A stretch of 64,000 nt of DNA from Desulfobacterales bacterium (lineage in GTDB: Bacteria; Desulfobacterota; Desulfobacteria; Desulfobacterales; UBA5852): positions 1,216,001 to 1,280,000 of the forward strand of contig CAXXVS010000002.1 in assembly GCA_963674755.2 (NCBI GenBank), read 5' to 3'. A program made the position numbers and the translations under genes. The notes under the pieces were generated by a model. That model did no database searches. It was not told where the DNA came from and saw only the letters and a program-made list of their open reading frames with translations. Of the stretch, positions 1-64,000 are shown one piece after another. Every line of letters starts with the position of its first letter. Position 1 is the stretch's first letter.

Positions 1-1077
1 CAGCGCCAATCCCGCCTGGATATCTTTCATTAGCTCATTGCGCAAGTCAATGCGATCGGTGAGCGCTCTCACGAGTTCGGTCTTTTTTAAACCGACCCGA
101 TCGGCCAGTTCCTGCAAATCAATCGACTTGCCGTTTGCCGCCATAGCGAACAACTGATCGTTCATCTCCCAGAACTTTCCCTGTTCGGCGGCGTATAGCG
201 CGAGTACGGCCAGCTTTCCAGCCCCCTCGTGGAAAGGTTCCTTCACCATAGGATTGACTTCGTGATCCATGGGGAAATGTCGATGAATAAGGCGGATCTT
301 GTCCGGGTAGCGGGCTATCAGCATACGCAAAAAGTAGTGCATCTTGCGACACTGAAAGCAAAGATAATCGGTGTATTCCGTAATCTCCAGTTCAGGGGAA
401 GCAGCGCCGATCCATGGATGGCCGTCCTCTGTGTATCCCGTCGATAGCGAAGTCTTCGGCAATTCCGCCGCGTAGTTCCAGTAGTCGGGATAGAAAATGA
501 CGCCGGCAACGGTTACGGCCGATACGACCAGAATGCCGATTCGCCATCCGGGCGCATGCCATAGGTGGAGAAAATCCCGCCGCATTCCTATCCACAAACC
601 GGGAAGGTCGAAGCGTCTTTTAATGATCCAGGTGCTGAACAAGAGCAGCAGATTGATCCCGTAGCTGACAATGCACATAATGCAGTAGCTGCGGATGAGG
701 TACGAGGAGATGAATGCCAGCACCAGGCTGTAAAGCGTAAAGATCAGAGCCAAGAAAAAGAGCGCGTTCCAACCCTGCATCCCGTCTTTGCGTTGACGCC
801 ATGCAAAAAAAGCTAGCGCGAAAAACAAAGCATAACCCAACACCCCCCAGACCGGTACGGGCACGCCCAAAAAAATTGAAAAGGAACTCTGGGAAACGGT
901 ATCGCAGTTAATGGCCTTGGAGATGGCGCAAAAACTGCTGTATCCAATATCCACGTAGTTGCGGTAATGGGAGACGGCGAGGTAAATCGAATCGGCAAGA
1001 CCCGCGATTGCTAAAAAGATGACAGGCCAGCAATAATAGCCAAATGGGAGCGGTGTAATGGCTTTTTGGGTTCGCAT
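1..1077 (-). CDS. VKOR-family membrane domain fused to a DsbA/thioredoxin domain (3' end off the window)
   Basis: Translated by hand; absent from the ORF track because there is no stop in the window. ATG 1077 gives MRTQKAITPLPF..., with VKOR cysteines FCAISKAINCDTVSQS and YCIMC, then DsbA motifs GHPWIG, EYTDYLCFQC and HRHFPMD. Open to base 1. Confidence 0.85.
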   Translation of the reverse strand, partial: MRTQKAITPLPFGYYCWPVIFLAIAGLADSIYLAVSHYRNYVDIGYSSFCAISKAINCDTVSQSSFSIFLGVPVPVWGVLGYALFFALAFFAWRQRKDGMQGWNALFFLALIFTLYSLVLAFISSYLIRSYCIMCIVSYGINLLLLFSTWIIKRRFDLPGLWIGMRRDFLHLWHAPGWRIGILVVSAVTVAGVIFYPDYWNYAAELPKTSLSTGYTEDGHPWIGAASPELEITEYTDYLCFQCRKMHYFLRMLIARYPDKIRLIHRHFPMDHEVNPMVKEPFHEGAGKLAVLALYAAEQGKFWEMNDQLFAMAANGKSIDLQELADRVGLKKTELVRALTDRIDLRNELMKDIQAGLAL

Positions 1078-1215
1078 AGAAAGGGGCTCTGCAATGAATC
1101 GTGAAGGGTTGGTACTGTTTCTTAGGTCCATTCGTTAAATTGGACTATGGAGTGTTTTTACATGAAGATATCCTGCATTTCAACCAGCGTGCTAAGGGCT
1201 ACCCGTTCATCCAAT

Positions 1216-1249
1216 AAGAGAGGGAGGGCGTTGCCGCCCTCCCTCTCTT
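1216..1249 (-). terminator. Intrinsic terminator-like hairpin downstream of pilA
   Basis: Perfect 15-bp stem AAGAGAGGGAGGGCG / CGCCCTCCCTCTCTT with a 4-nt loop, about 35 bp after the pilA stop. Confidence 0.75.
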
Positions 1250-1284
1250 TAGTGCTGGATCAGGTTCTGTAAACCAAACCCTTC

Positions 1285-1674
1285 TTACTGGACGTTGAGC
1301 GAAAAGTTGTTGGAGCCATCCCAGCCCTGTACGGCAGCCTGGTAAGCCGCCGGGCAGCGCTGGCTGCCATCGGTAACAACGACCTGCATGTTGTCGATGG
1401 TGCCGTTCCAGGCAATGGTGTTGGTGCCGGAAAGGTCCCAAGTTCCGCTCGGGGGAACCGGAGGATAAGCGACGTTGGTCGGAATCGCATAATAGTCCGC
1501 CGCAATGGCCACGGCCGAGTGGGCGTCATTTTCTGCGGCCGTGCAGAAGGCCTTGTTACGGTAGGAAATGAAGTTGGGGATAGCGATCGCGGCCAGGATA
1601 CCGATGATGGCGATGACGATCATGAGCTCGATCAGGGTGAAACCTTCTTTGTTGCTTCTCAGTTTCTGCAGCAT
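1285..1674 (-). CDS. pilA: Type IVa major pilin
   Basis: Prepilin cleavage motif [30 protein letters not shown] Shine-Dalgarno. Confidence 0.92.
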
Positions 1675-1804
1675 GGTTAATTCCTCCTCTAAAGGTGTTA
1701 AAAAAACGTGGTGAAATTGGGTTGACGAATGTCAGCTGCCGCTGGATTAAGTGTGGCGCGTTTTGTTGCGCCGGGTACAACCTCATTCGTTGGGCTGTGT
1801 TAAA

Positions 1805-1819
1805 GCAATCCGTGTGCCA
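1805..1819 (-). promoter_or_regulatory. Sigma-54 (-24/-12) promoter of pilA
   Basis: Minus strand reads TGGCAC-ACGGA-TTGC, a perfect TGGCAC-N5-TTGC consensus, about 130 bp upstream of pilA and next to a sigma-54 activator gene. Confidence 0.85.
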
Positions 1820-1927
1820 CTTCATATCATCGCAACCCACATTTCTCTATCGGCTTGTATTTATTTCACAATCCATTCTCGGACGATCAAGCGCCCTTTT
1901 GAACACAGTCAAATACCAACGGTCTCT

Positions 1928-1963
1928 TGACGCAAATTGTCAGCGCCTTGACATTTTTTGTCA
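1928..1963. promoter_or_regulatory. Putative upstream activator (PilR) binding sites
   Basis: Two palindromes TGAC-N7-GTCA at 1928-1942 and 1949-1963, 21 bp apart and 110-145 bp upstream of the sigma-54 promoter. Confidence 0.55.
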
Positions 1964-2184
1964 TGGCGTGCCTTTTTATGCACACAAACCGCATTTTGAA
2001 ATACATATATTGTTTCTTTTTAGTAAGTTAAAGAATGTTAAAAATCATGGGATTCCGCGTGGTGGGAGGTAAATCTCTCTTCGGGAAAGCCAATAACAAC
2101 AGTTGGATGGTTGTGAATAAACCGCACTAAAATGGTCGGTAAATCAAGGGGGCTTCGAATGCCTCATAGGGCCGTCCAGCTATC

Positions 2185-3579
2185 TCATTTGTCATCCGCC
2201 ATTTTCCCCAACCGGTGGCGAAAAGAGCGGAAGGTAATGCCCAACAGTTCGGCCGCACGATTTTTGTTCCCGTCGGAGATCTCCAGCGCTTTCTGAAGAT
2301 AGGCATACTCGATTTCCCTAAGGATCACGTCCAGGGCCACGCCCTTTTGCACCTCGTCCAGATCGTAGCGCTTGCCCTCCACCCCTTCGATCCAGCGGCG
2401 TTTGTGCACCGAAAGGGCCAGGCTTTCCGGCAGGATGATATTGGTGCTGGTCAGGGCCACCGAGCGCTCCATGAGGTTTTCCAATTCCCGCACGTTGCCG
2501 GGGAAATCGTATTTATTGAGCAGGTCGACGGCATAGGATGAGATCTTTTTAATCTCCTTACCCATTTCATGGGAGTATTTGTCCAGGAAATGCTGGGCCA
2601 GGGCCTTCAGGTCGCCCTTGCGCTCCCGTAGAGGCGGCACCTTGATTTCGATGACATTCAGGCGGTAGAAGAGGTCTTCCCTGAAATTCCCCTCGATGAC
2701 CTCCTTGGCCAGGTTTTTATTAGTGGCCGAGATGATACGGCAATCCACCTCGATATCCTGGTTGCTCCCCACCGGTTTGACCGTCTTTTCCTGGACGGCC
2801 CGCAACAGCTTGACCTGCAGGGGCATGTTCAACTCACCGATTTCATCGAGAAAAACCGTTCCCTTGTGAGCGGCTTCAAAAAGGCCCTTCTTGTCCTGGG
2901 TGGCGCCGGTAAACGAGCCCTTGACATGCCCGAACAGCTCGCTTTCCATCAGGGTCTCCGGGATACCACCGCAGTTGATCGCCACAAAGGGGTTAGGCGC
3001 CCGCTCGCTCTCCTCGTGGATGGCCCGGGCGATCAGCTCCTTGCCGGTGCCGCTCTCACCGGTGACCAATACGTTGGTGCGGGTGGGCGCGACCTGGCGG
3101 ATCATCTTGAAAATGTGCATCATGGCCGGGCTGTTGCCCACGATCTTTTTGAAATGAATGGTCTTTTTCAGCTGGTCGTCAATGCTTTCCTTTTCCTGCT
3201 CCAATGTCTTCAACTCGAGGGCATTGGCGACAGTCGTCTTCAATTCGTCGTTGTCAAAGGGTTTGGGCACATAGTCGTAAGCCCCTTCGTTCATGGCCTC
3301 CACCGCGACTTCGGTGGTGACATAGGCGGAAATCATAATCACGACCGTATCCGGATTTTTGGCTTTGGAGACCCTCAAAACATCCAAGCCGGTGATATCG
3401 CCCAACCGAATGTCGCAGATCAACAAGTCAAACCGGGTCTCATCGAGAAGCTTTATGGCCCTTTTACCAGATTCGGCGCAGGTCACATCATAGCCTTGCT
3501 TGGTCAGAAGGTATTCGAGCATTTCCCGCATACTCTCTTCATCGTCCACAACTAGAATGTGATATGCTGCTTTCGCCAT
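2185..3579 (-). CDS. pilR: NtrC-family sigma-54-dependent response regulator (PilR-like)
   Basis: Receiver ILVVDDE; AAA+ motifs GESGTGKE, ESELFGHVKGSFTGA and FPGNVRELEN; Fis-type HTH. Directly upstream of pilA. ATG 3579 preferred over the ORF-track start 3612. Confidence 0.85.
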   Translation of the reverse strand: MAKAAYHILVVDDEESMREMLEYLLTKQGYDVTCAESGKRAIKLLDETRFDLLICDIRLGDITGLDVLRVSKAKNPDTVVIMISAYVTTEVAVEAMNEGAYDYVPKPFDNDELKTTVANALELKTLEQEKESIDDQLKKTIHFKKIVGNSPAMMHIFKMIRQVAPTRTNVLVTGESGTGKELIARAIHEESERAPNPFVAINCGGIPETLMESELFGHVKGSFTGATQDKKGLFEAAHKGTVFLDEIGELNMPLQVKLLRAVQEKTVKPVGSNQDIEVDCRIISATNKNLAKEVIEGNFREDLFYRLNVIEIKVPPLRERKGDLKALAQHFLDKYSHEMGKEIKKISSYAVDLLNKYDFPGNVRELENLMERSVALTSTNIILPESLALSVHKRRWIEGVEGKRYDLDEVQKGVALDVILREIEYAYLQKALEISDGNKNRAAELLGITFRSFRHRLGKMADDK

Positions 3580-3726
3580 AATAGGTTTGGTCCCCTGGCT
3601 AACGGGTTGCAAGATTGCTTGAGATTGTTGGCAGAATAGACCGATGTGCGATGCTTATAGGAGCCCCGGGTGAACCATTCTTCTCAAATTCTCATAATGA
3701 TTTATACCCTATGCCCCGACGACACG

Positions 3727-5013
3727 CTAAGCCTCGACAAGCTCATACACCACTCGTCCTGCGACGATCGTCATAACCGCCCGGCCTTTAACCTGCCAGC
3801 CGTCGAACGGGCAGTTCCTGCTCAGGGACTCGAACCGCTCGGCGTCAATGGTAAATTCCAGATCCGGTGAAACGAGGGTGACATCGGCTGTCAGGCCGGT
3901 ACGCAGCCCATGTTCCCGCCCGATGATACGGGCGGGACCGGTGGCCATCAATTCCACCAGCCGTTCCATGCTGATCACCCGATCATGGACCAGCTTCAGT
4001 GCCAGCGGGAGCGAGGTTTCCAGACCGATGATGCCGTTGGCCGCCTGATCGAACTCCACCAATTTTTCGATGCTGGAATGGGGGGCATGATCGCTGGCGA
4101 TAGCATCCAACGTGCCGTCGGCCAGCCCCTTCCGGATCGCCTCCCGGTCTTCCCGGGAGCGCAGCGGAGGGTACATCTTGGTGTTGCTGTCATAGTCGTT
4201 TACCGCATCGTCCGTCAGCGTGAAATAGTGCGGCGCGGTTTCCGCCGTCACACAAATCCCGCGGGCCCTGGCCTGCCGGATACATTCGACGGCTTCCGCC
4301 GTGCTGACATGGGCGATATGCACATGCCCGCCGGTAAGGGCGCCAAGGGCAATATCACGCATCACCATAACGGATTCGGCAGCATTGGGAATTCCGGCCA
4401 GCCCCAGTTGCGTGGCCATCCGGCCTTCGTTCATGGCGCCGCCTTCCGCCAAATCCGGATCCTCGCAATGGGACATCACCGGCATGCCGAAACCGCGGGC
4501 ATACTCCAAGGCGCGTCGCATCAGAAGGCTGTTGGCGACGGGGCGCCCGTCGTCGCTGAAGGCCACGGCACCGCATTGCTTCAATTCGGCAAACGCGGTA
4601 AGCCCCTCCCCCTTCAGACCCGGACTGACGGCGGCCACCGGATAGACACGCGCCGCTCCGGCTGTCTCCGCCTGGGAGAGAATGAACTCCGTCACCTGGG
4701 CGCAGTCATTCACCGGATTGGTGTTGGGCATACTGCAAACAGCGCTGAAGCCCCCCGCAGCGGCGGCGCGGCAGCCGGAAGCAATGGTTTCCTTATATTC
4801 ATGTCCGGGTTCTCGCAGGTGCACGTGGAGATCGATCAATCCCGGCGCGACCACCAGGCCGTGGGCATCGATGACGCGGCAGCCGTCAGGCGGGGCATCA
4901 CCGCCGCTGCCGAGGGTGAGCCCCGCGATCTTTCCGTCCTTGATATACAGGTCGCCCACACCGTCGCAGTGCCCGGGATCGATGACGCGTCCGCCTCGTA
5001 TTAGAATATCCAT
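3727..5013 (-). CDS. pyrC: Dihydroorotase
   Basis: PGLIDLHVHLREPG, MPNT, ASDHAPH and GIIGLET; follows pyrB. Confidence 0.95.
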   Translation of the reverse strand: MDILIRGGRVIDPGHCDGVGDLYIKDGKIAGLTLGSGGDAPPDGCRVIDAHGLVVAPGLIDLHVHLREPGHEYKETIASGCRAAAAGGFSAVCSMPNTNPVNDCAQVTEFILSQAETAGAARVYPVAAVSPGLKGEGLTAFAELKQCGAVAFSDDGRPVANSLLMRRALEYARGFGMPVMSHCEDPDLAEGGAMNEGRMATQLGLAGIPNAAESVMVMRDIALGALTGGHVHIAHVSTAEAVECIRQARARGICVTAETAPHYFTLTDDAVNDYDSNTKMYPPLRSREDREAIRKGLADGTLDAIASDHAPHSSIEKLVEFDQAANGIIGLETSLPLALKLVHDRVISMERLVELMATGPARIIGREHGLRTGLTADVTLVSPDLEFTIDAERFESLSRNCPFDGWQVKGRAVMTIVAGRVVYELVEA

Positions 5014-5014
5014 C

Positions 5015-5929
5015 TCATTTTCCCCCTAACACGAGGTACAGCAGCGCCATACGGACGGCAACCCCATTGGTCACCTGCTCCAGGATCACGGAGAAAGGAC
5101 CGTCCGCCACTTCCGGCGCGATTTCCACCCCTCTGTTGATGGGCCCCGGGTGCATGATCAGGACATCCGGTTTGGCCTTTTTCAGGCGGGTTAGGTTCAG
5201 CCCATAGACATTGGCGTATTCCCGTTCATTGGGCATGAGAAAGCGCCTCTGCCGCTCTTTCTGGATCCTAAGCATCATGATGACGTCGGCTTCGGGAATG
5301 GCGGCATCCAGGCTTGCGGCAACAGTGGCGCCCATCGTTTCAATCCCCATCGGCATCATGGTCGGCGGTCCGGCCAGGACCACCCTTGCCCCCATTTTCT
5401 GAAAACCGACGATATTGGAGCGGGCCACCCGGCTGTGGGCGATATCGCCGACGATAAGCAATGTCAGCCCGCTCAGACGTCCCTTCTTTTCCCTTACCGT
5501 CATCATGTCCAGCAGGGCCTGGGTGGGGTGGGCATGCATGCCGTCCCCGGCGTTGATCACCCGCGCCTGGCAATGTTTGGCCAGCAGGTGCGGTGCGCCG
5601 GCGGACGAGTGGCGGATGACGATAATATCCGGCTGCATGGCTTCGATGTTGTGAACGGTGTCCAGCAGGCTTTCGCCTTTCACCACGCTGCTGGTCGCTT
5701 TGGAAAACGACAGGCTGTCGGCACTCAGCCGTTTGGCGGCAATATCGAAGGACGATTTGGTGCGGGTGCTGGGCTCGTAGAAAAAATGCACGACCGTTTT
5801 GCCTCTCAGGGTGGGCACCTTTTTAATGGCCCGCCGGGAGATCTCCTTCATTCGCACCGATGTATCCAAGATCTGCTTGATATCGCTCGACGATAGAGAG
5901 GCCATATCGAGAATATGCTTGCTGTGCAT
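5015..5929 (-). CDS. pyrB: Aspartate carbamoyltransferase catalytic subunit
   Basis: FYEPSTRT, HPTQALLD, GDIAHSRVARS and MHPGPINRGVEI; ATG 5929 is the likely start. Confidence 0.96.
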   Translation of the reverse strand: MHSKHILDMASLSSSDIKQILDTSVRMKEISRRAIKKVPTLRGKTVVHFFYEPSTRTKSSFDIAAKRLSADSLSFSKATSSVVKGESLLDTVHNIEAMQPDIIVIRHSSAGAPHLLAKHCQARVINAGDGMHAHPTQALLDMMTVREKKGRLSGLTLLIVGDIAHSRVARSNIVGFQKMGARVVLAGPPTMMPMGIETMGATVAASLDAAIPEADVIMMLRIQKERQRRFLMPNEREYANVYGLNLTRLKKAKPDVLIMHPGPINRGVEIAPEVADGPFSVILEQVTNGVAVRMALLYLVLGGK

Positions 5930-6153
5930 GCCTCTAGTCCTTGTCTGCGGAGGAAATAAAGAGCAAAAGGATTTGATACCCTGCACATAAAACTGAAGGC
6001 CGACCGAAGGCTGCGGCCTTAGGTCCGTTGATAACAGACCGTTAGCGACCTTAAAGCCCGCAGCGCATCAATAGGGCCGTCACCCATTTGGTTTGTCAGA
6101 CGGCCGGTAATTCGGCTGAGCAATTCCGGGCCTATCCTGGAACGGCGTCGGCA

Positions 6154-6885
6154 TTAGTGCAGTATCTTCCCTATTCGATTCCAGCGAACGTTGAAATCGT
6201 CGCTGTCCCACGACCAATAAATCATAAAGGCTTTGCCCCGCAATTTGTCGTAAGTGACAAACCCCCAGAACCGGCTGTCGTTGCTGTTGTCGCGGTTGTC
6301 GCCCATGACGAACAGGCTGTTGGGCGGAACGGTAAGCGAGGCGAAGTTGTCACGGGGGGAATATGCCGCCGGGATCGTGTAAGGGTCCTTGTGGATGGCA
6401 TAGGGGTTGTCCTCGGGCTTGCCATTCACGAAGACTTGCTTGTTGTGCTCCTCGACAACATCACCGGGTATGCCCACCACGCGTTTGATATAATCCACTT
6501 TCGGGTCGCCCGGGAATTTAAAGACGACAATATCCCCCCGGTGAGGTTCTTTGACCGGAATCAGCGTCTGGTTGGTGAAGGGCATGCGAATGCCGTAGAT
6601 AAATTTATTGACCAGGATATGGTCCCCGATGAGCAGGGTATTCTCCATGGAACCGGATGGGATTTTAAAGGCTTGTACGATAAACGTACGGATGAAAAGG
6701 GCCAGCACGATCGCCAGCAGGATGGCTTCAACATTCTCCCTGATGCGGGATTTCTTTTTCGGTTCGACGTTGTTTTCATGAGATAGGGTTTTGGCTTTCA
6801 ATCGCTTGAAGATCCTTCCATTGAAGACGTCTGATGGTCTCTTATCCAGTGTCCGCCCAGAGGCATAAGATTTTGTTCCGGTCAA
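6154..6885 (-). CDS. lepB: Signal peptidase I
   Basis: IPSGSMENTL (catalytic Ser), YIKRVVG (catalytic Lys) and GDNRDNSNDSRFWG. The true start may be TTG 6801. Confidence 0.95.
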   Translation of the reverse strand: MTGTKSYASGRTLDKRPSDVFNGRIFKRLKAKTLSHENNVEPKKKSRIRENVEAILLAIVLALFIRTFIVQAFKIPSGSMENTLLIGDHILVNKFIYGIRMPFTNQTLIPVKEPHRGDIVVFKFPGDPKVDYIKRVVGIPGDVVEEHNKQVFVNGKPEDNPYAIHKDPYTIPAAYSPRDNFASLTVPPNSLFVMGDNRDNSNDSRFWGFVTYDKLRGKAFMIYWSWDSDDFNVRWNRIGKILH

Positions 6886-7086
6886 AAACGCCGCGAATCG
6901 TCCCGCGCGGCAGGACTTCCCGTCTGATCCGACCCCGCCGGGGCGGCACCCGACGGCGTAACCGCATGAGTAATGGCGTTGCGGTGCCGGCTATGGCGGG
7001 GATTTCCAAAAAGCGATAATACCGACCGGGGCCGAAAGACGCCATCGCAGGAATGGGCACTAGTTTATAAAATCAAGGGGGTCCCG

Positions 7087-7545
7087 TCATAATATCCAAC
7101 AGCCTGCGCGTATCACGAGGTTGGCCAGAATTCCGGCCGCCACATCGTCCATTACGATACCGATCCCCCCTTTGAGGTGCCGGTCCAGCCATCCCACGGG
7201 AAACGGCTTGAGAACATCCAACAGGCGAAACAGCATGAAGACGGCAGCAGCAATCGGGGCGGTGAAGGGCAGCCCTGCGCCGGCAATCAGAATCCCGGCG
7301 ATTTCATCGATGACGATACAGCCGGGATCTTGGACGCCCAAAATGTGTTCGGCTTTATGCGCCACCCACACCGCCAGGACACAAAAGGCCAGCAGAAACG
7401 TCACCAGCAGGCTGCCCGGCCACCCGGATACGCCCCACACGAGGACCAGACCCAGCAGCGAACCGAAAGTACCCGGCGCTCCGGGGAGCTTTCCGACCCC
7501 TAAGCCTGTAGCCAGCAAGACAATCCAGCGCTCGTGGAAAAGCAT
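7087..7545 (-). CDS. pgpA: Phosphatidylglycerophosphatase A
   Basis: APGTFGS, DPGCIVIDEIAG, FRLLDVLKPFP and MDDVAAG. Confidence 0.93.
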   Translation of the reverse strand: MLFHERWIVLLATGLGVGKLPGAPGTFGSLLGLVLVWGVSGWPGSLLVTFLLAFCVLAVWVAHKAEHILGVQDPGCIVIDEIAGILIAGAGLPFTAPIAAAVFMLFRLLDVLKPFPVGWLDRHLKGGIGIVMDDVAAGILANLVIRAGCWIL

Positions 7546-7576
7546 GGCCCGTCTCTATATCCAGCGATAGTATTTG

Positions 7577-8794
7577 TCAATGATCAGTTGCCGGGGGAAG
7601 CGCGGCGCCCGCTGCCCCTGAGGCTTCTCTGGCGATTTGTTCATAAACGCGACGTATGGACAGGCCCTGCGCACGGGCCACACGTCGGCAATCCTCGAAT
7701 TCGGGCACCCATCGTATTTCACCACCCGGCAAGGTGATTTTTTTAACGCTCACCCGCCCCATTGACAATACCATCTCAATTGTTTCCCGGGGCAGCGTCC
7801 AGCGCTGGACCGATGACACGCGCATGCCGATGGTGGTGGTTTCGTTGAACAGGACATCACGCAGAGTGGTAACCTGTGGTGCGCGGCATAACACCTGCAC
7901 CAGAGTGGCCGGCCGGTTCTTCTTCATGTAAACCGGGATCCAGTATACGTCCAACGCCCCGCCGGCAAAGAGTGCTTCCATCAAATAGCTGAAAATCTCC
8001 GGGTTCATGTCATCGATGGTGGTCTCGATCACCTGAACCGTATCGGTCAGACAATCATTCCCGGAACCAAGACGGTCTCCAAGCGGGCTCCCGATGACGA
8101 TGCGCAACAGATTGGGGTGTGAAGGAAATTCTTTGTGTCCGGCGCCGTACCCGATCGATGACACGGACATGGCTGGAAGCGGGCCGAAAGCGTTGCCCAG
8201 GGTCGTGATGATAGCGGCCCCGGTGGGCGTGACCAACTCTCCTTCGACTGCCATGCCGTAAATGGGGATGTCCTTCAGGATGGCCAAGGTCGCCGGTGCC
8301 GGCAGGGGAATCCTTCCGTGGCGGCAGTCCACAAACCCGTGTCCCTGGGGCAGTGCGGATGCCTCCACCCGGGTGATCCCGAGATAGTCGAGGCACAGGC
8401 AGCAGCCCACGATGTCGAGAATGGCATCCACAGCCCCCACCTCGTGGAAATGAACCGCCTCGATGTCACATCCGTGGATGCCGGCTTCGGCGGACGCCAA
8501 TCGATGAAAGATGGAGAGGGCCGATGCCTTGACGGAATCGGGCAGGCCACTCTTGTCGATCAGCTGGCGAATGTCGGCAAGGGAGCGGTGCGAACGGGTT
8601 TCCGGGGCCTGGATATCGCACAGCGTGGCGCGAATGCCGTGCCGTTCGACCGGCGTGGCCCTGATCGTGAAGGGCTCGATGGGCAATCGGGAGAGATCGT
8701 GCTGCAGCCGTTCGACCGGAATCCCTGAATCAATAAAAGCCCCCAGGGTCATATCCCCGCTGATCCCTGAAAAACAGTCAAAATAGGCCAGCAC
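7577..8794 (-). CDS. larC: Nickel pincer cofactor biosynthesis protein LarC
   Basis: YFDCFSGISGDM, VHFHEVGAVD, ELVTPTGAA, MKKNRP and PEFEDC. Confidence 0.92.
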   Translation of the reverse strand: MLAYFDCFSGISGDMTLGAFIDSGIPVERLQHDLSRLPIEPFTIRATPVERHGIRATLCDIQAPETRSHRSLADIRQLIDKSGLPDSVKASALSIFHRLASAEAGIHGCDIEAVHFHEVGAVDAILDIVGCCLCLDYLGITRVEASALPQGHGFVDCRHGRIPLPAPATLAILKDIPIYGMAVEGELVTPTGAAIITTLGNAFGPLPAMSVSSIGYGAGHKEFPSHPNLLRIVIGSPLGDRLGSGNDCLTDTVQVIETTIDDMNPEIFSYLMEALFAGGALDVYWIPVYMKKNRPATLVQVLCRAPQVTTLRDVLFNETTTIGMRVSSVQRWTLPRETIEMVLSMGRVSVKKITLPGGEIRWVPEFEDCRRVARAQGLSIRRVYEQIAREASGAAGAALPPATDH

Positions 8795-8826
8795 GCGGCA
8801 ACTCCTTCCATGTGGGAGCAGGTATT

Positions 8827-9981
8827 CTAAGGTTGATACTGTTCGGCATCTTCATGGTAGAGCGCCGTTAGTTCGAGCGCCATTTCACAGGCCCGCACCA
8901 TATCCGGCAGCTCGACGTACTCCCGCACCGAATGCACGTCCGTCATGCCGGTGCCTAACACGCCGGTAAAAATACCCTTTTGAAAATACACGTTGGCGTC
9001 CGAACCGCCGCCGGCCACCTGCAAGCTGATGGAACGGTTGAGGCGCTCGGCAGCTTTAAAGGCCATCCGCACGACAGCGTGGTCATCGGGTATGTGCGTC
9101 CGTTTGAAATCCTGATGGACATCCACCGTTACATAGGGCCGGTCATCATCGCCCCGGCCGGGATATTGAGCGGCCGCCTGTTGAAAGGCGTCGATCATCC
9201 GCTGGGTCACGGTTTCCAGTTTGTCCTCGTCATGGCTGCGCACTTCGCCGTCCACTTCCACTTGTTTGGGGACGATGTTGGTGGCATCCCCGCCGTGGAT
9301 GACGCCCAAGTTGCAGGTGGTCTCCGCGTCCACCCTCCCCAACTCAAGGGTCGCAATAGCTCTGGCCGCCACCCAAATGGCATTGATGCCTTTCTCCGGG
9401 GTCGACCCCGCGTGGGCATCCCGGCCCACCACGGTAAATTTGAGCCGGTTGGCCGAGGGCGCCCGGGTTACGAGCCCTCCCGGATCGCGGGTATCCAGCA
9501 CATAGCCATGACGGGCCGCGATCAGGGACCAGTCCAGATGTTTGGCCCCCAGCAGGCCGATCTCTTCACAGGTCGATAATACGAACTCCAACGGGGGGTA
9601 TGGCCGGCCGGATTCCTTGAGCACGCGCAACATTTCGATTAAGATGGCAATGGCGCTTTTGTCGTCGGCCCCGAGGATGGTCGTGCCGTCGCTGGTAATA
9701 CGGCCATCCTTCAAAACAGGCTTGATGCCGCGTCCGGGTTCGACCGTGTCCATGTGGGCACTGAACAGAAGCGGCGATGCCGTGCTGTGACCCTTAAAGC
9801 GGGCAATCAGGTTGCCGGTATCGCTGCCGGTTTGAGCGGCTGAGTTATCAAAGACGGTTTGGGCGCCCAAAGACGCCAACAGATCCTGCAAATAAAGCGC
9901 TAAGCGTCCTTCTTCACGCGAAACGCTGTCAATCCGCACGAGATCCATGAATGTTTCGGCCATGCGCTTTTCGTTTATCAC
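8827..9981 (-). CDS. M20 family metallopeptidase (peptidase T-like)
   Basis: SAHMDTV, LGADDK, CEEIGL, GGGSDAN and VHSVRE. Confidence 0.9.
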   Translation of the reverse strand: MINEKRMAETFMDLVRIDSVSREEGRLALYLQDLLASLGAQTVFDNSAAQTGSDTGNLIARFKGHSTASPLLFSAHMDTVEPGRGIKPVLKDGRITSDGTTILGADDKSAIAILIEMLRVLKESGRPYPPLEFVLSTCEEIGLLGAKHLDWSLIAARHGYVLDTRDPGGLVTRAPSANRLKFTVVGRDAHAGSTPEKGINAIWVAARAIATLELGRVDAETTCNLGVIHGGDATNIVPKQVEVDGEVRSHDEDKLETVTQRMIDAFQQAAAQYPGRGDDDRPYVTVDVHQDFKRTHIPDDHAVVRMAFKAAERLNRSISLQVAGGGSDANVYFQKGIFTGVLGTGMTDVHSVREYVELPDMVRACEMALELTALYHEDAEQYQP

Positions 9982-10004
9982 GGTGCAATTCGCTCCTTAA
10001 GGAA

Positions 10005-10034
10005 TTGACAAACTGGGCCGAGGCCCGATATAAC
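10005..10034 (+). promoter_or_regulatory. Sigma-70 promoter of selC
   Basis: TTGACA-N18-TATAAC ending 13 bp before the tRNA. Confidence 0.65.
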
Positions 10035-10047
10035 CCTCATCCATTGC

Positions 10048-10145
10048 GGAAGTGCGCAGCTACCTGGTGGGGCTCCCGGGCTTCAAACCCGGTGTGGGGC
10101 GTTAAAACCGTCCCGGGTGGGTTCGATTCCCATGCACTTCCGCCA
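10048..10145 (+). tRNA. selC: tRNA-Sec (anticodon TCA)
   Basis: 8-bp acceptor stem GGAAGTGC/GCACTTCC, anticodon arm CCGGG-CTTCAAA-CCCGG, long variable arm, T-loop GTTCGATTC and a GCCA end; 98 nt. Confidence 0.95.
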
Positions 10146-10190
10146 TCTATAACAATAATTACAATGCTTTACATATTGCTGTCAACCCAA

Positions 10191-10237
10191 AAACGGGGAC
10201 CAAACGGGGACCAAAACCCTTCTTGCGGTCCCCATTT
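10191..10237. repeat. Tandem plus inverted 11-bp repeats, putative integrase arm-type sites
   Basis: AAACGGGGACC at 10191-10201 and 10202-10212; inverted GGTCCCCATTT (one mismatch) at 10227-10237. Confidence 0.6.
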
Positions 10238-10940
10238 TTATTTCCTGTCTGATTGATCATCATATGTCTGTCCCCGCCTGCATGTTCAACTTAACCATCT
10301 TCAATAGAAGTCAATCAACAAAACAATCATATGTCCACGCTAAAGCCTTTCATACTAACTCTAAGCTTAGATCGAAAGCTTTTTGAAAGGCTACCATACC
10401 ATAAAAGGTTTTTTTAACCTATATATCTGAAAATGTTGTAAATTTTCAATTTGTGCACTTACTTAAAATTGAATTGATTTTCCTGAAAAAGTGTACCACT
10501 AGTTTCAGACCCGCCCCTACCCTGCTCAATGAATCTTTCTCTGCTGCCCCCAGTGAATGCTAACGCACTGCGCTATACCACCCACAAGACCGGCTTTTAC
10601 GATCAATCCATGCAGGCTTGCTGCAAAACGTTAGCCTGATCCCTGGTAATCCGGCTGAATATCAGCGAGTACTTTGCTAATTCAGCGGCCCGCCTTTCGA
10701 TCACCGACGGCACGGCTCTGGCCTTTGTACCCTTGCGGGCCCTCCTGACCCGCATAGCGCCCATTAAACAGGCCGTGACCTCCCAGCGTTTTAGGGATGT
10801 CGAATATGCTTGATCTGGTTGCCCGGAACCTTGCCGATATCGTTAGCGGCACTGAGTCCGAGCTTTGCCTAACCGAGGCCTATGCCCAGGCCTTAAGCAA
10901 CCACCAGTCCGCGGGAGCCTCCACAGGCTAAGGCAGCGAG

Positions 10941-11354
10941 ATGGAAGTGGTCCTGGCTGCAGATGCCATCGCCACCGGCAGCGTGGCTATGCTCCAGCCC
11001 GAGTATGGCTGGCACCTCAAGGCCAGCGGAGAGAATGGCGATGCCGTGCGCATCCTGCGGGTGGGCCCCTTTGTGGAGCTGCCCGAGATATCCCATAGCA
11101 TTTACCGCGACGCCCGGTTGATCGAGACCAGGGCCACGGCCGAAATCGACGCCCACACCCACGTCGATATCGCGCGCACCGTAACCCTGGGCATCCACCT
11201 GCCCGAGCTGGAGCCCGGCGATATTGCCGGCCTCAACAGCGCCCGCCGCAATAAAAACGAGCTGGGCCAGGTGACCGGCCACCGCATCAGCGGCGAGCTG
11301 AACAGCCTCACCAACGAGCTGGACATATCATTTTACAAGGACTTGACGCGCTGA
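10941..11354 (+). CDS. Hypothetical protein, probable phage tail-region remnant (likely 5' truncated)
   Basis: GC-rich coding-like ORF whose stop overlaps the next start (TGATG); context is a small baseplate-like ORF and a two-TM ORF. Confidence 0.45.
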   Translation: MEVVLAADAIATGSVAMLQPEYGWHLKASGENGDAVRILRVGPFVELPEISHSIYRDARLIETRATAEIDAHTHVDIARTVTLGIHLPELEPGDIAGLNSARRNKNELGQVTGHRISGELNSLTNELDISFYKDLTR

Positions 11355-11596
11355 TGCTTGAGCAGATCCTGAAAAGAAAGCCGCCCACCTTCACGGCGGG
11401 GACGGTGCGAGACGTGGACACGGCCCGTCAAAGGGCTCTGGTTGAGCTTCAGAGCGGCCTTACGTCCTGGATGGGATATGGCAGGGTCGATCCGCCGGGC
11501 GTTGGAGAATCGGTGATCGTGGCCCGTGACAGGCAAAGATTTATCGTACAGCGGGCGGCCGATCAGCCACCCGGAGAAACCCTAATCGAAGTTTAA
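11354..11596 (+). CDS. Small phage-like protein (OB-fold/baseplate-spike-like)
   Basis: GTVRDVDTARQRALVEL...VGESVIV pattern; translationally coupled to the previous ORF. Confidence 0.45.
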   Translation: MLEQILKRKPPTFTAGTVRDVDTARQRALVELQSGLTSWMGYGRVDPPGVGESVIVARDRQRFIVQRAADQPPGETLIEV

Positions 11597-11599
11597 ATA

Positions 11600-13299
11600 G
11601 GGCTTCCTGAATAATGTCCTTTGCGCCGCATATCCTATCGCTACTGAGGTTTTACGGCCTGCAGAAGCCAACGAGACCAATGTCACCACCGAGACAAATA
11701 CGGCAATATCGCCTTGCAGGAGGCTTATTCCAGCGGCTGGGAGCCCAGATAGTAGATGTGAGGCACGAAAAGAGCGCAAAAAAATGGCTCTTGAGCCACT
11801 CCTCCAGATTCATCACCACGAAGGCCACCAGGATCGCCGCCTCGGAGGTGATATCGAGCTTGCACATGATCCGAGATAGCCTGAAGCGCCGCTTGCCTTG
11901 CCCGAACTTGCCTTCGATCGGTATCCGGGCAAGTTCGCCCTGGCGGGCTTGCTTGGCCATGGCCTTTTGCTTCTCGACATCGGCCGGTGGTCGGCCCAAC
12001 GGTGGTCCTGAAAGGCGAATGCCATGCTTTTTGCAAAACTTACGGTTGGCCCAGGTGCGGTAGATCTTATCGGCGTGGACCGATTCCGGATAATGGCCAA
12101 AGCGCGTGCGGTAAGCCTCGATCTGCCCGATCAGATCGCCGGTCTCGTTATAGGCATCCCAACTGATGCGATCCACAAAGGAGACGCCGTCAATCAGGCT
12201 GGCCGATATCTTGGCGCCAAACTCGGTGGCGGCCCCGGCCTTACCGCGCTTGATAGGCCGAACATGGGGTTGTGAGACGCTCACAATGCGATCGGCGATG
12301 CGGGTCTCGCGGTGATCATAAAGCCATTGCTGCTGGCGATAGACTTCATGGATGACCAGCAAGTTCTTGTAACCACGGCGCCTGAGGACGGTAAGCGGTG
12401 TCTGGCGCGAGAGCTTATCGATGGTTTTCAGGTTCCGCCTAAGATATCCTAACTGCTTTCGCCGGGCCTTTCGCATCTTGTTCTTTGATAAACGCTTGCC
12501 CTTGGCGGCGGCAAGAAATGCCTTGCGGGCCACTTTACGGTAGGTGCGCGGCTTTTTCTGCTTTCCCTTGAGTGGCTTGTGCAGGATATCGATGATCTCT
12601 TCGCTTTTCTCGCGGGCGGTGTTCAAAAGCTTCAGATCGGTCGGGAACGTAATGTCCGCCGGCGTGCAGGTGGCATCCACCAGCAGCTTGCCCCGGTTGC
12701 CGGATGCGCTCCCCCCAGAATCGTCATCGCCGTTGTCATCCGATTTGGTCTTGGCCGCTTTAGCTTCTTCATCGAGTGCTTTGCAGGCAATCGTTTCGTT
12801 GATCTTGGCCATGCGCTTCTTGCCGAAGCGCTTTCTGAAGTAAACGAACAGCGACGGGTCGAAGGGCTTCTCGTCAACGTATTCCCTGTAGCCCAGAAAG
12901 TACTGTAGGTATGGATTCTCCCGGATCTGCTCCACGGTTTCCTCGTCGCTGGTACCCAGGCGCTCTTTGATAATCAGCGCACCCAAGGCCACCCGCACTG
13001 ATTTGGCTGGAGGCCCCAAACGCGTATTTTTGAAGCTTTTGCGGTAGGCCTTTTCAAACTCATCCCAGGGGATAAACTTGGCCATCTTCACCCAGCGATT
13101 ATCGCTGCGCAGTTTACCGCCGAAGGGTAGATGGAAGTCTTCGAATTCCAATTGGCGCTGATTGTGTCGATACATGAGAATTCCCGGAAAAAGTGCACGG
13201 ATTTTGGCCAAAATGGGAGGGTTTGTTTTTCACTTTCTCGGCAACTTATAGCATGTATAGACAATAAATACAAGATCTTAAACGTTATTAAGGAAGCCC
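11600..13299 (-). mobile_element. IS5-family insertion sequence, 1700 bp
   Basis: Terminal IRs GGGCTTCCTGAATAA / TTATTAAGGAAGCCC; 6-bp target duplication TAAATA at 11594-11599 and 13300-13305. Confidence 0.9.
11652..13175 (-). CDS. IS5-family DDE transposase
   Basis: QIRENPYLQYFLG, LLVDATCTPADI, EFGAK, ADKIY and RIPIEGKFGQGKR. Confidence 0.93.
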   Translation of the reverse strand: MYRHNQRQLEFEDFHLPFGGKLRSDNRWVKMAKFIPWDEFEKAYRKSFKNTRLGPPAKSVRVALGALIIKERLGTSDEETVEQIRENPYLQYFLGYREYVDEKPFDPSLFVYFRKRFGKKRMAKINETIACKALDEEAKAAKTKSDDNGDDDSGGSASGNRGKLLVDATCTPADITFPTDLKLLNTAREKSEEIIDILHKPLKGKQKKPRTYRKVARKAFLAAAKGKRLSKNKMRKARRKQLGYLRRNLKTIDKLSRQTPLTVLRRRGYKNLLVIHEVYRQQQWLYDHRETRIADRIVSVSQPHVRPIKRGKAGAATEFGAKISASLIDGVSFVDRISWDAYNETGDLIGQIEAYRTRFGHYPESVHADKIYRTWANRKFCKKHGIRLSGPPLGRPPADVEKQKAMAKQARQGELARIPIEGKFGQGKRRFRLSRIMCKLDITSEAAILVAFVVMNLEEWLKSHFFALFSCLTSTIWAPSRWNKPPARRYCRICLGGDIGLVGFCRP

Positions 13300-13319
13300 T
13301 AAATAGAAAGGAAAAGACA

Positions 13320-13496
13320 ATGAAAGACGACAAACTTCCCGGAATGATCATTTTAGGTACTATCGCTCTTTGCGCCATCGCCGGCGGCTGCCTGATGTAC
13401 TGGCACGATCCTGCCAAGGCCATGAACATGGTAACGCCGCTCATCAGCATCGCCACCACGGCCGTGGGGGGTTATTGGCGGGTTGATTACAGGTGA
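13320..13496 (+). CDS. Small two-TM protein, holin-like
   Basis: AAAGGA SD then MKDDKLPGMIILGTIALCAIAGGCLMYW...; directly follows ORF 11354-11596 once the IS5 is removed. Confidence 0.45.
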   Translation: MKDDKLPGMIILGTIALCAIAGGCLMYWHDPAKAMNMVTPLISIATTAVGGYWRVDYR

Positions 13497-13596
13497 GCGG
13501 CGTAGCGTTTTAGGGATCAAGAGCAAACAATGAATTTGTCACAGTTGAATCTACATCATCCTAACAAATCGCCAGCTTTACGTTTGCATAAATATT

Positions 13597-13893
13597 TTAA
13601 ACGAAGTCATCCTTAACACATGCGGCAATTTTTTCAGGCACAACTGACTCTGGGGCAACGATGGTTTCGGTTCCACTGTCTGTAGTGCGTGTAATTTGAA
13701 ACCGAAAAGCATCAGCAAGCGCGGGGGCTTCTTTTAAATCGCGGCCATTGAACAATGCATCCAGCTCTTGGAGCTCGGTGTCAGATAATTCCGATGTGTC
13801 TATCTGCCCGCGGCTTCGAATACGAGCTCGGGTTCCGCCAAAGCCAGCTAAACCTCCGAGCCTTTCAATTGTCAAAACAGCCATTTGGGACAA
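13597..13893 (-). CDS. Protealysin inhibitor (emfourin/M4in family)
   Basis: IERLGGLAG and ADAFRFQIT motifs, about 95 aa, immediately downstream of an M4 peptidase. Confidence 0.8.
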   Translation of the reverse strand: MSQMAVLTIERLGGLAGFGGTRARIRSRGQIDTSELSDTELQELDALFNGRDLKEAPALADAFRFQITRTTDSGTETIVAPESVVPEKIAACVKDDFV

Positions 13894-13917
13894 CTCCGAT
13901 ATATATTTGTAAGCCGA

Positions 13918-15039
13918 CTATAGCCCAACGTCTTTCCAGGCTTTATCAACAGCAGCCTTGATGGACGCATCGGCAGGGAAAAGCGATCCAGCTAATTTTC
14001 GAGTTCGGTTGGCGAATACCTTCATCTTCAAATATGGATTAGGTGCGAAACCTGTCAAGGCATCGTACCATATTCTCCCGGCTTTTTCCCAGCTTTTGCC
14101 ACCGATCATCATAGCCGCTTTATAAAAGGCAAAATTTGGTATACCGCTGCTTTCATGGGGGTCCATGCCATCCTTGTATTCGGAAAAATGCGCTGGTTGC
14201 GGCGAAAGGCAATGGTTTGCCCCAGGGTTCGACATATCGCGGAGGCACGTATAACCGCGCTGAATCGCACCTGGCCCCATAATATCGCTGCCGATCAACC
14301 AATCAGCATTAGAAACCGTCTGTTGTAACTCCCACTGCCGGAACATCGAACCGAATACGTCTGAGATACTTTCGTTAAGACCGCCTGCTTGGTTGCTGTA
14401 GGCGAAAGCAGCGGTATATTGGGTGACGCCGTGGGTCAATTCGTGCGCAATGACATCGTTTGATTGGGTAAAATCCACAAAGATATTTCCATCGCCATCA
14501 CCATAGGTCATTTGACTGCCGTTCCAAAAGGCGTTGTTGTAGTCTATGCTATAATGGATGGAGGACAAAAGCCCCATCCCGGCATTGTCTATTGAGTTAC
14601 GGCCGAACACCTTCTTATAAAATTCTGAAACCGACTTAGTTTCGGCATAGGTGCGTTTGGCAGTGGGATCCAGGGATGTTTGCGGCTTGGAAATCGGGGT
14701 ACCAGGCAACGTGGTGCCATGTTGGCAATCGAATACCGAAACCGCGGGCGGAGTTGCGGCAATGGCAGCGGTCATACCGGAGACGAGATATTTTTGTGTT
14801 AAAAGAGTGTATTTCCCCTTTGCATATCGCACCTTTCTCCACTCGTCTTCGAGCTTAGTGGCATCGATAAATGATTGTCTCTCCTTATTGGATAGATTTT
14901 TATCCTTGGCGAATTTTTCGAGAACGGATTTTGGGATAATAAAGCATCCGCAGGGGATAATCATATTGTCATGTGGTTCCTTTGCCAGTTTGTCGTTGGA
15001 ACATTTTTCAATGTCATTAAATCGTTTTGATTTTTTCAT
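13918..15039 (-). CDS. Protealysin-like M4 metallopeptidase
   Basis: Propeptide CFIIPKSVL, YNNAFWNG, HELTHG (HExxH), GLNESISDVF and HESSGIPN. Confidence 0.92.
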   Translation of the reverse strand: MKKSKRFNDIEKCSNDKLAKEPHDNMIIPCGCFIIPKSVLEKFAKDKNLSNKERQSFIDATKLEDEWRKVRYAKGKYTLLTQKYLVSGMTAAIAATPPAVSVFDCQHGTTLPGTPISKPQTSLDPTAKRTYAETKSVSEFYKKVFGRNSIDNAGMGLLSSIHYSIDYNNAFWNGSQMTYGDGDGNIFVDFTQSNDVIAHELTHGVTQYTAAFAYSNQAGGLNESISDVFGSMFRQWELQQTVSNADWLIGSDIMGPGAIQRGYTCLRDMSNPGANHCLSPQPAHFSEYKDGMDPHESSGIPNFAFYKAAMMIGGKSWEKAGRIWYDALTGFAPNPYLKMKVFANRTRKLAGSLFPADASIKAAVDKAWKDVGL

Positions 15040-15133
15040 TGTTGTTCCTCCTAATTAAATTAGGTTAGTCATTGCATGTTATCCTTCTGGATAAAGACAC
15101 ATTCTTATTTTACTGGGAAAATATTTTACCGAT

Positions 15134-16714
15134 CTAATTGTCCATTAGTTCGATAATCTCCTTTTCGATGGTCAACCTCTCCAGTTCAAGGCGTGCACGT
15201 TCAATGTCCATGGTATCTATTTCTTTAAGTAATTTTTGCAATTCGAGATTATATTTAAGATCCGATAGCTCTTTGTCTTCTACCTTCGTTAAATCGGAGA
15301 GCTCCTTTTGCTTTTTAATCAGCTCAATTTGATTATTTAGGCTATCAACTGTCTCTTGGTTGTCTGCCTTCTTCTCCGCTTCTTTGATTTGGGCTCGTTG
15401 TATTTTGTATTTTGAGTACTCTTCAGCTATTTCTCCAAGTGCTGCAGAGGCTTCCTCTGCAGGCGCATTACTAGAATATTTCACACTGTTTAGCATGCCG
15501 CTTTCACTAAAGGTTGCACTGAAGTGATTCTCTTGAAAAGCTTTATTAACGAACGGCAAGACAGCAATAGGTCCGGCATCAACTAAATTAATCCTGTCCT
15601 TCCAAAGTGTTTCGACATTTTCATCGCTATCTTTTCTCGTAATCTGTGCATCAACAAGTACAGCCTGTCGATAGACGATGCCATTAACAGGCATCGTCGG
15701 GCGTTTAAATTGGTACGGTTTGCCATCCTTGATGCTGTAATTCACATTTATCTCCATATTCTCGCGCAGCTCCGGTATTTCGAAGCTTACCGACAATATT
15801 TTTGCGGCATCAGTAAGATATCGTTGCCCAATTAATATTTGACTCATATCATCTCTAAACCACTTTTCTAGCGATTCTTCTTTTGGAGATAAAACGATTT
15901 GGTCGGTAGTTGCAAATTTAAAAGTTTTTTCGACTGTTAGGATATCCAATGAATCGTTATATTCTTGATTCAAGCCTTCTAGTTCGGCATGTAATTGAGT
16001 CAACTCTTTTAGGCTTCTTTCTAAATCCTTAATACTGGGCGCGTTTTCTGTGGCCTCCTCGATGCTTTTCCTTAATAATTTTATTTCATTAATTTTGCGC
16101 TTTATTTCTGTTAATTTGACAGCCACATTCTTTTTCTGTGAATCAATATTTTCTAGTGCAATTTGAACTTTTTTTGAGCACACAGATATCGTCTCAACAT
16201 TGCCTCTCGTTTTGGTTTCCTGTGGAAGGAGGGTTGGAATGGCCAAAAGCCCAGCAGGTCCAACCCCTTGTACGAGTGCAACTGTTGCCGCAACTTTGGC
16301 AAGAGCTATGGCTATTTCGGCAGTCTGATCATCTGCGCTCGTATTGATTGATTTGATCATTCCATTAGGATGATATTGCAGGTCGAAATCAAATTTTTTG
16401 GTCATTGACTCCAGTTCTCGGTACTCAATCAAGTATGTATTCGACAGGTCGGCAACAGATTGAGACGTCACTGCAATTTTTGTTTTTACCTTCAGATAAA
16501 GCCGCCATTCTTCCTTTTTCATTTTGATTATGTAAGGGCATTGCTGAAGAACATTCGATACGGTAACGTGGAATTCGGATTTTGGTAAGTAATAGAGCGC
16601 ACCTTCATAAGTATCGGCTTCCTTATATTTCGATACCTTTAGATAGGTGCAACTCATACCGAAAGAAGCAATCAGGAAGGACAGGATAACCGCCAAACAG
16701 TAGACTTTTCGCAT
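15134..16714 (-). CDS. Hypothetical lipoprotein with long coiled-coil segments
   Basis: 526 aa; hydrophobic signal peptide ending SFGMSC; heptad-rich central and C-terminal regions. Confidence 0.65.
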   Translation of the reverse strand: MRKVYCLAVILSFLIASFGMSCTYLKVSKYKEADTYEGALYYLPKSEFHVTVSNVLQQCPYIIKMKKEEWRLYLKVKTKIAVTSQSVADLSNTYLIEYRELESMTKKFDFDLQYHPNGMIKSINTSADDQTAEIAIALAKVAATVALVQGVGPAGLLAIPTLLPQETKTRGNVETISVCSKKVQIALENIDSQKKNVAVKLTEIKRKINEIKLLRKSIEEATENAPSIKDLERSLKELTQLHAELEGLNQEYNDSLDILTVEKTFKFATTDQIVLSPKEESLEKWFRDDMSQILIGQRYLTDAAKILSVSFEIPELRENMEINVNYSIKDGKPYQFKRPTMPVNGIVYRQAVLVDAQITRKDSDENVETLWKDRINLVDAGPIAVLPFVNKAFQENHFSATFSESGMLNSVKYSSNAPAEEASAALGEIAEEYSKYKIQRAQIKEAEKKADNQETVDSLNNQIELIKKQKELSDLTKVEDKELSDLKYNLELQKLLKEIDTMDIERARLELERLTIEKEIIELMDN

Positions 16715-17237
16715 GAGCCCTCCAGAAATTCATTTGGCGTTGATATTCAGAATCATACACGATTTACAAAAAGGTGGGACGTATCCATAATCGTCTTGCA
16801 TCAGAAAAAGGCGCGGCTTTAATTAGGAGGACAAACAGCAGGATTTATACCGAAATGAATGGAATTCCCTTCACTCGAACGTAACCACATGAAATCTATT
16901 GAAAAGTGCAATAAATGTATTATGTAAGAATATCAGATAGACAGACTGCTTGTAAATCAGGTAGACGATTGGTCGCAGAAATTGATTAGCAGGTTGACAC
17001 CTTGGTTACAACCGTACGTATTATCCGTCCTATGAAGACTACTCCCCGTCCACAAAAGCTGCGTTGAAAAGAAACAGCCGGGGATTGTGCTTCTTTTCCT
17101 CGAAATGGATGACAGTGCCCTCCGAGGGCTTAAGGCGGGCCTTGAATGTCAATGATCACCCTAATGAGGCCACCTATGATCGCCTTAATGGGGCCATTTC
17201 AAACCGACCAAAAAGCGGTTTTCGGACCGGCTTCAAA

Positions 17238-18041
17238 CTATTGTTTTTCACCCCCTTTCGAACCGCCGTTTTTGGGCGTTTTTTGACATGTGTTTTTAGC
17301 TGATTTGGAGACCGGTCGCGGGGAGCGATAGCTCTTGCCCTCCAGCACGACGGTGTAGGCACCGTGGCGCAGCCGGTCGACGGTGGCTTCCCCCAAAATC
17401 CGGTTTGGAAAGGCGTCGGTCCATTCCGGGATGTCCAGGTTCGAGGTCACGATGGTGCTTTTGCGCTCGTAGCGCTCTGAGATGACATCGTGGAAGTCCT
17501 CGTCCTGAGCGGGTTTGAGGGGTTTAAGGCCGAAGTCGTCAATGATCAGGAGATCGACGCCGGCGATCTTTGCAAAATGCCGATCGTAGCCGTTGGTTGC
17601 CCGGGCGGCGTTTAGCTGGGAGAGCATCTTGGATGCGGAAGTAAAGAGCACGCTGTGCCCGTTTCGAATGGCGCTGTGGCCGAGGGCCTGCGCCAGATGG
17701 CTTTTTCCCGTTCCGCACGGGCCGATGATGAACACACAGACCCGCTCGGCCATGAACCGGCACGAGGCCAGCTCCATGACCAGGGCGCGATTGATGTTGG
17801 GATTGTAGGCGAAGTCAAACTCTTCCAGGGTTTTCTGGTTACGGAAGTTGGCCCGCCGCAGGGCGGAGGCTAATTTCTTCTGGTTGCGACGGGCGATTTC
17901 GTCGGTGATGATGGTGGCCAGAAAGTCCATGTAGGACATCTTGTTTTCGATGGCCTGCCGGTTGCGCGACTCGATGGAGTCCAGGATTCCCGACAGGCGA
18001 AGCTGCTTTAGCATGGGCGTCAGATCGGGTATCGGATTCAT
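17238..18041 (-). CDS. istB: IS21 helper ATPase
   Basis: GPCGTGKSHLA, LLIIDDFG, TSNL and DRLRH; overlaps the istA stop (ATGA). Confidence 0.95.
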   Translation of the reverse strand: MNPIPDLTPMLKQLRLSGILDSIESRNRQAIENKMSYMDFLATIITDEIARRNQKKLASALRRANFRNQKTLEEFDFAYNPNINRALVMELASCRFMAERVCVFIIGPCGTGKSHLAQALGHSAIRNGHSVLFTSASKMLSQLNAARATNGYDRHFAKIAGVDLLIIDDFGLKPLKPAQDEDFHDVISERYERKSTIVTSNLDIPEWTDAFPNRILGEATVDRLRHGAYTVVLEGKSYRSPRPVSKSAKNTCQKTPKNGGSKGGEKQ

Positions 18042-19588
18042 GACGGCCTCCTTTCCCGGTACACCTGGTGGCGAAGAAAACGGCCGTTGCCGGTGTACGC
18101 CGCAGCTAGCGGGATCACGTTGGGCTGCTCGTAGAGCGGCGCCTGGTCAAGGCCCTGATGCAGGATGCTTTTTACCGTACGGTATTTGACGTTGTCGAAG
18201 TGAAGCGCCCGGCGGCAGGCGGCTTCCAGGCGGGCCGTGCCGTACTTTTTGCTCAAGCCGATTACGCCCTGGGCCGCGCGCAGATTGTCGAGCACTTTGT
18301 GGGCAAACAGCCGGCGGACGAGCCGATGACAATCCGGGCCGACGGCTTCGGCCTGCTTCAGACACCACTGTGGGTCCTGCATCTTGTAGGCCAGGGCTTC
18401 CGGCGGCATGTGGCCGTCGACCGTCGAGCGCTGGCCGGCGCGCTTGAGCCGCGGGTGGGTGGCCACGAGCTTCACGTCCTGGTAGAGTTTTACGGTCGTG
18501 TCGGTGGCTTTTAGCATCAGCTCCTGGTGCACCAAGCGGAAGGGCGCCGAGTAGTAGGCCTTTTCAAACTGCACATGGCAATTGCCGTGCACCTTGACCC
18601 GGGTCCAGACGGCGAGTTCCACGGGAACATCTGGCAGCGGCTTTAAAAAGTGTTTTTCGGTCTCCGCAAACATCTCCAGCGGCCTTCGGTGGGTTGTGCC
18701 GTGGATGCGGTTGCCGGCCCTTTCCAGCAGCCAGCGGACAAGCTGCTCGTTGGCGTCGGCCAGGGTTCGGAAGGTACGAAGCGGCACGAAGTTGTTTTTG
18801 ACATATTTGACACCGGACTCGACCCGGCCCTTTTTCTGCGGGTCCCGGACGGGACACGGCGAAATGAGAAAGCCGTATCCTTCGGCCAGCTCGCCGTAGG
18901 AGCGCTGAACGTCCGGATCGGTGTAGCAGGCCCGGGTGATGGCGCACTTGGGATTGTCGATGATCATTTTGGCCGCCACGCCATTGAAAAACGCGAATGC
19001 GCGCCGATGGCAGGCCAGCCAGGTTGCAACTTTCTGGTCGGTGACGATCTCGGCATACATGTGGCGGCTGAAGCACAGCGTCATCACAAAGATCCAGGTC
19101 TTGATCACCGCGCCGGTAAACACGTCCTTGATCGTGGGCCCTTTGCCGAAGTCAACCTGGGCTGCTTCGCCTGGGGCAAAGTCCAGAACGCAAGAGGCTT
19201 TGGGGCTCGCGTGGCGCAGCTTTCTTACCTGGCGCCGGACAGAGGAATAACTGCCGGAAAATCCGAACTGCCCGACCAAGGCCTCATAGATCGTCGTGGC
19301 TTGAATGCCCTCTGCGACCCATTGCTTGATCTGATCCGCATGCGGCTGGGTCAACGGGGCTTGGTTTTGGCCGGGGGATCTTTTAACCTCGAAGATCTTG
19401 GCGAGTTGTTCGTCGTCGGGCAGCGGGCCGCTATTGAGCCAGCCCTTTTGCCCAGCGACCTCCCGCACGGCGGCGCATTTGGTCCGTCCGATCAGTTGGC
19501 TTTTCGCGATGGCGCGGTCGCTTTGTCCAAGGCGCATACGGTGGATGACTTGTCGGTACTGATGCATCTCGATTCTCCTGTTGGCCAT
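18038..19588 (-). CDS. istA: IS21 transposase
   Basis: PGEAAQVDFG, IDNPK, KGRVESGV and YSAP; GGAGG SD before ATG 19588. Confidence 0.95.
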   Translation of the reverse strand: MANRRIEMHQYRQVIHRMRLGQSDRAIAKSQLIGRTKCAAVREVAGQKGWLNSGPLPDDEQLAKIFEVKRSPGQNQAPLTQPHADQIKQWVAEGIQATTIYEALVGQFGFSGSYSSVRRQVRKLRHASPKASCVLDFAPGEAAQVDFGKGPTIKDVFTGAVIKTWIFVMTLCFSRHMYAEIVTDQKVATWLACHRRAFAFFNGVAAKMIIDNPKCAITRACYTDPDVQRSYGELAEGYGFLISPCPVRDPQKKGRVESGVKYVKNNFVPLRTFRTLADANEQLVRWLLERAGNRIHGTTHRRPLEMFAETEKHFLKPLPDVPVELAVWTRVKVHGNCHVQFEKAYYSAPFRLVHQELMLKATDTTVKLYQDVKLVATHPRLKRAGQRSTVDGHMPPEALAYKMQDPQWCLKQAEAVGPDCHRLVRRLFAHKVLDNLRAAQGVIGLSKKYGTARLEAACRRALHFDNVKYRTVKSILHQGLDQAPLYEQPNVIPLAAAYTGNGRFLRHQVYRERRPS

Positions 19589-19693
19589 GGCATTCCTCCC
19601 GGCGGCTGGTGGTTTGCCGGAAAGACTTACCAGATTGTGGATGTAAGGTCCGAGATGCTTTTTGGTTTTATACGCGTTTTTCCCTGCGGCAGG

Positions 19694-19838
19694 TGGCCTC
19701 ATTACGGTGATCACCAACTGGCCTCATTAGGGTGATCATCAAGTGGCTCCATTAGGGTGCTCACAAAGTGGCCTCATTAGGGTGATCACAGGGTGGCCCC
19801 ATTAGGGTGCTCATGGAATGGCTCTATAGCAGTGACCA
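19694..19838. repeat. IS21 subterminal repeats (six copies, 25-bp period)
   Basis: Core TGGCCTCATTAGGGTGATCA variants start at 19694, 19719, 19744, 19769, 19794 and 19819; two inverted copies at 17153 and 17177. Confidence 0.88.
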
Positions 19839-20319
19839 TTAACATTGAAGGGGCGCCCTTGGAATTTGTCGGAAATGTAACGGATCCCGCTTTCGTGCAG
19901 CGTGTAAAAACAGGCGTCAATTGCTTTGGTGGGATGGTGATTAATGGCGACGACACGGACGTATTCGGGGTTCTTGTGGTTCTCGTACCGCAGGGACACA
20001 TAGCTGTCAGGGCCGGGATCGATATGCTTCAGAACATCAGATCTATGCGCGATCCGCCTACCGGTTAGCTCCTTCACCTTAACAGCCATGTGCTCCTGCA
20101 TCGCTCCTCCCCGCGAAAGATGGTCAAGTTTATCGGGGTGTAGGCAGCATTTTTTATGCCAGTAGGCGGGCGATGCACTTATCCGGCATCCAACCTCCTG
20201 TAATCAACCATACTAATCTTCTCATAGGAATTATTATTAAATTTCAATGGGACAGGGAATTCGTCAATCGGGTAGGCAATTCGTTTCCATGATTAGGCGA
20301 CTATACCGGCCAATTCCTC

Positions 20320-20545
20320 CTAAATATCGCTGCCGAATTTATCAGCAATGCGCTTAATCTCCTTCCTGGCGGCAACCGCTATTCTTTTTTGAACGGCTTT
20401 GGCTGCATTGTCGGTCTCTTCAAGGTCGCCAATTATGATGATGTTTTCGTCATTTAATTTGTTGGCGGGACCCGTATAGTTAAAGCTTCCAAATATTGTC
20501 AGGCTGTCGTCAATGGCCATTAGTTTGTGATGCAGCTTAGCAAGA
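20320..20545 (-). pseudogene. C-terminal fragment of a phospholipase D/Nuc-family protein
   Basis: KLHHKLMAIDD...GSFNYTGPANKLNDEN (HKD motif); N-terminal part missing. Confidence 0.75.
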
Positions 20546-20765
20546 TCCTCCTTATATCAATTAAAAGGTTACCCTCCTGAAGGATACCGCAAAACCCGTC
20601 GACCTGGCGCAGATCCGCCCTGTCCTATATCTTGGTGATAAATTATGCCGGCTTTAAGGTGGGATATTGCTGCGTTGCTTATCTGAAATACTTACGAATA
20701 GCTTTTCGTTCGGTTAATCGCCGTGGAGTTGCCGCACGATATGCGGCTATGTCCATGCACCAAAA

Positions 20766-20945
20766 TTATGCCTGATCATCCACCACAGCATCCTGCACAT
20801 TCTTCTTGATGGATTCGATGGCTTTAACGGCCGAGGCTTTCTGTTTGTACCCCTCCCCGGAAAACATGATTTCGCCATTGCTGGCCCGGAACCTGAAACG
20901 GAATTCGCCCTTGCCATCTTTGTAGATCTCAAACTTGTAAGCCAT
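20766..20945 (-). CDS. YegP/DUF1508 family protein (59 aa, below the ORF-track cutoff)
   Basis: MAYKFEIYKDGKGEFRFRFRASNGEIMFSGEGYKQKASAVKAIESIKKN; GGAGG SD. Confidence 0.85.
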   Translation of the reverse strand: MAYKFEIYKDGKGEFRFRFRASNGEIMFSGEGYKQKASAVKAIESIKKNVQDAVVDDQA

Positions 20946-20971
20946 GGCAGCCTCCTGTCCTGTTTTGGTTT

Positions 20972-22051
20972 AGCGGTTCTCTGGAAAGCTCAAGTTAGGA
21001 AATGTTCCGATAGCGGGTCCATATCCCACTTGATGTCCTGGCAAATGATCTTGGTGGAACGAACCACCTGCTGAACGATGCGCATAAAGATTTTACCAAT
21101 GCTTTTTGACTTTCTACGGTTGAAGCGGAACACATATTCATCCAGGTAGTTTTGAAGATATTTGGGTTCAAACCGTCCCTGAAAAGTTCCACGGATGAGC
21201 CGTTTCACCAGAGACGTTATCAAATGGGCGCCATATAGGTTCTCATAGTTGATACTTTTGCTCTGATTCGTTTTCTCATGACCATATCCGTTTTCGGTAA
21301 TGAAGTGGTAGCTGGGTAAAGCATCCGTGGCGATGGTGCTGCCAGGCTCAATGTGATGCAGGATAAAGGTTTCAAGGGAATATGCCGAGCAATCCAGGGT
21401 GACGTGCAGACGAATGCGACCCATTCGTTTCTTTACGTTCACCTTTCCACAGCGACGGCAACGATGGTTTTCCCATGGGCACCGCGCCCTCTGGGCCCTG
21501 ATTTCTGGCCGCCGATGAAAAATTCGTCGACCTCCACACGTCCGGAGAGTTTCCCCCGGGTTTGGCGAATGGTGCAGCGTCTGAGCTTTTGCAGCCAACT
21601 CCAGGCTGTCTCATAGCTACCAAAGCCCAAGAGTTGTTGAAGGTTGACAGCATTGATACCGGTTTTCCTGGTGGTGAACCACCACATGGCCTTAAACCAG
21701 TAGGTGATCGGTTTTTTGGAGCTGTCCATGATGGTACCAGCGGTTAATGAATGCTGGTGCTGACATCGGGTGCAGATATACAGATTCCTTGCACTCAGCC
21801 AGTACCTGATACCACCGCATTTCTTACAGACGAAACCATCGGGCCACTTATGCTTGAACAAATACTCGTAACAGGCGTTAGCGTCAGAAAAGCGTGCATC
21901 AAACTCGATTTCGGTTTTAGGAAAATCTTCGGTGATGGTGAAATCTGTCATGGCGAGGCCTCCTTCCTTTGAAGTTTGAGGCCGTTATAACACCGCCGTG
22001 TGACAGATCCGGTCACAACCTGCGACAACTTGAGCTTTCCAGAGAACCGCT
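20972..22051 (-). mobile_element. IS1595-family insertion sequence, 1080 bp
   Basis: Perfect 25-bp IRs AGCGGTTCTCTGGAAAGCTCAAGTT; 8-bp duplication TTTGGTTT at 20964-20971 and 22052-22059. Confidence 0.92.
20990..21951 (-). pseudogene. IS1595 transposase, frameshifted near 21445
   Basis: Zn ribbon WPDGFVC..C and VEVDE in one frame; TDALPSY and YLDEYVFRFNRR in another. One missing base at GTGGAAAGGTG would join them. Confidence 0.85.
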
Positions 22052-22065
22052 TTTGGTTTTAATTG

Positions 22066-23502
22066 TTATTCCTCTTGAAAAACCTCGCACTCCTCCGCGA
22101 TTTCATCCAGAAACTCCGGTTTCATGTATTTGATCATTGCCCCGGCGCTCTTGATGGCGTCCCGCAATGTTGAAAAAGCGATGTACTTGCAGATCTGGTT
22201 CATCGGGGTGGGCAGGTTGGAGAAGACCGGTCGGTTCACCTCGGCATAGACTTTACTCCGCCGCTCATCCGGGGCCACGATATAGAGTGGGATGTTGATG
22301 TTGGGCTGCATTGCGATCAGGTCGGCCATTCTTAGGATGCCGGAATAGATTGAGGTGGTGCTCTCTATCTCGAAGGCAGCCAGGATGCTGTTCTGCTTCA
22401 GCCAAATCACGTCGATTAGCTGAATTGTTCTGTTGGTTGTTTCGTCAAACGTTAACGGAAGGGAAACCTTAAGCCTGGGTATATCGCCCAGGCGCTGGCC
22501 GCTTACCTCCTTTCCTCGATCATTGTTTGCCACCCACAGGTCGAGGCCCATGTCATTTCCGAGCTTGAGCAGCATCCACTGAATTTCGGTATGAACCGTA
22601 TATTCCTTGGCTAAATCTGCCTGCTCCTCATGTTCTGGATCGCCGGTTGGAACCGTCAGAACACCCTTGTCGGTATTGACAGTGACGGTAGCAGCCGGGG
22701 TGGCCGCTCCAGGCCTCCATTCGTTTTTAAGATCTTGGTAAAAGTCGAATTTGCGGTCTCGCCTGTCGTATTTTTCAGATAGGTCGCCCCGGATCAGGAG
22801 AATGGCGTCGTCAGGATCGGCAGGTAGCGGCTCCTTTACCTGGTCTCTGTATGTGTTCACGATCCACTGCTTGTCCCGCGAGCTAATGATCCGCTCGTAG
22901 TAGTCGGGAAAGGCCATGTACAGGAGAGCATGTCGCATGTCGTAGGCGCGGTCTCCCTTAACCTCAATATTTTCGAGAACCATGTCCATGGCTGCACGCA
23001 TAGCGGTATGATTGGAAACGATGCTTTCAGGGGATGCCTGCTCTTTTACGTGCAGAGCAAAAAGGATGATCAACCAGAACTGGCTGTATTTGATATGATA
23101 CTTGATCGCCGTCCTGGTAAAACCGTGCGACTGTGCTTGCCAGATAGGATCGTCCTCGGGTGGCGGAGTTAATCCCGCCTGCGATGCAGCCCACCCTATA
23201 TCGTGTCTTATCTTTTCCAGGGTAATATTCGTGGAAGGTAAAAAGTAGACATAGTAGACATCGCAGAGTATCCCCCACTCGGCGGACGAAGCCTGAGCCA
23301 TCTGCTTAAGCAGCTTTTCTTCAAATGAATACTCTCGGCCGATCTCGGGGGCATCAATCATATGCCTTTTTACAGCATTTAAGTTTTCGATAGTCCAGTA
23401 GTTCTGATCGGGCCACAGAAGTGATTTGTCTGACAAAATGCAGTTTTTAAGGAATGATTGAATAGTTGTGTAAAGCAGTTCGTTCTCAAAGCGTGTGGCC
23501 AT
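22066..23502 (-). CDS. Putative restriction-endonuclease-like protein (C-terminal PD-(D/E)xK-like domain)
   Basis: HTEIQWMLLKLG..., IDVIW...AAFEIESTTSIYSGILRMADL; N-terminal helical domain reminiscent of McrB-type N-termini. Confidence 0.6.
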   Translation of the reverse strand: MATRFENELLYTTIQSFLKNCILSDKSLLWPDQNYWTIENLNAVKRHMIDAPEIGREYSFEEKLLKQMAQASSAEWGILCDVYYVYFLPSTNITLEKIRHDIGWAASQAGLTPPPEDDPIWQAQSHGFTRTAIKYHIKYSQFWLIILFALHVKEQASPESIVSNHTAMRAAMDMVLENIEVKGDRAYDMRHALLYMAFPDYYERIISSRDKQWIVNTYRDQVKEPLPADPDDAILLIRGDLSEKYDRRDRKFDFYQDLKNEWRPGAATPAATVTVNTDKGVLTVPTGDPEHEEQADLAKEYTVHTEIQWMLLKLGNDMGLDLWVANNDRGKEVSGQRLGDIPRLKVSLPLTFDETTNRTIQLIDVIWLKQNSILAAFEIESTTSIYSGILRMADLIAMQPNINIPLYIVAPDERRSKVYAEVNRPVFSNLPTPMNQICKYIAFSTLRDAIKSAGAMIKYMKPEFLDEIAEECEVFQEE

Positions 23503-23756
23503 TAAAACCTCTTTCGAATATAGATTCTATCTGTTTACAATATCACTTTCTATCGCATTATTATATATCTCTTGATTTTCTTTAACCTCAATTTTCATAA
23601 AAAATATATGATAAATCGGTTTCCAGTCAACGCGAGATAGGAAAATATAGCTCCAGATAAAATTACTAATAATTTATGTAGTAAATCAGGCATAGTTAGC
23701 ATTTCGATCGTTGAAGCTCGTTGATATATGACCCTTATTATTCCTTATATTGTTTG

Positions 23757-24473
23757 TTAAAAAATATAGCGTTTTATTAAAAAAAGAACGATAAGAAGTA
23801 AGATTAAAGTGTATGTAATCGTAAGATAATTTTTTATCGAAAAGTACTTAGTCGGAATGACACATACAATTTTCTCTTCATTAATCATTATTTTTAGCTT
23901 ACACTTGGAACCATTGGATTCTAAATGTTTTTCATTGTTTTTTGAAAATATGAGAAATCCCCATACAGCTAAAATAATTGTCATAATTAACCAATAAGTT
24001 GAATTTTTTGATCTAAATATTGAAGATCTAAATCGTATTTCCCTTGTTTCTGATACCAACTGTTTAGTCTTTTCCCACTTTTCATGCTCATTTCTGGCAA
24101 TTTTTTCTGATGGAGTTTTATCTGGATGCATAGCTCTATATATCAGATAAGATGTTGAATCGGGATTCCAAGGTTCTGGTGGATTCCAATGGGCCTCTTC
24201 AATATGAACATAAGGTCCTTTAGTGATGAAAATGGTAGCTGCAATAATTATAATTGATGTTATCGCCCAAATTAATAATTTCTTTTCATATTTTGCATTT
24301 TTTGTATAGAAATGCTTTAAGAAACCTAATATGAAGGCTGATGAGAGAATAAATGTAAAAAAGTATATTTTCTCATTATAACCGAAGGTCTCATATATAG
24401 TTATATTAAGAAAAAATATAATTAGTATCAATGACGGAATTATTATAAATTTTTGGGGTGAATTTAATTTCAT
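23757..24473 (-). CDS. Hypothetical AT-rich membrane protein
   Basis: 238 aa with about five hydrophobic segments. Confidence 0.55.
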   Translation of the reverse strand: MKLNSPQKFIIIPSLILIIFFLNITIYETFGYNEKIYFFTFILSSAFILGFLKHFYTKNAKYEKKLLIWAITSIIIIAATIFITKGPYVHIEEAHWNPPEPWNPDSTSYLIYRAMHPDKTPSEKIARNEHEKWEKTKQLVSETREIRFRSSIFRSKNSTYWLIMTIILAVWGFLIFSKNNEKHLESNGSKCKLKIMINEEKIVCVIPTKYFSIKNYLTITYTLILLLIVLFLIKRYIF

Positions 24474-24798
24474 TTGATATTGGCAGTAGAAATTGGGGCA
24501 AAGCTTATAATATCTGTGTCCATATGCTATTTTTATTGCGCATTGGCTTTTTATAGGTTTTGATAGTCCGAATAGTTAATGTTTAAGATACGAGCCAGTT
24601 GAATCTTTATATGGATGCCTTAATCTTAGTTATATAACAGAAAAAATATATTTTGACTTTTCCACCGTTTCCCAGATTGACCACGATTCGGTTACTTGCC
24701 TATACCTCGGCTTGGCTGCCTCGTTTATATGTGGGTGTAGAATTTGCTCCATCTTATTCTCTTGTATTCCTATCTATAAAAAATATGAATTTAACTAG

Positions 24799-25557
24799 TC
24801 AATTTACAAATTTGCCCATTGGCAGTTCGCGTTGTAGGGTTACCGGATCTGGTTTTGTTATGCCTAAAAAACCTATCGCTTCCTTAACTGATAAAGGGCA
24901 ATAAACCATTTTATGGTTATTATTAAAATCTACAATTTCGATTGCGATATATCCAGGCTCTTTTTGTATACCGCTTTTATCAAACGGTTTATCTGTTTTT
25001 TCACAAACCTCGAATTCTGGCATTCTCCAATCCCAAACGAAAAAGAAGTGCTTCATTGTGTTTGCATTGATAATTCTTTCAATTGAATAAAATGATGCAC
25101 TTCTATATATTTCTGGGTTTGGATAAATTTCATAACATTTTTTTGATTTTTCATCGATTGGAATATTTGGAGTATAGTATGCTTTGCTTACATTACATGG
25201 TATTTTTTTAGGATTAGTTACAGCAACCGTAACTTTCTCAAATTCAAGCACATCCAAAACACTTCCACTAATTTCTTGGTTGCTGCCCTTAAATTTCGAA
25301 TACAATTTTTCAATTGTTGGAAACGTTGTCGTCAATACCGATATTAAAGCTATCAGCAACGCAAGTGTCGTGTGGCTAGCGCCTAAGTATCTCCTGAAGT
25401 CTTGATAGCTATCACAATTAAGACATTTTTTTGCATCTTTCTGAATAAGCGATGCACATACTTTACATTTTTTCCTATTCATATTATTTGTGCTGCTATT
25501 TGTAGATTCACTTTTTTCCTTATCATCTTTCTCATATTCACCGTCTTCATGAATCAT
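24799..25557 (-). CDS. Hypothetical protein with N-terminal Zn-ribbon and one TM
   Basis: CKVC...CLNC followed by a hydrophobic helix. Confidence 0.6.
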   Translation of the reverse strand: MIHEDGEYEKDDKEKSESTNSSTNNMNRKKCKVCASLIQKDAKKCLNCDSYQDFRRYLGASHTTLALLIALISVLTTTFPTIEKLYSKFKGSNQEISGSVLDVLEFEKVTVAVTNPKKIPCNVSKAYYTPNIPIDEKSKKCYEIYPNPEIYRSASFYSIERIINANTMKHFFFVWDWRMPEFEVCEKTDKPFDKSGIQKEPGYIAIEIVDFNNNHKMVYCPLSVKEAIGFLGITKPDPVTLQRELPMGKFVN

Positions 25558-25932
25558 TTTGCATGTACTTTCAAAATATTATTGTGAATTCATACCAACC
25601 AAATAACGCTCTTCCACCCGGCGCGTCATTATAGTCCTATGATGCAATCCTTAATTCCAGACACAGCTAATCTTAAGTCTTCGAAAGCAGTTGACCCCAA
25701 AGACTGGACATCCTGATTGTCCCGATTAGCTATAGGCCGAGAGATACTATTTAGAAAGAACTGCATCTGGAAACTGCGGCAAAATACCGATTTACTCATA
25801 TATCCGGACATCTGTTTAGTATTTTGTAAGTGGCTTTAATCTGAACCTTGCCAGCTTTGCAATCCCTATTTTAGATTCGTAGGTTATAAGTAGAAAACAT
25901 CCATTAAAAGATCCTTCCTACTTTAAATTTTA

Positions 25933-26685
25933 TTATTCTAATGAACCCTCATATACTATTGATACGATTTTTATACTATCACTTAAATTCAGAATATAGT
26001 TTAATAAGGACAATTTAATAGATTCAAATTTTTTAACCCCTTTTATAGAAATTTCTGAAACATGTCCTTTATATGCAGAAACAACTTCTGGCATTGCGTT
26101 AGCATTCGTCTTTGTCAAATCTACATATAACAAATCCAATTCTTTTTTATACAGTATTCTGTCGATGGGTTCGAGTGTAGTAATCAGGAATGGTCCCGGG
26201 TTATTGCCAACGGAATTCCTCAGATCCTTATCTGTGGTTGATGCTGCAATGCTTGATAGTAATGATTTTTCCCAATCTTTATCAACGTCGTCATATAACA
26301 TTTTTTTATCTGAATATGAGAAAATAAATAAGTTATATAAAGATTTATCATAGTCAAAATAATGTTTATCATCCTCTATTGTAGACGAAATAATCTCCTC
26401 AACCAATTTTCTATATCTTTGCCACGACTCTCTATCATTTTTGTTTCGGTTAAGCAAAATGTAAGTATACACTGCATAATCAGAAGGTGTTAATTCGTCA
26501 TTTTTCAAGAAAGTGTAAACATGAGATACTTTATTCATGCCTGTTTCTAAACCATCAGTCGAATAGTCTGTCATTCCAACAACAATTTCTATAGTCTCCT
26601 TGTGTGCACATCCATTATATAATATTAATAAAAATATAATTAGAATATTATTAATGGCACAAGAATATTTCCAATAACGTTTCAT
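25933..26685 (-). CDS. Hypothetical lipoprotein
   Basis: Hydrophobic stretch ending LYNGC; 250 aa. Confidence 0.6.
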   Translation of the reverse strand: MKRYWKYSCAINNILIIFLLILYNGCAHKETIEIVVGMTDYSTDGLETGMNKVSHVYTFLKNDELTPSDYAVYTYILLNRNKNDRESWQRYRKLVEEIISSTIEDDKHYFDYDKSLYNLFIFSYSDKKMLYDDVDKDWEKSLLSSIAASTTDKDLRNSVGNNPGPFLITTLEPIDRILYKKELDLLYVDLTKTNANAMPEVVSAYKGHVSEISIKGVKKFESIKLSLLNYILNLSDSIKIVSIVYEGSLE

Positions 26686-26695
26686 CTTTATCGCC

Positions 26696-26887
26696 TTACT
26701 TATGTTTACCTTTTGCTATAAGATACATCATTAATGAGGTAATTATGAAAGCTGTTATCACCACAAATGGTAAAAATGATTTTGTTTCAATCAAAGGATA
26801 TATACTTTTTAAAATTACCAATAATATCGAACTCAAAAAAATAGTTATAACTACAAAAATAGAACTTTTTTTAAAATTTAAATCCAC
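26696..26887 (-). CDS. Small two-TM protein
   Basis: 63 aa with two hydrophobic helices, 10 bp upstream of the lipoprotein gene. Confidence 0.5.
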   Translation of the reverse strand: MDLNFKKSSIFVVITIFLSSILLVILKSIYPLIETKSFLPFVVITAFIITSLMMYLIAKGKHK

Positions 26888-27078
26888 GTCTTACCCCTGA
26901 CTATTTAAGATTTAATTGAATATTGATGATTTTGTATAATGTTTAGGAGCTTCCTTTGTTAAGGACGTATTATAGCTTGATTACGACCCTGTCGTTCGCC
27001 TGGGTGACTCTGATTTTCATATATATGTGTTTGTAAAGATTCAAGATTAGGCGTTATCCGGCCCTATGTTTCCACCAT

Positions 27079-27930
27079 TCAGAACAGTATCTGGTATTTG
27101 CTGTCGAGTGGCGTACTCCCAGGATTGACTAAGACAGGCGAAATCCATATCCTCTCTCCGGACTGAAGTATTCGAATGTGACCGCGTCTGAAATGAGTGC
27201 GTGGGCTTGTGCGCTTTCGTTTTTGGTCTTTCTCCTTCTCGTTTCGGTCATAATCCAATCGCGTCACATCTCGCGAAACACAGATGACGTATCCGTCCGG
27301 TAGTGACCGTTTACCCTTTCGTATTCGCTTTTCGTTTACAAGCTTGGGCGTTTCCACATGTTTAATTGATACATTCTGGCACTGCAATAGAACCGCAACT
27401 TCATAAACCGCCATAAGAGAGGGATTCATAGAGTTAACCAGCATTTGTACTTGTTCCTGTGAAAGAGGTCGTTTTCGAAAGTTAATTGGTGAAATCACTA
27501 ATTTGTTGTGCTGGAGTGGCCCCTTAATCAACACGCTCAAGCCCGCAGGATACCAAGTCCATTTGGAATGACCATATAGCTTGCTTGCTTGTGCGATCAA
27601 TAGTTCCTGGTTCTGCTCATTGTGAGTGACAACAGCTACCGTAGGCATGCGCCGATTTTCATCGCGATCATCAAGGATCGGAAATTGCAGTGCGATTACA
27701 GGAAAGGGTTGGTGATACTTCTCCAGCTTAGAAACGGCCGGATCTGATTCGAAAAGATATCCTGTATACGGAGGGTCCGTCATTGTGTATGGTGGTAAAG
27801 AAAACGGTCTTGCTACACGAGCCAGGGGGCCAACGGATTTAGAAAGCAATGGCGCGTCATGCCGCTCATGCTCAAGGCTTTCCAGGGCTTCGTTTAACCA
27901 ATTATAGACTTGGAACTCTGGTGCCTTCAT
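27079..27930 (-). CDS. Hypothetical protein with a C-terminal motif I associate with phage proteins
   Basis: 283 aa; basic C-terminus SPRTHFRRGHIR...IWISPVLV. Confidence 0.6.
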   Translation of the reverse strand: MKAPEFQVYNWLNEALESLEHERHDAPLLSKSVGPLARVARPFSLPPYTMTDPPYTGYLFESDPAVSKLEKYHQPFPVIALQFPILDDRDENRRMPTVAVVTHNEQNQELLIAQASKLYGHSKWTWYPAGLSVLIKGPLQHNKLVISPINFRKRPLSQEQVQMLVNSMNPSLMAVYEVAVLLQCQNVSIKHVETPKLVNEKRIRKGKRSLPDGYVICVSRDVTRLDYDRNEKEKDQKRKRTSPRTHFRRGHIRILQSGERIWISPVLVNPGSTPLDSKYQILF

Positions 27931-28134
27931 CGCCCTAATACCCCCCTACTAATAATTTATCATTGGAATATTTTCCAGGATATTGGATATAGATCGAATC
28001 CATTCCGGTTCCAAATTCAAACCGTTTTATCACGATCCGAAATTATCCGTAAAAATGTCTAATTCTTGTATATGTTTGTTATGTATATCTCAATAAAGCC
28101 CAATCATTCCAACAAACTGTCTCCTAATTTTACA

Positions 28135-29175
28135 TCAATACAGGATATTTTCATCCTCATAAATTGTAATGTAATCTTGATCAATTTCAACAACATTACA
28201 CTTGATTATATTTTTTTCATTTTTATCTGTTTCAATCTTTAATGTCCCTGAAAGTGAAGTGGTTTCTTCAATAGTGCCTTCAATTTTATGAAGAGGATAT
28301 GCTTCTCCTTTATCGAAAACAGCAGTTTGTAGATCCCAATATGATACATAAGCAGAAAATACTATTTCTGCATCAAAAGAAACAATATAGTTGTTATACC
28401 CTATGCCTACAACATAATACTCCAAATCGTCAAAATGTAGCAACGATACATCTTCGGATTCTCCTTCCCAGTTAGCTTCAATTATAAAAGCTAAGCTTGG
28501 GAATTCTTCAGATATTGATTCCTGTAAGAGGGAATCGTTATCTGATAAAAGTTGATGGATTCTATCAATCTGTTCATCTTCACGCAGCAATGCGTCCGTA
28601 TATGCAGGCAATGATGGAAAGTATAAGAGATGCTTATACCTCTCACAAGCTGCTTTAAAGTCTTGATCTTTAGAAATGATTGCAATAAAATTATTAATAT
28701 TTTTATAGTAATGATTTATTGACGCTATTGAAAAAGCATCCGGAAATTCACTTTTTTTCTTTTTTTAAAAAGGCGCACGCCCCCAATAATACCAATCCAT
28801 AATATCCTGTATCTTTATCCCTTTATAATCAAGCTTATGGACAGTAAAATTTTTATAAAATTCTGACAAACCCTTTTCTATTTGATGAGCAAGTTGACTT
28901 GCAATTAAAAATCGATTACTTCCATTAAGTGGCCAAGTATCTAATTGGCATAAAAATGGAGCATTTCGAGCTGCATTTTCAAGTGATTTAACTGCAGCCT
29001 GTGACCGATCCCCGATATGACTTCGTATTTCCCGATCTGTAGGATCAGGAACGAGTAGTATTAATTGGTACTTTTTTGCCAAATTATCAAATGCTTTATA
29101 TCTTGCTAAATTAAAATTATACTTGCTATCATCAAAAATGCATGTGTCTATGAATATAGTAGTTGGAATGGTCAT
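28135..29175 (-). pseudogene. PIN-domain (DUF4935-like) protein with one in-frame stop
   Basis: IFIDTCIF, APF*KKKKSEFPDAF and IISKDQDF. ORFs 28765-29175 and 28135-28611 share one frame broken only by TAA at 28765-28767. Confidence 0.8.
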
Positions 29176-29243
29176 TTCATTATATCGAGGCTATAAATAA
29201 TTGGATGAAATTTCCAAAAATTAAAGATGTACAATAATTTGTT

Positions 29244-30818
29244 TTAAAACTTTCCCGTTATAGTTCCAAATAACAAACTTAGACATTCATTGATAGCTTC
29301 CCTAAAATTGTTAATATCTGTATTTGTCACGTCTACAGTGGCCCTCTCATGTATCAATTTATTTCGCATCAAATAATAGTGTTCTATTCTGTCCATAGTT
29401 TTTTGTTCGAATGAAATATTTTGTTTAACAACACTGATAACCTCAGATCGATTTCGAAACAATTCCTTGAGACTTTTGCCTTTTTTATTTAGACCTTTCT
29501 CATGTACAATATATTCTTTAAGTGCTATCTCAAACGTGCTGTCCAAAAGGATTAGCGCAATCCTATTCTTTGTTTCAAGCGGTTGTCTACCAATTACTTC
29601 TTGAGCAGCTAACGCATCTAATAAACCTGAAACCCAAGGCTTATCTTCCAAAACATCAGCATTATTTTCTTTCAAGTGATCTATTGTCTTTTTACGGACT
29701 TTTGGCAAAGGCGGCAAATATGACTTATTTACATTTTGAACATCATCAAATTCAATGTATTTTATTTCTCCTTTTTTGTACTGGTAGACGGTTTCGTTCC
29801 ACTGCCCCTTTAAACGGCGTGATAAAGAGGAAAAATCGGTAATTATAGGAACCAAAACGTTATATAAACCTTGGAAAATTGGATGCCCATAATTTATAGC
29901 TGATTTTGTGCTATTCCACGGCATACGATTGGCTGGTCCTTGAAACTTGACAATTACCCTAGCTAAAGATGCATCAGGGTGTGGGATACCTGCATATCCT
30001 TTCATATAACCCACATCACGATCCTTCACCGCTTTACAGATTAATCTATCATTGCAGTAAAAATATACCCCATAATTTTCCTTTACTGGATCACGATTTA
30101 GTACAAGGCCACCATATATTTCAACCCCAACACGTTCGCCTGATTGCGCTGGTATTTCAAACATATAGTATCGTGGCTCAAATTCAGGGGGGTATGCCCA
30201 TTGATCAAATTCCATCGGGATCAAACTTTTAGAGTTCACAATTATTTCAAAATTTTCATTTTTTAAAAATTGAGAATATGTTTCTTGCAAATGGATTATT
30301 AATTCATCCTTTGTTTTCTCAGTCAAAGAATATCTAAGGCCATACAAATCGATCATTGTTGTTCTTGGAGGTATCTCGTCCACATCATACACAGGGATTT
30401 CCCAATCTTCATCTTTCAACCAGTCATCATCAACATCTATTTGAAATGTGGTATCAGATTCATATCGGGTTCTAATCTTGATATTCTCAGCTAATGCAAT
30501 TACTGCTCTTTTACTACCAACTCCGAACATTCCAATTATAATTTCATTCGGATCATTGAGGCTTGACCCTGGACTAATCAAGACCTTTAATTCTGCTTCC
30601 GGTATACCACCAGCATTATCAATTATTCTAATTTTTCTTCTGTCGATGTCTAAATCAAGATTAACACAGAGTTTTTTTGTTTTTCCTCTTTTTAACCAAA
30701 GATCTAAAGCATTATCAATTAATTCACATATGGAGGTGTTAAGGCTATAATCGCTAATAATAGACCAAAATAGTCTTTTATTTGGTGTTACATTTATTGT
30801 TTTCTTTTCCTTCTTCAT
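29244..30818 (-). CDS. GHKL (MORC/HATPase_c_3-like) ATPase fused to a C-terminal HEPN-like domain
   Basis: ELIDNALD, DNAGGI and GMFGVGSK; S5-like GVYFYCNDRLI; C-terminal ALILLDSTFEIALK...RNKLIH (RxxxxH). Confidence 0.75.
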   Translation of the reverse strand: MKKEKKTINVTPNKRLFWSIISDYSLNTSICELIDNALDLWLKRGKTKKLCVNLDLDIDRRKIRIIDNAGGIPEAELKVLISPGSSLNDPNEIIIGMFGVGSKRAVIALAENIKIRTRYESDTTFQIDVDDDWLKDEDWEIPVYDVDEIPPRTTMIDLYGLRYSLTEKTKDELIIHLQETYSQFLKNENFEIIVNSKSLIPMEFDQWAYPPEFEPRYYMFEIPAQSGERVGVEIYGGLVLNRDPVKENYGVYFYCNDRLICKAVKDRDVGYMKGYAGIPHPDASLARVIVKFQGPANRMPWNSTKSAINYGHPIFQGLYNVLVPIITDFSSLSRRLKGQWNETVYQYKKGEIKYIEFDDVQNVNKSYLPPLPKVRKKTIDHLKENNADVLEDKPWVSGLLDALAAQEVIGRQPLETKNRIALILLDSTFEIALKEYIVHEKGLNKKGKSLKELFRNRSEVISVVKQNISFEQKTMDRIEHYYLMRNKLIHERATVDVTNTDINNFREAINECLSLLFGTITGKF

Positions 30819-30913
30819 TGAAAACTACCCTTTGGTATTCTTCGCCATAACAACATTATCCAATCTAACTGATACTTCAACGGAATCAAAGACATACCCC
30901 AAAACCGCTTCTG

Positions 30914-31504
30914 CTAAAGCCATTCCATTATCTTAACGCGGTAGCCTTCACCCTTAAAAAGAGTTATTGCGTAGTCCCCTTTCGGGCCTCCCTCGTAGAT
31001 ATCGCTCCTGAATAATATATTCGACTCGATGATGGGCCATTTCGGAAAGCAGACGCAATTCATTTCCGCGTCAACGGTCAAAACCACATGGTGATCCTGC
31101 GGAATACTATGGGTGACGCCTTTGATTTGAATAAAGTGGGAAGTGCGTTCCCCTTCCTTTGGGGACAGAATGTAGCTTGCTGGGATGTCCTCCTCCTCGA
31201 TCATGTTGGAGGCCAGCAAAGTCTGATCGTTCGATTGGGGATCGTAGAGGTGGTACTTTTCGAGGGTATCGAAGGATCTGTTGGAGAGCAGGTTGAAAAA
31301 GCTGAAGACTGTATGAATACCAATAATAGTAATCAGTGCTGCTATAAGCGAGTAGTACGTTAAGAATTTAATGATGATTTTTGAGGTGCGGCTGAACTTG
31401 CTTTGCGGCTCTTTAGGCGGATCTGGCGACAGACCGGCATGGGCTGGCTTGGCATGTTTCCGTATCTCGCCGAGCTCGTGCCACATCTTTAACCTGAGTG
31501 GCAT
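30914..31504 (-). CDS. Hypothetical single-TM protein, possibly 3' truncated
   Basis: GGAGG SD, one TM segment and a beta-rich C-terminal region ending at a GC shift. Confidence 0.5.
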   Translation of the reverse strand: MPLRLKMWHELGEIRKHAKPAHAGLSPDPPKEPQSKFSRTSKIIIKFLTYYSLIAALITIIGIHTVFSFFNLLSNRSFDTLEKYHLYDPQSNDQTLLASNMIEEEDIPASYILSPKEGERTSHFIQIKGVTHSIPQDHHVVLTVDAEMNCVCFPKWPIIESNILFRSDIYEGGPKGDYAITLFKGEGYRVKIMEWL

Positions 31505-32263
31505 GAGAACCTCCTATATGCTGTCAGTCCATGACCTCCGGGAATGAGCCGGCTGTCTCGCAGTCTGCCCTGGCCGGTTTCTGCTTTTAAGATCGTGCAG
31601 GTAAAGGAGTCCGAGAGCCTTTGCTTCTCCGTATGGATTTATCTAATTGTGATTGAATCCCTCCATAAGAATTCAAGAGCTTCAGAAATCTTTCCTGCAA
31701 CTCGACTTTAAACCTGTCGATATCTGACGGCATTTTTACCGCGACTATATACGGCTATAGCGTACTAGCGTACAGAGAACACTCGGTCCTCTGAATTGAA
31801 CGGGATAGTGAGGTAGGCCGGCTTCCCAAAAAAGCCAATAGAAACAATCATTGGAGCCTTTCTGGATCACGGTCTACCTACCACAGCGCTGTCTAATAAA
31901 CAAGGCATTTTCCAAGAATCGTCAAGCCACCTAGGCCGCTATCTGCCCCTCATGGCTCATGTTTTTCGAGGAAGCCACTGGAGGAAGCACGGATGCCTAA
32001 AATCGGCTACTGCAAGGGTAAAAGTGCGATCCCTGTGGCCCGCAACTATCTCGATAAGAAAGGGAATTTCAGTGGAGCGCATTTGAATTAATTTTAGTAG
32101 CAGTGGGCCGCCAACTTGGGGGTGGCCTATCAAATAACCGCTTTGCGCGGTTCGCATTTTAAGCCTCCGGCTTTGCCGGAAGTATGTGGCTATTCCCGAC
32201 CACCGAAATCAGCCATTCTTTGAATTAGCAAATCCCCCGAAACCATATACAAACGGTGATACC

Positions 32264-32713
32264 ATGCTTCGGATTTGCATAGCGTGTCGATCTCCTTTCA
32301 GGCCCCATCCAAACGTGCCCTCGCAAAAATATTGCTCTCAAGACGCTTGCCAAAGGGCGAGGCGGCGAGAGTGGCAGCAGCGGAAAATGCAAAGTGATGA
32401 GGATTACAAAACGAATCAAAAAGCGGCGCAGAAGGAGTGGCGCAGAAAAAATCCCCAATATTGGAAGCTGTACCGCTTGTCGAATCCCGATTACGCCGCC
32501 CGAAACAAGACGCTCCAGAAACTGCGAAACACCAAAGCAAGAAATGCCACTGAATTACAGAATAAGGAGGCTGGCATGATTGCAAATATGGACGCGTCGA
32601 TTCGAAAACCGGAAATCATATCGGGATATTACATGCTCTATCCGGTGGCCGCAGGGAAAATTGCAAAGATGGACCAGTTACTGGTCAGAATCGCTGTAAT
32701 TACAAACCCTTAA
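32264..32713 (+). CDS. Basic hypothetical protein with a Cys cluster, mobile-element associated
   Basis: CIAC...YCSQDACQRARRREWQ; repeated IANMD/IAKMD. ATG 32264 preferred. Confidence 0.6.
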   Translation: MLRICIACRSPFRPHPNVPSQKYCSQDACQRARRREWQQRKMQSDEDYKTNQKAAQKEWRRKNPQYWKLYRLSNPDYAARNKTLQKLRNTKARNATELQNKEAGMIANMDASIRKPEIISGYYMLYPVAAGKIAKMDQLLVRIAVITNP

Positions 32714-32818
32714 AACTATCAAATCTTTTTTTCGCTGATTGCAAAGAGATGACTTGATGGCAATGGGAATTTGGGGGTGTTATTCTCGTCATAACGGTTA
32801 TTTGCAGCCGATTTTCGG

Positions 32819-33610
32819 ATGGTGATGGCAACGATCATTACAATTCTAAATTTACCTCGTGACGGTCCAGCGCGGGTGACCGCCCTCCTCAACCAAATGA
32901 GGGGCTTTCTCGAACAGATTGGACGCAACAATGACGACTTACGAATTTATACCCATCTGGATTTCGGCCTTGCCGAGCTGGCAAAAAACAAGAAGGTAAG
33001 AACCCTGATCCTCGCTTGGAGCGCCGGGGGCAAACCGAATCTCGATTATTGGACCTGGAGCATCCTGCCGTCGAATACGATTACCGAGTTCATCCCTTTG
33101 GATCTCGACAGCAAGTCCATCCCCGCTCCAAAGCCGCTCGACCTTGCTCCGGACAACACAGGCAACTGGACCAGCAAAGCACAGCGTACCAAACTCGCGC
33201 TGTTCTTGAATGGTTTTTACTTGAACGCATTTGCGCCGTTCGGTTTGAGACTGATGAATAATTATGCCCCTGAAACGCACGTTCCGCCGTACCGGTCGTG
33301 CCACTTGCTCGCCCCCGGCCCAATGAATGAAGTCGATATAGTACGCTTGGTGTTCAGCCTCTTCGTCGATCATGGCTACACCTATACGGAAATCAGCAAC
33401 CTGCTCAATGCGCAGGGAATCAAGCCGCCTGCCACGGCTCAATCCTGGAGTCACCGAGCGCTGAAGGTCCTTTTGCAGTCCACTGTCTATATCGGCGTCA
33501 ACAGATTCCGCGGCTGCATCAAGCACGATGTGGTGCCGCCTCTGATCGACAAGGTTCAGTTTTTCAAAGCACAGAGTAAAATATTGGCGAACAGAATCCC
33601 CCGAGCCTGA
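32819..33610 (+). CDS. Protein with a serine-recombinase DNA-binding (Recombinase) domain and no catalytic motif
   Basis: APFGLR...PGPMNEVDIVRLVFSLFV...EISNLLNAQG...W...LLQSTVYIG aligns by eye with the downstream recombinase; no YxRxS motif. Confidence 0.65.
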   Translation: MVMATIITILNLPRDGPARVTALLNQMRGFLEQIGRNNDDLRIYTHLDFGLAELAKNKKVRTLILAWSAGGKPNLDYWTWSILPSNTITEFIPLDLDSKSIPAPKPLDLAPDNTGNWTSKAQRTKLALFLNGFYLNAFAPFGLRLMNNYAPETHVPPYRSCHLLAPGPMNEVDIVRLVFSLFVDHGYTYTEISNLLNAQGIKPPATAQSWSHRALKVLLQSTVYIGVNRFRGCIKHDVVPPLIDKVQFFKAQSKILANRIPRA

Positions 33611-33647
33611 CCTGTTCGCTCCCTCTCATATAAAGGTAATATCTGCC

Positions 33648-35222
33648 ATGCCGGTAAACGAACCCACCCACACGAAAAGCCATAAGTCTGGAGATCACCA
33701 GATCCTAAAGGCCGCCCAGTACGTCCGTATGTCCACCGAGCACCAAAAATACTCGACCGAAAATCAGCGGGACATTATCGCGGAATACGCCGAACGCTAC
33801 GGGATGGAAATCATCAAAACCTATGCCGATGACGGGAAAAGCGGTCTTCGAATTGATGGAAGGGATGCCTTGAAAAGGCTCATCGAGGATGTCGAGAGCG
33901 GCCAAGCAGGCTTCGACGTAATCTTGGTATACGACATAAGCCGCTGGGGAAGGTTTCAGGACGCCGATGAGAGCGCCTATTATGAATACATCTGCAAGCG
34001 TGCAGGTATCCGGGTCATCTATTGCGCCGAGCAATTCGACAATGATGGAAGCCCCATTTCGACCATCGTAAAAGGAGTGAAGCGCGCTATGGCCGGAGAG
34101 TATAGCAGGGAGCTCTCCGTCAAGGTTTTTACAGGTCAGTGCCGCCTGATTGAGAAGGGCTTTCGTCAGGGCGGGACCGCGGGTTTCGGCCTCCGGCGCA
34201 TGCTTATCGATCAGGATGGAAACGAGAAGGCGATTCTGAAACACGGTGAATACAAAAGCCTCCAGACTGACCGCGTGATCCTGGTGCCGGGCAGCACCGA
34301 GGAGGTCCGCACCGTAAGGGCCATCTATAATCTCTTTGTGCAGGAGGGAAAATCGGAGCTTGAAATCGCCCGCTTTCTAAACGGCCGGGGGATTAAAAAG
34401 GATCTGGGTCGGGACTGGACACGGGGCACCGTGCACCAGGTGCTGACCAACGAAAAATATGTAGGCAATAACGTCTATAACCGCACCTCCTTCAAGCTCA
34501 AACAAAAGCGGGTCAAAAATCCTCCTGGTATGTGGATCAGGGCGGACAGGGCTTTCGAAGCGATTGTCGATCCGCAGACCTTCTACCAGGCCCAGGGAAT
34601 AATCTTGGAGCGAAACCGGCGTTTTTCGAACGAGGAGATGCTCGACCGCCTGCGGCATCTCTATAAAACTCACGGCAAGCTTTCCGGCATTTTGATCGAC
34701 GAGACCGAGGGCATGCCTTCGAGCGCAGTTTACCGTAGTCGTTTTCATGGCCTGGTGAGGGCTTATCAATTGGTGGGCTATACGCCGGATCGGGACTACG
34801 GCTACATTCGTATCAATCGGTTCCTCAGGCGATATCACAGCGATGTGGTGGATGGCGCGATCAATCAGATCCAGGATCTTGGCGGCCACGTGATCCGGGA
34901 CGAGCGCACGGACCTCTTGGCCGTAAACGGTGAATTTTCAACGTCCATCGTGGTCTCGCGCTGCTGGCAAACACCGGCCGGTTCGTCGCGCTGGCTGATT
35001 CGCTTTGATATGAGCCTGGCGCCAGACATCACCGTCGTTGTGCGGATGGATATGGCCAATCAGTCCGCCTTGGATTATTACCTGCTTCCGATAGTCGATA
35101 TCGATTTTGCAAACCTTCGCCTTGTCGAGGAAAACGGGGCCTGCATCGACACTTACCGTTTCGACGACTTGTCGTTCTTTTTCGGCATGGCGGAACACGT
35201 AAATATGCGGCTTGCGGCATGA
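33648..35222 (+). CDS. Large serine recombinase
   Basis: YVRMST (catalytic Ser), YDISRWGR, MAGEYSRELS and a Recombinase domain. Confidence 0.93.
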   Translation: MPVNEPTHTKSHKSGDHQILKAAQYVRMSTEHQKYSTENQRDIIAEYAERYGMEIIKTYADDGKSGLRIDGRDALKRLIEDVESGQAGFDVILVYDISRWGRFQDADESAYYEYICKRAGIRVIYCAEQFDNDGSPISTIVKGVKRAMAGEYSRELSVKVFTGQCRLIEKGFRQGGTAGFGLRRMLIDQDGNEKAILKHGEYKSLQTDRVILVPGSTEEVRTVRAIYNLFVQEGKSELEIARFLNGRGIKKDLGRDWTRGTVHQVLTNEKYVGNNVYNRTSFKLKQKRVKNPPGMWIRADRAFEAIVDPQTFYQAQGIILERNRRFSNEEMLDRLRHLYKTHGKLSGILIDETEGMPSSAVYRSRFHGLVRAYQLVGYTPDRDYGYIRINRFLRRYHSDVVDGAINQIQDLGGHVIRDERTDLLAVNGEFSTSIVVSRCWQTPAGSSRWLIRFDMSLAPDITVVVRMDMANQSALDYYLLPIVDIDFANLRLVEENGACIDTYRFDDLSFFFGMAEHVNMRLAA

Positions 35223-36130
35223 GTGAGAACGAGAAACATACGGTCAGGATGATCCCCCTGGACAGGATCAGGGTGCTCAACCCTCGGGACCGCAATAAAA
35301 AGCGGTTTCAGCTGATCGTCCAGAACATCGCCAATCTCGGCCTCAAAAGGCCTATCACCGTAAGTCCTGTAAAAGTCAAAAACGGTGAGCAGTGGTATAA
35401 TCTGGTCTGCGGCCAGGGGCGGGTTGAGGCCTATGTCGCCCTCGGCCAGGAGAAAATACCGGCGGTGGTGGTTGAGGTTTCCCGGGAGGAAGCCTTCCTT
35501 ATGAGCCTGGTGGAAAATCTCGCCAGAAAACAGCATGTCAACTTGGAGCTCGTAAAACAGATCGCCACCCTCAAGAATCGCGGCTACAAATCCAGCGAGA
35601 TCGCCAAAAAGATCGACATGAACCGGGAGTATGTGCGCGGAATCATAAGGCTCATCGATCGCGGCGAAGAACGCTTGATCAATGCTGTCGAGAAGGGGCA
35701 AATCCCGATCACGATCGCCGTTGAAATATCGGCGGCAAAGGACGAGGACGCTCAGCTGGCACTCCTGGAAGCATACGAGAAAAGCAAACTCAAGGGTAGC
35801 GCCCTAAAAAAGGCCCGACAGCTGATCGCGCAACGACGCAGCCAAGGGAAATCATTGCGGGCAGGCATCCCGATTTCAAAGAGGAAAGGGATCACAGCCC
35901 GGGAGGTCGTCAGAGCCTATCGCCAGGAGGTGGACCGTCAAAGCCAGCTTATAAAAAAGGCGAAATTGTGCGAGGCCAGACTGGTGTTCATCGTATCGGC
36001 CTTGACGGAGCTAATGGCGGACGAAAATTTCGTCAATCTTTTGCTGGCGGAATCGATCGACTCGATGCCCAAATACCTATCCGAACAAATCAAGGCCAAA
36101 AAGCAGGCAGTCTATGACCCGATCCGTTAA
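35219..36130 (+). CDS. ParB/RepB-like protein
   Basis: GLKRPITV, LVCGQGRVEA and SLVENLAR; ATGA overlap with the recombinase. Confidence 0.88.
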   Translation: MSENEKHTVRMIPLDRIRVLNPRDRNKKRFQLIVQNIANLGLKRPITVSPVKVKNGEQWYNLVCGQGRVEAYVALGQEKIPAVVVEVSREEAFLMSLVENLARKQHVNLELVKQIATLKNRGYKSSEIAKKIDMNREYVRGIIRLIDRGEERLINAVEKGQIPITIAVEISAAKDEDAQLALLEAYEKSKLKGSALKKARQLIAQRRSQGKSLRAGIPISKRKGITAREVVRAYRQEVDRQSQLIKKAKLCEARLVFIVSALTELMADENFVNLLLAESIDSMPKYLSEQIKAKKQAVYDPIR

Positions 36131-37001
36131 AATGGGTTTCGCCTCCGAGGCGGTGACGATTGCCATAGAGGACATCCTGCCGTTGAAGAAGGTAAAACCC
36201 GGGGTCAAAAAGTCTGTCAAATACAGACAGATTCAGACATCGATCCGCGAGGTGGGTGTCATCGAGCACCCTGTCGTCTACGCTGAGAAGGGCATGCCGG
36301 GCAAATACCTCCTCCTGGACGGCCATCTCAGGATCGAGGTCCTCAAGGAGCTGGGGACGACGGAGGTGATCTGTCTCCTTTCGACTGATGACGAGGCCTT
36401 TACCTATAATCACAAAATCTCCCGCCTTGCCACCATCCAGGAGCATTACATGATTCTGAAGGCGATCGAGAGGGGTGTCTCTGAGGAGCGCATTGCGGCA
36501 GTACTCGATGTGAACGTAGCCAGCATTCGGCAGAAGCGGGACCTCTTAAATGGCATTTCCAACGAAGCGGCCGAGCTCCTCAAGAACGCGCACATGAGCC
36601 CCAATGCCATTCGCATTTTGCGCAAGATGAAGCCGAGCCGTCAGGCTGAGGTCAGTGAGATCATGATTGCAGCCCATAATACCACAGTGTCTTTTGCCAA
36701 AGCACTTTTGGCGGCGACCCCTGCTGTGCAGCTTGTGGACAGTGAGCGAAAGAAGCAAGACATGGGGCTGTCGCCTGAAGAGATGGCGCGCATGGAAAAA
36801 GAAACCCAGATGCTGGCCCGGGATATCAAACTCGTAAAGGAAAGCTACGGTAGGGATACTTTGAACCTGGTACTGGCCTGCGGATATCTGTCGCGCATGC
36901 TGGAAAACGGGAAGGTCGTCCGGTTCCTTTCAAACCAGTATCCGGATATCCTGGCGGAGTTTCAAAAGATTATTGAAGCCTCTTCGTTGTCAAGCGCTTA
37001 G
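36114..37001 (+). CDS. Second ParB/RepB-like protein
   Basis: SIREVGVIEHPVV, LLDGHLR and DDEAFTYN; overlaps the previous gene. Confidence 0.88.
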   Translation: MTRSVKMGFASEAVTIAIEDILPLKKVKPGVKKSVKYRQIQTSIREVGVIEHPVVYAEKGMPGKYLLLDGHLRIEVLKELGTTEVICLLSTDDEAFTYNHKISRLATIQEHYMILKAIERGVSEERIAAVLDVNVASIRQKRDLLNGISNEAAELLKNAHMSPNAIRILRKMKPSRQAEVSEIMIAAHNTTVSFAKALLAATPAVQLVDSERKKQDMGLSPEEMARMEKETQMLARDIKLVKESYGRDTLNLVLACGYLSRMLENGKVVRFLSNQYPDILAEFQKIIEASSLSSA

Positions 37002-37058
37002 GAGAACGGGCTCAATGGGTTCATTATGGGATGTCATCTATGACAATATCCGCGATTG

Positions 37059-37478
37059 CTATATGGCAATATCGGGGCAACTGGTTAATGGATGCTCCCA
37101 GTGCTTCCAATGCAATCGGTTTGCAAAAAACAATGAAGCACCGGCCTGGATGGCCAAAGGCTTCCTTTCCTCCGGCTTGTAGCCGGTCATCACAATCACG
37201 GGAATACCCCAGTTGCGTGTAATGATAACGGTCAAGTCGATGCCGTTCATCCCGCATATGCCTGGGGCTACCGGCGCCAGGGTTATGTCGGTTAGCACCA
37301 GATCGACCCGTCGGTGGCGGTTGAGGTAATCGATCGCCGTCCATACACTGTAGACGCCTCCCACTTTGGGTGTGATTCTCATTTGAATAAACTCCATGAA
37401 CACCTCAAGCGTATTATCATCGTCCTCGACCACCAGAATGTGTGGTTCTCGCTCCCTGAAAGGCAGGATTAGGGGCAT
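37059..37478 (-). CDS. Stand-alone response regulator receiver
   Basis: ILVVEDD, DLVLTDI, MNGIDL and PVIVMTG. Confidence 0.8.
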   Translation of the reverse strand: MPLILPFREREPHILVVEDDDNTLEVFMEFIQMRITPKVGGVYSVWTAIDYLNRHRRVDLVLTDITLAPVAPGICGMNGIDLTVIITRNWGIPVIVMTGYKPEERKPLAIQAGASLFFANRLHWKHWEHPLTSCPDIAI

Positions 37479-37490
37479 CGTACCTCCGCC

Positions 37491-37829
37491 TCAGTCCCAG
37501 AGCATCGCATCAGTAATTGCGATGCGGCCTTTCCAGCATTCCGGGCAATTCAGAGTCGTGATCTCGTCGACGCGCCGGACGATCTGCATGTTCTTGCCGC
37601 AGCGGGGGCAGACGGCCTTGGTTTCAAGGACCGACCCGTCGTCGTAGACCACCAGGGCGTAGCGTTTCATCTCCACATCGCCACAGTCCTGGCAGCAGTA
37701 GATGGGCTTGTCCTGCCGGGTCGATTCCACATGGTGGTTCTCGACGATCTCGGAAAAGCGAGCCCTGTCGCCCCCCGGCATGAAACCAACGTGGTCCTTA
37801 AAGTTGATATCCATGGGACTGAAACCCAT
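37491..37829 (-). CDS. Small Zn-ribbon protein
   Basis: CQDC, CPRC and CPEC motifs; start uncertain (37829 or 37814). Confidence 0.6.
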   Translation of the reverse strand: MGFSPMDINFKDHVGFMPGGDRARFSEIVENHHVESTRQDKPIYCCQDCGDVEMKRYALVVYDDGSVLETKAVCPRCGKNMQIVRRVDEITTLNCPECWKGRIAITDAMLWD

Positions 37830-37931
37830 GAAAAACTGTCTTTTAAAAAATCGCATTCGAGGCAACCGATCGCAAAGCCGTTGCATCCCTTGATTCCGAT
37901 ATCGAGCATGTAAGTTCTCAACAGACCTCCT

Positions 37932-38885
37932 TCAGGCTACATTTGTAAGCTCACGCAGACCCCGTTCCTCTTCTCTCAGTTGCATCAGCCGTATTGCGGC
38001 CTGTCGCCGGAAGGTTTCCTCGTATTCCTGGTCCAGCAGCTCCTCCAGCGCCACCGCGGCGCGGTCAGGGTTGCCCAGGGCCTCGTAGGTGCGGCTAAGG
38101 ATCAGCATGGCCTTGGCCTGCCAGGGGCCCTCCTTGGTAGCGGCTAGGTCCAGGCAGAGGCGGGCTTTCTCGTAGTCTGCGTACTGGTAGAACTCCACCC
38201 CAACGCGGAATAGGATGTCGCCGGTCAGGCAGTTGAGGTGGTTGGGAAAATAATCTCGTATCAGGCGCACTGTGCTCTGGAAGTCGCGCTTGATGATGGC
38301 GTCCACCAGTTTCACGAACCAGGCACCCTCCTCCTCGTCGTCGTTGTAGCGGTGGAGTTTCATGAAGTATTTGATGGCCGTGAGGCTCTCGGGATCGGTT
38401 TCTAGGATGCTAGCGTAGAGGTTCGAGACCTCGGCCGTGCCGCCCACCGTTTCGGACAGCCGTTCGGCCTTGACCTCACTGTGCTCCCCTGCCCCGTCGT
38501 CTTGCAGCCGCAGAATCATAGCCAAGACAACTCCGCCTATAAAGCCGCCTACGTGCCCTCAGTAATCGATCATGACATCGGCATTCACCATCTGGTCGGC
38601 ACTGCCGGCCAAATCCCCGGCAAAAAACAGCCCGATCAGGAGAATCCTGTTGATGCGCACCGGGACTGAAAAGATCGGGTTGAACAGAATTGGCAGACTG
38701 AGAGACAGACGGGCAAAATAGCAGCGAATCACGAAAATACCCATCAGGCCCGAGATGACCCCGGAAGCGCCGATCGATCCGTACTGGAGCAGCAGGAGCG
38801 GTTCATCGAAGACCATCACCTGGATGATCAGCAGGTTCAGGCAGATCAGGCTGGAAATGACGCTGCACAACAGATACATCAGGCC
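37932..38885 (-). pseudogene. Rhomboid protease-TPR fusion, 5' truncated, with an internal TGA
   Basis: IGASGVISGLMG (catalytic Ser) and IDY*GHVGGF (catalytic His) run in frame into the TPR-like ORF 37932-38525. Confidence 0.8.
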
Positions 38886-39057
38886 CGTTGTCCTTGCCGA
38901 ACACAAACAACCGCAGCATGGTGGGCGGAGGGTCGAAAACTGGTTCTCCGTCGCGTACCTCAAGGCTTTCAATCCGCCCGTAGTTGATCTCCTGCATCAA
39001 CTCGATCAGGCGTTTCCTGGCAGGAGTCAAGGCCGCTTTTGTGACTACATCCGTCAT
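38803..39057 (-). pseudogene. Small mobile-element hypothetical, 3' truncated and joined to the rhomboid fragment
   Basis: AAGGAGGT SD; LTPARKRLIELMQEINYGRIESLEVRDGEPVFDPPP...GKDNGP, then reads out of frame into rhomboid DNA near 38885. Confidence 0.55.
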
Positions 39058-39653
39058 ACCGGACCTCCTTTCGCGCCTTCGGGCGCATCAACGCCCCCCC
39101 CCTGGAAGGCAGGTCCGGCGAAGGATCCTCCCAAGGGGCGTTACCCGGATAACCCGGGCGTTTCTTGCTGGGGGTGAAGGTCTCGCCGGACCTGCCAACC
39201 CTCATTGGCGAAATTTCGATGGATGGAGCCGGAAGCCCCGGTGCGCGAAGGCGGAAAGGCAAGATTTTCCTGAGATTTCGGTCGGATGTACACACTACGG
39301 TACGGAAACTTTTTTTGATTTTTTTTCCGATGGCCCAGCGAAATTTCTCTGAGTATACAGCTGCCACTAATCCCCTCAGTCAGAAGAAGTCACCAGGTCG
39401 TACTCAAACTGTTCACACACATTGTGTTGGCAACAGATCTTTGGCAAAGACCTGGCTCGTCAGCGGTTATCAGGAGAACGAGGCAGCGAATGACATATAG
39501 GAAGTAAAGGCAGACGGATGGCTAAAACGGTGACACCGGATGTCAGGAAGAATGCCAGAACAAAGCCATAGAGAGATTAGAAACAGCGAGCTGGCCAACG
39601 GCCCAAAACGGCAAGCACGCAAACCAAACAGGGGCAAAGAAAGGAGACAAGTT

Positions 39654-39872
39654 ATGAGCAACGATTTCAACTTCGGCGGCGGTATGCAGAACTTCGGGCG
39701 AGAGGTGCTGCGGGAACTGATTAAGACCGACTACGGTCCGGGGTGTTTGTTCAACGGCATCGCGGGACACGGGATGCAGGATCACCACGGTGGTACTCAT
39801 GATCAGGTCAACCTTTTCCAGGAGGGTGTCAAGGACAGCGGGATCGCTTTCCGGTTCTTCGAGAACAAGTAA
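39654..39872 (+). CDS. 72-aa Gly/His-rich small protein
   Basis: Strong SD AAAGGAG; MSNDFNFGGGMQNFG...GHGMQDHHGGTHDQ...; coding-like codon usage. Confidence 0.65.
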   Translation: MSNDFNFGGGMQNFGREVLRELIKTDYGPGCLFNGIAGHGMQDHHGGTHDQVNLFQEGVKDSGIAFRFFENK

Positions 39873-39942
39873 CCCGAAGTCCCCGTCCTGGTCACGACGG
39901 TTAAAAAAGACCCGAATTGTTAACCAAGCCGAAAGGCGGGCG

Positions 39943-40032
39943 AAGCCCCCGAATAGGTTCCCCGGAAAGGTTGAATCGGTTTGTCTTGCAAGACAACTCA
40001 GCCAATTCCGGCAGAGCCATTCGGGGGCTTTT
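39943..40032 (+). other. Long imperfect RNA hairpin with a U-tail (attenuator or ncRNA candidate)
   Basis: Nested stems AAGCCCCCGAAT/ATTCGGGGGCTT, GGTTC/GAGCC, CCGGAA/TTCCGG, GGTTGA/TCAGCC and TTGTCT/AGACAA. Confidence 0.55.
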
Positions 40033-40049
40033 CTATTTGGAGCGTGGAA

Positions 40050-40436
40050 ATGGGCAAAGCAAGCACAAGAAGGAAGAAGCGCAGGCAGGAATACCTGGGA
40101 CGCTTGGCGCGGAAGAATCCCAAGAAATTCAGGTCCGAGTGGGCGAAGCGCCTGGAAAGCTGGTCAGAAGAAGCCGGTCACCGCGCAAGTCGCCTGACAG
40201 ATCGGGACGGCAATCCTATCCCGCCGACGTTCACGCTAGTCGAAGATGCAATAAGCGAGCTTGTCGCATGCGGAGAGGAAGCCATTGAACTCGAGTCCGA
40301 GGCGACCAAGGACGTCATGAATGACGCCTGCTGCAAAGCGGTCGCTGAGGTTGTGGATAGTCGCATTTACCGGCTTAGCAGTGCGAGGTCGAACCAGCGG
40401 CGAATGGAGGAAGGCACTCACAAGCCTCCTAAGTGA
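40050..40436 (+). CDS. Hypothetical protein with a very basic N-terminus
   Basis: GGAG SD; MGKASTRRKKRRQEYLGRLARKNPKKF. Confidence 0.6.
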   Translation: MGKASTRRKKRRQEYLGRLARKNPKKFRSEWAKRLESWSEEAGHRASRLTDRDGNPIPPTFTLVEDAISELVACGEEAIELESEATKDVMNDACCKAVAEVVDSRIYRLSSARSNQRRMEEGTHKPPK

Positions 40437-40589
40437 TTGTCAACATTTGTCCGTATGCTTACACGCGTCCTGCCATCTATTCACTATAGCAAGGCATTTT
40501 GGGCAAACCACTTTTATAGGCGAGCAGGCCAACTATCCCCAGAAGGCAAGCCGCTTCAACAAATAAGGGGTAATCAAAGGAGAATAATT

Positions 40590-41084
40590 ATGAAAAAAAA
40601 ACTGTGGCGAAAAGTCAAATCGTTGGACTCATCTTCCGAAGGGTCCTTCAGCGACATGAAGCAGTTGATCGGTAATGGACGGGATTTCTCATATGCTCAT
40701 CGGCTCGCGTGTGAGGAGGGCCCTTGGCATCACGCCTATGCGAATTCGATCCTTCTCAATTCGCTCTTCAAGGGCATTTGCATGATCGCGGATCAACTAG
40801 GGGGTTCCATCACTCCATACGATGGAGAAGTGGCCGAGGTTCAGATGCATCGTCCTCATCACCACCGGCATCTTGGTGGAGATGGTGTCTATCCGGTCGA
40901 TCTTCCCGTACGCTTGATTCTTAGTCTAGCAGAAGGAGATGAGCAGCGTGTCGAGGAGATGATTGAGGCTCTTTCAGAAGGAGCTCCTCATCACGTGATG
41001 GCCAATATCATGATGATGCACATGGCAGAAGCTCTCGTGGAATTGGTCTCAAGGAACAACGCCGTCGATAAGGCAGGAGCATAG
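40590..41084 (+). CDS. His-rich hypothetical protein with a duplicated HH motif
   Basis: AAAGGAG SD; EEGPWHHAYAN and SEGAPHHVMAN, with linker HRPHHHRH. Confidence 0.7.
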   Translation: MKKKLWRKVKSLDSSSEGSFSDMKQLIGNGRDFSYAHRLACEEGPWHHAYANSILLNSLFKGICMIADQLGGSITPYDGEVAEVQMHRPHHHRHLGGDGVYPVDLPVRLILSLAEGDEQRVEEMIEALSEGAPHHVMANIMMMHMAEALVELVSRNNAVDKAGA

Positions 41085-41088
41085 AATT

Positions 41089-41799
41089 ATGAAAACAGCC
41101 TCAATCCAGATATGTGACCAAAAGGCCATCACCAGGGCATACACTATGCTCTCAGTAGAAATGGGACATGTTGCAGCAGCCACAGCGATATACGAACAGC
41201 TTCTGGCACACTATGGAGCGGATAATGCCCGCTGGTTTCTGCAAAGGAATGGGCGGGCATTTCCCGTTCTATCGGCCATGGCATATGAAGTCGGTACGCA
41301 AAGGATCGACAAGCGCATTCGGGGTATCAATGAACTTTTGGCATCGTTTCTTGAACACAAAACCGACATCGTTTGCATCGGTGCTGAAACAGCATGGTTG
41401 GACATCGCCACTACCACATACACAGACAAGTCGTTTCACATCGTTCCCCATTCCAATGATGCGGACCTTGACAGGCTTCTTTCGAATTTCGGGGAAAACG
41501 TTCGGATACACGATTCCGTTGATCTTACCCGTCTGTATGGCACCACAAGCGTTATCGTAACTTTCGCCTTCAACGTCACCGAACACTCTTTTTTTACCTA
41601 TCCTGCCGCGTATCGTGTCTGTGGATTGGATACGCGACAGGCTTTTTCCGAGCTTATTGCACTTGACCTGATTGACAGTCCCCTGCGGTTTCATCCCCCC
41701 GACCTTGTCGAGATGGATACTGATGAAATGACCTGCGTTCTCTCGCGAGCGCTTGAATCTACAAGGAGGTCCCGAGTATGGACGTTAGCGGCATTCTAA
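41089..41799 (+). CDS. Hypothetical alpha/beta protein
   Basis: 236 aa, 4 bp after the previous stop, overlapping the next gene. Confidence 0.7.
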   Translation: MKTASIQICDQKAITRAYTMLSVEMGHVAAATAIYEQLLAHYGADNARWFLQRNGRAFPVLSAMAYEVGTQRIDKRIRGINELLASFLEHKTDIVCIGAETAWLDIATTTYTDKSFHIVPHSNDADLDRLLSNFGENVRIHDSVDLTRLYGTTSVIVTFAFNVTEHSFFTYPAAYRVCGLDTRQAFSELIALDLIDSPLRFHPPDLVEMDTDEMTCVLSRALESTRRSRVWTLAAF

Positions 41800-43166
41800 T
41801 CATCTTGTGTGTCTTCAGCACGCTGCTTATGCAGGCAGCCCTCCCGGCACGGCGTGTTTCTATCGTCATTATCGGTGCTGCAATCAGCACGGTTATAGTA
41901 GTTCTCAGCGGACGGAGCACCATGGAAGGAGTATATCGAAGTATTCACTGGGACGTATTGCTGATACTGGTCGGGCTCGGTCTCTATACCTCCATACTTG
42001 CCCGAAGTAATGTTTTCGGGGTTACTGCTGCAAAGGCAACGAACATGACTCGGGGTATTGGGTGGATAGTGTTGGGTGCGTTCTCTATAATCATGTTTAC
42101 CGTCAGTGCTTTTCTCAACAACATAACTGCCATATGTCTGATGTTGCCGGTATTCCTGGTTGTTCTCCAGTCTCTGGGGATCACCCAGGGGTACCTCGGT
42201 CTCTTCATGGCGCTGATCCTTACTGCGACAAACCTCGGGGGCGCAGCCAGCCCCATTGGCGATTTTCCTGCCATATTACTTATCAGTGACAAAGCTACAC
42301 AGATGACCTTCGGCAAGTACCTGGTAGCGGCAGCCCCAGCTTGCGTGGTAATCGTGGTATTCGTCGTTGCGGCTTATCTGTTGATATATGCCAGGAAACA
42401 TCGAATAGATGCTACTCCGTTATCCAAGTCCGTATCGGTAACGGTTTCTCAGCTACTCTACCGTAACGTCTCTATTAATTGGAAAATCATGGTTCCAGGC
42501 AGCCTAATCTTCGCAGCAATGGTTGTTTTGTGGGCTTTTTCACCTCCAGGATGGAACATGACTCCTGATTTGGTCTGCCTTGCAGGAGTGTCAGTCTTGA
42601 TGGCTTTTTCGCACTTCATTAGGCCACCTCGTAATTTTGAACAAGCCGGTTTGCCTTTCGTGGAAAGCATTATAAAGCGTGAGACCGATGTGGAATCATT
42701 GTTGTTCCTGGGAGGACTGTTCTTCATGGTTTCGGCTGCTGAGAGCACAGGAATGTTGAAGGCCATTGGCAATCAGCTGCTTGCCCTTTCTGACCAACCA
42801 TTGCTCTGTGTCTCGGTACTCATGCTTATGTCAGGATTATCCACAGCAGTATTCAGCGCCGGTCCTGCGATGGGTGCAATGCTTCCCATCGCGAAGCAAA
42901 TAGCTCCTCTCTATCCCGAAGGGACGGTATACATCGGACTCGCATTGAGTGTGTGTGCTGGATCGAGTTTTCTATTAACAGCCGCCACTTCAGGTCCGTT
43001 GACGCAGACCATTATTGAACGATTTAATTTCTCAACATCTGATGAAAATCCTGGTCGGTTCAATTTTTGGACATTCCTTCCATATGGTTTCCTTTCCTAC
43101 TGCATCATTCAATTGTCCGCTCTGTTATGGATGTTGCTACAACTTTATAAGGGAGGTGTACTGTGA
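41778..43166 (+). CDS. ArsB/NhaD/CitMHS (ion transporter superfamily) permease
   Basis: About 12 TM segments; SAFLNNIT and ATNLGGAASPIGDFPAIL. Confidence 0.85.
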   Translation: MDVSGILIILCVFSTLLMQAALPARRVSIVIIGAAISTVIVVLSGRSTMEGVYRSIHWDVLLILVGLGLYTSILARSNVFGVTAAKATNMTRGIGWIVLGAFSIIMFTVSAFLNNITAICLMLPVFLVVLQSLGITQGYLGLFMALILTATNLGGAASPIGDFPAILLISDKATQMTFGKYLVAAAPACVVIVVFVVAAYLLIYARKHRIDATPLSKSVSVTVSQLLYRNVSINWKIMVPGSLIFAAMVVLWAFSPPGWNMTPDLVCLAGVSVLMAFSHFIRPPRNFEQAGLPFVESIIKRETDVESLLFLGGLFFMVSAAESTGMLKAIGNQLLALSDQPLLCVSVLMLMSGLSTAVFSAGPAMGAMLPIAKQIAPLYPEGTVYIGLALSVCAGSSFLLTAATSGPLTQTIIERFNFSTSDENPGRFNFWTFLPYGFLSYCIIQLSALLWMLLQLYKGGVL

Positions 43167-44947
43167 TCCTTAAGACGGTCGTAAGCATAGCCAACACGGC
43201 GCTTATGGTTGTTAGAGCACTTGAGCGCAGGCAAAAGAGAGCTCTACTAATAGCTTTCCTAATTATGCTCATAACGGGAACCTTGACGAATGTACCCGCG
43301 GTCGTCCTTGGCTATATAGTTGACAAGCTTGTTGGCTCTGAAACTGTACCATTTGAAATGGCGGCTCCTTACCTGCTTGTGATTGTGGCGGCAATCTTGG
43401 CGCGGGAAGCAATGGTTGTCCTCCGGAAATACCTCGTCGAGAATACTTGCACACGGATAGAGAAAATTCGGCTTGTGCGGCTTGTGGACCATATGCTTCG
43501 TCTAGAAATGGACTATTACTCATCTGTCCATGTCGGTGCTCTTAATGGGAGAATTCATCGAAGCATAGAAGGACTAGTACGCATCATCAAACTTCTGTTT
43601 TTGGATCTTTTCCCCACTGGAATAGCAGCCTTGGTCGCCGTCGCTATCGCTATCGTTAAACTGCCCCTGCTCGGAGGCATTATGGCGTTGGCAATCCCTG
43701 TCGGTTTTTTAGTCGTTTTATGGCAGATAAGAAGTCAAGAAGGAATTCGCATCGCTTTACTAAGGGACAAGGAAGCCATAGATGGGAAAGTCGTTGAACT
43801 TCTCTCAGGCATTGAAAGTGTTCGGGCGGCCAACACCGAAACCCACGAAACAAATAGGGTCGATGTTCTTGTCGAAAACCTGCGCAAGAAAGAAATTCGT
43901 CATCACATATCAATGGCTCTATTCGACTGCGTGAAATACCTGAATGAAGGAGCCTTCCATATCGCTGTGATCGCCACCTCTGTCTATCTTGCCACACGCG
44001 GTATTATTTCCACTGGGGATGTTCTGACCTACTCTTTGCTCTTTATTAGCGCAGTGACGCCTCTTCGAGAGATACACAGGATTCTTGATGAAGCCCACGA
44101 AAGCAGTCTTCGTGTCCGCGATTTGCACGATCTCTGTGGCCAGCCCATTGATGACGCATATTCTATAAAATCTTTGACAAGTTCAGAAAATGCACCTTGC
44201 GATATCGCTCCGGCTATCAAAATAGACCGAGTATCGTATAGCTACGGTAATTGCTTGGATGCTCAGCAAAGTATGGTACTGGAGGGAGTTGATCTTGAAG
44301 TTAATCGGGGAGAGGTACTCGGCGTTGCAGGTCCTTCTGGGTGCGGGAAATCCACACTGTTGAAACTTATGCTGGGTCTCTATCATGTTACCGATGGCCG
44401 TATTTCACTGGATGGCAGCCCGATTGAAGCTTTGTCACGTGAGCAGATTGCTAACAAAATCGGATATGTTTCTCAGTTTCCATTCATGTTTGCAGGGACG
44501 ATCCGGGAAAATGTCGCATACGGCTGTAATGAAGTGAGTGAAGAGGATGTATATGAGGCATGTCGGAGAGCGTGCATTCATGATGAAATCATCCGATCCC
44601 TGGGAGGATATAACGGGATCGTCGCCGAAAGAGGTCAGAATCTTAGTGGCGGTCAGCGTCAGCGTCTGGCCATAGCCAGAATTATCCTGCGTAGACCGAG
44701 TATAGTCTTGCTCGACGAGGCGACAGCTGCACTTGACAATATAAACGAAATGGAGGTTCAAAAAGGCCTCGAAGAACTCATGCAGGGCAGAACAGTTATC
44801 GTTGTGGCACATCGCCTGACGACACTACGAAATGCCAACCGGATTCTTGTCCTTAATCAGGGGCATGTCGAAGAAACCGGTACGTATTCTGACCTTCAGA
44901 GTGGAAAGGGATTGTTTGCTGAGTTGGAACACGCTGTCGCCGAATAG
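43163..44947 (+). CDS. ABC exporter, fused permease and ATPase
   Basis: TM domain plus GPSGCGKST, LSGGQRQR, LLDEAT and AHR; GTGA overlap with the previous gene. Confidence 0.93.
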   Translation: MILKTVVSIANTALMVVRALERRQKRALLIAFLIMLITGTLTNVPAVVLGYIVDKLVGSETVPFEMAAPYLLVIVAAILAREAMVVLRKYLVENTCTRIEKIRLVRLVDHMLRLEMDYYSSVHVGALNGRIHRSIEGLVRIIKLLFLDLFPTGIAALVAVAIAIVKLPLLGGIMALAIPVGFLVVLWQIRSQEGIRIALLRDKEAIDGKVVELLSGIESVRAANTETHETNRVDVLVENLRKKEIRHHISMALFDCVKYLNEGAFHIAVIATSVYLATRGIISTGDVLTYSLLFISAVTPLREIHRILDEAHESSLRVRDLHDLCGQPIDDAYSIKSLTSSENAPCDIAPAIKIDRVSYSYGNCLDAQQSMVLEGVDLEVNRGEVLGVAGPSGCGKSTLLKLMLGLYHVTDGRISLDGSPIEALSREQIANKIGYVSQFPFMFAGTIRENVAYGCNEVSEEDVYEACRRACIHDEIIRSLGGYNGIVAERGQNLSGGQRQRLAIARIILRRPSIVLLDEATAALDNINEMEVQKGLEELMQGRTVIVVAHRLTTLRNANRILVLNQGHVEETGTYSDLQSGKGLFAELEHAVAE

Positions 44948-44974
44948 GTCATAAAAGATGCGTCGGGCTTTTGC

Positions 44975-45990
44975 CTATTCGGGGGAAATAAGGAAGCGTG
45001 CCTGCCAACATTTTCCGTCATCTGTCATGCGGAAGGGGTCGCCTTCGATGCGGAAGAAGTCACGCAGGTTTGCTGCCAGGATTTCCCGGCGTTTCTGGTT
45101 CCGCCGGTCGGCTTTGTTGCTGCTCCAGTCCAACACGTCGTGTTCGTCGGCGAAAGCCTCCAACAGTTCCCATTGCTTTGTTGGTTGGCTGTTTTTCTTG
45201 TTGGCCATGCCCATTTGGGCATAATGGAACACACCGGTTGCCGACTTCGCCCTTACCGAAAGAGTATGACGATCCTTCAGCTTGATTGAGACATCGCCCC
45301 ACGCTGCATCGGGAGGGGTCGGGAAAAACACCATACCGCCATCGTCTTTGGGAGGTGGAAGGTTGACCGTTCGAAACGGTTACAAGACCTCATCCAGAGG
45401 GCGAAGGAGGCGAAGTTTGCGTTTCCTGGCGAACCTTACGTTCTCCGATAATGGGATGAACGCCGAGTTTCTATTCGCCAGGAGCTTCTCCGTTTGCGCA
45501 GTGCAAAGATCGCGTGAGGGGGCCAGAAGGATGAACGGGATATCGACCCTTCCCGTCAGGGCATCGACGACACCACCGAGATCTGCGGGCTCCAGTTGGA
45601 TTGTCAGGTAAACGGGAAATCGGAATCCGGCGTATGGCGAGAAGACGCCGATACGTGTCGTTCCATGAAAATCGGTTCGGGAGTCCGTTTCTTTGATCAG
45701 CTTGAAAGTCTCGACTATAGCTGCATCCAAGGCCGCACGGTCCTATACATAAACATAGATGTCGGACCGCTTCAAAAGTAAGTTTTCCTATCCACGCCCG
45801 CATCTGCAGACCGCAATGACGTCCTTCGACTAATTCATGACCACATCGTGCTCAAAGCCGCATCATATATCCTTAGGACAGATTTGAAACGACAACGGTG
45901 GTCAACTCTTCCATCGTGTCGGGGATGTGGTTTTCGGCCTGCATCCGGTCCTCCTTCGCAGAAGACCGCTGGAAGGACCGCTGTGGATGC
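44975..45990 (-). pseudogene. Degraded mobile-element hypothetical gene
   Basis: Fragments 45380-45730 and 44975-45334 (FFPTPPDAAWGDVSI...QWELLEAFA) in different frames; the 5' limit is approximate. Confidence 0.55.
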
Positions 45991-46729
45991 CGTGGGATGA
46001 ACGACATTGGTCAGTAACCGTTGGAGCCCGTCTGGTATCGCTCGAGAACGATGTCACCTGCACCCACTAAGGTCGCCGTTCTCACTGCTGCACCTACTGG
46101 CTGGTGATCAACCTGTAACCGCCCCCCCCTGATCCGGCTTCCGGTTGATACCTACCGGAGGAGGGTGTTTGATTTCGGCGCAAAGGTTTCTGGGAACCAG
46201 GCTTTTAAATTGTCGTATTTAAAAAGGCGAATGTTAGAATCAGGAAAGGTCACTTGCGAATACCGAGTCTGAACCTCCACTGTTGCATCGTAACCCCAAT
46301 CTGAGAGCATAGAAACGCAGAATCGGGATGGATGTGCCCTTCGGCGTAAGTCGGCGAAGACTTGGCAGGAATGGCATGACCCCGTGGGGATCAAACCACG
46401 GGGTCTTGTGTTAAATAAGAACCGCTTAATTCAGCGAATTATTTTTTGGCTCCCCGTGTGCAACCCTCTTCATAACCGTTCTCTTTCTCCTTCAGTTAAC
46501 CGAAAACCTTCAATATCATTCGGTTATCAAAGATCAGGCTTCCGCCGGTGAAGCGGAAGCGGCGTTGAGCCACATTTCCTCTGCATCCGTATCCTCCGCG
46601 AGCAGCCGGTTCCAATTACATGTCAGACCAACTCCAAGACGTCTTCGAGCAAAAGCCTTCGGCCAAATTGCCTTCCACGATATTGATCCAGTAGCGAATG
46701 AACCCTCTGGCCTAAGGTTCTGTTTATGG

Positions 46730-47608
46730 CTAAAGCTCCGAGTGATCAAACGCTTTCCAATTTGCACGATTATCATACACGTCTGATCCTGAGGAGCATA
46801 TATTGATTTCCTCTTGCGATAAATCCAGCATTCCACGAGCGCCGTTGGCAAAAACCACGCGTCTTTTGAGGCACCGATTAGGGCTTTCAACAGCTGAGCT
46901 TAATAGTTCGGATCTTTCAGGATCTTCCTTTTTCCATCGTTCAATCAAATGGCTCGCAACCCGCGGAATGACAAACCCAATATCTTCCTCACGAAATTCC
47001 CATATTCTCGTTTCTAAATCGGAGCCTTCCTCAATTCCCCCCCCTCCTTCATCCATAAATAACCATTCAAATTGAGTTCCATCTTTGTTTTGACGCTCAA
47101 GGCCCTCAAATTTTATATTTAAAAATTCAACAATCCTCTCAACCTTCTTTTTTGAAACGCTTGCTTTTTTGGCTATTTGTGAAATGTCTGGCTTTCCGTC
47201 TTCCCGGTTTTCAAGCGTACCTATTTTTGATAAGTCGTCCATGGCCTTGACAACCGTAGAGGCATTCTTTCTTAACTCCGATGGCAAACCTATCAGCGAC
47301 CAGTACTCGATACGAATTGCACTCTTAATAAACTCTGTTGCATATGTCATTAGACGATTGCCTCGCGATGGTTCAAACGTTTCATACGCCCGGAGGAGGC
47401 CTTGATTAGCGGCTATCACAAGGTCGTCGAATATTTCTTGTCCCGCCGTCTTACCCTTTAAATATTTACCCACTAATTTCCTGATTTGTCGTTGAAGCTT
47501 CTTCCATAACTCTTCCCGTGCATAAGAATCTCCTGCCTTTGCGCGGGAAATCAGTTGAATTTCCTCTTCAAGAGAATAATTGTCATTCTTTTTAGGCGAG
47601 TCAGACAT
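46730..47608 (-). CDS. Divergent sigma-70-family RNA polymerase sigma factor
   Basis: EEEIQLISRAKAGDSYAREEL; region 2 DLVIAANQGLLRAYETFEPSRGNRLMTYATEFIKSAI; region 3 PDISQIAKKASVSKKKV. Region 4 not recognisable. Confidence 0.8.
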   Translation of the reverse strand: MSDSPKKNDNYSLEEEIQLISRAKAGDSYAREELWKKLQRQIRKLVGKYLKGKTAGQEIFDDLVIAANQGLLRAYETFEPSRGNRLMTYATEFIKSAIRIEYWSLIGLPSELRKNASTVVKAMDDLSKIGTLENREDGKPDISQIAKKASVSKKKVERIVEFLNIKFEGLERQNKDGTQFEWLFMDEGGGGIEEGSDLETRIWEFREEDIGFVIPRVASHLIERWKKEDPERSELLSSAVESPNRCLKRRVVFANGARGMLDLSQEEINICSSGSDVYDNRANWKAFDHSEL

Positions 47609-47610
47609 CT

Positions 47611-49044
47611 TTAGCACTCCACCGTTGTATCTGGCCCAAATAGGAATAGCCTCGCTGGTTCATAAGATTTCCATCGCTCAAGGCGTGCTTCGGGGTCTGG
47701 GCCGAATTCGATGTCCTTATCCATAACAATCCCTTGCAATATCTGACGTTCTCCAATTGTCATAACCGAGCCGTCTAATACATCCTTGGGTTGAAAATGC
47801 AAATTCTCCCTCAACCATTTACGCCAGCTCCCATCTATTTTATTTGCCCTGAGTTTTGCATCATCAAGGTGCCACGGTAAGGGAAACGGGCCGGATGGAA
47901 TAGGATAGAATAAAAGGAGAATATCGTCTTCTTCGAGCGTCGGATATAGAGACTGAGTCCTTGATTTACCATCTCGTGTTACGCTTCTCATACCAGTCGC
48001 ATCGATGAACAGGAGTTGCCGTTTGAGCAGCCTTCGTATCAAAAACAGAGCAGCCCAACGCCGCACAGCTTTTTCTTCCTGGGTACAGCTATACTTTCTT
48101 ATCTCGGACACCACCTTAGAGGTGCATTCATATGCTTTGTTGTTCTTGTTGCGGCTACGATTAGTCTCCTTCAGGCCAAATTTGGGTTTAAGGGATATAT
48201 ATTCCTCCTTTGATTGATCTTCTAAATGTAAATTCGAAAACATAGCATGTTCATCCATCAAGACATCGTTGTTATAGGTAGACCATATCACCTTTGCTAT
48301 ATTCTCCGCAGCAATAAAATTTTCGTGACCGATCTTTGTTTTTAATAGGCCCTCGGCCCATTCTTTGGGGTCACTGTCATTGAAGAAGAAAAGACCGTTG
48401 ATAGGGAGCGTCCTAAAGCCATGCGGTGATTTAATTCGTATGTTAACATCGCAACTACCATCCAATATTTCAAATAAATCAGCCGGTGGAATAACGAGGT
48501 GCCCCTCTTCGTATAGAGTTTCAATTCTGGTTTGCAGGTGTGGTAGCCCAACACGCAGAATATTTTCCCACGAACGTTCCAGTCCACCAAGGTTTTGCTC
48601 AAAGCGCGCACCAACAAAAGGTTCAGATAGGGTGTGAAGAGTTATGACTCCTGGTTCCCTACTCAAGCTCTCCAAATAGGCAGTAGTTGGAACTAGGGCA
48701 CTCGGATGCCGATGGGTAAGGCATGAGTATAGAGAAGATATAATTAGCCCATTGAAGTTCTTACTATCACTCTGAGGCGATTCATCCCCTGGGAATCTTG
48801 ATAAATCGTAGTCTGTCACCAAGATTTCACATGGTAAAATAGACGTGTCTTTTTTAAACCAAAAGTCCTTTAGATGTGGGACGAAGTTTGTCGCAGTCGG
48901 AAACATGAAGTCCGCTGCATATGGTCCTTGGCTTGTCGGTCGGGGATCAACGATTTCAAAAGTATTTCGGAACTTATCTGGCAATTCGCTCTCTGGAAAT
49001 CCCTCGTGTTGGTCGCTGATCCAAAGAATGCGTACTTTATTCAT
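47611..49044 (-). CDS. Divergent response-regulator receiver plus an unknown C-terminal domain
   Basis: ILWISDQ, ILVTDYDL (putative phosphoacceptor Asp), FNGLII and ALVPTTAY; overlaps the upstream gene by 8 bp. Confidence 0.6.
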   Translation of the reverse strand: MNKVRILWISDQHEGFPESELPDKFRNTFEIVDPRPTSQGPYAADFMFPTATNFVPHLKDFWFKKDTSILPCEILVTDYDLSRFPGDESPQSDSKNFNGLIISSLYSCLTHRHPSALVPTTAYLESLSREPGVITLHTLSEPFVGARFEQNLGGLERSWENILRVGLPHLQTRIETLYEEGHLVIPPADLFEILDGSCDVNIRIKSPHGFRTLPINGLFFFNDSDPKEWAEGLLKTKIGHENFIAAENIAKVIWSTYNNDVLMDEHAMFSNLHLEDQSKEEYISLKPKFGLKETNRSRNKNNKAYECTSKVVSEIRKYSCTQEEKAVRRWAALFLIRRLLKRQLLFIDATGMRSVTRDGKSRTQSLYPTLEEDDILLLFYPIPSGPFPLPWHLDDAKLRANKIDGSWRKWLRENLHFQPKDVLDGSVMTIGERQILQGIVMDKDIEFGPDPEARLERWKSYEPARLFLFGPDTTVEC

Positions 49045-51292
49045 TAAAATCCCCCATACTTATGCCTCTAATCCATAAGGCAGTCTCGAACCAAAATCCA
49101 CCCCCTTGAGTAACAGGAAGAATGCGATAAAATAAATCTCCTATCTCCACACCACGAATTGTATCAATTGCCAATCCAGGCCCGCTGTGAACAATGTTTT
49201 CCGGCCACTTCTTCCAGATGTCGGTTCGAGCCAGGTAACCATTTGAAGATTTGCCCGCTATAACCTCATCTTTCAGAAGGCCCCTTTGTAATGGCGGTGA
49301 ATCAATATAGTTTCGAAATATTAGAACAGGAATACTTTCATTATCGATTTCTATAGTGTCTCCAGAAACTTCAACTATCTTAATCAATTTACGATACTTA
49401 CCTTGCCGACCCTCCTCCTTTGTAATATGTCCGTGCTTTGCAATATTCCTAAACAACTCTGTAACGATGGACGTAATCATGCATTGGCGAACCAGCCAAT
49501 ATTGGTTATTTTCCTTAAAGGTTCGGATCGTTATAGGTGTACGACATAAAAATTCCAATTGTACTTCAATGAAATAGTCGTCTAAGATTCCGTCGTGATC
49601 GAGATACCTAACTCCTGAAGCAAGCATACGGCATCTCTCTAATATTACCTTTATTTCCTTTCTCGAGGCACTATCATTTGTATTTAGTAGAAATTTATTT
49701 ACCTTATCATTATTAAGCAATTCTTGAAGACTATCAAAGATCGATGCCTGCAATAGTGTTAAATGGTCTTTAAGAAAAAAAGTGGCATTTTCAGCCATCT
49801 GTTCTGCAACATCCTTAGTCTTATCTTCACGTTTTTGAAAATATTTTGCTATTTCCCCAAGTGTTGTACCAAGAGAATGTCCGAGGTGTACAATAGCGCT
49901 TTCTTTGGATCGTACTCTGGCCCAAATATGTGCGTCGGTACGTTTCCGGATCTCGTCCATCATTTTAGCGATTTTTGTCGGAGAGTCATCCGGTCCGGTA
50001 AACGGAGATGGGTACATTGCTTCGATTAGAGTCTTAAAATAGTCGTTCTTTCGAAGGTTTGGATTGGTTACTACCATAGATCTGAAGTAACTGTAGATTA
50101 GAAGGTCTAGGGCAAAGGAGTATCGGGCGAAGGCTTTCCAGAGGGGCCTATACCACACCACGTTCTCGATGCAAGGGGTCAGGATGTAAAGGATAGACAT
50201 ATTTCCGTTGAGGCCTGGCCTTCTGACATAAAAGACCGTGAATCCCCTCTTGTATTGAACACTGTCATTTAAAAGAGTCGGAAAATGTCGCTCGCAACTT
50301 GTTTTAACAGATATCTCGCTGGCTCTGTCCCAATCGGCCTCATAATGCAGGATGCCTTCATTGTCGTGAATTTCATCCGAGAGCAGCATCTGGGTAATAG
50401 CAGACGAGTCTATATCGTATTCGAATTTAAGTACCGGTTCGGCATCCTCGTCCGGCTTTGCACTGAAGGTCGCGAATATCGTCGCCACTCTATTGACGCA
50501 ATCGGATAATATCAGACCTGTAAATCCTTTTATTCTTTTGTCGTCGCTAATAAAACTCTTTTTTTCCTCAGGCGGGAAGCTTTTTACGAATGTATCATCA
50601 AAGATATCAAGAAAATGCCAAACTTGCTTGTAGAGCCGCTTGTTGAGATCGAGGTTCTGGTCCTCAAGGCGTTTAGGTGGAACCGGCTTAAAAATGTAAC
50701 CGTCGCGCTTTGAGTAGCCATATCGATGGGCCTCACGTGGGGCAAGGTACTGCTCGCGCAATTTCATAAAAACAAACGCGTGAGACCCTTCCCCCCAGAA
50801 GTCATCCAATCGGTGCGTGAAGCGATATCCTCGACTTTCGTGAAACCTATGAGATTCTAACCAGTTACAACCGAGTATCTCTTTACCATCTTCATTCGCG
50901 ATCCTTGTGTCTTCCGTACAGCTCATGCCCATAATTCTGTATACCTGACAATCTCCTTCAAACAGGTCTTTTTCAAAAAAGTCATACAGTTCCTCCATCG
51001 ACTTTCTATGCCTTGGGCGGCAGCCGACCCAAAGTAATTCAGCTTGTCGGCAGCTAATGACTGCGACACAAAAAGCATCGATTATGTATCGATCATTAAA
51101 ATACCCATAAAAACGATGGAGTTTCGCATCTTCAGGAATTATATCACGTGCTGTTTCAGGAAAGAAATATTTGGAACGTTTCAACCCGATCTCCGTGACC
51201 TGACGCATGTAATCATTCCATCGCTTAAGCCCATCCGCAGTTTGAGCCAAGTTAACATAGGAGATGTAATTGCACCCGGGCTTTAGAGTCAT
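49037..51292 (-). CDS. GNAT domain fused to a divergent histidine kinase-like module
   Basis: GNAT-like AELLWVGCRPRHRK and SHRFHESRGY...DDFWGEGSHAFVFMK; H-box-like HLGHSLGT; N-box IVTELFRNIAKHG; G2-like SGPGLAI. Confidence 0.6.
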   Translation of the reverse strand: MTLKPGCNYISYVNLAQTADGLKRWNDYMRQVTEIGLKRSKYFFPETARDIIPEDAKLHRFYGYFNDRYIIDAFCVAVISCRQAELLWVGCRPRHRKSMEELYDFFEKDLFEGDCQVYRIMGMSCTEDTRIANEDGKEILGCNWLESHRFHESRGYRFTHRLDDFWGEGSHAFVFMKLREQYLAPREAHRYGYSKRDGYIFKPVPPKRLEDQNLDLNKRLYKQVWHFLDIFDDTFVKSFPPEEKKSFISDDKRIKGFTGLILSDCVNRVATIFATFSAKPDEDAEPVLKFEYDIDSSAITQMLLSDEIHDNEGILHYEADWDRASEISVKTSCERHFPTLLNDSVQYKRGFTVFYVRRPGLNGNMSILYILTPCIENVVWYRPLWKAFARYSFALDLLIYSYFRSMVVTNPNLRKNDYFKTLIEAMYPSPFTGPDDSPTKIAKMMDEIRKRTDAHIWARVRSKESAIVHLGHSLGTTLGEIAKYFQKREDKTKDVAEQMAENATFFLKDHLTLLQASIFDSLQELLNNDKVNKFLLNTNDSASRKEIKVILERCRMLASGVRYLDHDGILDDYFIEVQLEFLCRTPITIRTFKENNQYWLVRQCMITSIVTELFRNIAKHGHITKEEGRQGKYRKLIKIVEVSGDTIEIDNESIPVLIFRNYIDSPPLQRGLLKDEVIAGKSSNGYLARTDIWKKWPENIVHSGPGLAIDTIRGVEIGDLFYRILPVTQGGGFWFETALWIRGISMGDFNE

Positions 51293-52755
51293 CTTATGTT
51301 CCGTTTTGAGATTAAGGCCGGCAGGGATAGAATGATTAATACGACCATGCCAGAGACCAGCGCGGTTACCGGTGCATTATACAACCAGTTCGACGAGCCG
51401 CTGAATTTTCCATAGAGAGCGCTGGCCCATCCCCCAAAAAATCCGACCAAAATCGATGCTCCAGCGGCTAAACGTGCTTGCGGAAGCGCAATCCTGCGAG
51501 CAAAAAACAGTGAAAAAAAGACGGCAGGGAACATGGCCAGCTGTGCCCCATAAATGGCGAAAACCAGCTGAACGACATCGAACTGCAGAAAATGCAGTGC
51601 TGTAAAGACAATGAACGAAACAACAGCAATGAGCGCCATCGCAGTGCGAGCCTTGCGCATAACTGGTTGGGGGTCAGCGCTATCGGGATTCAATTTCATG
51701 ATATCGATTGAAAAAATCTGGCCCGTAACGATGAGTAGACTGTCTGCTGTGGATATCATGGCACTGAAAAGGCCGAGCACGAACAGGAAAAGGAGAATGA
51801 TGAACAATGGTCCGGAAGTCGAGAACACTTCCATGATATAGTTAATCAAGGGCTTTTGAGAAGCGTTAAAGCCCTGAGAAGCGGCAACCCTCCAGTAGTA
51901 ACAGGCAAACAGGATGATAAAGGCCCACAATGCCGCGAAGGACGGGGCAATCTGAAGAAGACCCCTTTTAGCGGTATGGATGTCCTTAGTCGAACAAAGG
52001 CGCTGCCAGGTTCCTGCATCGCTGATGGGTGCAGGCAGATTCATGACTGCCACTCCTATGATGAAGGGCCAGGCCGGGACCCATGACTTAGCCATCGAGG
52101 ACAGGATCATCGGGATATTGATGTCAGGAGCACGTTGGGTGTGAACGACAGCTAGCATAAACAGAGAGAAAAGCCCGATGATGATGAATCTCAGCTGCCA
52201 GCGGTCCGTGGCTACAATTGCCCTATAGCCACTCATTAGCGAGTAAATGATGATGAAAACCAGGTAGACCAACGCGAAGGCCAGCACCTTCTCTCCGAGG
52301 AATGGCTGGAGCACGGTGACACCGACAAGCAGCTCCATGCTGAAGATGCTGATATAGCCGATCAGAGAAAAGAACAGCGCGATATATTTAACACTGGAGC
52401 TGTCATAGCTCTTGCCAAGATAGGCCTGAATCGTGTCATTCTGGGGATTTGCTTCCATGATTCGATTTGCACAGAGGTACAGCAAAAGGAAACTGAGAGA
52501 ATACGAGACAACACAAACGAAAAGTGTGATGCCCATCAGTGGCGCAAAGTTTATAAAAGCGATGATCACTGTTGCCAGAGACATTCCCGCTGCAATTGTA
52601 GTGGAACGGTATTGTCCAGTTGAAATCAAACGTTTTAGAGGAAAGAAATCTCGAATATTCAGGATTTTTTTGCGCTCGCGTAAAGCTACGGAGAAATAGA
52701 GGATGGCTGGCAGCAACACTGCTGCGAATACTGCGATATAAGCAAATGCATTCAT
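51289..52755 (-). CDS. Sodium:solute symporter (SSS) family transporter
   Basis: About 13 TM segments; YSLMSGYRAIVATDRWQ, WQRLCS and FSAMISTADS; ATGA overlap with the next gene. Confidence 0.85.
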   Translation of the reverse strand: MNAFAYIAVFAAVLLPAILYFSVALRERKKILNIRDFFPLKRLISTGQYRSTTIAAGMSLATVIIAFINFAPLMGITLFVCVVSYSLSFLLLYLCANRIMEANPQNDTIQAYLGKSYDSSSVKYIALFFSLIGYISIFSMELLVGVTVLQPFLGEKVLAFALVYLVFIIIYSLMSGYRAIVATDRWQLRFIIIGLFSLFMLAVVHTQRAPDINIPMILSSMAKSWVPAWPFIIGVAVMNLPAPISDAGTWQRLCSTKDIHTAKRGLLQIAPSFAALWAFIILFACYYWRVAASQGFNASQKPLINYIMEVFSTSGPLFIILLFLFVLGLFSAMISTADSLLIVTGQIFSIDIMKLNPDSADPQPVMRKARTAMALIAVVSFIVFTALHFLQFDVVQLVFAIYGAQLAMFPAVFFSLFFARRIALPQARLAAGASILVGFFGGWASALYGKFSGSSNWLYNAPVTALVSGMVVLIILSLPALISKRNIR

Positions 52756-52769
52756 TCTTCTATATCTCC

Positions 52770-53513
52770 TTAACTGTCATTGTCATCCAGCTGAGCATAA
52801 GACTTTCCACTGTCAAGAAGCACAGCTACAGATATTTGAGTGCGATCACTGAAGTTGTATGGGAAACCTTTATAACGAGCGGAAGCTATTTTCTGTAAAA
52901 TCTTCATGTCGCGCCCAGGATAGATTTCTGTCATAAAGCCCTTTTGGTATAACGCAAGGAAAACGGCAATCTCCTCGATAATGTATTCGCGGAGCCTGTT
53001 CTTTTTCACGTCTGTTATGTTCTCAAATGACTTATGGGACAGGCGAGTTGTGCTATCGAGCATCAGCGCTATCTGTTGCTCCATATCTTCATTGAAGCAT
53101 TGATTTTTCGATGCAAAATCCCGAATCGCAGATAGGATCTTTTGGCCTTCGGAAGTTTCTATTACATGTCGACTGGATTCCACTCTAACGTTACCGATAG
53201 CGTTATAATCCTTAAGCACTGCCTTGATGTTGTTTACTATTTTTTGCCCTCGTCGTCCAGTTTTCACTTCAGACTTATCTTCGGTTAAATCTTCAAAAAC
53301 CATTAAATTGTGTCTTTCCATGTAATCGCCGATGATGATCCTTGGTTTTTCGCAGTTTGATATCACCCAGGGGATATACTCCCAGAGAAAAGGTTTGTTC
53401 TCCATAAATGAATACAAGCATATAGGGATGAAACACGAAGGCGTCGGCTGCGGACTTAAAAAATTGTCCACGTTGGGGCCGCGCGTCTCAGAGTGGTTGA
53501 TTTCAATTGGCAT
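52770..53513 (-). CDS. tRNA-dependent cyclodipeptide synthase (CDPS)-like protein, XYP-type
   Basis: 247 aa; CFIPICLYS (GxSxxN-equivalent strand), IIIGDYMERHN, EYIIEEIA (YxxxE) and IYPG; AAGGA SD before ATG 53513. Confidence 0.7.
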   Translation of the reverse strand: MPIEINHSETRGPNVDNFLSPQPTPSCFIPICLYSFMENKPFLWEYIPWVISNCEKPRIIIGDYMERHNLMVFEDLTEDKSEVKTGRRGQKIVNNIKAVLKDYNAIGNVRVESSRHVIETSEGQKILSAIRDFASKNQCFNEDMEQQIALMLDSTTRLSHKSFENITDVKKNRLREYIIEEIAVFLALYQKGFMTEIYPGRDMKILQKIASARYKGFPYNFSDRTQISVAVLLDSGKSYAQLDDNDS

Positions 53514-53667
53514 TAGAATCCTTTTTAATAAAGTCGCTTTTACCCTCATCAAGAACTGAAAAGCTGATGTTCTTTGTCATTATTTGACTCGCCCCATGCA
53601 AAATTCCCTTCAGCTTTAGCCAGGGTAGCTTTGCTAAGTTTTTCATGACCACAGTCTTAAGGGCCGT

Positions 53668-53834
53668 TGATAAACTCTGACAAAAATCAAATCTCGAACC
53701 CTCCATAGGTTTTTATGGGGCAGGCCGATGCTGCATCCTGACAACCACTGACAAACCCTGTCCCGGAAACCCCGCAAAGGTTCCTTAAATATAAATGACC
53801 TTGCCAACCTTGGCATCCTGACAACCGCTGACAA
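53668..53834. repeat. Three TGAYAA-N4-TGACAA boxes
   Basis: At 53668-53683, 53739-53754 and 53819-53834. The last two lie in a 22-bp direct repeat GCATCCTGACAACC(A/G)CTGACAA. Confidence 0.75.
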
Positions 53835-53952
53835 GATCGGCTGGAATAGGTCGGTTGCAAGACGATAGAATCACAACCCACTGAAATACAAAAAAAATTC
53901 CCGACAAGACAAGCGGGAACCACGTCTGAAAAGGGGAGTCTCTATGGGGCTT

Positions 53953-54717
53953 TCAAGATGGTTGACAATATGCGAGAATGATGGCCACCTCCACGCCATG
54001 AAAAAGAGCGCACTTAACAACAGCTGAAGTTGTGCATTTCTGCGGATCACGCGCAAAGAGCAACACAGCAGCATTCGTGAGTTTGCCGTCCTCAAGTATC
54101 TTCAGGTGGGTCAGTGTCTCTTCAGGCGAAGCCGCTGTTGACAGGTTGAGGTTTCGCTCCTGACGGGCGGTTTTCAAAAACCACTTAATCTTGTCGGGCG
54201 AGACATCGCTTAGAGAGGTACCAGAGCACGCGGCCGCATCGAAGGGCTTGCTCTGGATGATTCCTCGGTCCTCTAAATACTCGATGAGACTGTCATAGAC
54301 GAGTGATGTAAGGTCTGCAGGGTTGTAAAAACGCCGATATGTCAGTTGGTTCTTTGCTTTTGTGGTCAGCTCCGCCATCTTTGGATGCTGCTTTTCCCTA
54401 CCCAGCTGCTTCAAGAATACCAATCGGTGTTTCGACAGCTCCGTTGCAAGATCGAACTCACGCTCAGTCGGAGAAATACCATCCTTTGGGTCCTCCCAAC
54501 CATACTCTTTTGCAAACACGGCCAGGAAAATGGCGCATTGGTCTACCTTGTCGAGATACAGATTGTCGGGTCGACGATCTTTGGCTGGCAGATCTTCAAA
54601 CAGAAACACATTGAAATGCCGGGACAAGAGGCGATTGCCCATTATGAAATCACGAAGGGCTTTGCGCTCGTCGGATAGTTCCTTCTGTACGCTGCTGATG
54701 AAGATCAATTCCTTCAT
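53953..54717 (-). pseudogene. DUF4062-domain protein, probably C-terminally truncated
   Basis: IFISSVQKELSDER, SPTEREF and LTNAAVLLF...VKCALFHG, then an abrupt end. Such proteins normally continue into an HATPase-like region. Confidence 0.65.
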
Positions 54718-54956
54718 GATTGTCCTCGATGTTCCTGAGACCTCACCTCACCATCGAGCAGGTCCAAGTCTTTCCGAGCTTTCTTTAAAATCAGGGCTGC
54801 GCATTCCATACAATAATTGTTTTTCGCCATGTTTTCTTTAATTACCAAGCACTTGTCGCCTTTGCATATCACGTGCCCCTTGTTGCGGGAGCATTGCCGC
54901 CGTCGCTGGGCGGTTTCGAAACAGGCGGATACGAGAAGGCGTTTAAGCTTGGGCAT
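54714..54956 (-). CDS. Small Cys-rich hypothetical protein
   Basis: AAGGAG SD; CSRNKGHVICKGDKC...YCMEC; 3 bp after the helicase stop and ATGA-coupled to DUF4062. Confidence 0.65.
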   Translation of the reverse strand: MPKLKRLLVSACFETAQRRRQCSRNKGHVICKGDKCLVIKENMAKNNYCMECAALILKKARKDLDLLDGEVRSQEHRGQS

Positions 54957-54959
54957 AAG

Positions 54960-56819
54960 TCATCTCCTTGAAAGGCGCTCCTGGATGTCGGCTTGGACCT
55001 CGTCGCCGATCTGGTCAATCTGTTCCAGAACCTCCTCAAGTCTCTCCAAAGGAATCTCGCCGCGGGTTCCAACATCGGTCTCGAGTCGCTCATTGACGGC
55101 GCGATTCACAATCTGCACAACGGCCGCGTAATTGTTTACGCTTCGTAGTTCAGGATAGGCCAAAGCGATGTTTCGGCCGTTGATGGATGCACCGATGGCG
55201 TTCACAATTCGGCTCGCCAGGGCCCGGGAGCGTTCGTTGAGCCTTCGACGGGCTTCCTGGCGGCGACGCTGAGGAGTCACCGGTATCTCACGAGGCTCCA
55301 TACCCTCCCTGGTCCTTGCCTGGATGAGGCGTTGTCGAAGGTTGTCTCGGGACAATCCGAGAGATTCCGGATCAAGACCCCTTCTCCGGAATTCCTCTAC
55401 CAGGTCGTCAATAACAGCATCATCCATCGGGTCCAGGTATGCCTGCTCGATGAAATGACTGATGATTTCATCCTGAACCACCATGTCCGGGGTGAGCCGT
55501 CGTCTCCGGCCTGGTTCATTCGCAGGTGGGCGCTCGTCGCCAGATTCGAGCCAACCATGAATGAGCTCCTGGTCCTCCCGGTCAATGCGACGGAAATCAT
55601 CCCAATGTCGGTCGATGTTGAGTCCCACGTGTGAGACCGCCACACCTCGGTTATCCGGGTGTTGTGGATTGTTCTGGTGGATCACCCGCATGACCCTTCC
55701 GATGAACTGGACATAGGGCGACAGGGACCGGAATGGTTGAAAGATCGCAGCTACACTTAGGTTGGGATGGTCGAATCCCTCGCCGAGCATTCGGACCTGA
55801 ACGATGCAATCGATCCGGCTTCGGCGCAGATCTTGGAGCACCTCCTCGATCTGGTCCGCCGGCATGTTGCTGTGGATTTCACGCGCGTTCAAGCCGCGCT
55901 CTGCATAGAGCGAGCGTACTTGGCGGGAATGGTCCACCGAGCAGGCTACTGCGATCAACTGATGAAAGGTTCCGGACTGTCGCAGGTGCTGAAGCCATTG
56001 AATGCTGGCGTCCACGATGGACCGGTTGCATTCCGGGGCCAGGGCCACACCCCGGCTGAACCATTCCTCGTCCCGCAGTTGAAGGACCTCATCAAGCGTG
56101 TGATGCCTGGAATCCCCCCGATAGGTGAAGGATATCTCCTGTGGAGCGACGTTTACCGCAGTGATCTGCTTGATATACCCCCGCACCATGGCTGTGCGGA
56201 AGGGGTAAGCGTAGACCAACTCACCTGCAATCTCGCGACCATCGCCTCTAAACGGCGTGGCGGTCAGACTCACGACCTTGGCATTGGGGAACCGCTCAAA
56301 AACGCGCTCCCAGCTTCTGGCCACATTGTGGTGACCCTCGTCAACCATGATCAGGTCGAAAAAATCATCCGGGAAAGCAGGCAGCCATCGATCAGCTCGA
56401 CTCGCCAGCTGCTGGATGTTGGTTACAACGATGTGGGAGTTTTCGCAGTCGTGGATATTCGCATCCTGACCGTCCAGAACAGCAGTATATGGGCCATGAT
56501 TTACATCGGTGAGGACGCGCGTGTAGGTCCAGAAGCAGTCCCGCCCGGCAATATCGAAAGCCGTAGAGATGCCCCGGCGTATCTCAAGATTCGGAGCGAT
56601 CACCAAGACACGACCCTGGGCGATACCGAAGGGTAGGAGTGCCATGAGCCCAGTTTTGCCACAACCCACCGGAATCTGGAGAATGGCGTGCTCGGAACTG
56701 TTCCGAAAGTGCTGGCGAGTACGGAACCATCCCTCGACCTGGGGATCGCGCAGGTCGGGATTACCCTGGATATACGCCTGGGTATCGTTGAAAAACCGTG
56801 CTATTTCATCGTTCGTCAT
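54960..56819 (-). CDS. SF2 DEAD/DEAH-box (ResIII-like) helicase
   Basis: PVGCGKT, VDEGHH, LTATPFRGD, EGFDHP and QFIGRVMR. ATG 56819 preferred to 56906. Confidence 0.88.
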   Translation of the reverse strand: MTNDEIARFFNDTQAYIQGNPDLRDPQVEGWFRTRQHFRNSSEHAILQIPVGCGKTGLMALLPFGIAQGRVLVIAPNLEIRRGISTAFDIAGRDCFWTYTRVLTDVNHGPYTAVLDGQDANIHDCENSHIVVTNIQQLASRADRWLPAFPDDFFDLIMVDEGHHNVARSWERVFERFPNAKVVSLTATPFRGDGREIAGELVYAYPFRTAMVRGYIKQITAVNVAPQEISFTYRGDSRHHTLDEVLQLRDEEWFSRGVALAPECNRSIVDASIQWLQHLRQSGTFHQLIAVACSVDHSRQVRSLYAERGLNAREIHSNMPADQIEEVLQDLRRSRIDCIVQVRMLGEGFDHPNLSVAAIFQPFRSLSPYVQFIGRVMRVIHQNNPQHPDNRGVAVSHVGLNIDRHWDDFRRIDREDQELIHGWLESGDERPPANEPGRRRRLTPDMVVQDEIISHFIEQAYLDPMDDAVIDDLVEEFRRRGLDPESLGLSRDNLRQRLIQARTREGMEPREIPVTPQRRRQEARRRLNERSRALASRIVNAIGASINGRNIALAYPELRSVNNYAAVVQIVNRAVNERLETDVGTRGEIPLERLEEVLEQIDQIGDEVQADIQERLSRR

Positions 56820-56829
56820 TTGTAGCTCA

Positions 56830-56997
56830 GCCCCCTCTCCGATCTTATCGTGAACCCATTTGAAGAGATACTCGCTGACCGCCGCTCGGAATTGATCCTC
56901 TTTCATAAATTTCGATGTGATTGGCCAATTTGGTCAATGAAAAGTCCCTCCAAGGCCTCGAAAAACGAGGTAGCCGAAGTTTTCCAGGGTGTTGCCA
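56830..56997 (-). pseudogene. Frameshifted remnant resembling the C-terminal tail of type I restriction subunit HsdR
   Basis: Three frames give GNTLENFGY, ALEGLFIDQ and ITSKFMKEDQFRAAVSEYLFKWVHDKI. Confidence 0.55.
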
Positions 56998-57001
56998 TCC
57001 T

Positions 57002-59959
57002 CTATTCCACGTTGTCATTTAACCCCAGTCCCCTTAAGGCCGCACGGATGTCGTCTATTTGCCGTTCGCCGAGGCCTCCTTCTGGTGAGGACTCAACATT
57101 CACTGTAATCTTCAGGCCGCCGGCCGATACGAGTTTTGAAAGCACCTTCGTGTAAAAATTCATCCATTTCTGAGGAGGAATTTCGCCTGACCATTTCATT
57201 GTCTGCTCAGACGGAGGTGAAACAGGTGTCGGTTTTTCTCCTGCAGGACTTGGTTCCTTGGCTACAGAAACACCGGCCTCGCCCTTTACACCCATGGCTT
57301 TTACAACAACAAGAAACCGTCCCTCGTCTTCCCCTGCTTGAAAGACGCCCTGCTCATCCATGACTCCGCCGGTCGCGTTCCATTCGAGTTCTGTACATTC
57401 GAAGTCACGGCCAAACTGATCCAATCCTTTTGCACTGAATGTTTGTTTTGTTCCCGGTTTCATCTGCGCATATTCAGGGGTGACAAGGATACGAGCCAGT
57501 TCCGGAGGCTTGATGTGTTTCTCTGCATCTTCTGCTGTGATGATGAAGACATCATCTGAAATCTCGACATCGTGCTCGTTAAGGGCTTGCTTGTAGATGA
57601 AGGGATCATATCCGTCCGTTCCCTGGGACACATAGGCCATTTGTCCTTCTGAAACACCCCGGGCAATGGCCCCTTTGACGGCCTCAACGCTCAGTAAACG
57701 AGGGAATAGCGGGGATGCGAAGAACGTATCCCTGACATCCTTTGTGCTCCACTCCGGCTTGGCGGGCGGCCAGTTCTTGAGCAAAAACCTCGGGCTGACC
57801 GCCTTCACAATCTCGTCATTCTGCCGCAATGTGGATAAAATCAGCTTAGTTGGCGACTCGGCAGAACTTGACGTTACCAATCCGAGATCGACCGTTTTAA
57901 GCGCACCGTCTTTTCCCAGAAACATAACCTTATTATAACTGCGCCAGACGCTTTCTTTCAGGTCTCGGCGCGCGCGCTTCAAATGCTCGGCCAATTGTCG
58001 CCGCTGGCCGTCGTCGAGGTTCATCGTGCCTTTTTCGGCATCGATTGCCTCCCATGCCAGCAATTTACGGGCGTCATCCCTCATGACGTCCGCGTTGTCC
58101 GGCACCACCCATATCAAAGCGCTTTTGAACGTGCGCATGGAACTGCCGGATTCTTTTGTCATGGCGGTGATTTCGGAAACAAGTTCCGGTGTATCTCGCA
58201 AGGATTTCTCTGGCGGACCGATTACAAGGGTAATAACAGGCCGATTGGGAATTTGTCCGCTTTTCTCGGGAAAGAATATGCGCTCCAGCCCATCTGCATT
58301 TGCAAACACCTTTTCAACCTGCTCACGAACCAACCGCGCAACATCCTCTTCTTTTACCCCGGCGCGCCGGTCCGAGTAGCGTTTGTTGAGGTTCTCCATC
58401 ATGCTGAAGTAGTAGCTGTTGCGTTCAAGGGTCAGGTAGTAGCATCGGTCGGTTAATGACTCCAGGGCCGTTTCGACATTTCCGATATCAATGGTCGGTC
58501 CGGCAACAGCCAGTCGCAGCTCCGGGACCGTCGCTGACTGCCTCTTCTCACCCTGGCCGCCGTTCGACTCAAAAAACACAGCTGTGGCGGATTTCTGGTG
58601 GACGCATGCTTTGCGAAGGGTTTCTCCTGCCTCTTTGTCCAGGAGTACGGCATGCGATTCTTTGCTACCCGAAATGTCAGTCGCAACGGCACCCTCCAAT
58701 CGTGACTCGCCGAGTTGTTCGAATACCGCCGTACGAAATTGGGAATCACCCAGTGGAGCGGAACCCAGACTGATCAACAATTCCCTCTGAGCCCCTTTGA
58801 ACCCACTCTGGAATGCATGGGAAACCCACAGGGCCAAAAGTCGCAGGACGCCACGGGTCTGTTGAAAACGCGGCAGCTCGCGCCACTTGCGCTCGAAAAC
58901 CGAGATTACCATCGGGTGGAAGGGATAGGTTGTCTCGAATGCATCCTGGGCATGGTCGGTGAACCAGTTGGGAACCTGGTTGCGGTTGTCCTGAATCCAA
59001 TCCGCATATTCTTTGCAGGCATTCACGGCATCCCTTGGTAGCAATAGCCGTCCCTCCGCGCCAACGGTCCGAAGGTCCCACTCGAACAAGCGCCTGCGGA
59101 TGATTTCAGACATCTCATTTTCGGCGGACATAATGACCGGCTTACCCTTGCGGTCCAGCATCTTCTTAAGACGCGTATAGTCCGCTTCGTCGTCCGCTCC
59201 CATTTCCAGTTCCGAGGCGGGAATCGACACCACTGTGACCACGCGATCCATCCCCGCTATTTCCTCGGAGAGTTTCATCAGAAAGTTATACATCTCCCCA
59301 GCTTTTTTGGTTTTGCGCTCGGTACTGACGTAGTTCATAACTTCGTCAATCAAAAGCAAGGCGGGTTTATCGTTCGGGATCATTCTCCTGATGACATCCC
59401 CCGCCGGGGCAATCCCTTGCGCATCGTGTTCTCGCACGATATCAAAAGAGGCTTCCCCACCCAGTTGCCACGCCAGCTCGCCCCATGGCGTACGGCGCTG
59501 GGGTGTGCCGTCGTCGCCACCACGTCCGGTCAGCACATCGAAGCGTGTGCCAACGAAAATTCCGACATTTGCCTTTGGAATCTCGCTGACGCCCCCGGCC
59601 TGAAGAATGGATTGGACGCCCATGAACGCCTTAGCCGCATCCCCGGATGTCGCCAAATGATAGAGCAGCGCCAGAGAGTGGGTCTTGCCGCCGCCGAATT
59701 GCGTCGTCATGTTATAAAGGGCTGACGATTCGGTATGAATGCCGTTCAAACGGCGTAACGCTTCTCCAGATACAGCGCGAAGGTTTCTGGTCAGGAAGGT
59801 TCGCTCGAAGAACCGCACCGGATCCTGATAGTCAGGATGGGCGTCACCGTCGCGAATGTGATCCAGATGAACCGCAAATTCAGAGGCGTCCAGGGGACGG
59901 CCCTCCCGCAGATCCTCGCGAGGGGTAACTACTTTATACCAAGGCTTCAATGTGGGCAT
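57002..59959 (-). CDS. DUF499 AAA+ ATPase
   Basis: KPWYKVVTPREDL, EFAVHL, Walker A QFGGGKTH, Walker B LLLIDE, YPFHP and FQQTRGVLRLLA. Confidence 0.9.
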   Translation of the reverse strand: MPTLKPWYKVVTPREDLREGRPLDASEFAVHLDHIRDGDAHPDYQDPVRFFERTFLTRNLRAVSGEALRRLNGIHTESSALYNMTTQFGGGKTHSLALLYHLATSGDAAKAFMGVQSILQAGGVSEIPKANVGIFVGTRFDVLTGRGGDDGTPQRRTPWGELAWQLGGEASFDIVREHDAQGIAPAGDVIRRMIPNDKPALLLIDEVMNYVSTERKTKKAGEMYNFLMKLSEEIAGMDRVVTVVSIPASELEMGADDEADYTRLKKMLDRKGKPVIMSAENEMSEIIRRRLFEWDLRTVGAEGRLLLPRDAVNACKEYADWIQDNRNQVPNWFTDHAQDAFETTYPFHPMVISVFERKWRELPRFQQTRGVLRLLALWVSHAFQSGFKGAQRELLISLGSAPLGDSQFRTAVFEQLGESRLEGAVATDISGSKESHAVLLDKEAGETLRKACVHQKSATAVFFESNGGQGEKRQSATVPELRLAVAGPTIDIGNVETALESLTDRCYYLTLERNSYYFSMMENLNKRYSDRRAGVKEEDVARLVREQVEKVFANADGLERIFFPEKSGQIPNRPVITLVIGPPEKSLRDTPELVSEITAMTKESGSSMRTFKSALIWVVPDNADVMRDDARKLLAWEAIDAEKGTMNLDDGQRRQLAEHLKRARRDLKESVWRSYNKVMFLGKDGALKTVDLGLVTSSSAESPTKLILSTLRQNDEIVKAVSPRFLLKNWPPAKPEWSTKDVRDTFFASPLFPRLLSVEAVKGAIARGVSEGQMAYVSQGTDGYDPFIYKQALNEHDVEISDDVFIITAEDAEKHIKPPELARILVTPEYAQMKPGTKQTFSAKGLDQFGRDFECTELEWNATGGVMDEQGVFQAGEDEGRFLVVVKAMGVKGEAGVSVAKEPSPAGEKPTPVSPPSEQTMKWSGEIPPQKWMNFYTKVLSKLVSAGGLKITVNVESSPEGGLGERQIDDIRAALRGLGLNDNVE

Positions 59960-59977
59960 AGGTCGTTCCTTTATCCT

Positions 59978-62900
59978 TTAGAATCCAAGTCCTTTTTTTC
60001 GTGCAAGCACGCCGTCGACCCAGCGTTTTTCGTTGGTATGGGACGGATAAAGCGCTGAGAACGCCTGGGCGAGCGTCCAAAACTGCGGATTCGCGCCGAT
60101 GCCGTCATCCACCAAAAAGCGCTTGAGAGCCGCGCCTCGACCCGCCGTAAATAACAGCATCGCCTGGTGTAATTGGTCCAGTGCCGTTTTACCTGCCGGG
60201 GGCCGCTCGAGTTCAGCCCGTTCCGCCGCGGCTTCTTCCTCGTCGGGCACTCCCAGGAGCGAGAACAGGTCTTGTTGAACCGGCCCCACCTTTTTTTTGC
60301 TGCGTTTGGCTGTCGCCCGGACATCCTCTTTGCCGAAAAGATACCGCGCCCGCGATTCCGCTGACAGCAACATAGCCTTATCCCCCTTAACCTCAACCAA
60401 GTGGGTCAGGTTCTCCAGGTGACATCCCAGACCCTGGGCGATTTTGCGAGCCGCATCGTATTCGAGGGTGTAGCCCGGCAGGCTCGTAACTTTGTCCTCG
60501 TCCTCGCCATTGCCATTCGCCTCGGTTCGCAAGGTCCAGAGCCACATGGCCGTCAACCGGGCATCCTCCTCAAAGCCACTGGCGTCCGCGCCCTCAAAGA
60601 TCATGTTAAGGGCCTGCCGTGCCACCTCGGCCCAGACCTGTTCCAGATATTCGCGCAACGGAACAATTTCACCGCTGGCCTTCTCGACTGATGAGTATCG
60701 CGAGAAAATCTCCAACGCAGGGCCGAGGCAGGCAAAGATAGCATCGGCCCCAACCACCCCCTCAGAAGCCAGACGTGGAAGCCACTGCGCGATCCTTCTG
60801 GGAAGTTCCGCCAATACGTCTCGCCAGTCACCTATGCGTTCATTAAGGTTTCCGTCTTTGTCCTCCCGAGGACGACAGACAAGGTGAACGGAGGACGCTA
60901 AGGCTGCGGAGGAATTTGCCCTAACTCTTCCTGCTCTCTCCGTATCAATTGGCCAGGACCCAGTTACGATCCATCCGGAATCAACAATCGCCTGAATCTG
61001 CGATTCCCAGCCATGGGTAGACTTATGGGCGAAAACAACGACACCGACACCGTGTGGTTTTGTGAGTCTTCTTGCTTCAATCAAAGCCTGACTCATCGTA
61101 TTCTCAAAGAACGCAGCATCATGGCCCTTTGTTTTATCGACAACGCACTCCTGTTCCTTCGGCGCGAGTTCTGCAAATGGTCTTGCTGCATCTATAATCC
61201 CAAGCGATCTCTTCAGCCACACAACGAAGAAATCAGATAAATCGGCGTATGGAATCGCATCATAGTAAGGAGGATCTGTTACAAAAGCATCGACACAATC
61301 GTCTGGCAATGGATGATTTGTTGCGCTTCCCTGTTCGATGCGTCCCCCCCTATGCCCCGCATTAGCCTCTGCCTTCAACGGACTAAGAAGGAAGTTGAGG
61401 TTATGACTCCAACCACCTGAGCTGCTCGCAAACGGAAATGCTTCCGCAAAATCCCAGACCATCGCTAATGCGTGACGGCTGAAAGTCCCTCGAACTGTTT
61501 CTTGGCTGGCTGGCGAAGACCAGGAGGCTAGTGAGGAGCCGTAATCTGCCATCTTGTCAACGTTCAGTGCCAACACGGTTTGGACTGCATCTCTGAGCCC
61601 ATCATCGTGGAGTTCCTCAAGCTTCGATCCTACTTCCCGAACCTTTTCGGACAATGTCGCCAGGGATAGCGCCTGCCGAGGACTGAAGAGATCCCCCCAG
61701 TGTTTGATTCCATAGAGTTGCACCCGGAAACCCAATGTCCCTTGCTTCGGCAAGGACTCATCCGGTATCAGACTGAACGAGAGATTGCCTGCTAATTGCT
61801 TCTGCTGAAGCAATTCTTTAGCATTCGCAACCGCTTCCATATCTTGGATCGTTGGCAAACGATAAAAACGGCCCTGTTCGTTTGGACGTTTGGTGACCAC
61901 GCAGAATAGTCGCGCAGATGAAGCCCCTCCTTTTCGTAAGGATAGCTGCCGACGGACACTGGTAGCGGGCGTGGTATAACCACAGCAAAGACAAGAGGCC
62001 GAGCCCTTCTGAGTCGTCCCCCGATGCACCTCAGATGGCTTGGAGCCTTTGACAACATCGAAATCCACTCGGCCAAGATCTGGTTTATCTATTATTCTCA
62101 ATGACCATGAATTATGGGGCTTTCTCCCCAGCCATAAGGATTTCACTAAGGGTACTTCGGCTCCACAACCTGGGCCTTCGCAGGTAATCGTCCGCGCCCA
62201 GAGATAGGCAATCGGAGTCGCCCCGTCTTCGTCCTTCGGGTAGAACTCTGCGAGTTCCTTCTCGGCCTGTTCTTTGATCCACTTGCCCCATTTCTCGACT
62301 TCGTCTGCCAATCGCCGGCCGTATTTAGGGATATATTCAAGTACTACTTTGTTCAGCAAAACGGCCACGGGATTGAGGTCGCTGGCAAAAGCATCGGCCC
62401 CACAGCGCAACCCTTCGAGGGGGATCGCACCACCGCCGGCAAAGGGATCGACAAGTAACGGTCTATGCGCATCCTTAATGGTATCATTGAGAATTTCAAC
62501 GCTTATGGATTTGGGAAGCGAAAAGGTGTTGAAAGCTTCCAGCGCGTCATGCGCGGCAACGGTCAGCGTCCTAGCAACAGCCAGGTATTCGGCATTGGTC
62601 GAGTTATCCCAGTTGGCAAAGTCGGCAATAAAATCGAGCAAGGCCTTGCGCAACTCCATCCTGTCATCGAGACAGGCTGGTGTCCTGGCGATTTTGTTGA
62701 ACCGCGGATAGCTGTCTGCGCTGCATTTTTGAAGGTACCTTTCGCCCCAATAAAACATCAGCCTCTTGGCCGTTTCGACAAACCGTGTTGGACAGGCTTC
62801 ATCGCCCGGATCGGGCCACAACGAAGCGCACACAACTGCCCGGCACGCCGCCAACGGCCGTCGCGCCCACCAGATATGAAGTGTTGATATATGTCCATGC

Positions 62901-64000
62901 CGAATCGACTTTTCCCGCCGCGCATGTGCCGAAATCCGTTTGATAGGCAAATCCACTTCTATCAGTCGTTTGGGGTAGGTCACAGATGCTTCTCCTTCGG
63001 TTTTCTCAATCAGCACAGGGTCTTGATTTTCGACTTTGGGCTCGTGCACATTGGGTGAAATTTCAATTACCTCCTGGGGCGGGTCTGTAGGTTGGAGAGC
63101 GGCGAGCACCTCCGCCACGTTCGGTTTGCCTGACTCGCGGCTCCTGCCCAGTGGCTTCGCCTGCAATTTCCGGAGGGACGCTTTGATATCATCCTGCATG
63201 CCTCCGTAGTCCAGATAAAATATTTTGCTGCGAATTCCCGTTGTGCCATTGCGCGCGAAGCTCGATAACCATTTGGGGGACGGATCGGAAATCAGTACCG
63301 CATCCGCGAGTGATAGCTTAATTGCCGTTGCTTTCCCGACTCCGCCTGGATACCATTTTTGCTGCGGTTTGGCCGCTGAAATCACAGTCACTCGGTGTTC
63401 ATCCCATATGTCCTGCAAATCACGCCGGATGTTGAACAGAAGAATGCCTTCTACGAGACAGATGATGACATGTGCACCCTGTTCCAGCGCAGTTCGAATG
63501 ACTGGGCGGTCCGCCTTTGCTGAATATCCGGTCAAAATAGGGACGCTTGGATTGGCCAGTTCCCTCAAACAGGCCACGACGCCCTGGATTTCACGTTCAG
63601 TCGGTTTGATCGATGGGATTACCGCCACCATGGGGCCGCTCAGTGCTTCCACATCCCCCTTCAGATAAACGGTTGCACCTGATCTGCCGCGTAACGTCTC
63701 GGGATAGCCGGGATCGCCAGATTGTAGCCGTTTGATACCGAGTTCTTCCAATCGGGCGAGGGTTGACGCATCCAGGCGCTCGCCGGCCGCGTGGGACGAC
63801 GATGGTTCAAAGACGATGATTTCAGCGGTCAGATCGCCAAGCGCTGCCTCTATCATTTTCTGGACGCGGGACCAGTCCAGTCCGCCATGCCCACAGCCTA
63901 AGGCCGGAAGGGCAACGCGAACTTTACCGCGCTTTTCCACAAACTCACGCAGCCATCGCAAACCCTTCTCGACGTACTCGTACTCGGAAGGTTGCCTCCA
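59978..64000 (-). CDS. Macrodomain (DarG-type) - DprA/SLOG-like - DUF1156 adenine DNA methyltransferase fusion (5' end off the window)
   Basis: Open to 64000. WRQPS..YVEKGL..VALPALGCGHGGLDW..IIVFEP (macro); GDPGYPETLRG..VYLKGD (DprA-like); HIWWARRPLAAC (DUF1156); DPFAGGG and TDPPYY (methylase motifs I and IV). Confidence 0.88.
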   Translation of the reverse strand, partial: WRQPSEYEYVEKGLRWLREFVEKRGKVRVALPALGCGHGGLDWSRVQKMIEAALGDLTAEIIVFEPSSSHAAGERLDASTLARLEELGIKRLQSGDPGYPETLRGRSGATVYLKGDVEALSGPMVAVIPSIKPTEREIQGVVACLRELANPSVPILTGYSAKADRPVIRTALEQGAHVIICLVEGILLFNIRRDLQDIWDEHRVTVISAAKPQQKWYPGGVGKATAIKLSLADAVLISDPSPKWLSSFARNGTTGIRSKIFYLDYGGMQDDIKASLRKLQAKPLGRSRESGKPNVAEVLAALQPTDPPQEVIEISPNVHEPKVENQDPVLIEKTEGEASVTYPKRLIEVDLPIKRISAHARREKSIRHGHISTLHIWWARRPLAACRAVVCASLWPDPGDEACPTRFVETAKRLMFYWGERYLQKCSADSYPRFNKIARTPACLDDRMELRKALLDFIADFANWDNSTNAEYLAVARTLTVAAHDALEAFNTFSLPKSISVEILNDTIKDAHRPLLVDPFAGGGAIPLEGLRCGADAFASDLNPVAVLLNKVVLEYIPKYGRRLADEVEKWGKWIKEQAEKELAEFYPKDEDGATPIAYLWARTITCEGPGCGAEVPLVKSLWLGRKPHNSWSLRIIDKPDLGRVDFDVVKGSKPSEVHRGTTQKGSASCLCCGYTTPATSVRRQLSLRKGGASSARLFCVVTKRPNEQGRFYRLPTIQDMEAVANAKELLQQKQLAGNLSFSLIPDESLPKQGTLGFRVQLYGIKHWGDLFSPRQALSLATLSEKVREVGSKLEELHDDGLRDAVQTVLALNVDKMADYGSSLASWSSPASQETVRGTFSRHALAMVWDFAEAFPFASSSGGWSHNLNFLLSPLKAEANAGHRGGRIEQGSATNHPLPDDCVDAFVTDPPYYDAIPYADLSDFFVVWLKRSLGIIDAARPFAELAPKEQECVVDKTKGHDAAFFENTMSQALIEARRLTKPHGVGVVVFAHKSTHGWESQIQAIVDSGWIVTGSWPIDTERAGRVRANSSAALASSVHLVCRPREDKDGNLNERIGDWRDVLAELPRRIAQWLPRLASEGVVGADAIFACLGPALEIFSRYSSVEKASGEIVPLREYLEQVWAEVARQALNMIFEGADASGFEEDARLTAMWLWTLRTEANGNGEDEDKVTSLPGYTLEYDAARKIAQGLGCHLENLTHLVEVKGDKAMLLSAESRARYLFGKEDVRATAKRSKKKVGPVQQDLFSLLGVPDEEEAAAERAELERPPAGKTALDQLHQAMLLFTAGRGAALKRFLVDDGIGANPQFWTLAQAFSALYPSHTNEKRWVDGVLARKKGLGF

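Follow-up and report, generated by a model that had tools for sequence, protein, structure and literature searches.

Organization of the operon

The window (the whole stretch of DNA that was analyzed, 64,000 nucleotides) contains five co-directional open reading frames (ORFs) on the minus strand, which are listed below with the evidence for each assignment.

52770..53513, minus strand: CDPS-like enzyme, 247 aa, with XYP-type motifs (TIGR04539, profile matches to solved CDPSs, motif columns)
51289..52755, minus strand: sodium:solute symporter (SSS), 488 aa (PF00474, hydropathy)
49037..51292, minus strand: soluble sensor kinase, 751 aa, GNAT-(GAF-like)-histidine kinase (structure comparison, Foldseek, residue alignment)
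47611..49044, minus strand: response regulator, 477 aa, receiver and helical output domain (model pLDDT 82.6)
46730..47608, minus strand: sigma-70-family factor, 292 aa, intact (regions 1.2/2/3 recognizable, own conserved C-terminal segment)
46538..46560, minus strand: terminator-like hairpin 3′ of the sigma gene (terminator scan; comparable sites are no more frequent in the region than chance predicts)

The recomputed spacing agrees with the original prediction (14-bp gap, 4-bp overlap, 8-bp overlap, and 2-bp gap), and the lower GC content described there was reproduced, with 0.42–0.49 in the operon genes versus 0.579 genome-wide. The GC3 of the operon genes is 0.40–0.56, compared to 0.70–0.73 in five core genes. 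A single 8413-bp contig from run X1, which may be the assembly's own source, covers positions 46461–54873 with zero differences. Upstream of the operon lies a DUF4062 ORF (53953–54717), and one soil contig departs from the window at 53987. Family searches with the small ORFs downstream of the operon gave zero matches. Scans of the region for sigma-70 promoters and terminators gave counts not above those in shuffled sequences, and an Rfam search returned weak snoRNA noise only.

CDPS-like enzyme and symporter

The domain assignments that had originally been made for all five genes were borne out. For the first ORF, the CDPS fold is indicated by profile matches to solved CDPSs and by the XYP motif. 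A profile search of solved structures returned 12 sequences at E ≤1.3e-4, 11 of them labelled CDPS, with 9gun as the best (E 4e-18). TIGR04539 matched the enzyme with E 1.4e-8 and 34.5 bits, under the cut-off of 45, and the homologue P0019 scored 49 bits, over this cut-off. Y177, E181, and Y198-P199, the equivalents of Y178, E182, and Y202-P203 of AlbC, are invariant in alignment A1.

The position of the catalytic Ser (S37 in AlbC) is occupied by Cys32. The aligned residue in 5ocd and 9j61 is Ser, and all 17 homologues covering this column have Cys. CDPSs fused to GNAT keep Ser, unlike the Cys-invariant clade of the window. Because Cys replaces the catalytic Ser, cyclodipeptide synthesis is not assured, which counts against the autoinduction reading developed below. 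Counting for it, a passage of one study reports that AlbC S37C still formed the covalent intermediate (PMC3105412). According to a passage of another, one CDPS survey discarded sequences without the conserved Ser (PMC5816076); a CDPS clade with a Cys nucleophile would have been dropped by surveys filtered in this way.

The second ORF was matched by PF00474 with 30.4 bits, over the gathering cut-off of 22.8, and its hydropathy is that of a polytopic membrane protein. This symporter is the best-conserved component of the cassette (62%–88% identity across the subfamily loci).

Sensor kinase

A GNAT fold was recognized at residues 4–180 of the kinase (Z 17.7, rmsd 1.9, 145 aligned). R/QxxGxG/A, the acetyl-CoA motif of GNAT acetyltransferases, was present in 0 of 10 members of the window's GNAT clade versus 5 of 6 in the next clade (P0051–P0056), which counts against autoinduction. 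The cassette GNAT is homologous to a CDPS-fused GNAT (96%, E 1.3e-9), and three further CDPS-GNAT fusions were found. The occurrence of the GNAT on both the CDPS and the sensor connects the sensor with the CDPS pathway. A GAF-like domain at about residues 205–425 is a lead only (Atlas lead score 0.85–0.86), which also counts against autoinduction. [quoted passage not shown]

In Foldseek, the whole kinase model matched a bacteriophytochrome, WalK, and a LOV kinase, and HK853 was matched with E 0.005. A helix carries His472, and H472 and the N-box residues E612 and N616 are each conserved in 57 of 57 aligned rows. The HATPase is atypical: the G1 box DxGxG is absent, with Asn661 at the expected Asp in 55 of 57 rows (register uncertain by one residue), and this absence counts against the autoinduction reading. 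No 19-residue hydropathy window exceeded 1.6 (maximum 1.41), so the kinase has no transmembrane segment, and such a soluble kinase fits sensing after import.

Pfam and NCBIfam miss the wider family to which the kinase belongs, of which at least 57 members were aligned. Its sensor front end was found with swapped outputs elsewhere, and one family protein is a natural kinase-receiver fusion (P0060).

Response regulator and sigma factor

Residues 1–180 of the response regulator adopt a receiver fold (Z 8.3, rmsd 2.8, 123 aligned), and receivers fill the match list. D11 and D78 are conserved in 19 of 19 rows, as is T/S121 in all 19 rows with residues there. Where the conserved Lys is expected, Arg157 was found in 19 of 20 rows and Lys in 1, with the equivalence deduced from position; this replacement, at a register deduced in the same way, counts against autoinduction. 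The output domain presumably binds DNA. It matched no known family and gave no usable match in Pfam, Atlas, and PDB sequence searches, and the PDB sequence searches with the GAF-like domain likewise gave nothing meaningful. The sequence and Atlas searches revealed no DNA-binding fold for the output domain, which also counts against autoinduction.

The sigma ORF starts with ATG, and an in-frame GTG lies at 47617. PF04542 (region 2) was matched in 5 of 5 sigmas, and in sequence profiles none of the five matched a family for region 4 at E ≤1. The profile match of the cassette sigma to three host sigmas spans residues 24–159 only. A region-4 profile matched neither the sigma C-terminus nor the output domain of the regulator, and these two segments showed no homology to each other. 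A frameshift in the sigma gene, prompted by the overlapping ORF 46534–46890, was ruled out, as the C-terminus aligns with those of L009 and L008.

When sigma and receiver were co-folded, the score was 0.58 versus 0.01 for the best control. Of 157 solved pairs, 116 reached the co-folding mark, as did 2 of 215 mismatched pairs; scores ≤0.60 account for only 18 of the 157 solved pairs and for both mismatches. The runs agreed in at least 0% of contacts, with a partner pLDDT of at least 59. The modeling thus lends weak support to a sigma-receiver partnership.

Recurrence of the cassette

The five-gene set was found together in four further loci (L003, L004, L008, and L009). Co-occurrence in other genomes, on which the original prediction had been made to depend, was therefore observed. 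L005 carries four of the five genes, and two contig-end fragments (L007 and L010) hold the first two or three and are compatible with the cassette. Among loci found via the CDPS, 3 of 3 carry SSS, kinase, and receiver, two of them also sigma; among those found via the SSS, 5 of 5 carry a CDPS. L023 is a duplicate of L004 and was counted once. Because the same genes recur together, their grouping is not due to chance, and it is virtually certain that the operon is a real conserved unit. The cassette is rare and mobile and is present in several unrelated bacteria.

Several loci depart from this arrangement. The sigma is absent from L005, which has a different output, L006 has a Ser/Thr-type output, and L011 carries CDPS and SSS only. 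In L004, the CDPS is relocated to the cassette end, after an 83-bp gap behind the sigma gene. L022 has the kinase, receiver, and sigma without a CDPS, in a radical-SAM/methylase cluster where the SSS is replaced by an ABC importer plus binding protein, located beside the biosynthetic enzymes.

Three features of the loci count against autoinduction. Between the window and L003/L004, synthase and transporter share 67%–83% identity, and kinase, receiver, and sigma 22%–37%; such uneven divergence argues against a specific signal-receptor pair, for which co-divergence would be expected. In L006, an SSS 88% identical to that of the window serves a Ser-type CDPS that is only 25% identical. Finally, no conserved exporter was found within the cassette among the loci compared.

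Searches for the system in plasmid and phage collections gave zero matches, and the receiver alignment matched 0 of 156 candidate stretches of viral contigs. The Pfam CDPS model matched none of 401 genomes of the phylum, a search that is uninformative because the host's own genome was also missed.

Promoter-like motif

A motif consisting of the direct repeat TTGTCAG-N3-TTGTCAGGA followed by CAT(A/T) 17–20 bp downstream precedes the operon in two copies, and a weaker copy lies elsewhere in the window.

53816..53834, minus strand: distal direct repeat TTGTCAG-N3-TTGTCAGGA, 10-bp period, putative operator at the −35 position
about 53790–53797, minus strand: putative distal −10 element CATTTATA, 18 bp after the distal repeat
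53736..53754, minus strand: proximal direct repeat, 241 bp upstream of the CDPS start, second putative promoter
about 53710–53717, minus strand: putative proximal element CATAAAAA, 18 bp after the proximal repeat
39457..39502, plus strand: third, weaker full motif (repeat and CATATAGGA), upstream of the island's gene run at 39.6–44.9 kb

The window has two repeat matches versus 0.01 expected in shuffles. The site at 39457..39502 is a candidate target promoter; it is one of three genome sites with a core score ≥12 plus CATA, of which about 1.1 are expected. Upstream of the CDPS, the motif was found in all six loci that have upstream DNA and that have, or possibly have, the receiver and sigma: two copies each in the window, L007, and L008, three in L003, and one each in L004 and L010. 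The copies in L003 are the sole exact matches in that genome, the L004 copy sits inside the sigma-CDPS gap, and L008 has one additional divergent copy. The leave-one-locus-out chance of the motif is 3e-5 to 3e-4 per 400 bp. Two copies also precede the CDPS-free operon of L022, which had been left out of the first motif matrix. A strong copy was absent from L005, L006, and L011, all without the receiver and sigma pair (best scores ≤15.0).

CAT(A/T) at 17–20 bp was present in 10 of 14 system sites versus 0 of 7 background sites (359 other genomes), where the element was picked after the sites were inspected and the sites are not mutually independent. It is missing at the two L022 sites, the L004 site, and the L010 site. 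The full pattern matched once in viral contigs, in a phage record without system genes, which was taken as chance; a motif match in G349 was likewise judged unrelated.

Because the motif occurs with the receiver/sigma pair and is absent without it, the cassette is probably self-activating. From these sequence patterns, we consider autoregulation through the motif likely. Autoregulation by itself does not identify the input of the circuit.

Genomic island

The cassette lies on an island of about 68.5 kb at tRNA-SeC; DarT, Hma-like, and restriction genes are further cargo of this island.

10048..10145, plus strand: tRNA-SeC, left attachment site of the island, with a 32-bp repeat partner elsewhere
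G000:C2:1294641-1294672: 32-bp repeat at the other end of the island, beside an integrase

In PADLOC-DB 2.0, zero families matched the CDPS, SSS, kinase, and receiver, and the sigma gave a weak MzaA region-2 match only (E 3.6e-4).

Proposed circuit and alternatives

The best reading is a self-activating small-molecule signaling cassette, that is, an autoinduction circuit, to which we assign a probability of roughly 0.5. The CDPS-like enzyme would draw on aminoacyl-tRNAs and, via a Cys thioester, form a (cyclo)dipeptide; acylation of this product by the GNAT is possible. The product would exit by diffusion or a host exporter and be re-imported by the symporter. The soluble kinase would bind it through its GNAT/GAF-like front end, autophosphorylate on His472, and pass the phosphate to Asp78 of the receiver. 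At the −35 position, the output domain would then bind the tandem TGTCAG repeat, acting together with the dedicated region-4-less sigma, which would read the CATA −10 element. The predicted output is the cassette itself (positive feedback) together with one or a few neighboring island operons. On balance, the sensed molecule is slightly more probably the enzyme's own product than another compound. The make-transport-sense-respond circuit first proposed is independently supported by the conserved promoter motif, which tracks the receiver/sigma pair and precedes the synthase; its steps of cyclodipeptide synthesis (by an enzyme without the catalytic Ser of its family), carriage by the symporter, and sensing by the kinase are putative.

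Alternatively, and rather unlikely in our judgment, the cassette is regulated biosynthesis: the SSS takes up a cue or precursor from outside, the kinase-receiver-sigma trio responds, and the CDPS is switched on, with its product acting elsewhere as an antagonist, chelator, or signal to a host or neighbor. The radical-SAM/methylase cluster of L022 uses the same trio and promoter motif, other proteins join members of the kinase family to radical SAM-SPASM or methylase domains, and the signaling half diverges much faster than the synthase and transporter. However, the GNAT moves between CDPS and sensor, and tailoring or export genes are not conserved among the loci.

Improbable is a conflict or stress alarm, in which the enzyme responds to aminoacyl-tRNA status or phage attack by making a second messenger as a warning to the cell or its neighbors. 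The island's DarT, Hma-like, and restriction genes and a sub-threshold TCAD9 match of the variant L006 kinase are in its favor, but islands gather unrelated cargo, and the neighbors in L003, L004, L008, and L022 are not defense genes. With no PADLOC match for four of the genes and no conserved effector gene, the phage sensor raised in the original prediction finds little support.

Slightly less probable still, the Cys enzyme is not a cyclase but transfers aminoacyl or acyl groups; together with the GNAT, it would produce a linear N-acyl (di)peptide or modify a protein, for example the kinase or sigma, so that the circuit would partly be a protein-modification switch; the invariant Cys of a clade whose GNAT-fused relatives keep Ser, and RimI and Ard1 (protein N-acetyltransferases) among the nearest folds of the GNAT, agree with this, but the AlbC cyclization residues are all kept and a dedicated transporter implies a small molecule.

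Returning to autoinduction, its most specific form is a dedicated CDPS quorum-sensing circuit in which a natural Cys-thioester CDPS makes the autoinducer, the SSS imports it, an unannotated soluble enzyme-fused histidine kinase family senses it, and a phosphorylation-gated two-part sigma responds, the regulator giving −35 recognition to the region-4-less sigma. This conjunction is tentative, and we doubt that all of its parts hold together. If it is true, mobile islands would use the kinase-receiver-sigma-promoter chassis as a general plug-in for different biosynthetic modules (CDPS, radical SAM, and methylase).

According to passages of two CDPS studies, the in vivo roles of CDPS products are largely open, and signaling was suggested without a dedicated receptor (PMC4159871, PMC5767969). 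Because this 7-kb cassette unites synthase, importer, receptor, regulator, sigma, and predicted promoter, a reporter would allow the question to be tested directly. The cassette also draws attention to a new output domain and to a family that Pfam and NCBIfam do not recognize as kinases. The mode of promoter recognition may be new and could serve as an orthogonal expression part.

Comparison with known systems

The cassette enzyme shares the profile, YxxxE, and Y-P with the XYP subfamily of CDPSs (TIGR04539, PF16715; PDB 9gun, 5ocd, 9j61), where Ser is conserved in contrast to the Cys of the cassette enzyme. SSS transporters, N-acetyltransferases, and PAS domains are each noted near CDPS genes, and quorum sensing is suggested for such neighborhoods, in passages of three studies (PMC4159871, PMC5767969, PMC2922099). 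The passages of the CDPS literature that were covered describe no cluster that has its own kinase, receiver, sigma, and promoter, and a literature search for such a cassette found no description; the cassette would be an undescribed signaling circuit.

In agr/ComCDE-type systems, signal synthesis, a histidine kinase, and a response regulator are encoded in one autoregulated operon with tandem promoter direct repeats, and AgrC-type kinases have Asn at G1. The cassette shares the operon of synthesis, kinase, and regulator, a putative direct-repeat operator before the synthase, and Asn at the expected G1 position. It differs in that no ribosomal precursor peptide was seen, the operon includes an importer and its own sigma, the kinase is soluble whereas the agr receptor is membrane-bound, and the output domain matches neither LytTR nor another Pfam family.

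RRNPP/Opp and Lsr systems import and then sense, with an importer plus a cytoplasmic receptor. Judged from its genes, the cassette has the same layout, but the receptor is a TPR protein or repressor in those systems, whereas the cassette has an SSS importer and a GNAT-GAF-like histidine kinase.

Split or region-4-less sigma factors are represented by SigO-RsoA of B. subtilis and gp55 of T4. The likeness to these is a region 2 without detectable region 4, for which a partner would read the upstream element; in the cassette, the proposed partner differs in being a phosphorylated response regulator.

A mobile five-gene cassette

Five minus-strand ORFs make up the cassette, with exactly the spacings originally described (a 14-bp gap, 4-bp and 8-bp overlaps, and a 2-bp gap) and, as also described, a lower GC content (0.42–0.49 versus 0.579). 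The cassette sits within a ~68.5-kb island at tRNA-SeC with an integrase.

52770–53513, minus strand: ORF1, cyclodipeptide synthase (CDPS)-like enzyme
51289–52755, minus strand: ORF2, SSS transporter
49037–51292, minus strand: ORF3, GNAT-histidine kinase
47611–49044, minus strand: ORF4, receiver protein
46730–47608, minus strand: ORF5, sigma factor
10048–64000, continuing on host-genome contig G000:C2 to 1294672: ~68.5-kb island, site tRNA-SeC

The island edges are tRNA-SeC (10048–10145) and its 32-bp repeat, with the integrase alongside, outside the window. The cargo includes an integrase, a D5-like primase, DarT, an Hma-like methylase/ATPase, an SNF2 helicase, a type II restriction enzyme, and IS elements; a second mobility module (33648–37001) comprises a serine recombinase and two RepB/ParB-like genes. 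The non-coding stretch 46264–46580 is likely a repeated element at the left edge of the cassette; two other genomes carry copies 81%–84% identical to it, and loose contig ends are frequent there.

Two runs from a single other soil metagenome study contain pieces ~99% identical across the five genes, but gave no match over 40.9–45.9 kb. The five genes therefore move as a cassette. Among the single-gene differences listed, 11 of 17 were synonymous, with 224 more differences beyond those. A single contig of run X3 carries a 6243-bp deletion joining 50650 to 56894, from which the CDPS, SSS, kinase start, and two upstream genes are gone. The cassette was absent from the 12 same-genus genomes searched. 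Searched with the CDPS protein, 400 genomes of the class yielded one further match; the kinase profile matched one of 400 class genomes and one of 400 phylum genomes.

Gene linkage across related loci

The genes also occur together elsewhere: the five-gene set recurs in other genomes (loci L003 and L004) and metagenome loci (L008 and L009). The CDPS alignment search of genome contigs reduced 50 candidate stretches to three loci: L003 (Ca. Thiodiazotropha) has the gene order of the window, L004 (Desulfatiglans) has the CDPS relocated behind sigma, and L005 (Victivallales) is without sigma and differs in the receiver C-terminus. The SSS alignment search of metagenomes reduced 303 candidates to five loci, all five with a CDPS; L008 and L009 hold all five genes, and the contigs of L007 and L010 end inside the cassette. 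L006 (1523–7766) is a parallel system, where an SSS 88% identical to that of the window accompanies a Ser-type CDPS-GNAT fusion, an APH/TCAD9-like kinase, and a PP2C phosphatase. The GNAT of this fusion is homologous to that of ORF3. The cassette is a real, rare, mobile, cross-phylum system.

Other arrangements were also observed. Beside the four-gene variant of L005 lie a convergent stand-alone GNAT and a second, Ser-type CDPS (15991–17327), with QueA-like and radical SAM genes upstream. At L011 (8740–10909), a distant Ser-type CDPS is directly followed by a distant SSS, and no signalling genes were found. Divergent genes beside an integrase in L003 (2594–6453) encode a lysine-aminomutase-like radical SAM enzyme, a VTT-domain protein, and a 460-aa protein.

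Of the 193 matches to a profile searched across 1.84 billion representatives, the best 150 were examined and 67 scanned against Pfam. Among the best 150 of 193, the GNAT-GAF-like front end was followed by the atypical kinase, by other C-termini (P0057–59, P0061–62), or directly by the output domain of the receiver (P0110, P0120). The same GNAT heads the APH-kinase proteins P0131 and P0144 and stands at the end of three CDPS fusions. Among the 67 Pfam-scanned matches, the kinase half was fused to radical SAM-SPASM domains at least seven times, to methylases at least four times, and to the receiver once (P0060). In L022 (1320–17400), kinase, receiver, and sigma lie in a radical-SAM/methylase cluster from which the CDPS is absent (other cluster genes: methyltransferase, U32 protein, deaminase, ABC importer). 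Two modules thus come together in the cassette: one makes and imports (CDPS, GNAT, SSS), and the other is a kinase-receiver-sigma chassis that can be reused.

Transporter and signalling proteins

The assignment of ORF2 to the SSS family was upheld. ORF3, in which no transmembrane segment was found, has an N-terminal GNAT fold (Z 17.7) and a middle domain with a GAF lead only. Its kinase half is similar to HK853 (E 0.005), and its whole-model Foldseek matches include sensor kinases. Together with the invariant His472 and N-box (57 of 57 aligned rows), this agrees with a GNAT-histidine kinase. The G1 DxGxG is missing from the kinase family, with an Asn retained in 55 of 57 rows. The acetyl-CoA motif occurs in 0 of 10 members of the window's GNAT clade, but the next clade has it in 5 of its 6 members. 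Proteins P0060–P0195 represent a wide atypical histidine-kinase family, without Pfam or NCBIfam kinase matches among those scanned; radical SAM-SPASM or methyltransferase domains form fusions with some of them.

ORF4 and ORF5 likewise proved to be a receiver (fold Z 8.3; D11, D78, and T121 conserved) and an intact sigma factor. The C-terminal domain of ORF4 is helical, confidently modelled, and matches no known family. Region 2 is present in all five sigmas examined, and no region 4 was detected in ORF5. Sigma-receiver co-folding scored 0.58 versus 0.01 for the best control, a weak hint that the two may bind each other: contact agreement was at least 0% and partner pLDDT at least 59, and passing scores of ≤0.60 came from just 18 of the 157 solved pairs and from both of the mismatched pairs (of 215) that passed at all.

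A putative promoter motif shared by several loci

Upstream-DNA comparison revealed the motif TTGTCAG-N3-TTGTCAGGA, with two copies in the window versus 0.01 expected and three strict copies in the host genome versus 0.09 expected (zero at eight alternative spacings). It lies upstream of the CDPS in L003, L004, L007, L008, and L010, with a leave-one-out chance of 3e-5 to 3e-4 per 400 bp; L009 comes without upstream DNA. Two copies precede the kinase-receiver-sigma operon of L022, and L005, L006, and L011, which are without the receiver-output/sigma pair, have no copy scoring >15. CAT(A/T), an element chosen post hoc and absent at L004, L010, and both L022 sites, stands 17–20 bp past the repeat at 10 of the 14 sites, versus 0 of 7 chance sites from 359 other genomes. 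The geometry is that of a putative −35/−10 promoter, with a head-to-tail dimer site covering the −35. The repeat is more likely to be read by the receiver output domain, because that domain is also found fused directly to the sensor; the sigma C-terminal segment is a less likely candidate. On this evidence, the cassette probably regulates itself.

39457, plus strand: weaker full motif copy, candidate target operon 39457–44947

This candidate operon contains small His-rich ORFs, a CitMHS/MamN-like (CitMHS-type) transporter, and an ABC exporter, with a weak second repeat at 40437. At L008 (635–3211), a divergent motif copy faces consecutive ORFs for membrane and coiled-coil proteins, which make up a second candidate target.

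The CDPS-like enzyme

ORF1 matches TIGR04539 under the cut-off, and a 19-sequence ORF1 profile finds solved CDPSs at E values as low as 4e-18. These matches and the retained Y177, E181, and Y198-P199 speak for the predicted CDPS identity, but the canonical Ser is replaced by Cys, which occupies the nucleophile column in 17 of 17 alignment members covering the position. Ser stands there in the CDPSs of L006 and L011, the second CDPS of L005, P0122, and P0187. In one study, the S37A variant of the CDPS AlbC is reported to be dead, whereas S37C retains some activity and forms a covalent intermediate (PMC3105412). By analogy, a Cys thioester mechanism is plausible for ORF1. Ser-less sequences were discarded in one CDPS family survey (PMC5816076).

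A predicted autoinduction circuit

The best reading of the cassette is a predicted autoinduction circuit, with a probability of about one half. The enzyme product would be an autoinducer that is taken back up and detected in the cytoplasm, and receiver and sigma would feed back positively on the cassette. The motif speaks for the make-transport-sense-respond circuit originally proposed; the enzyme is without the canonical Ser. Counted against autoinduction are the atypical catalytic motifs, the lack of an exporter, and the far faster divergence apparent in the signalling half (22%–37% versus 67%–83% identity, window versus L003/L004). A biosynthetic cassette switched on by an external cue is a possible but distinctly less probable reading; a tRNA or phage alarm is unlikely, and ORF1 as a transferase without cyclisation is about equally unlikely.

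Comparison with known systems

Earlier papers mention SSS, GNAT/N-acetyltransferase, and PAS genes near CDPS genes, each singly (PMC2922099, PMC4159871, PMC3105412, PMC5816076, PMC5767969). A full-text literature search, which covers few subscription papers, returned no description of the five-gene architecture, as originally noted, or of a natural Cys CDPS. The folds are recognisable, and their arrangement was found undescribed in the literature searched. Comparison points for the cassette are agr, RRNPP, Lsr, SigO-RsoA, gp55, and the Asn of AgrC. The cassette's enzyme lacks the Ser that marks canonical CDPSs, and the predicted circuit would work like import-and-sense quorum circuits, yet it belongs to no such family.
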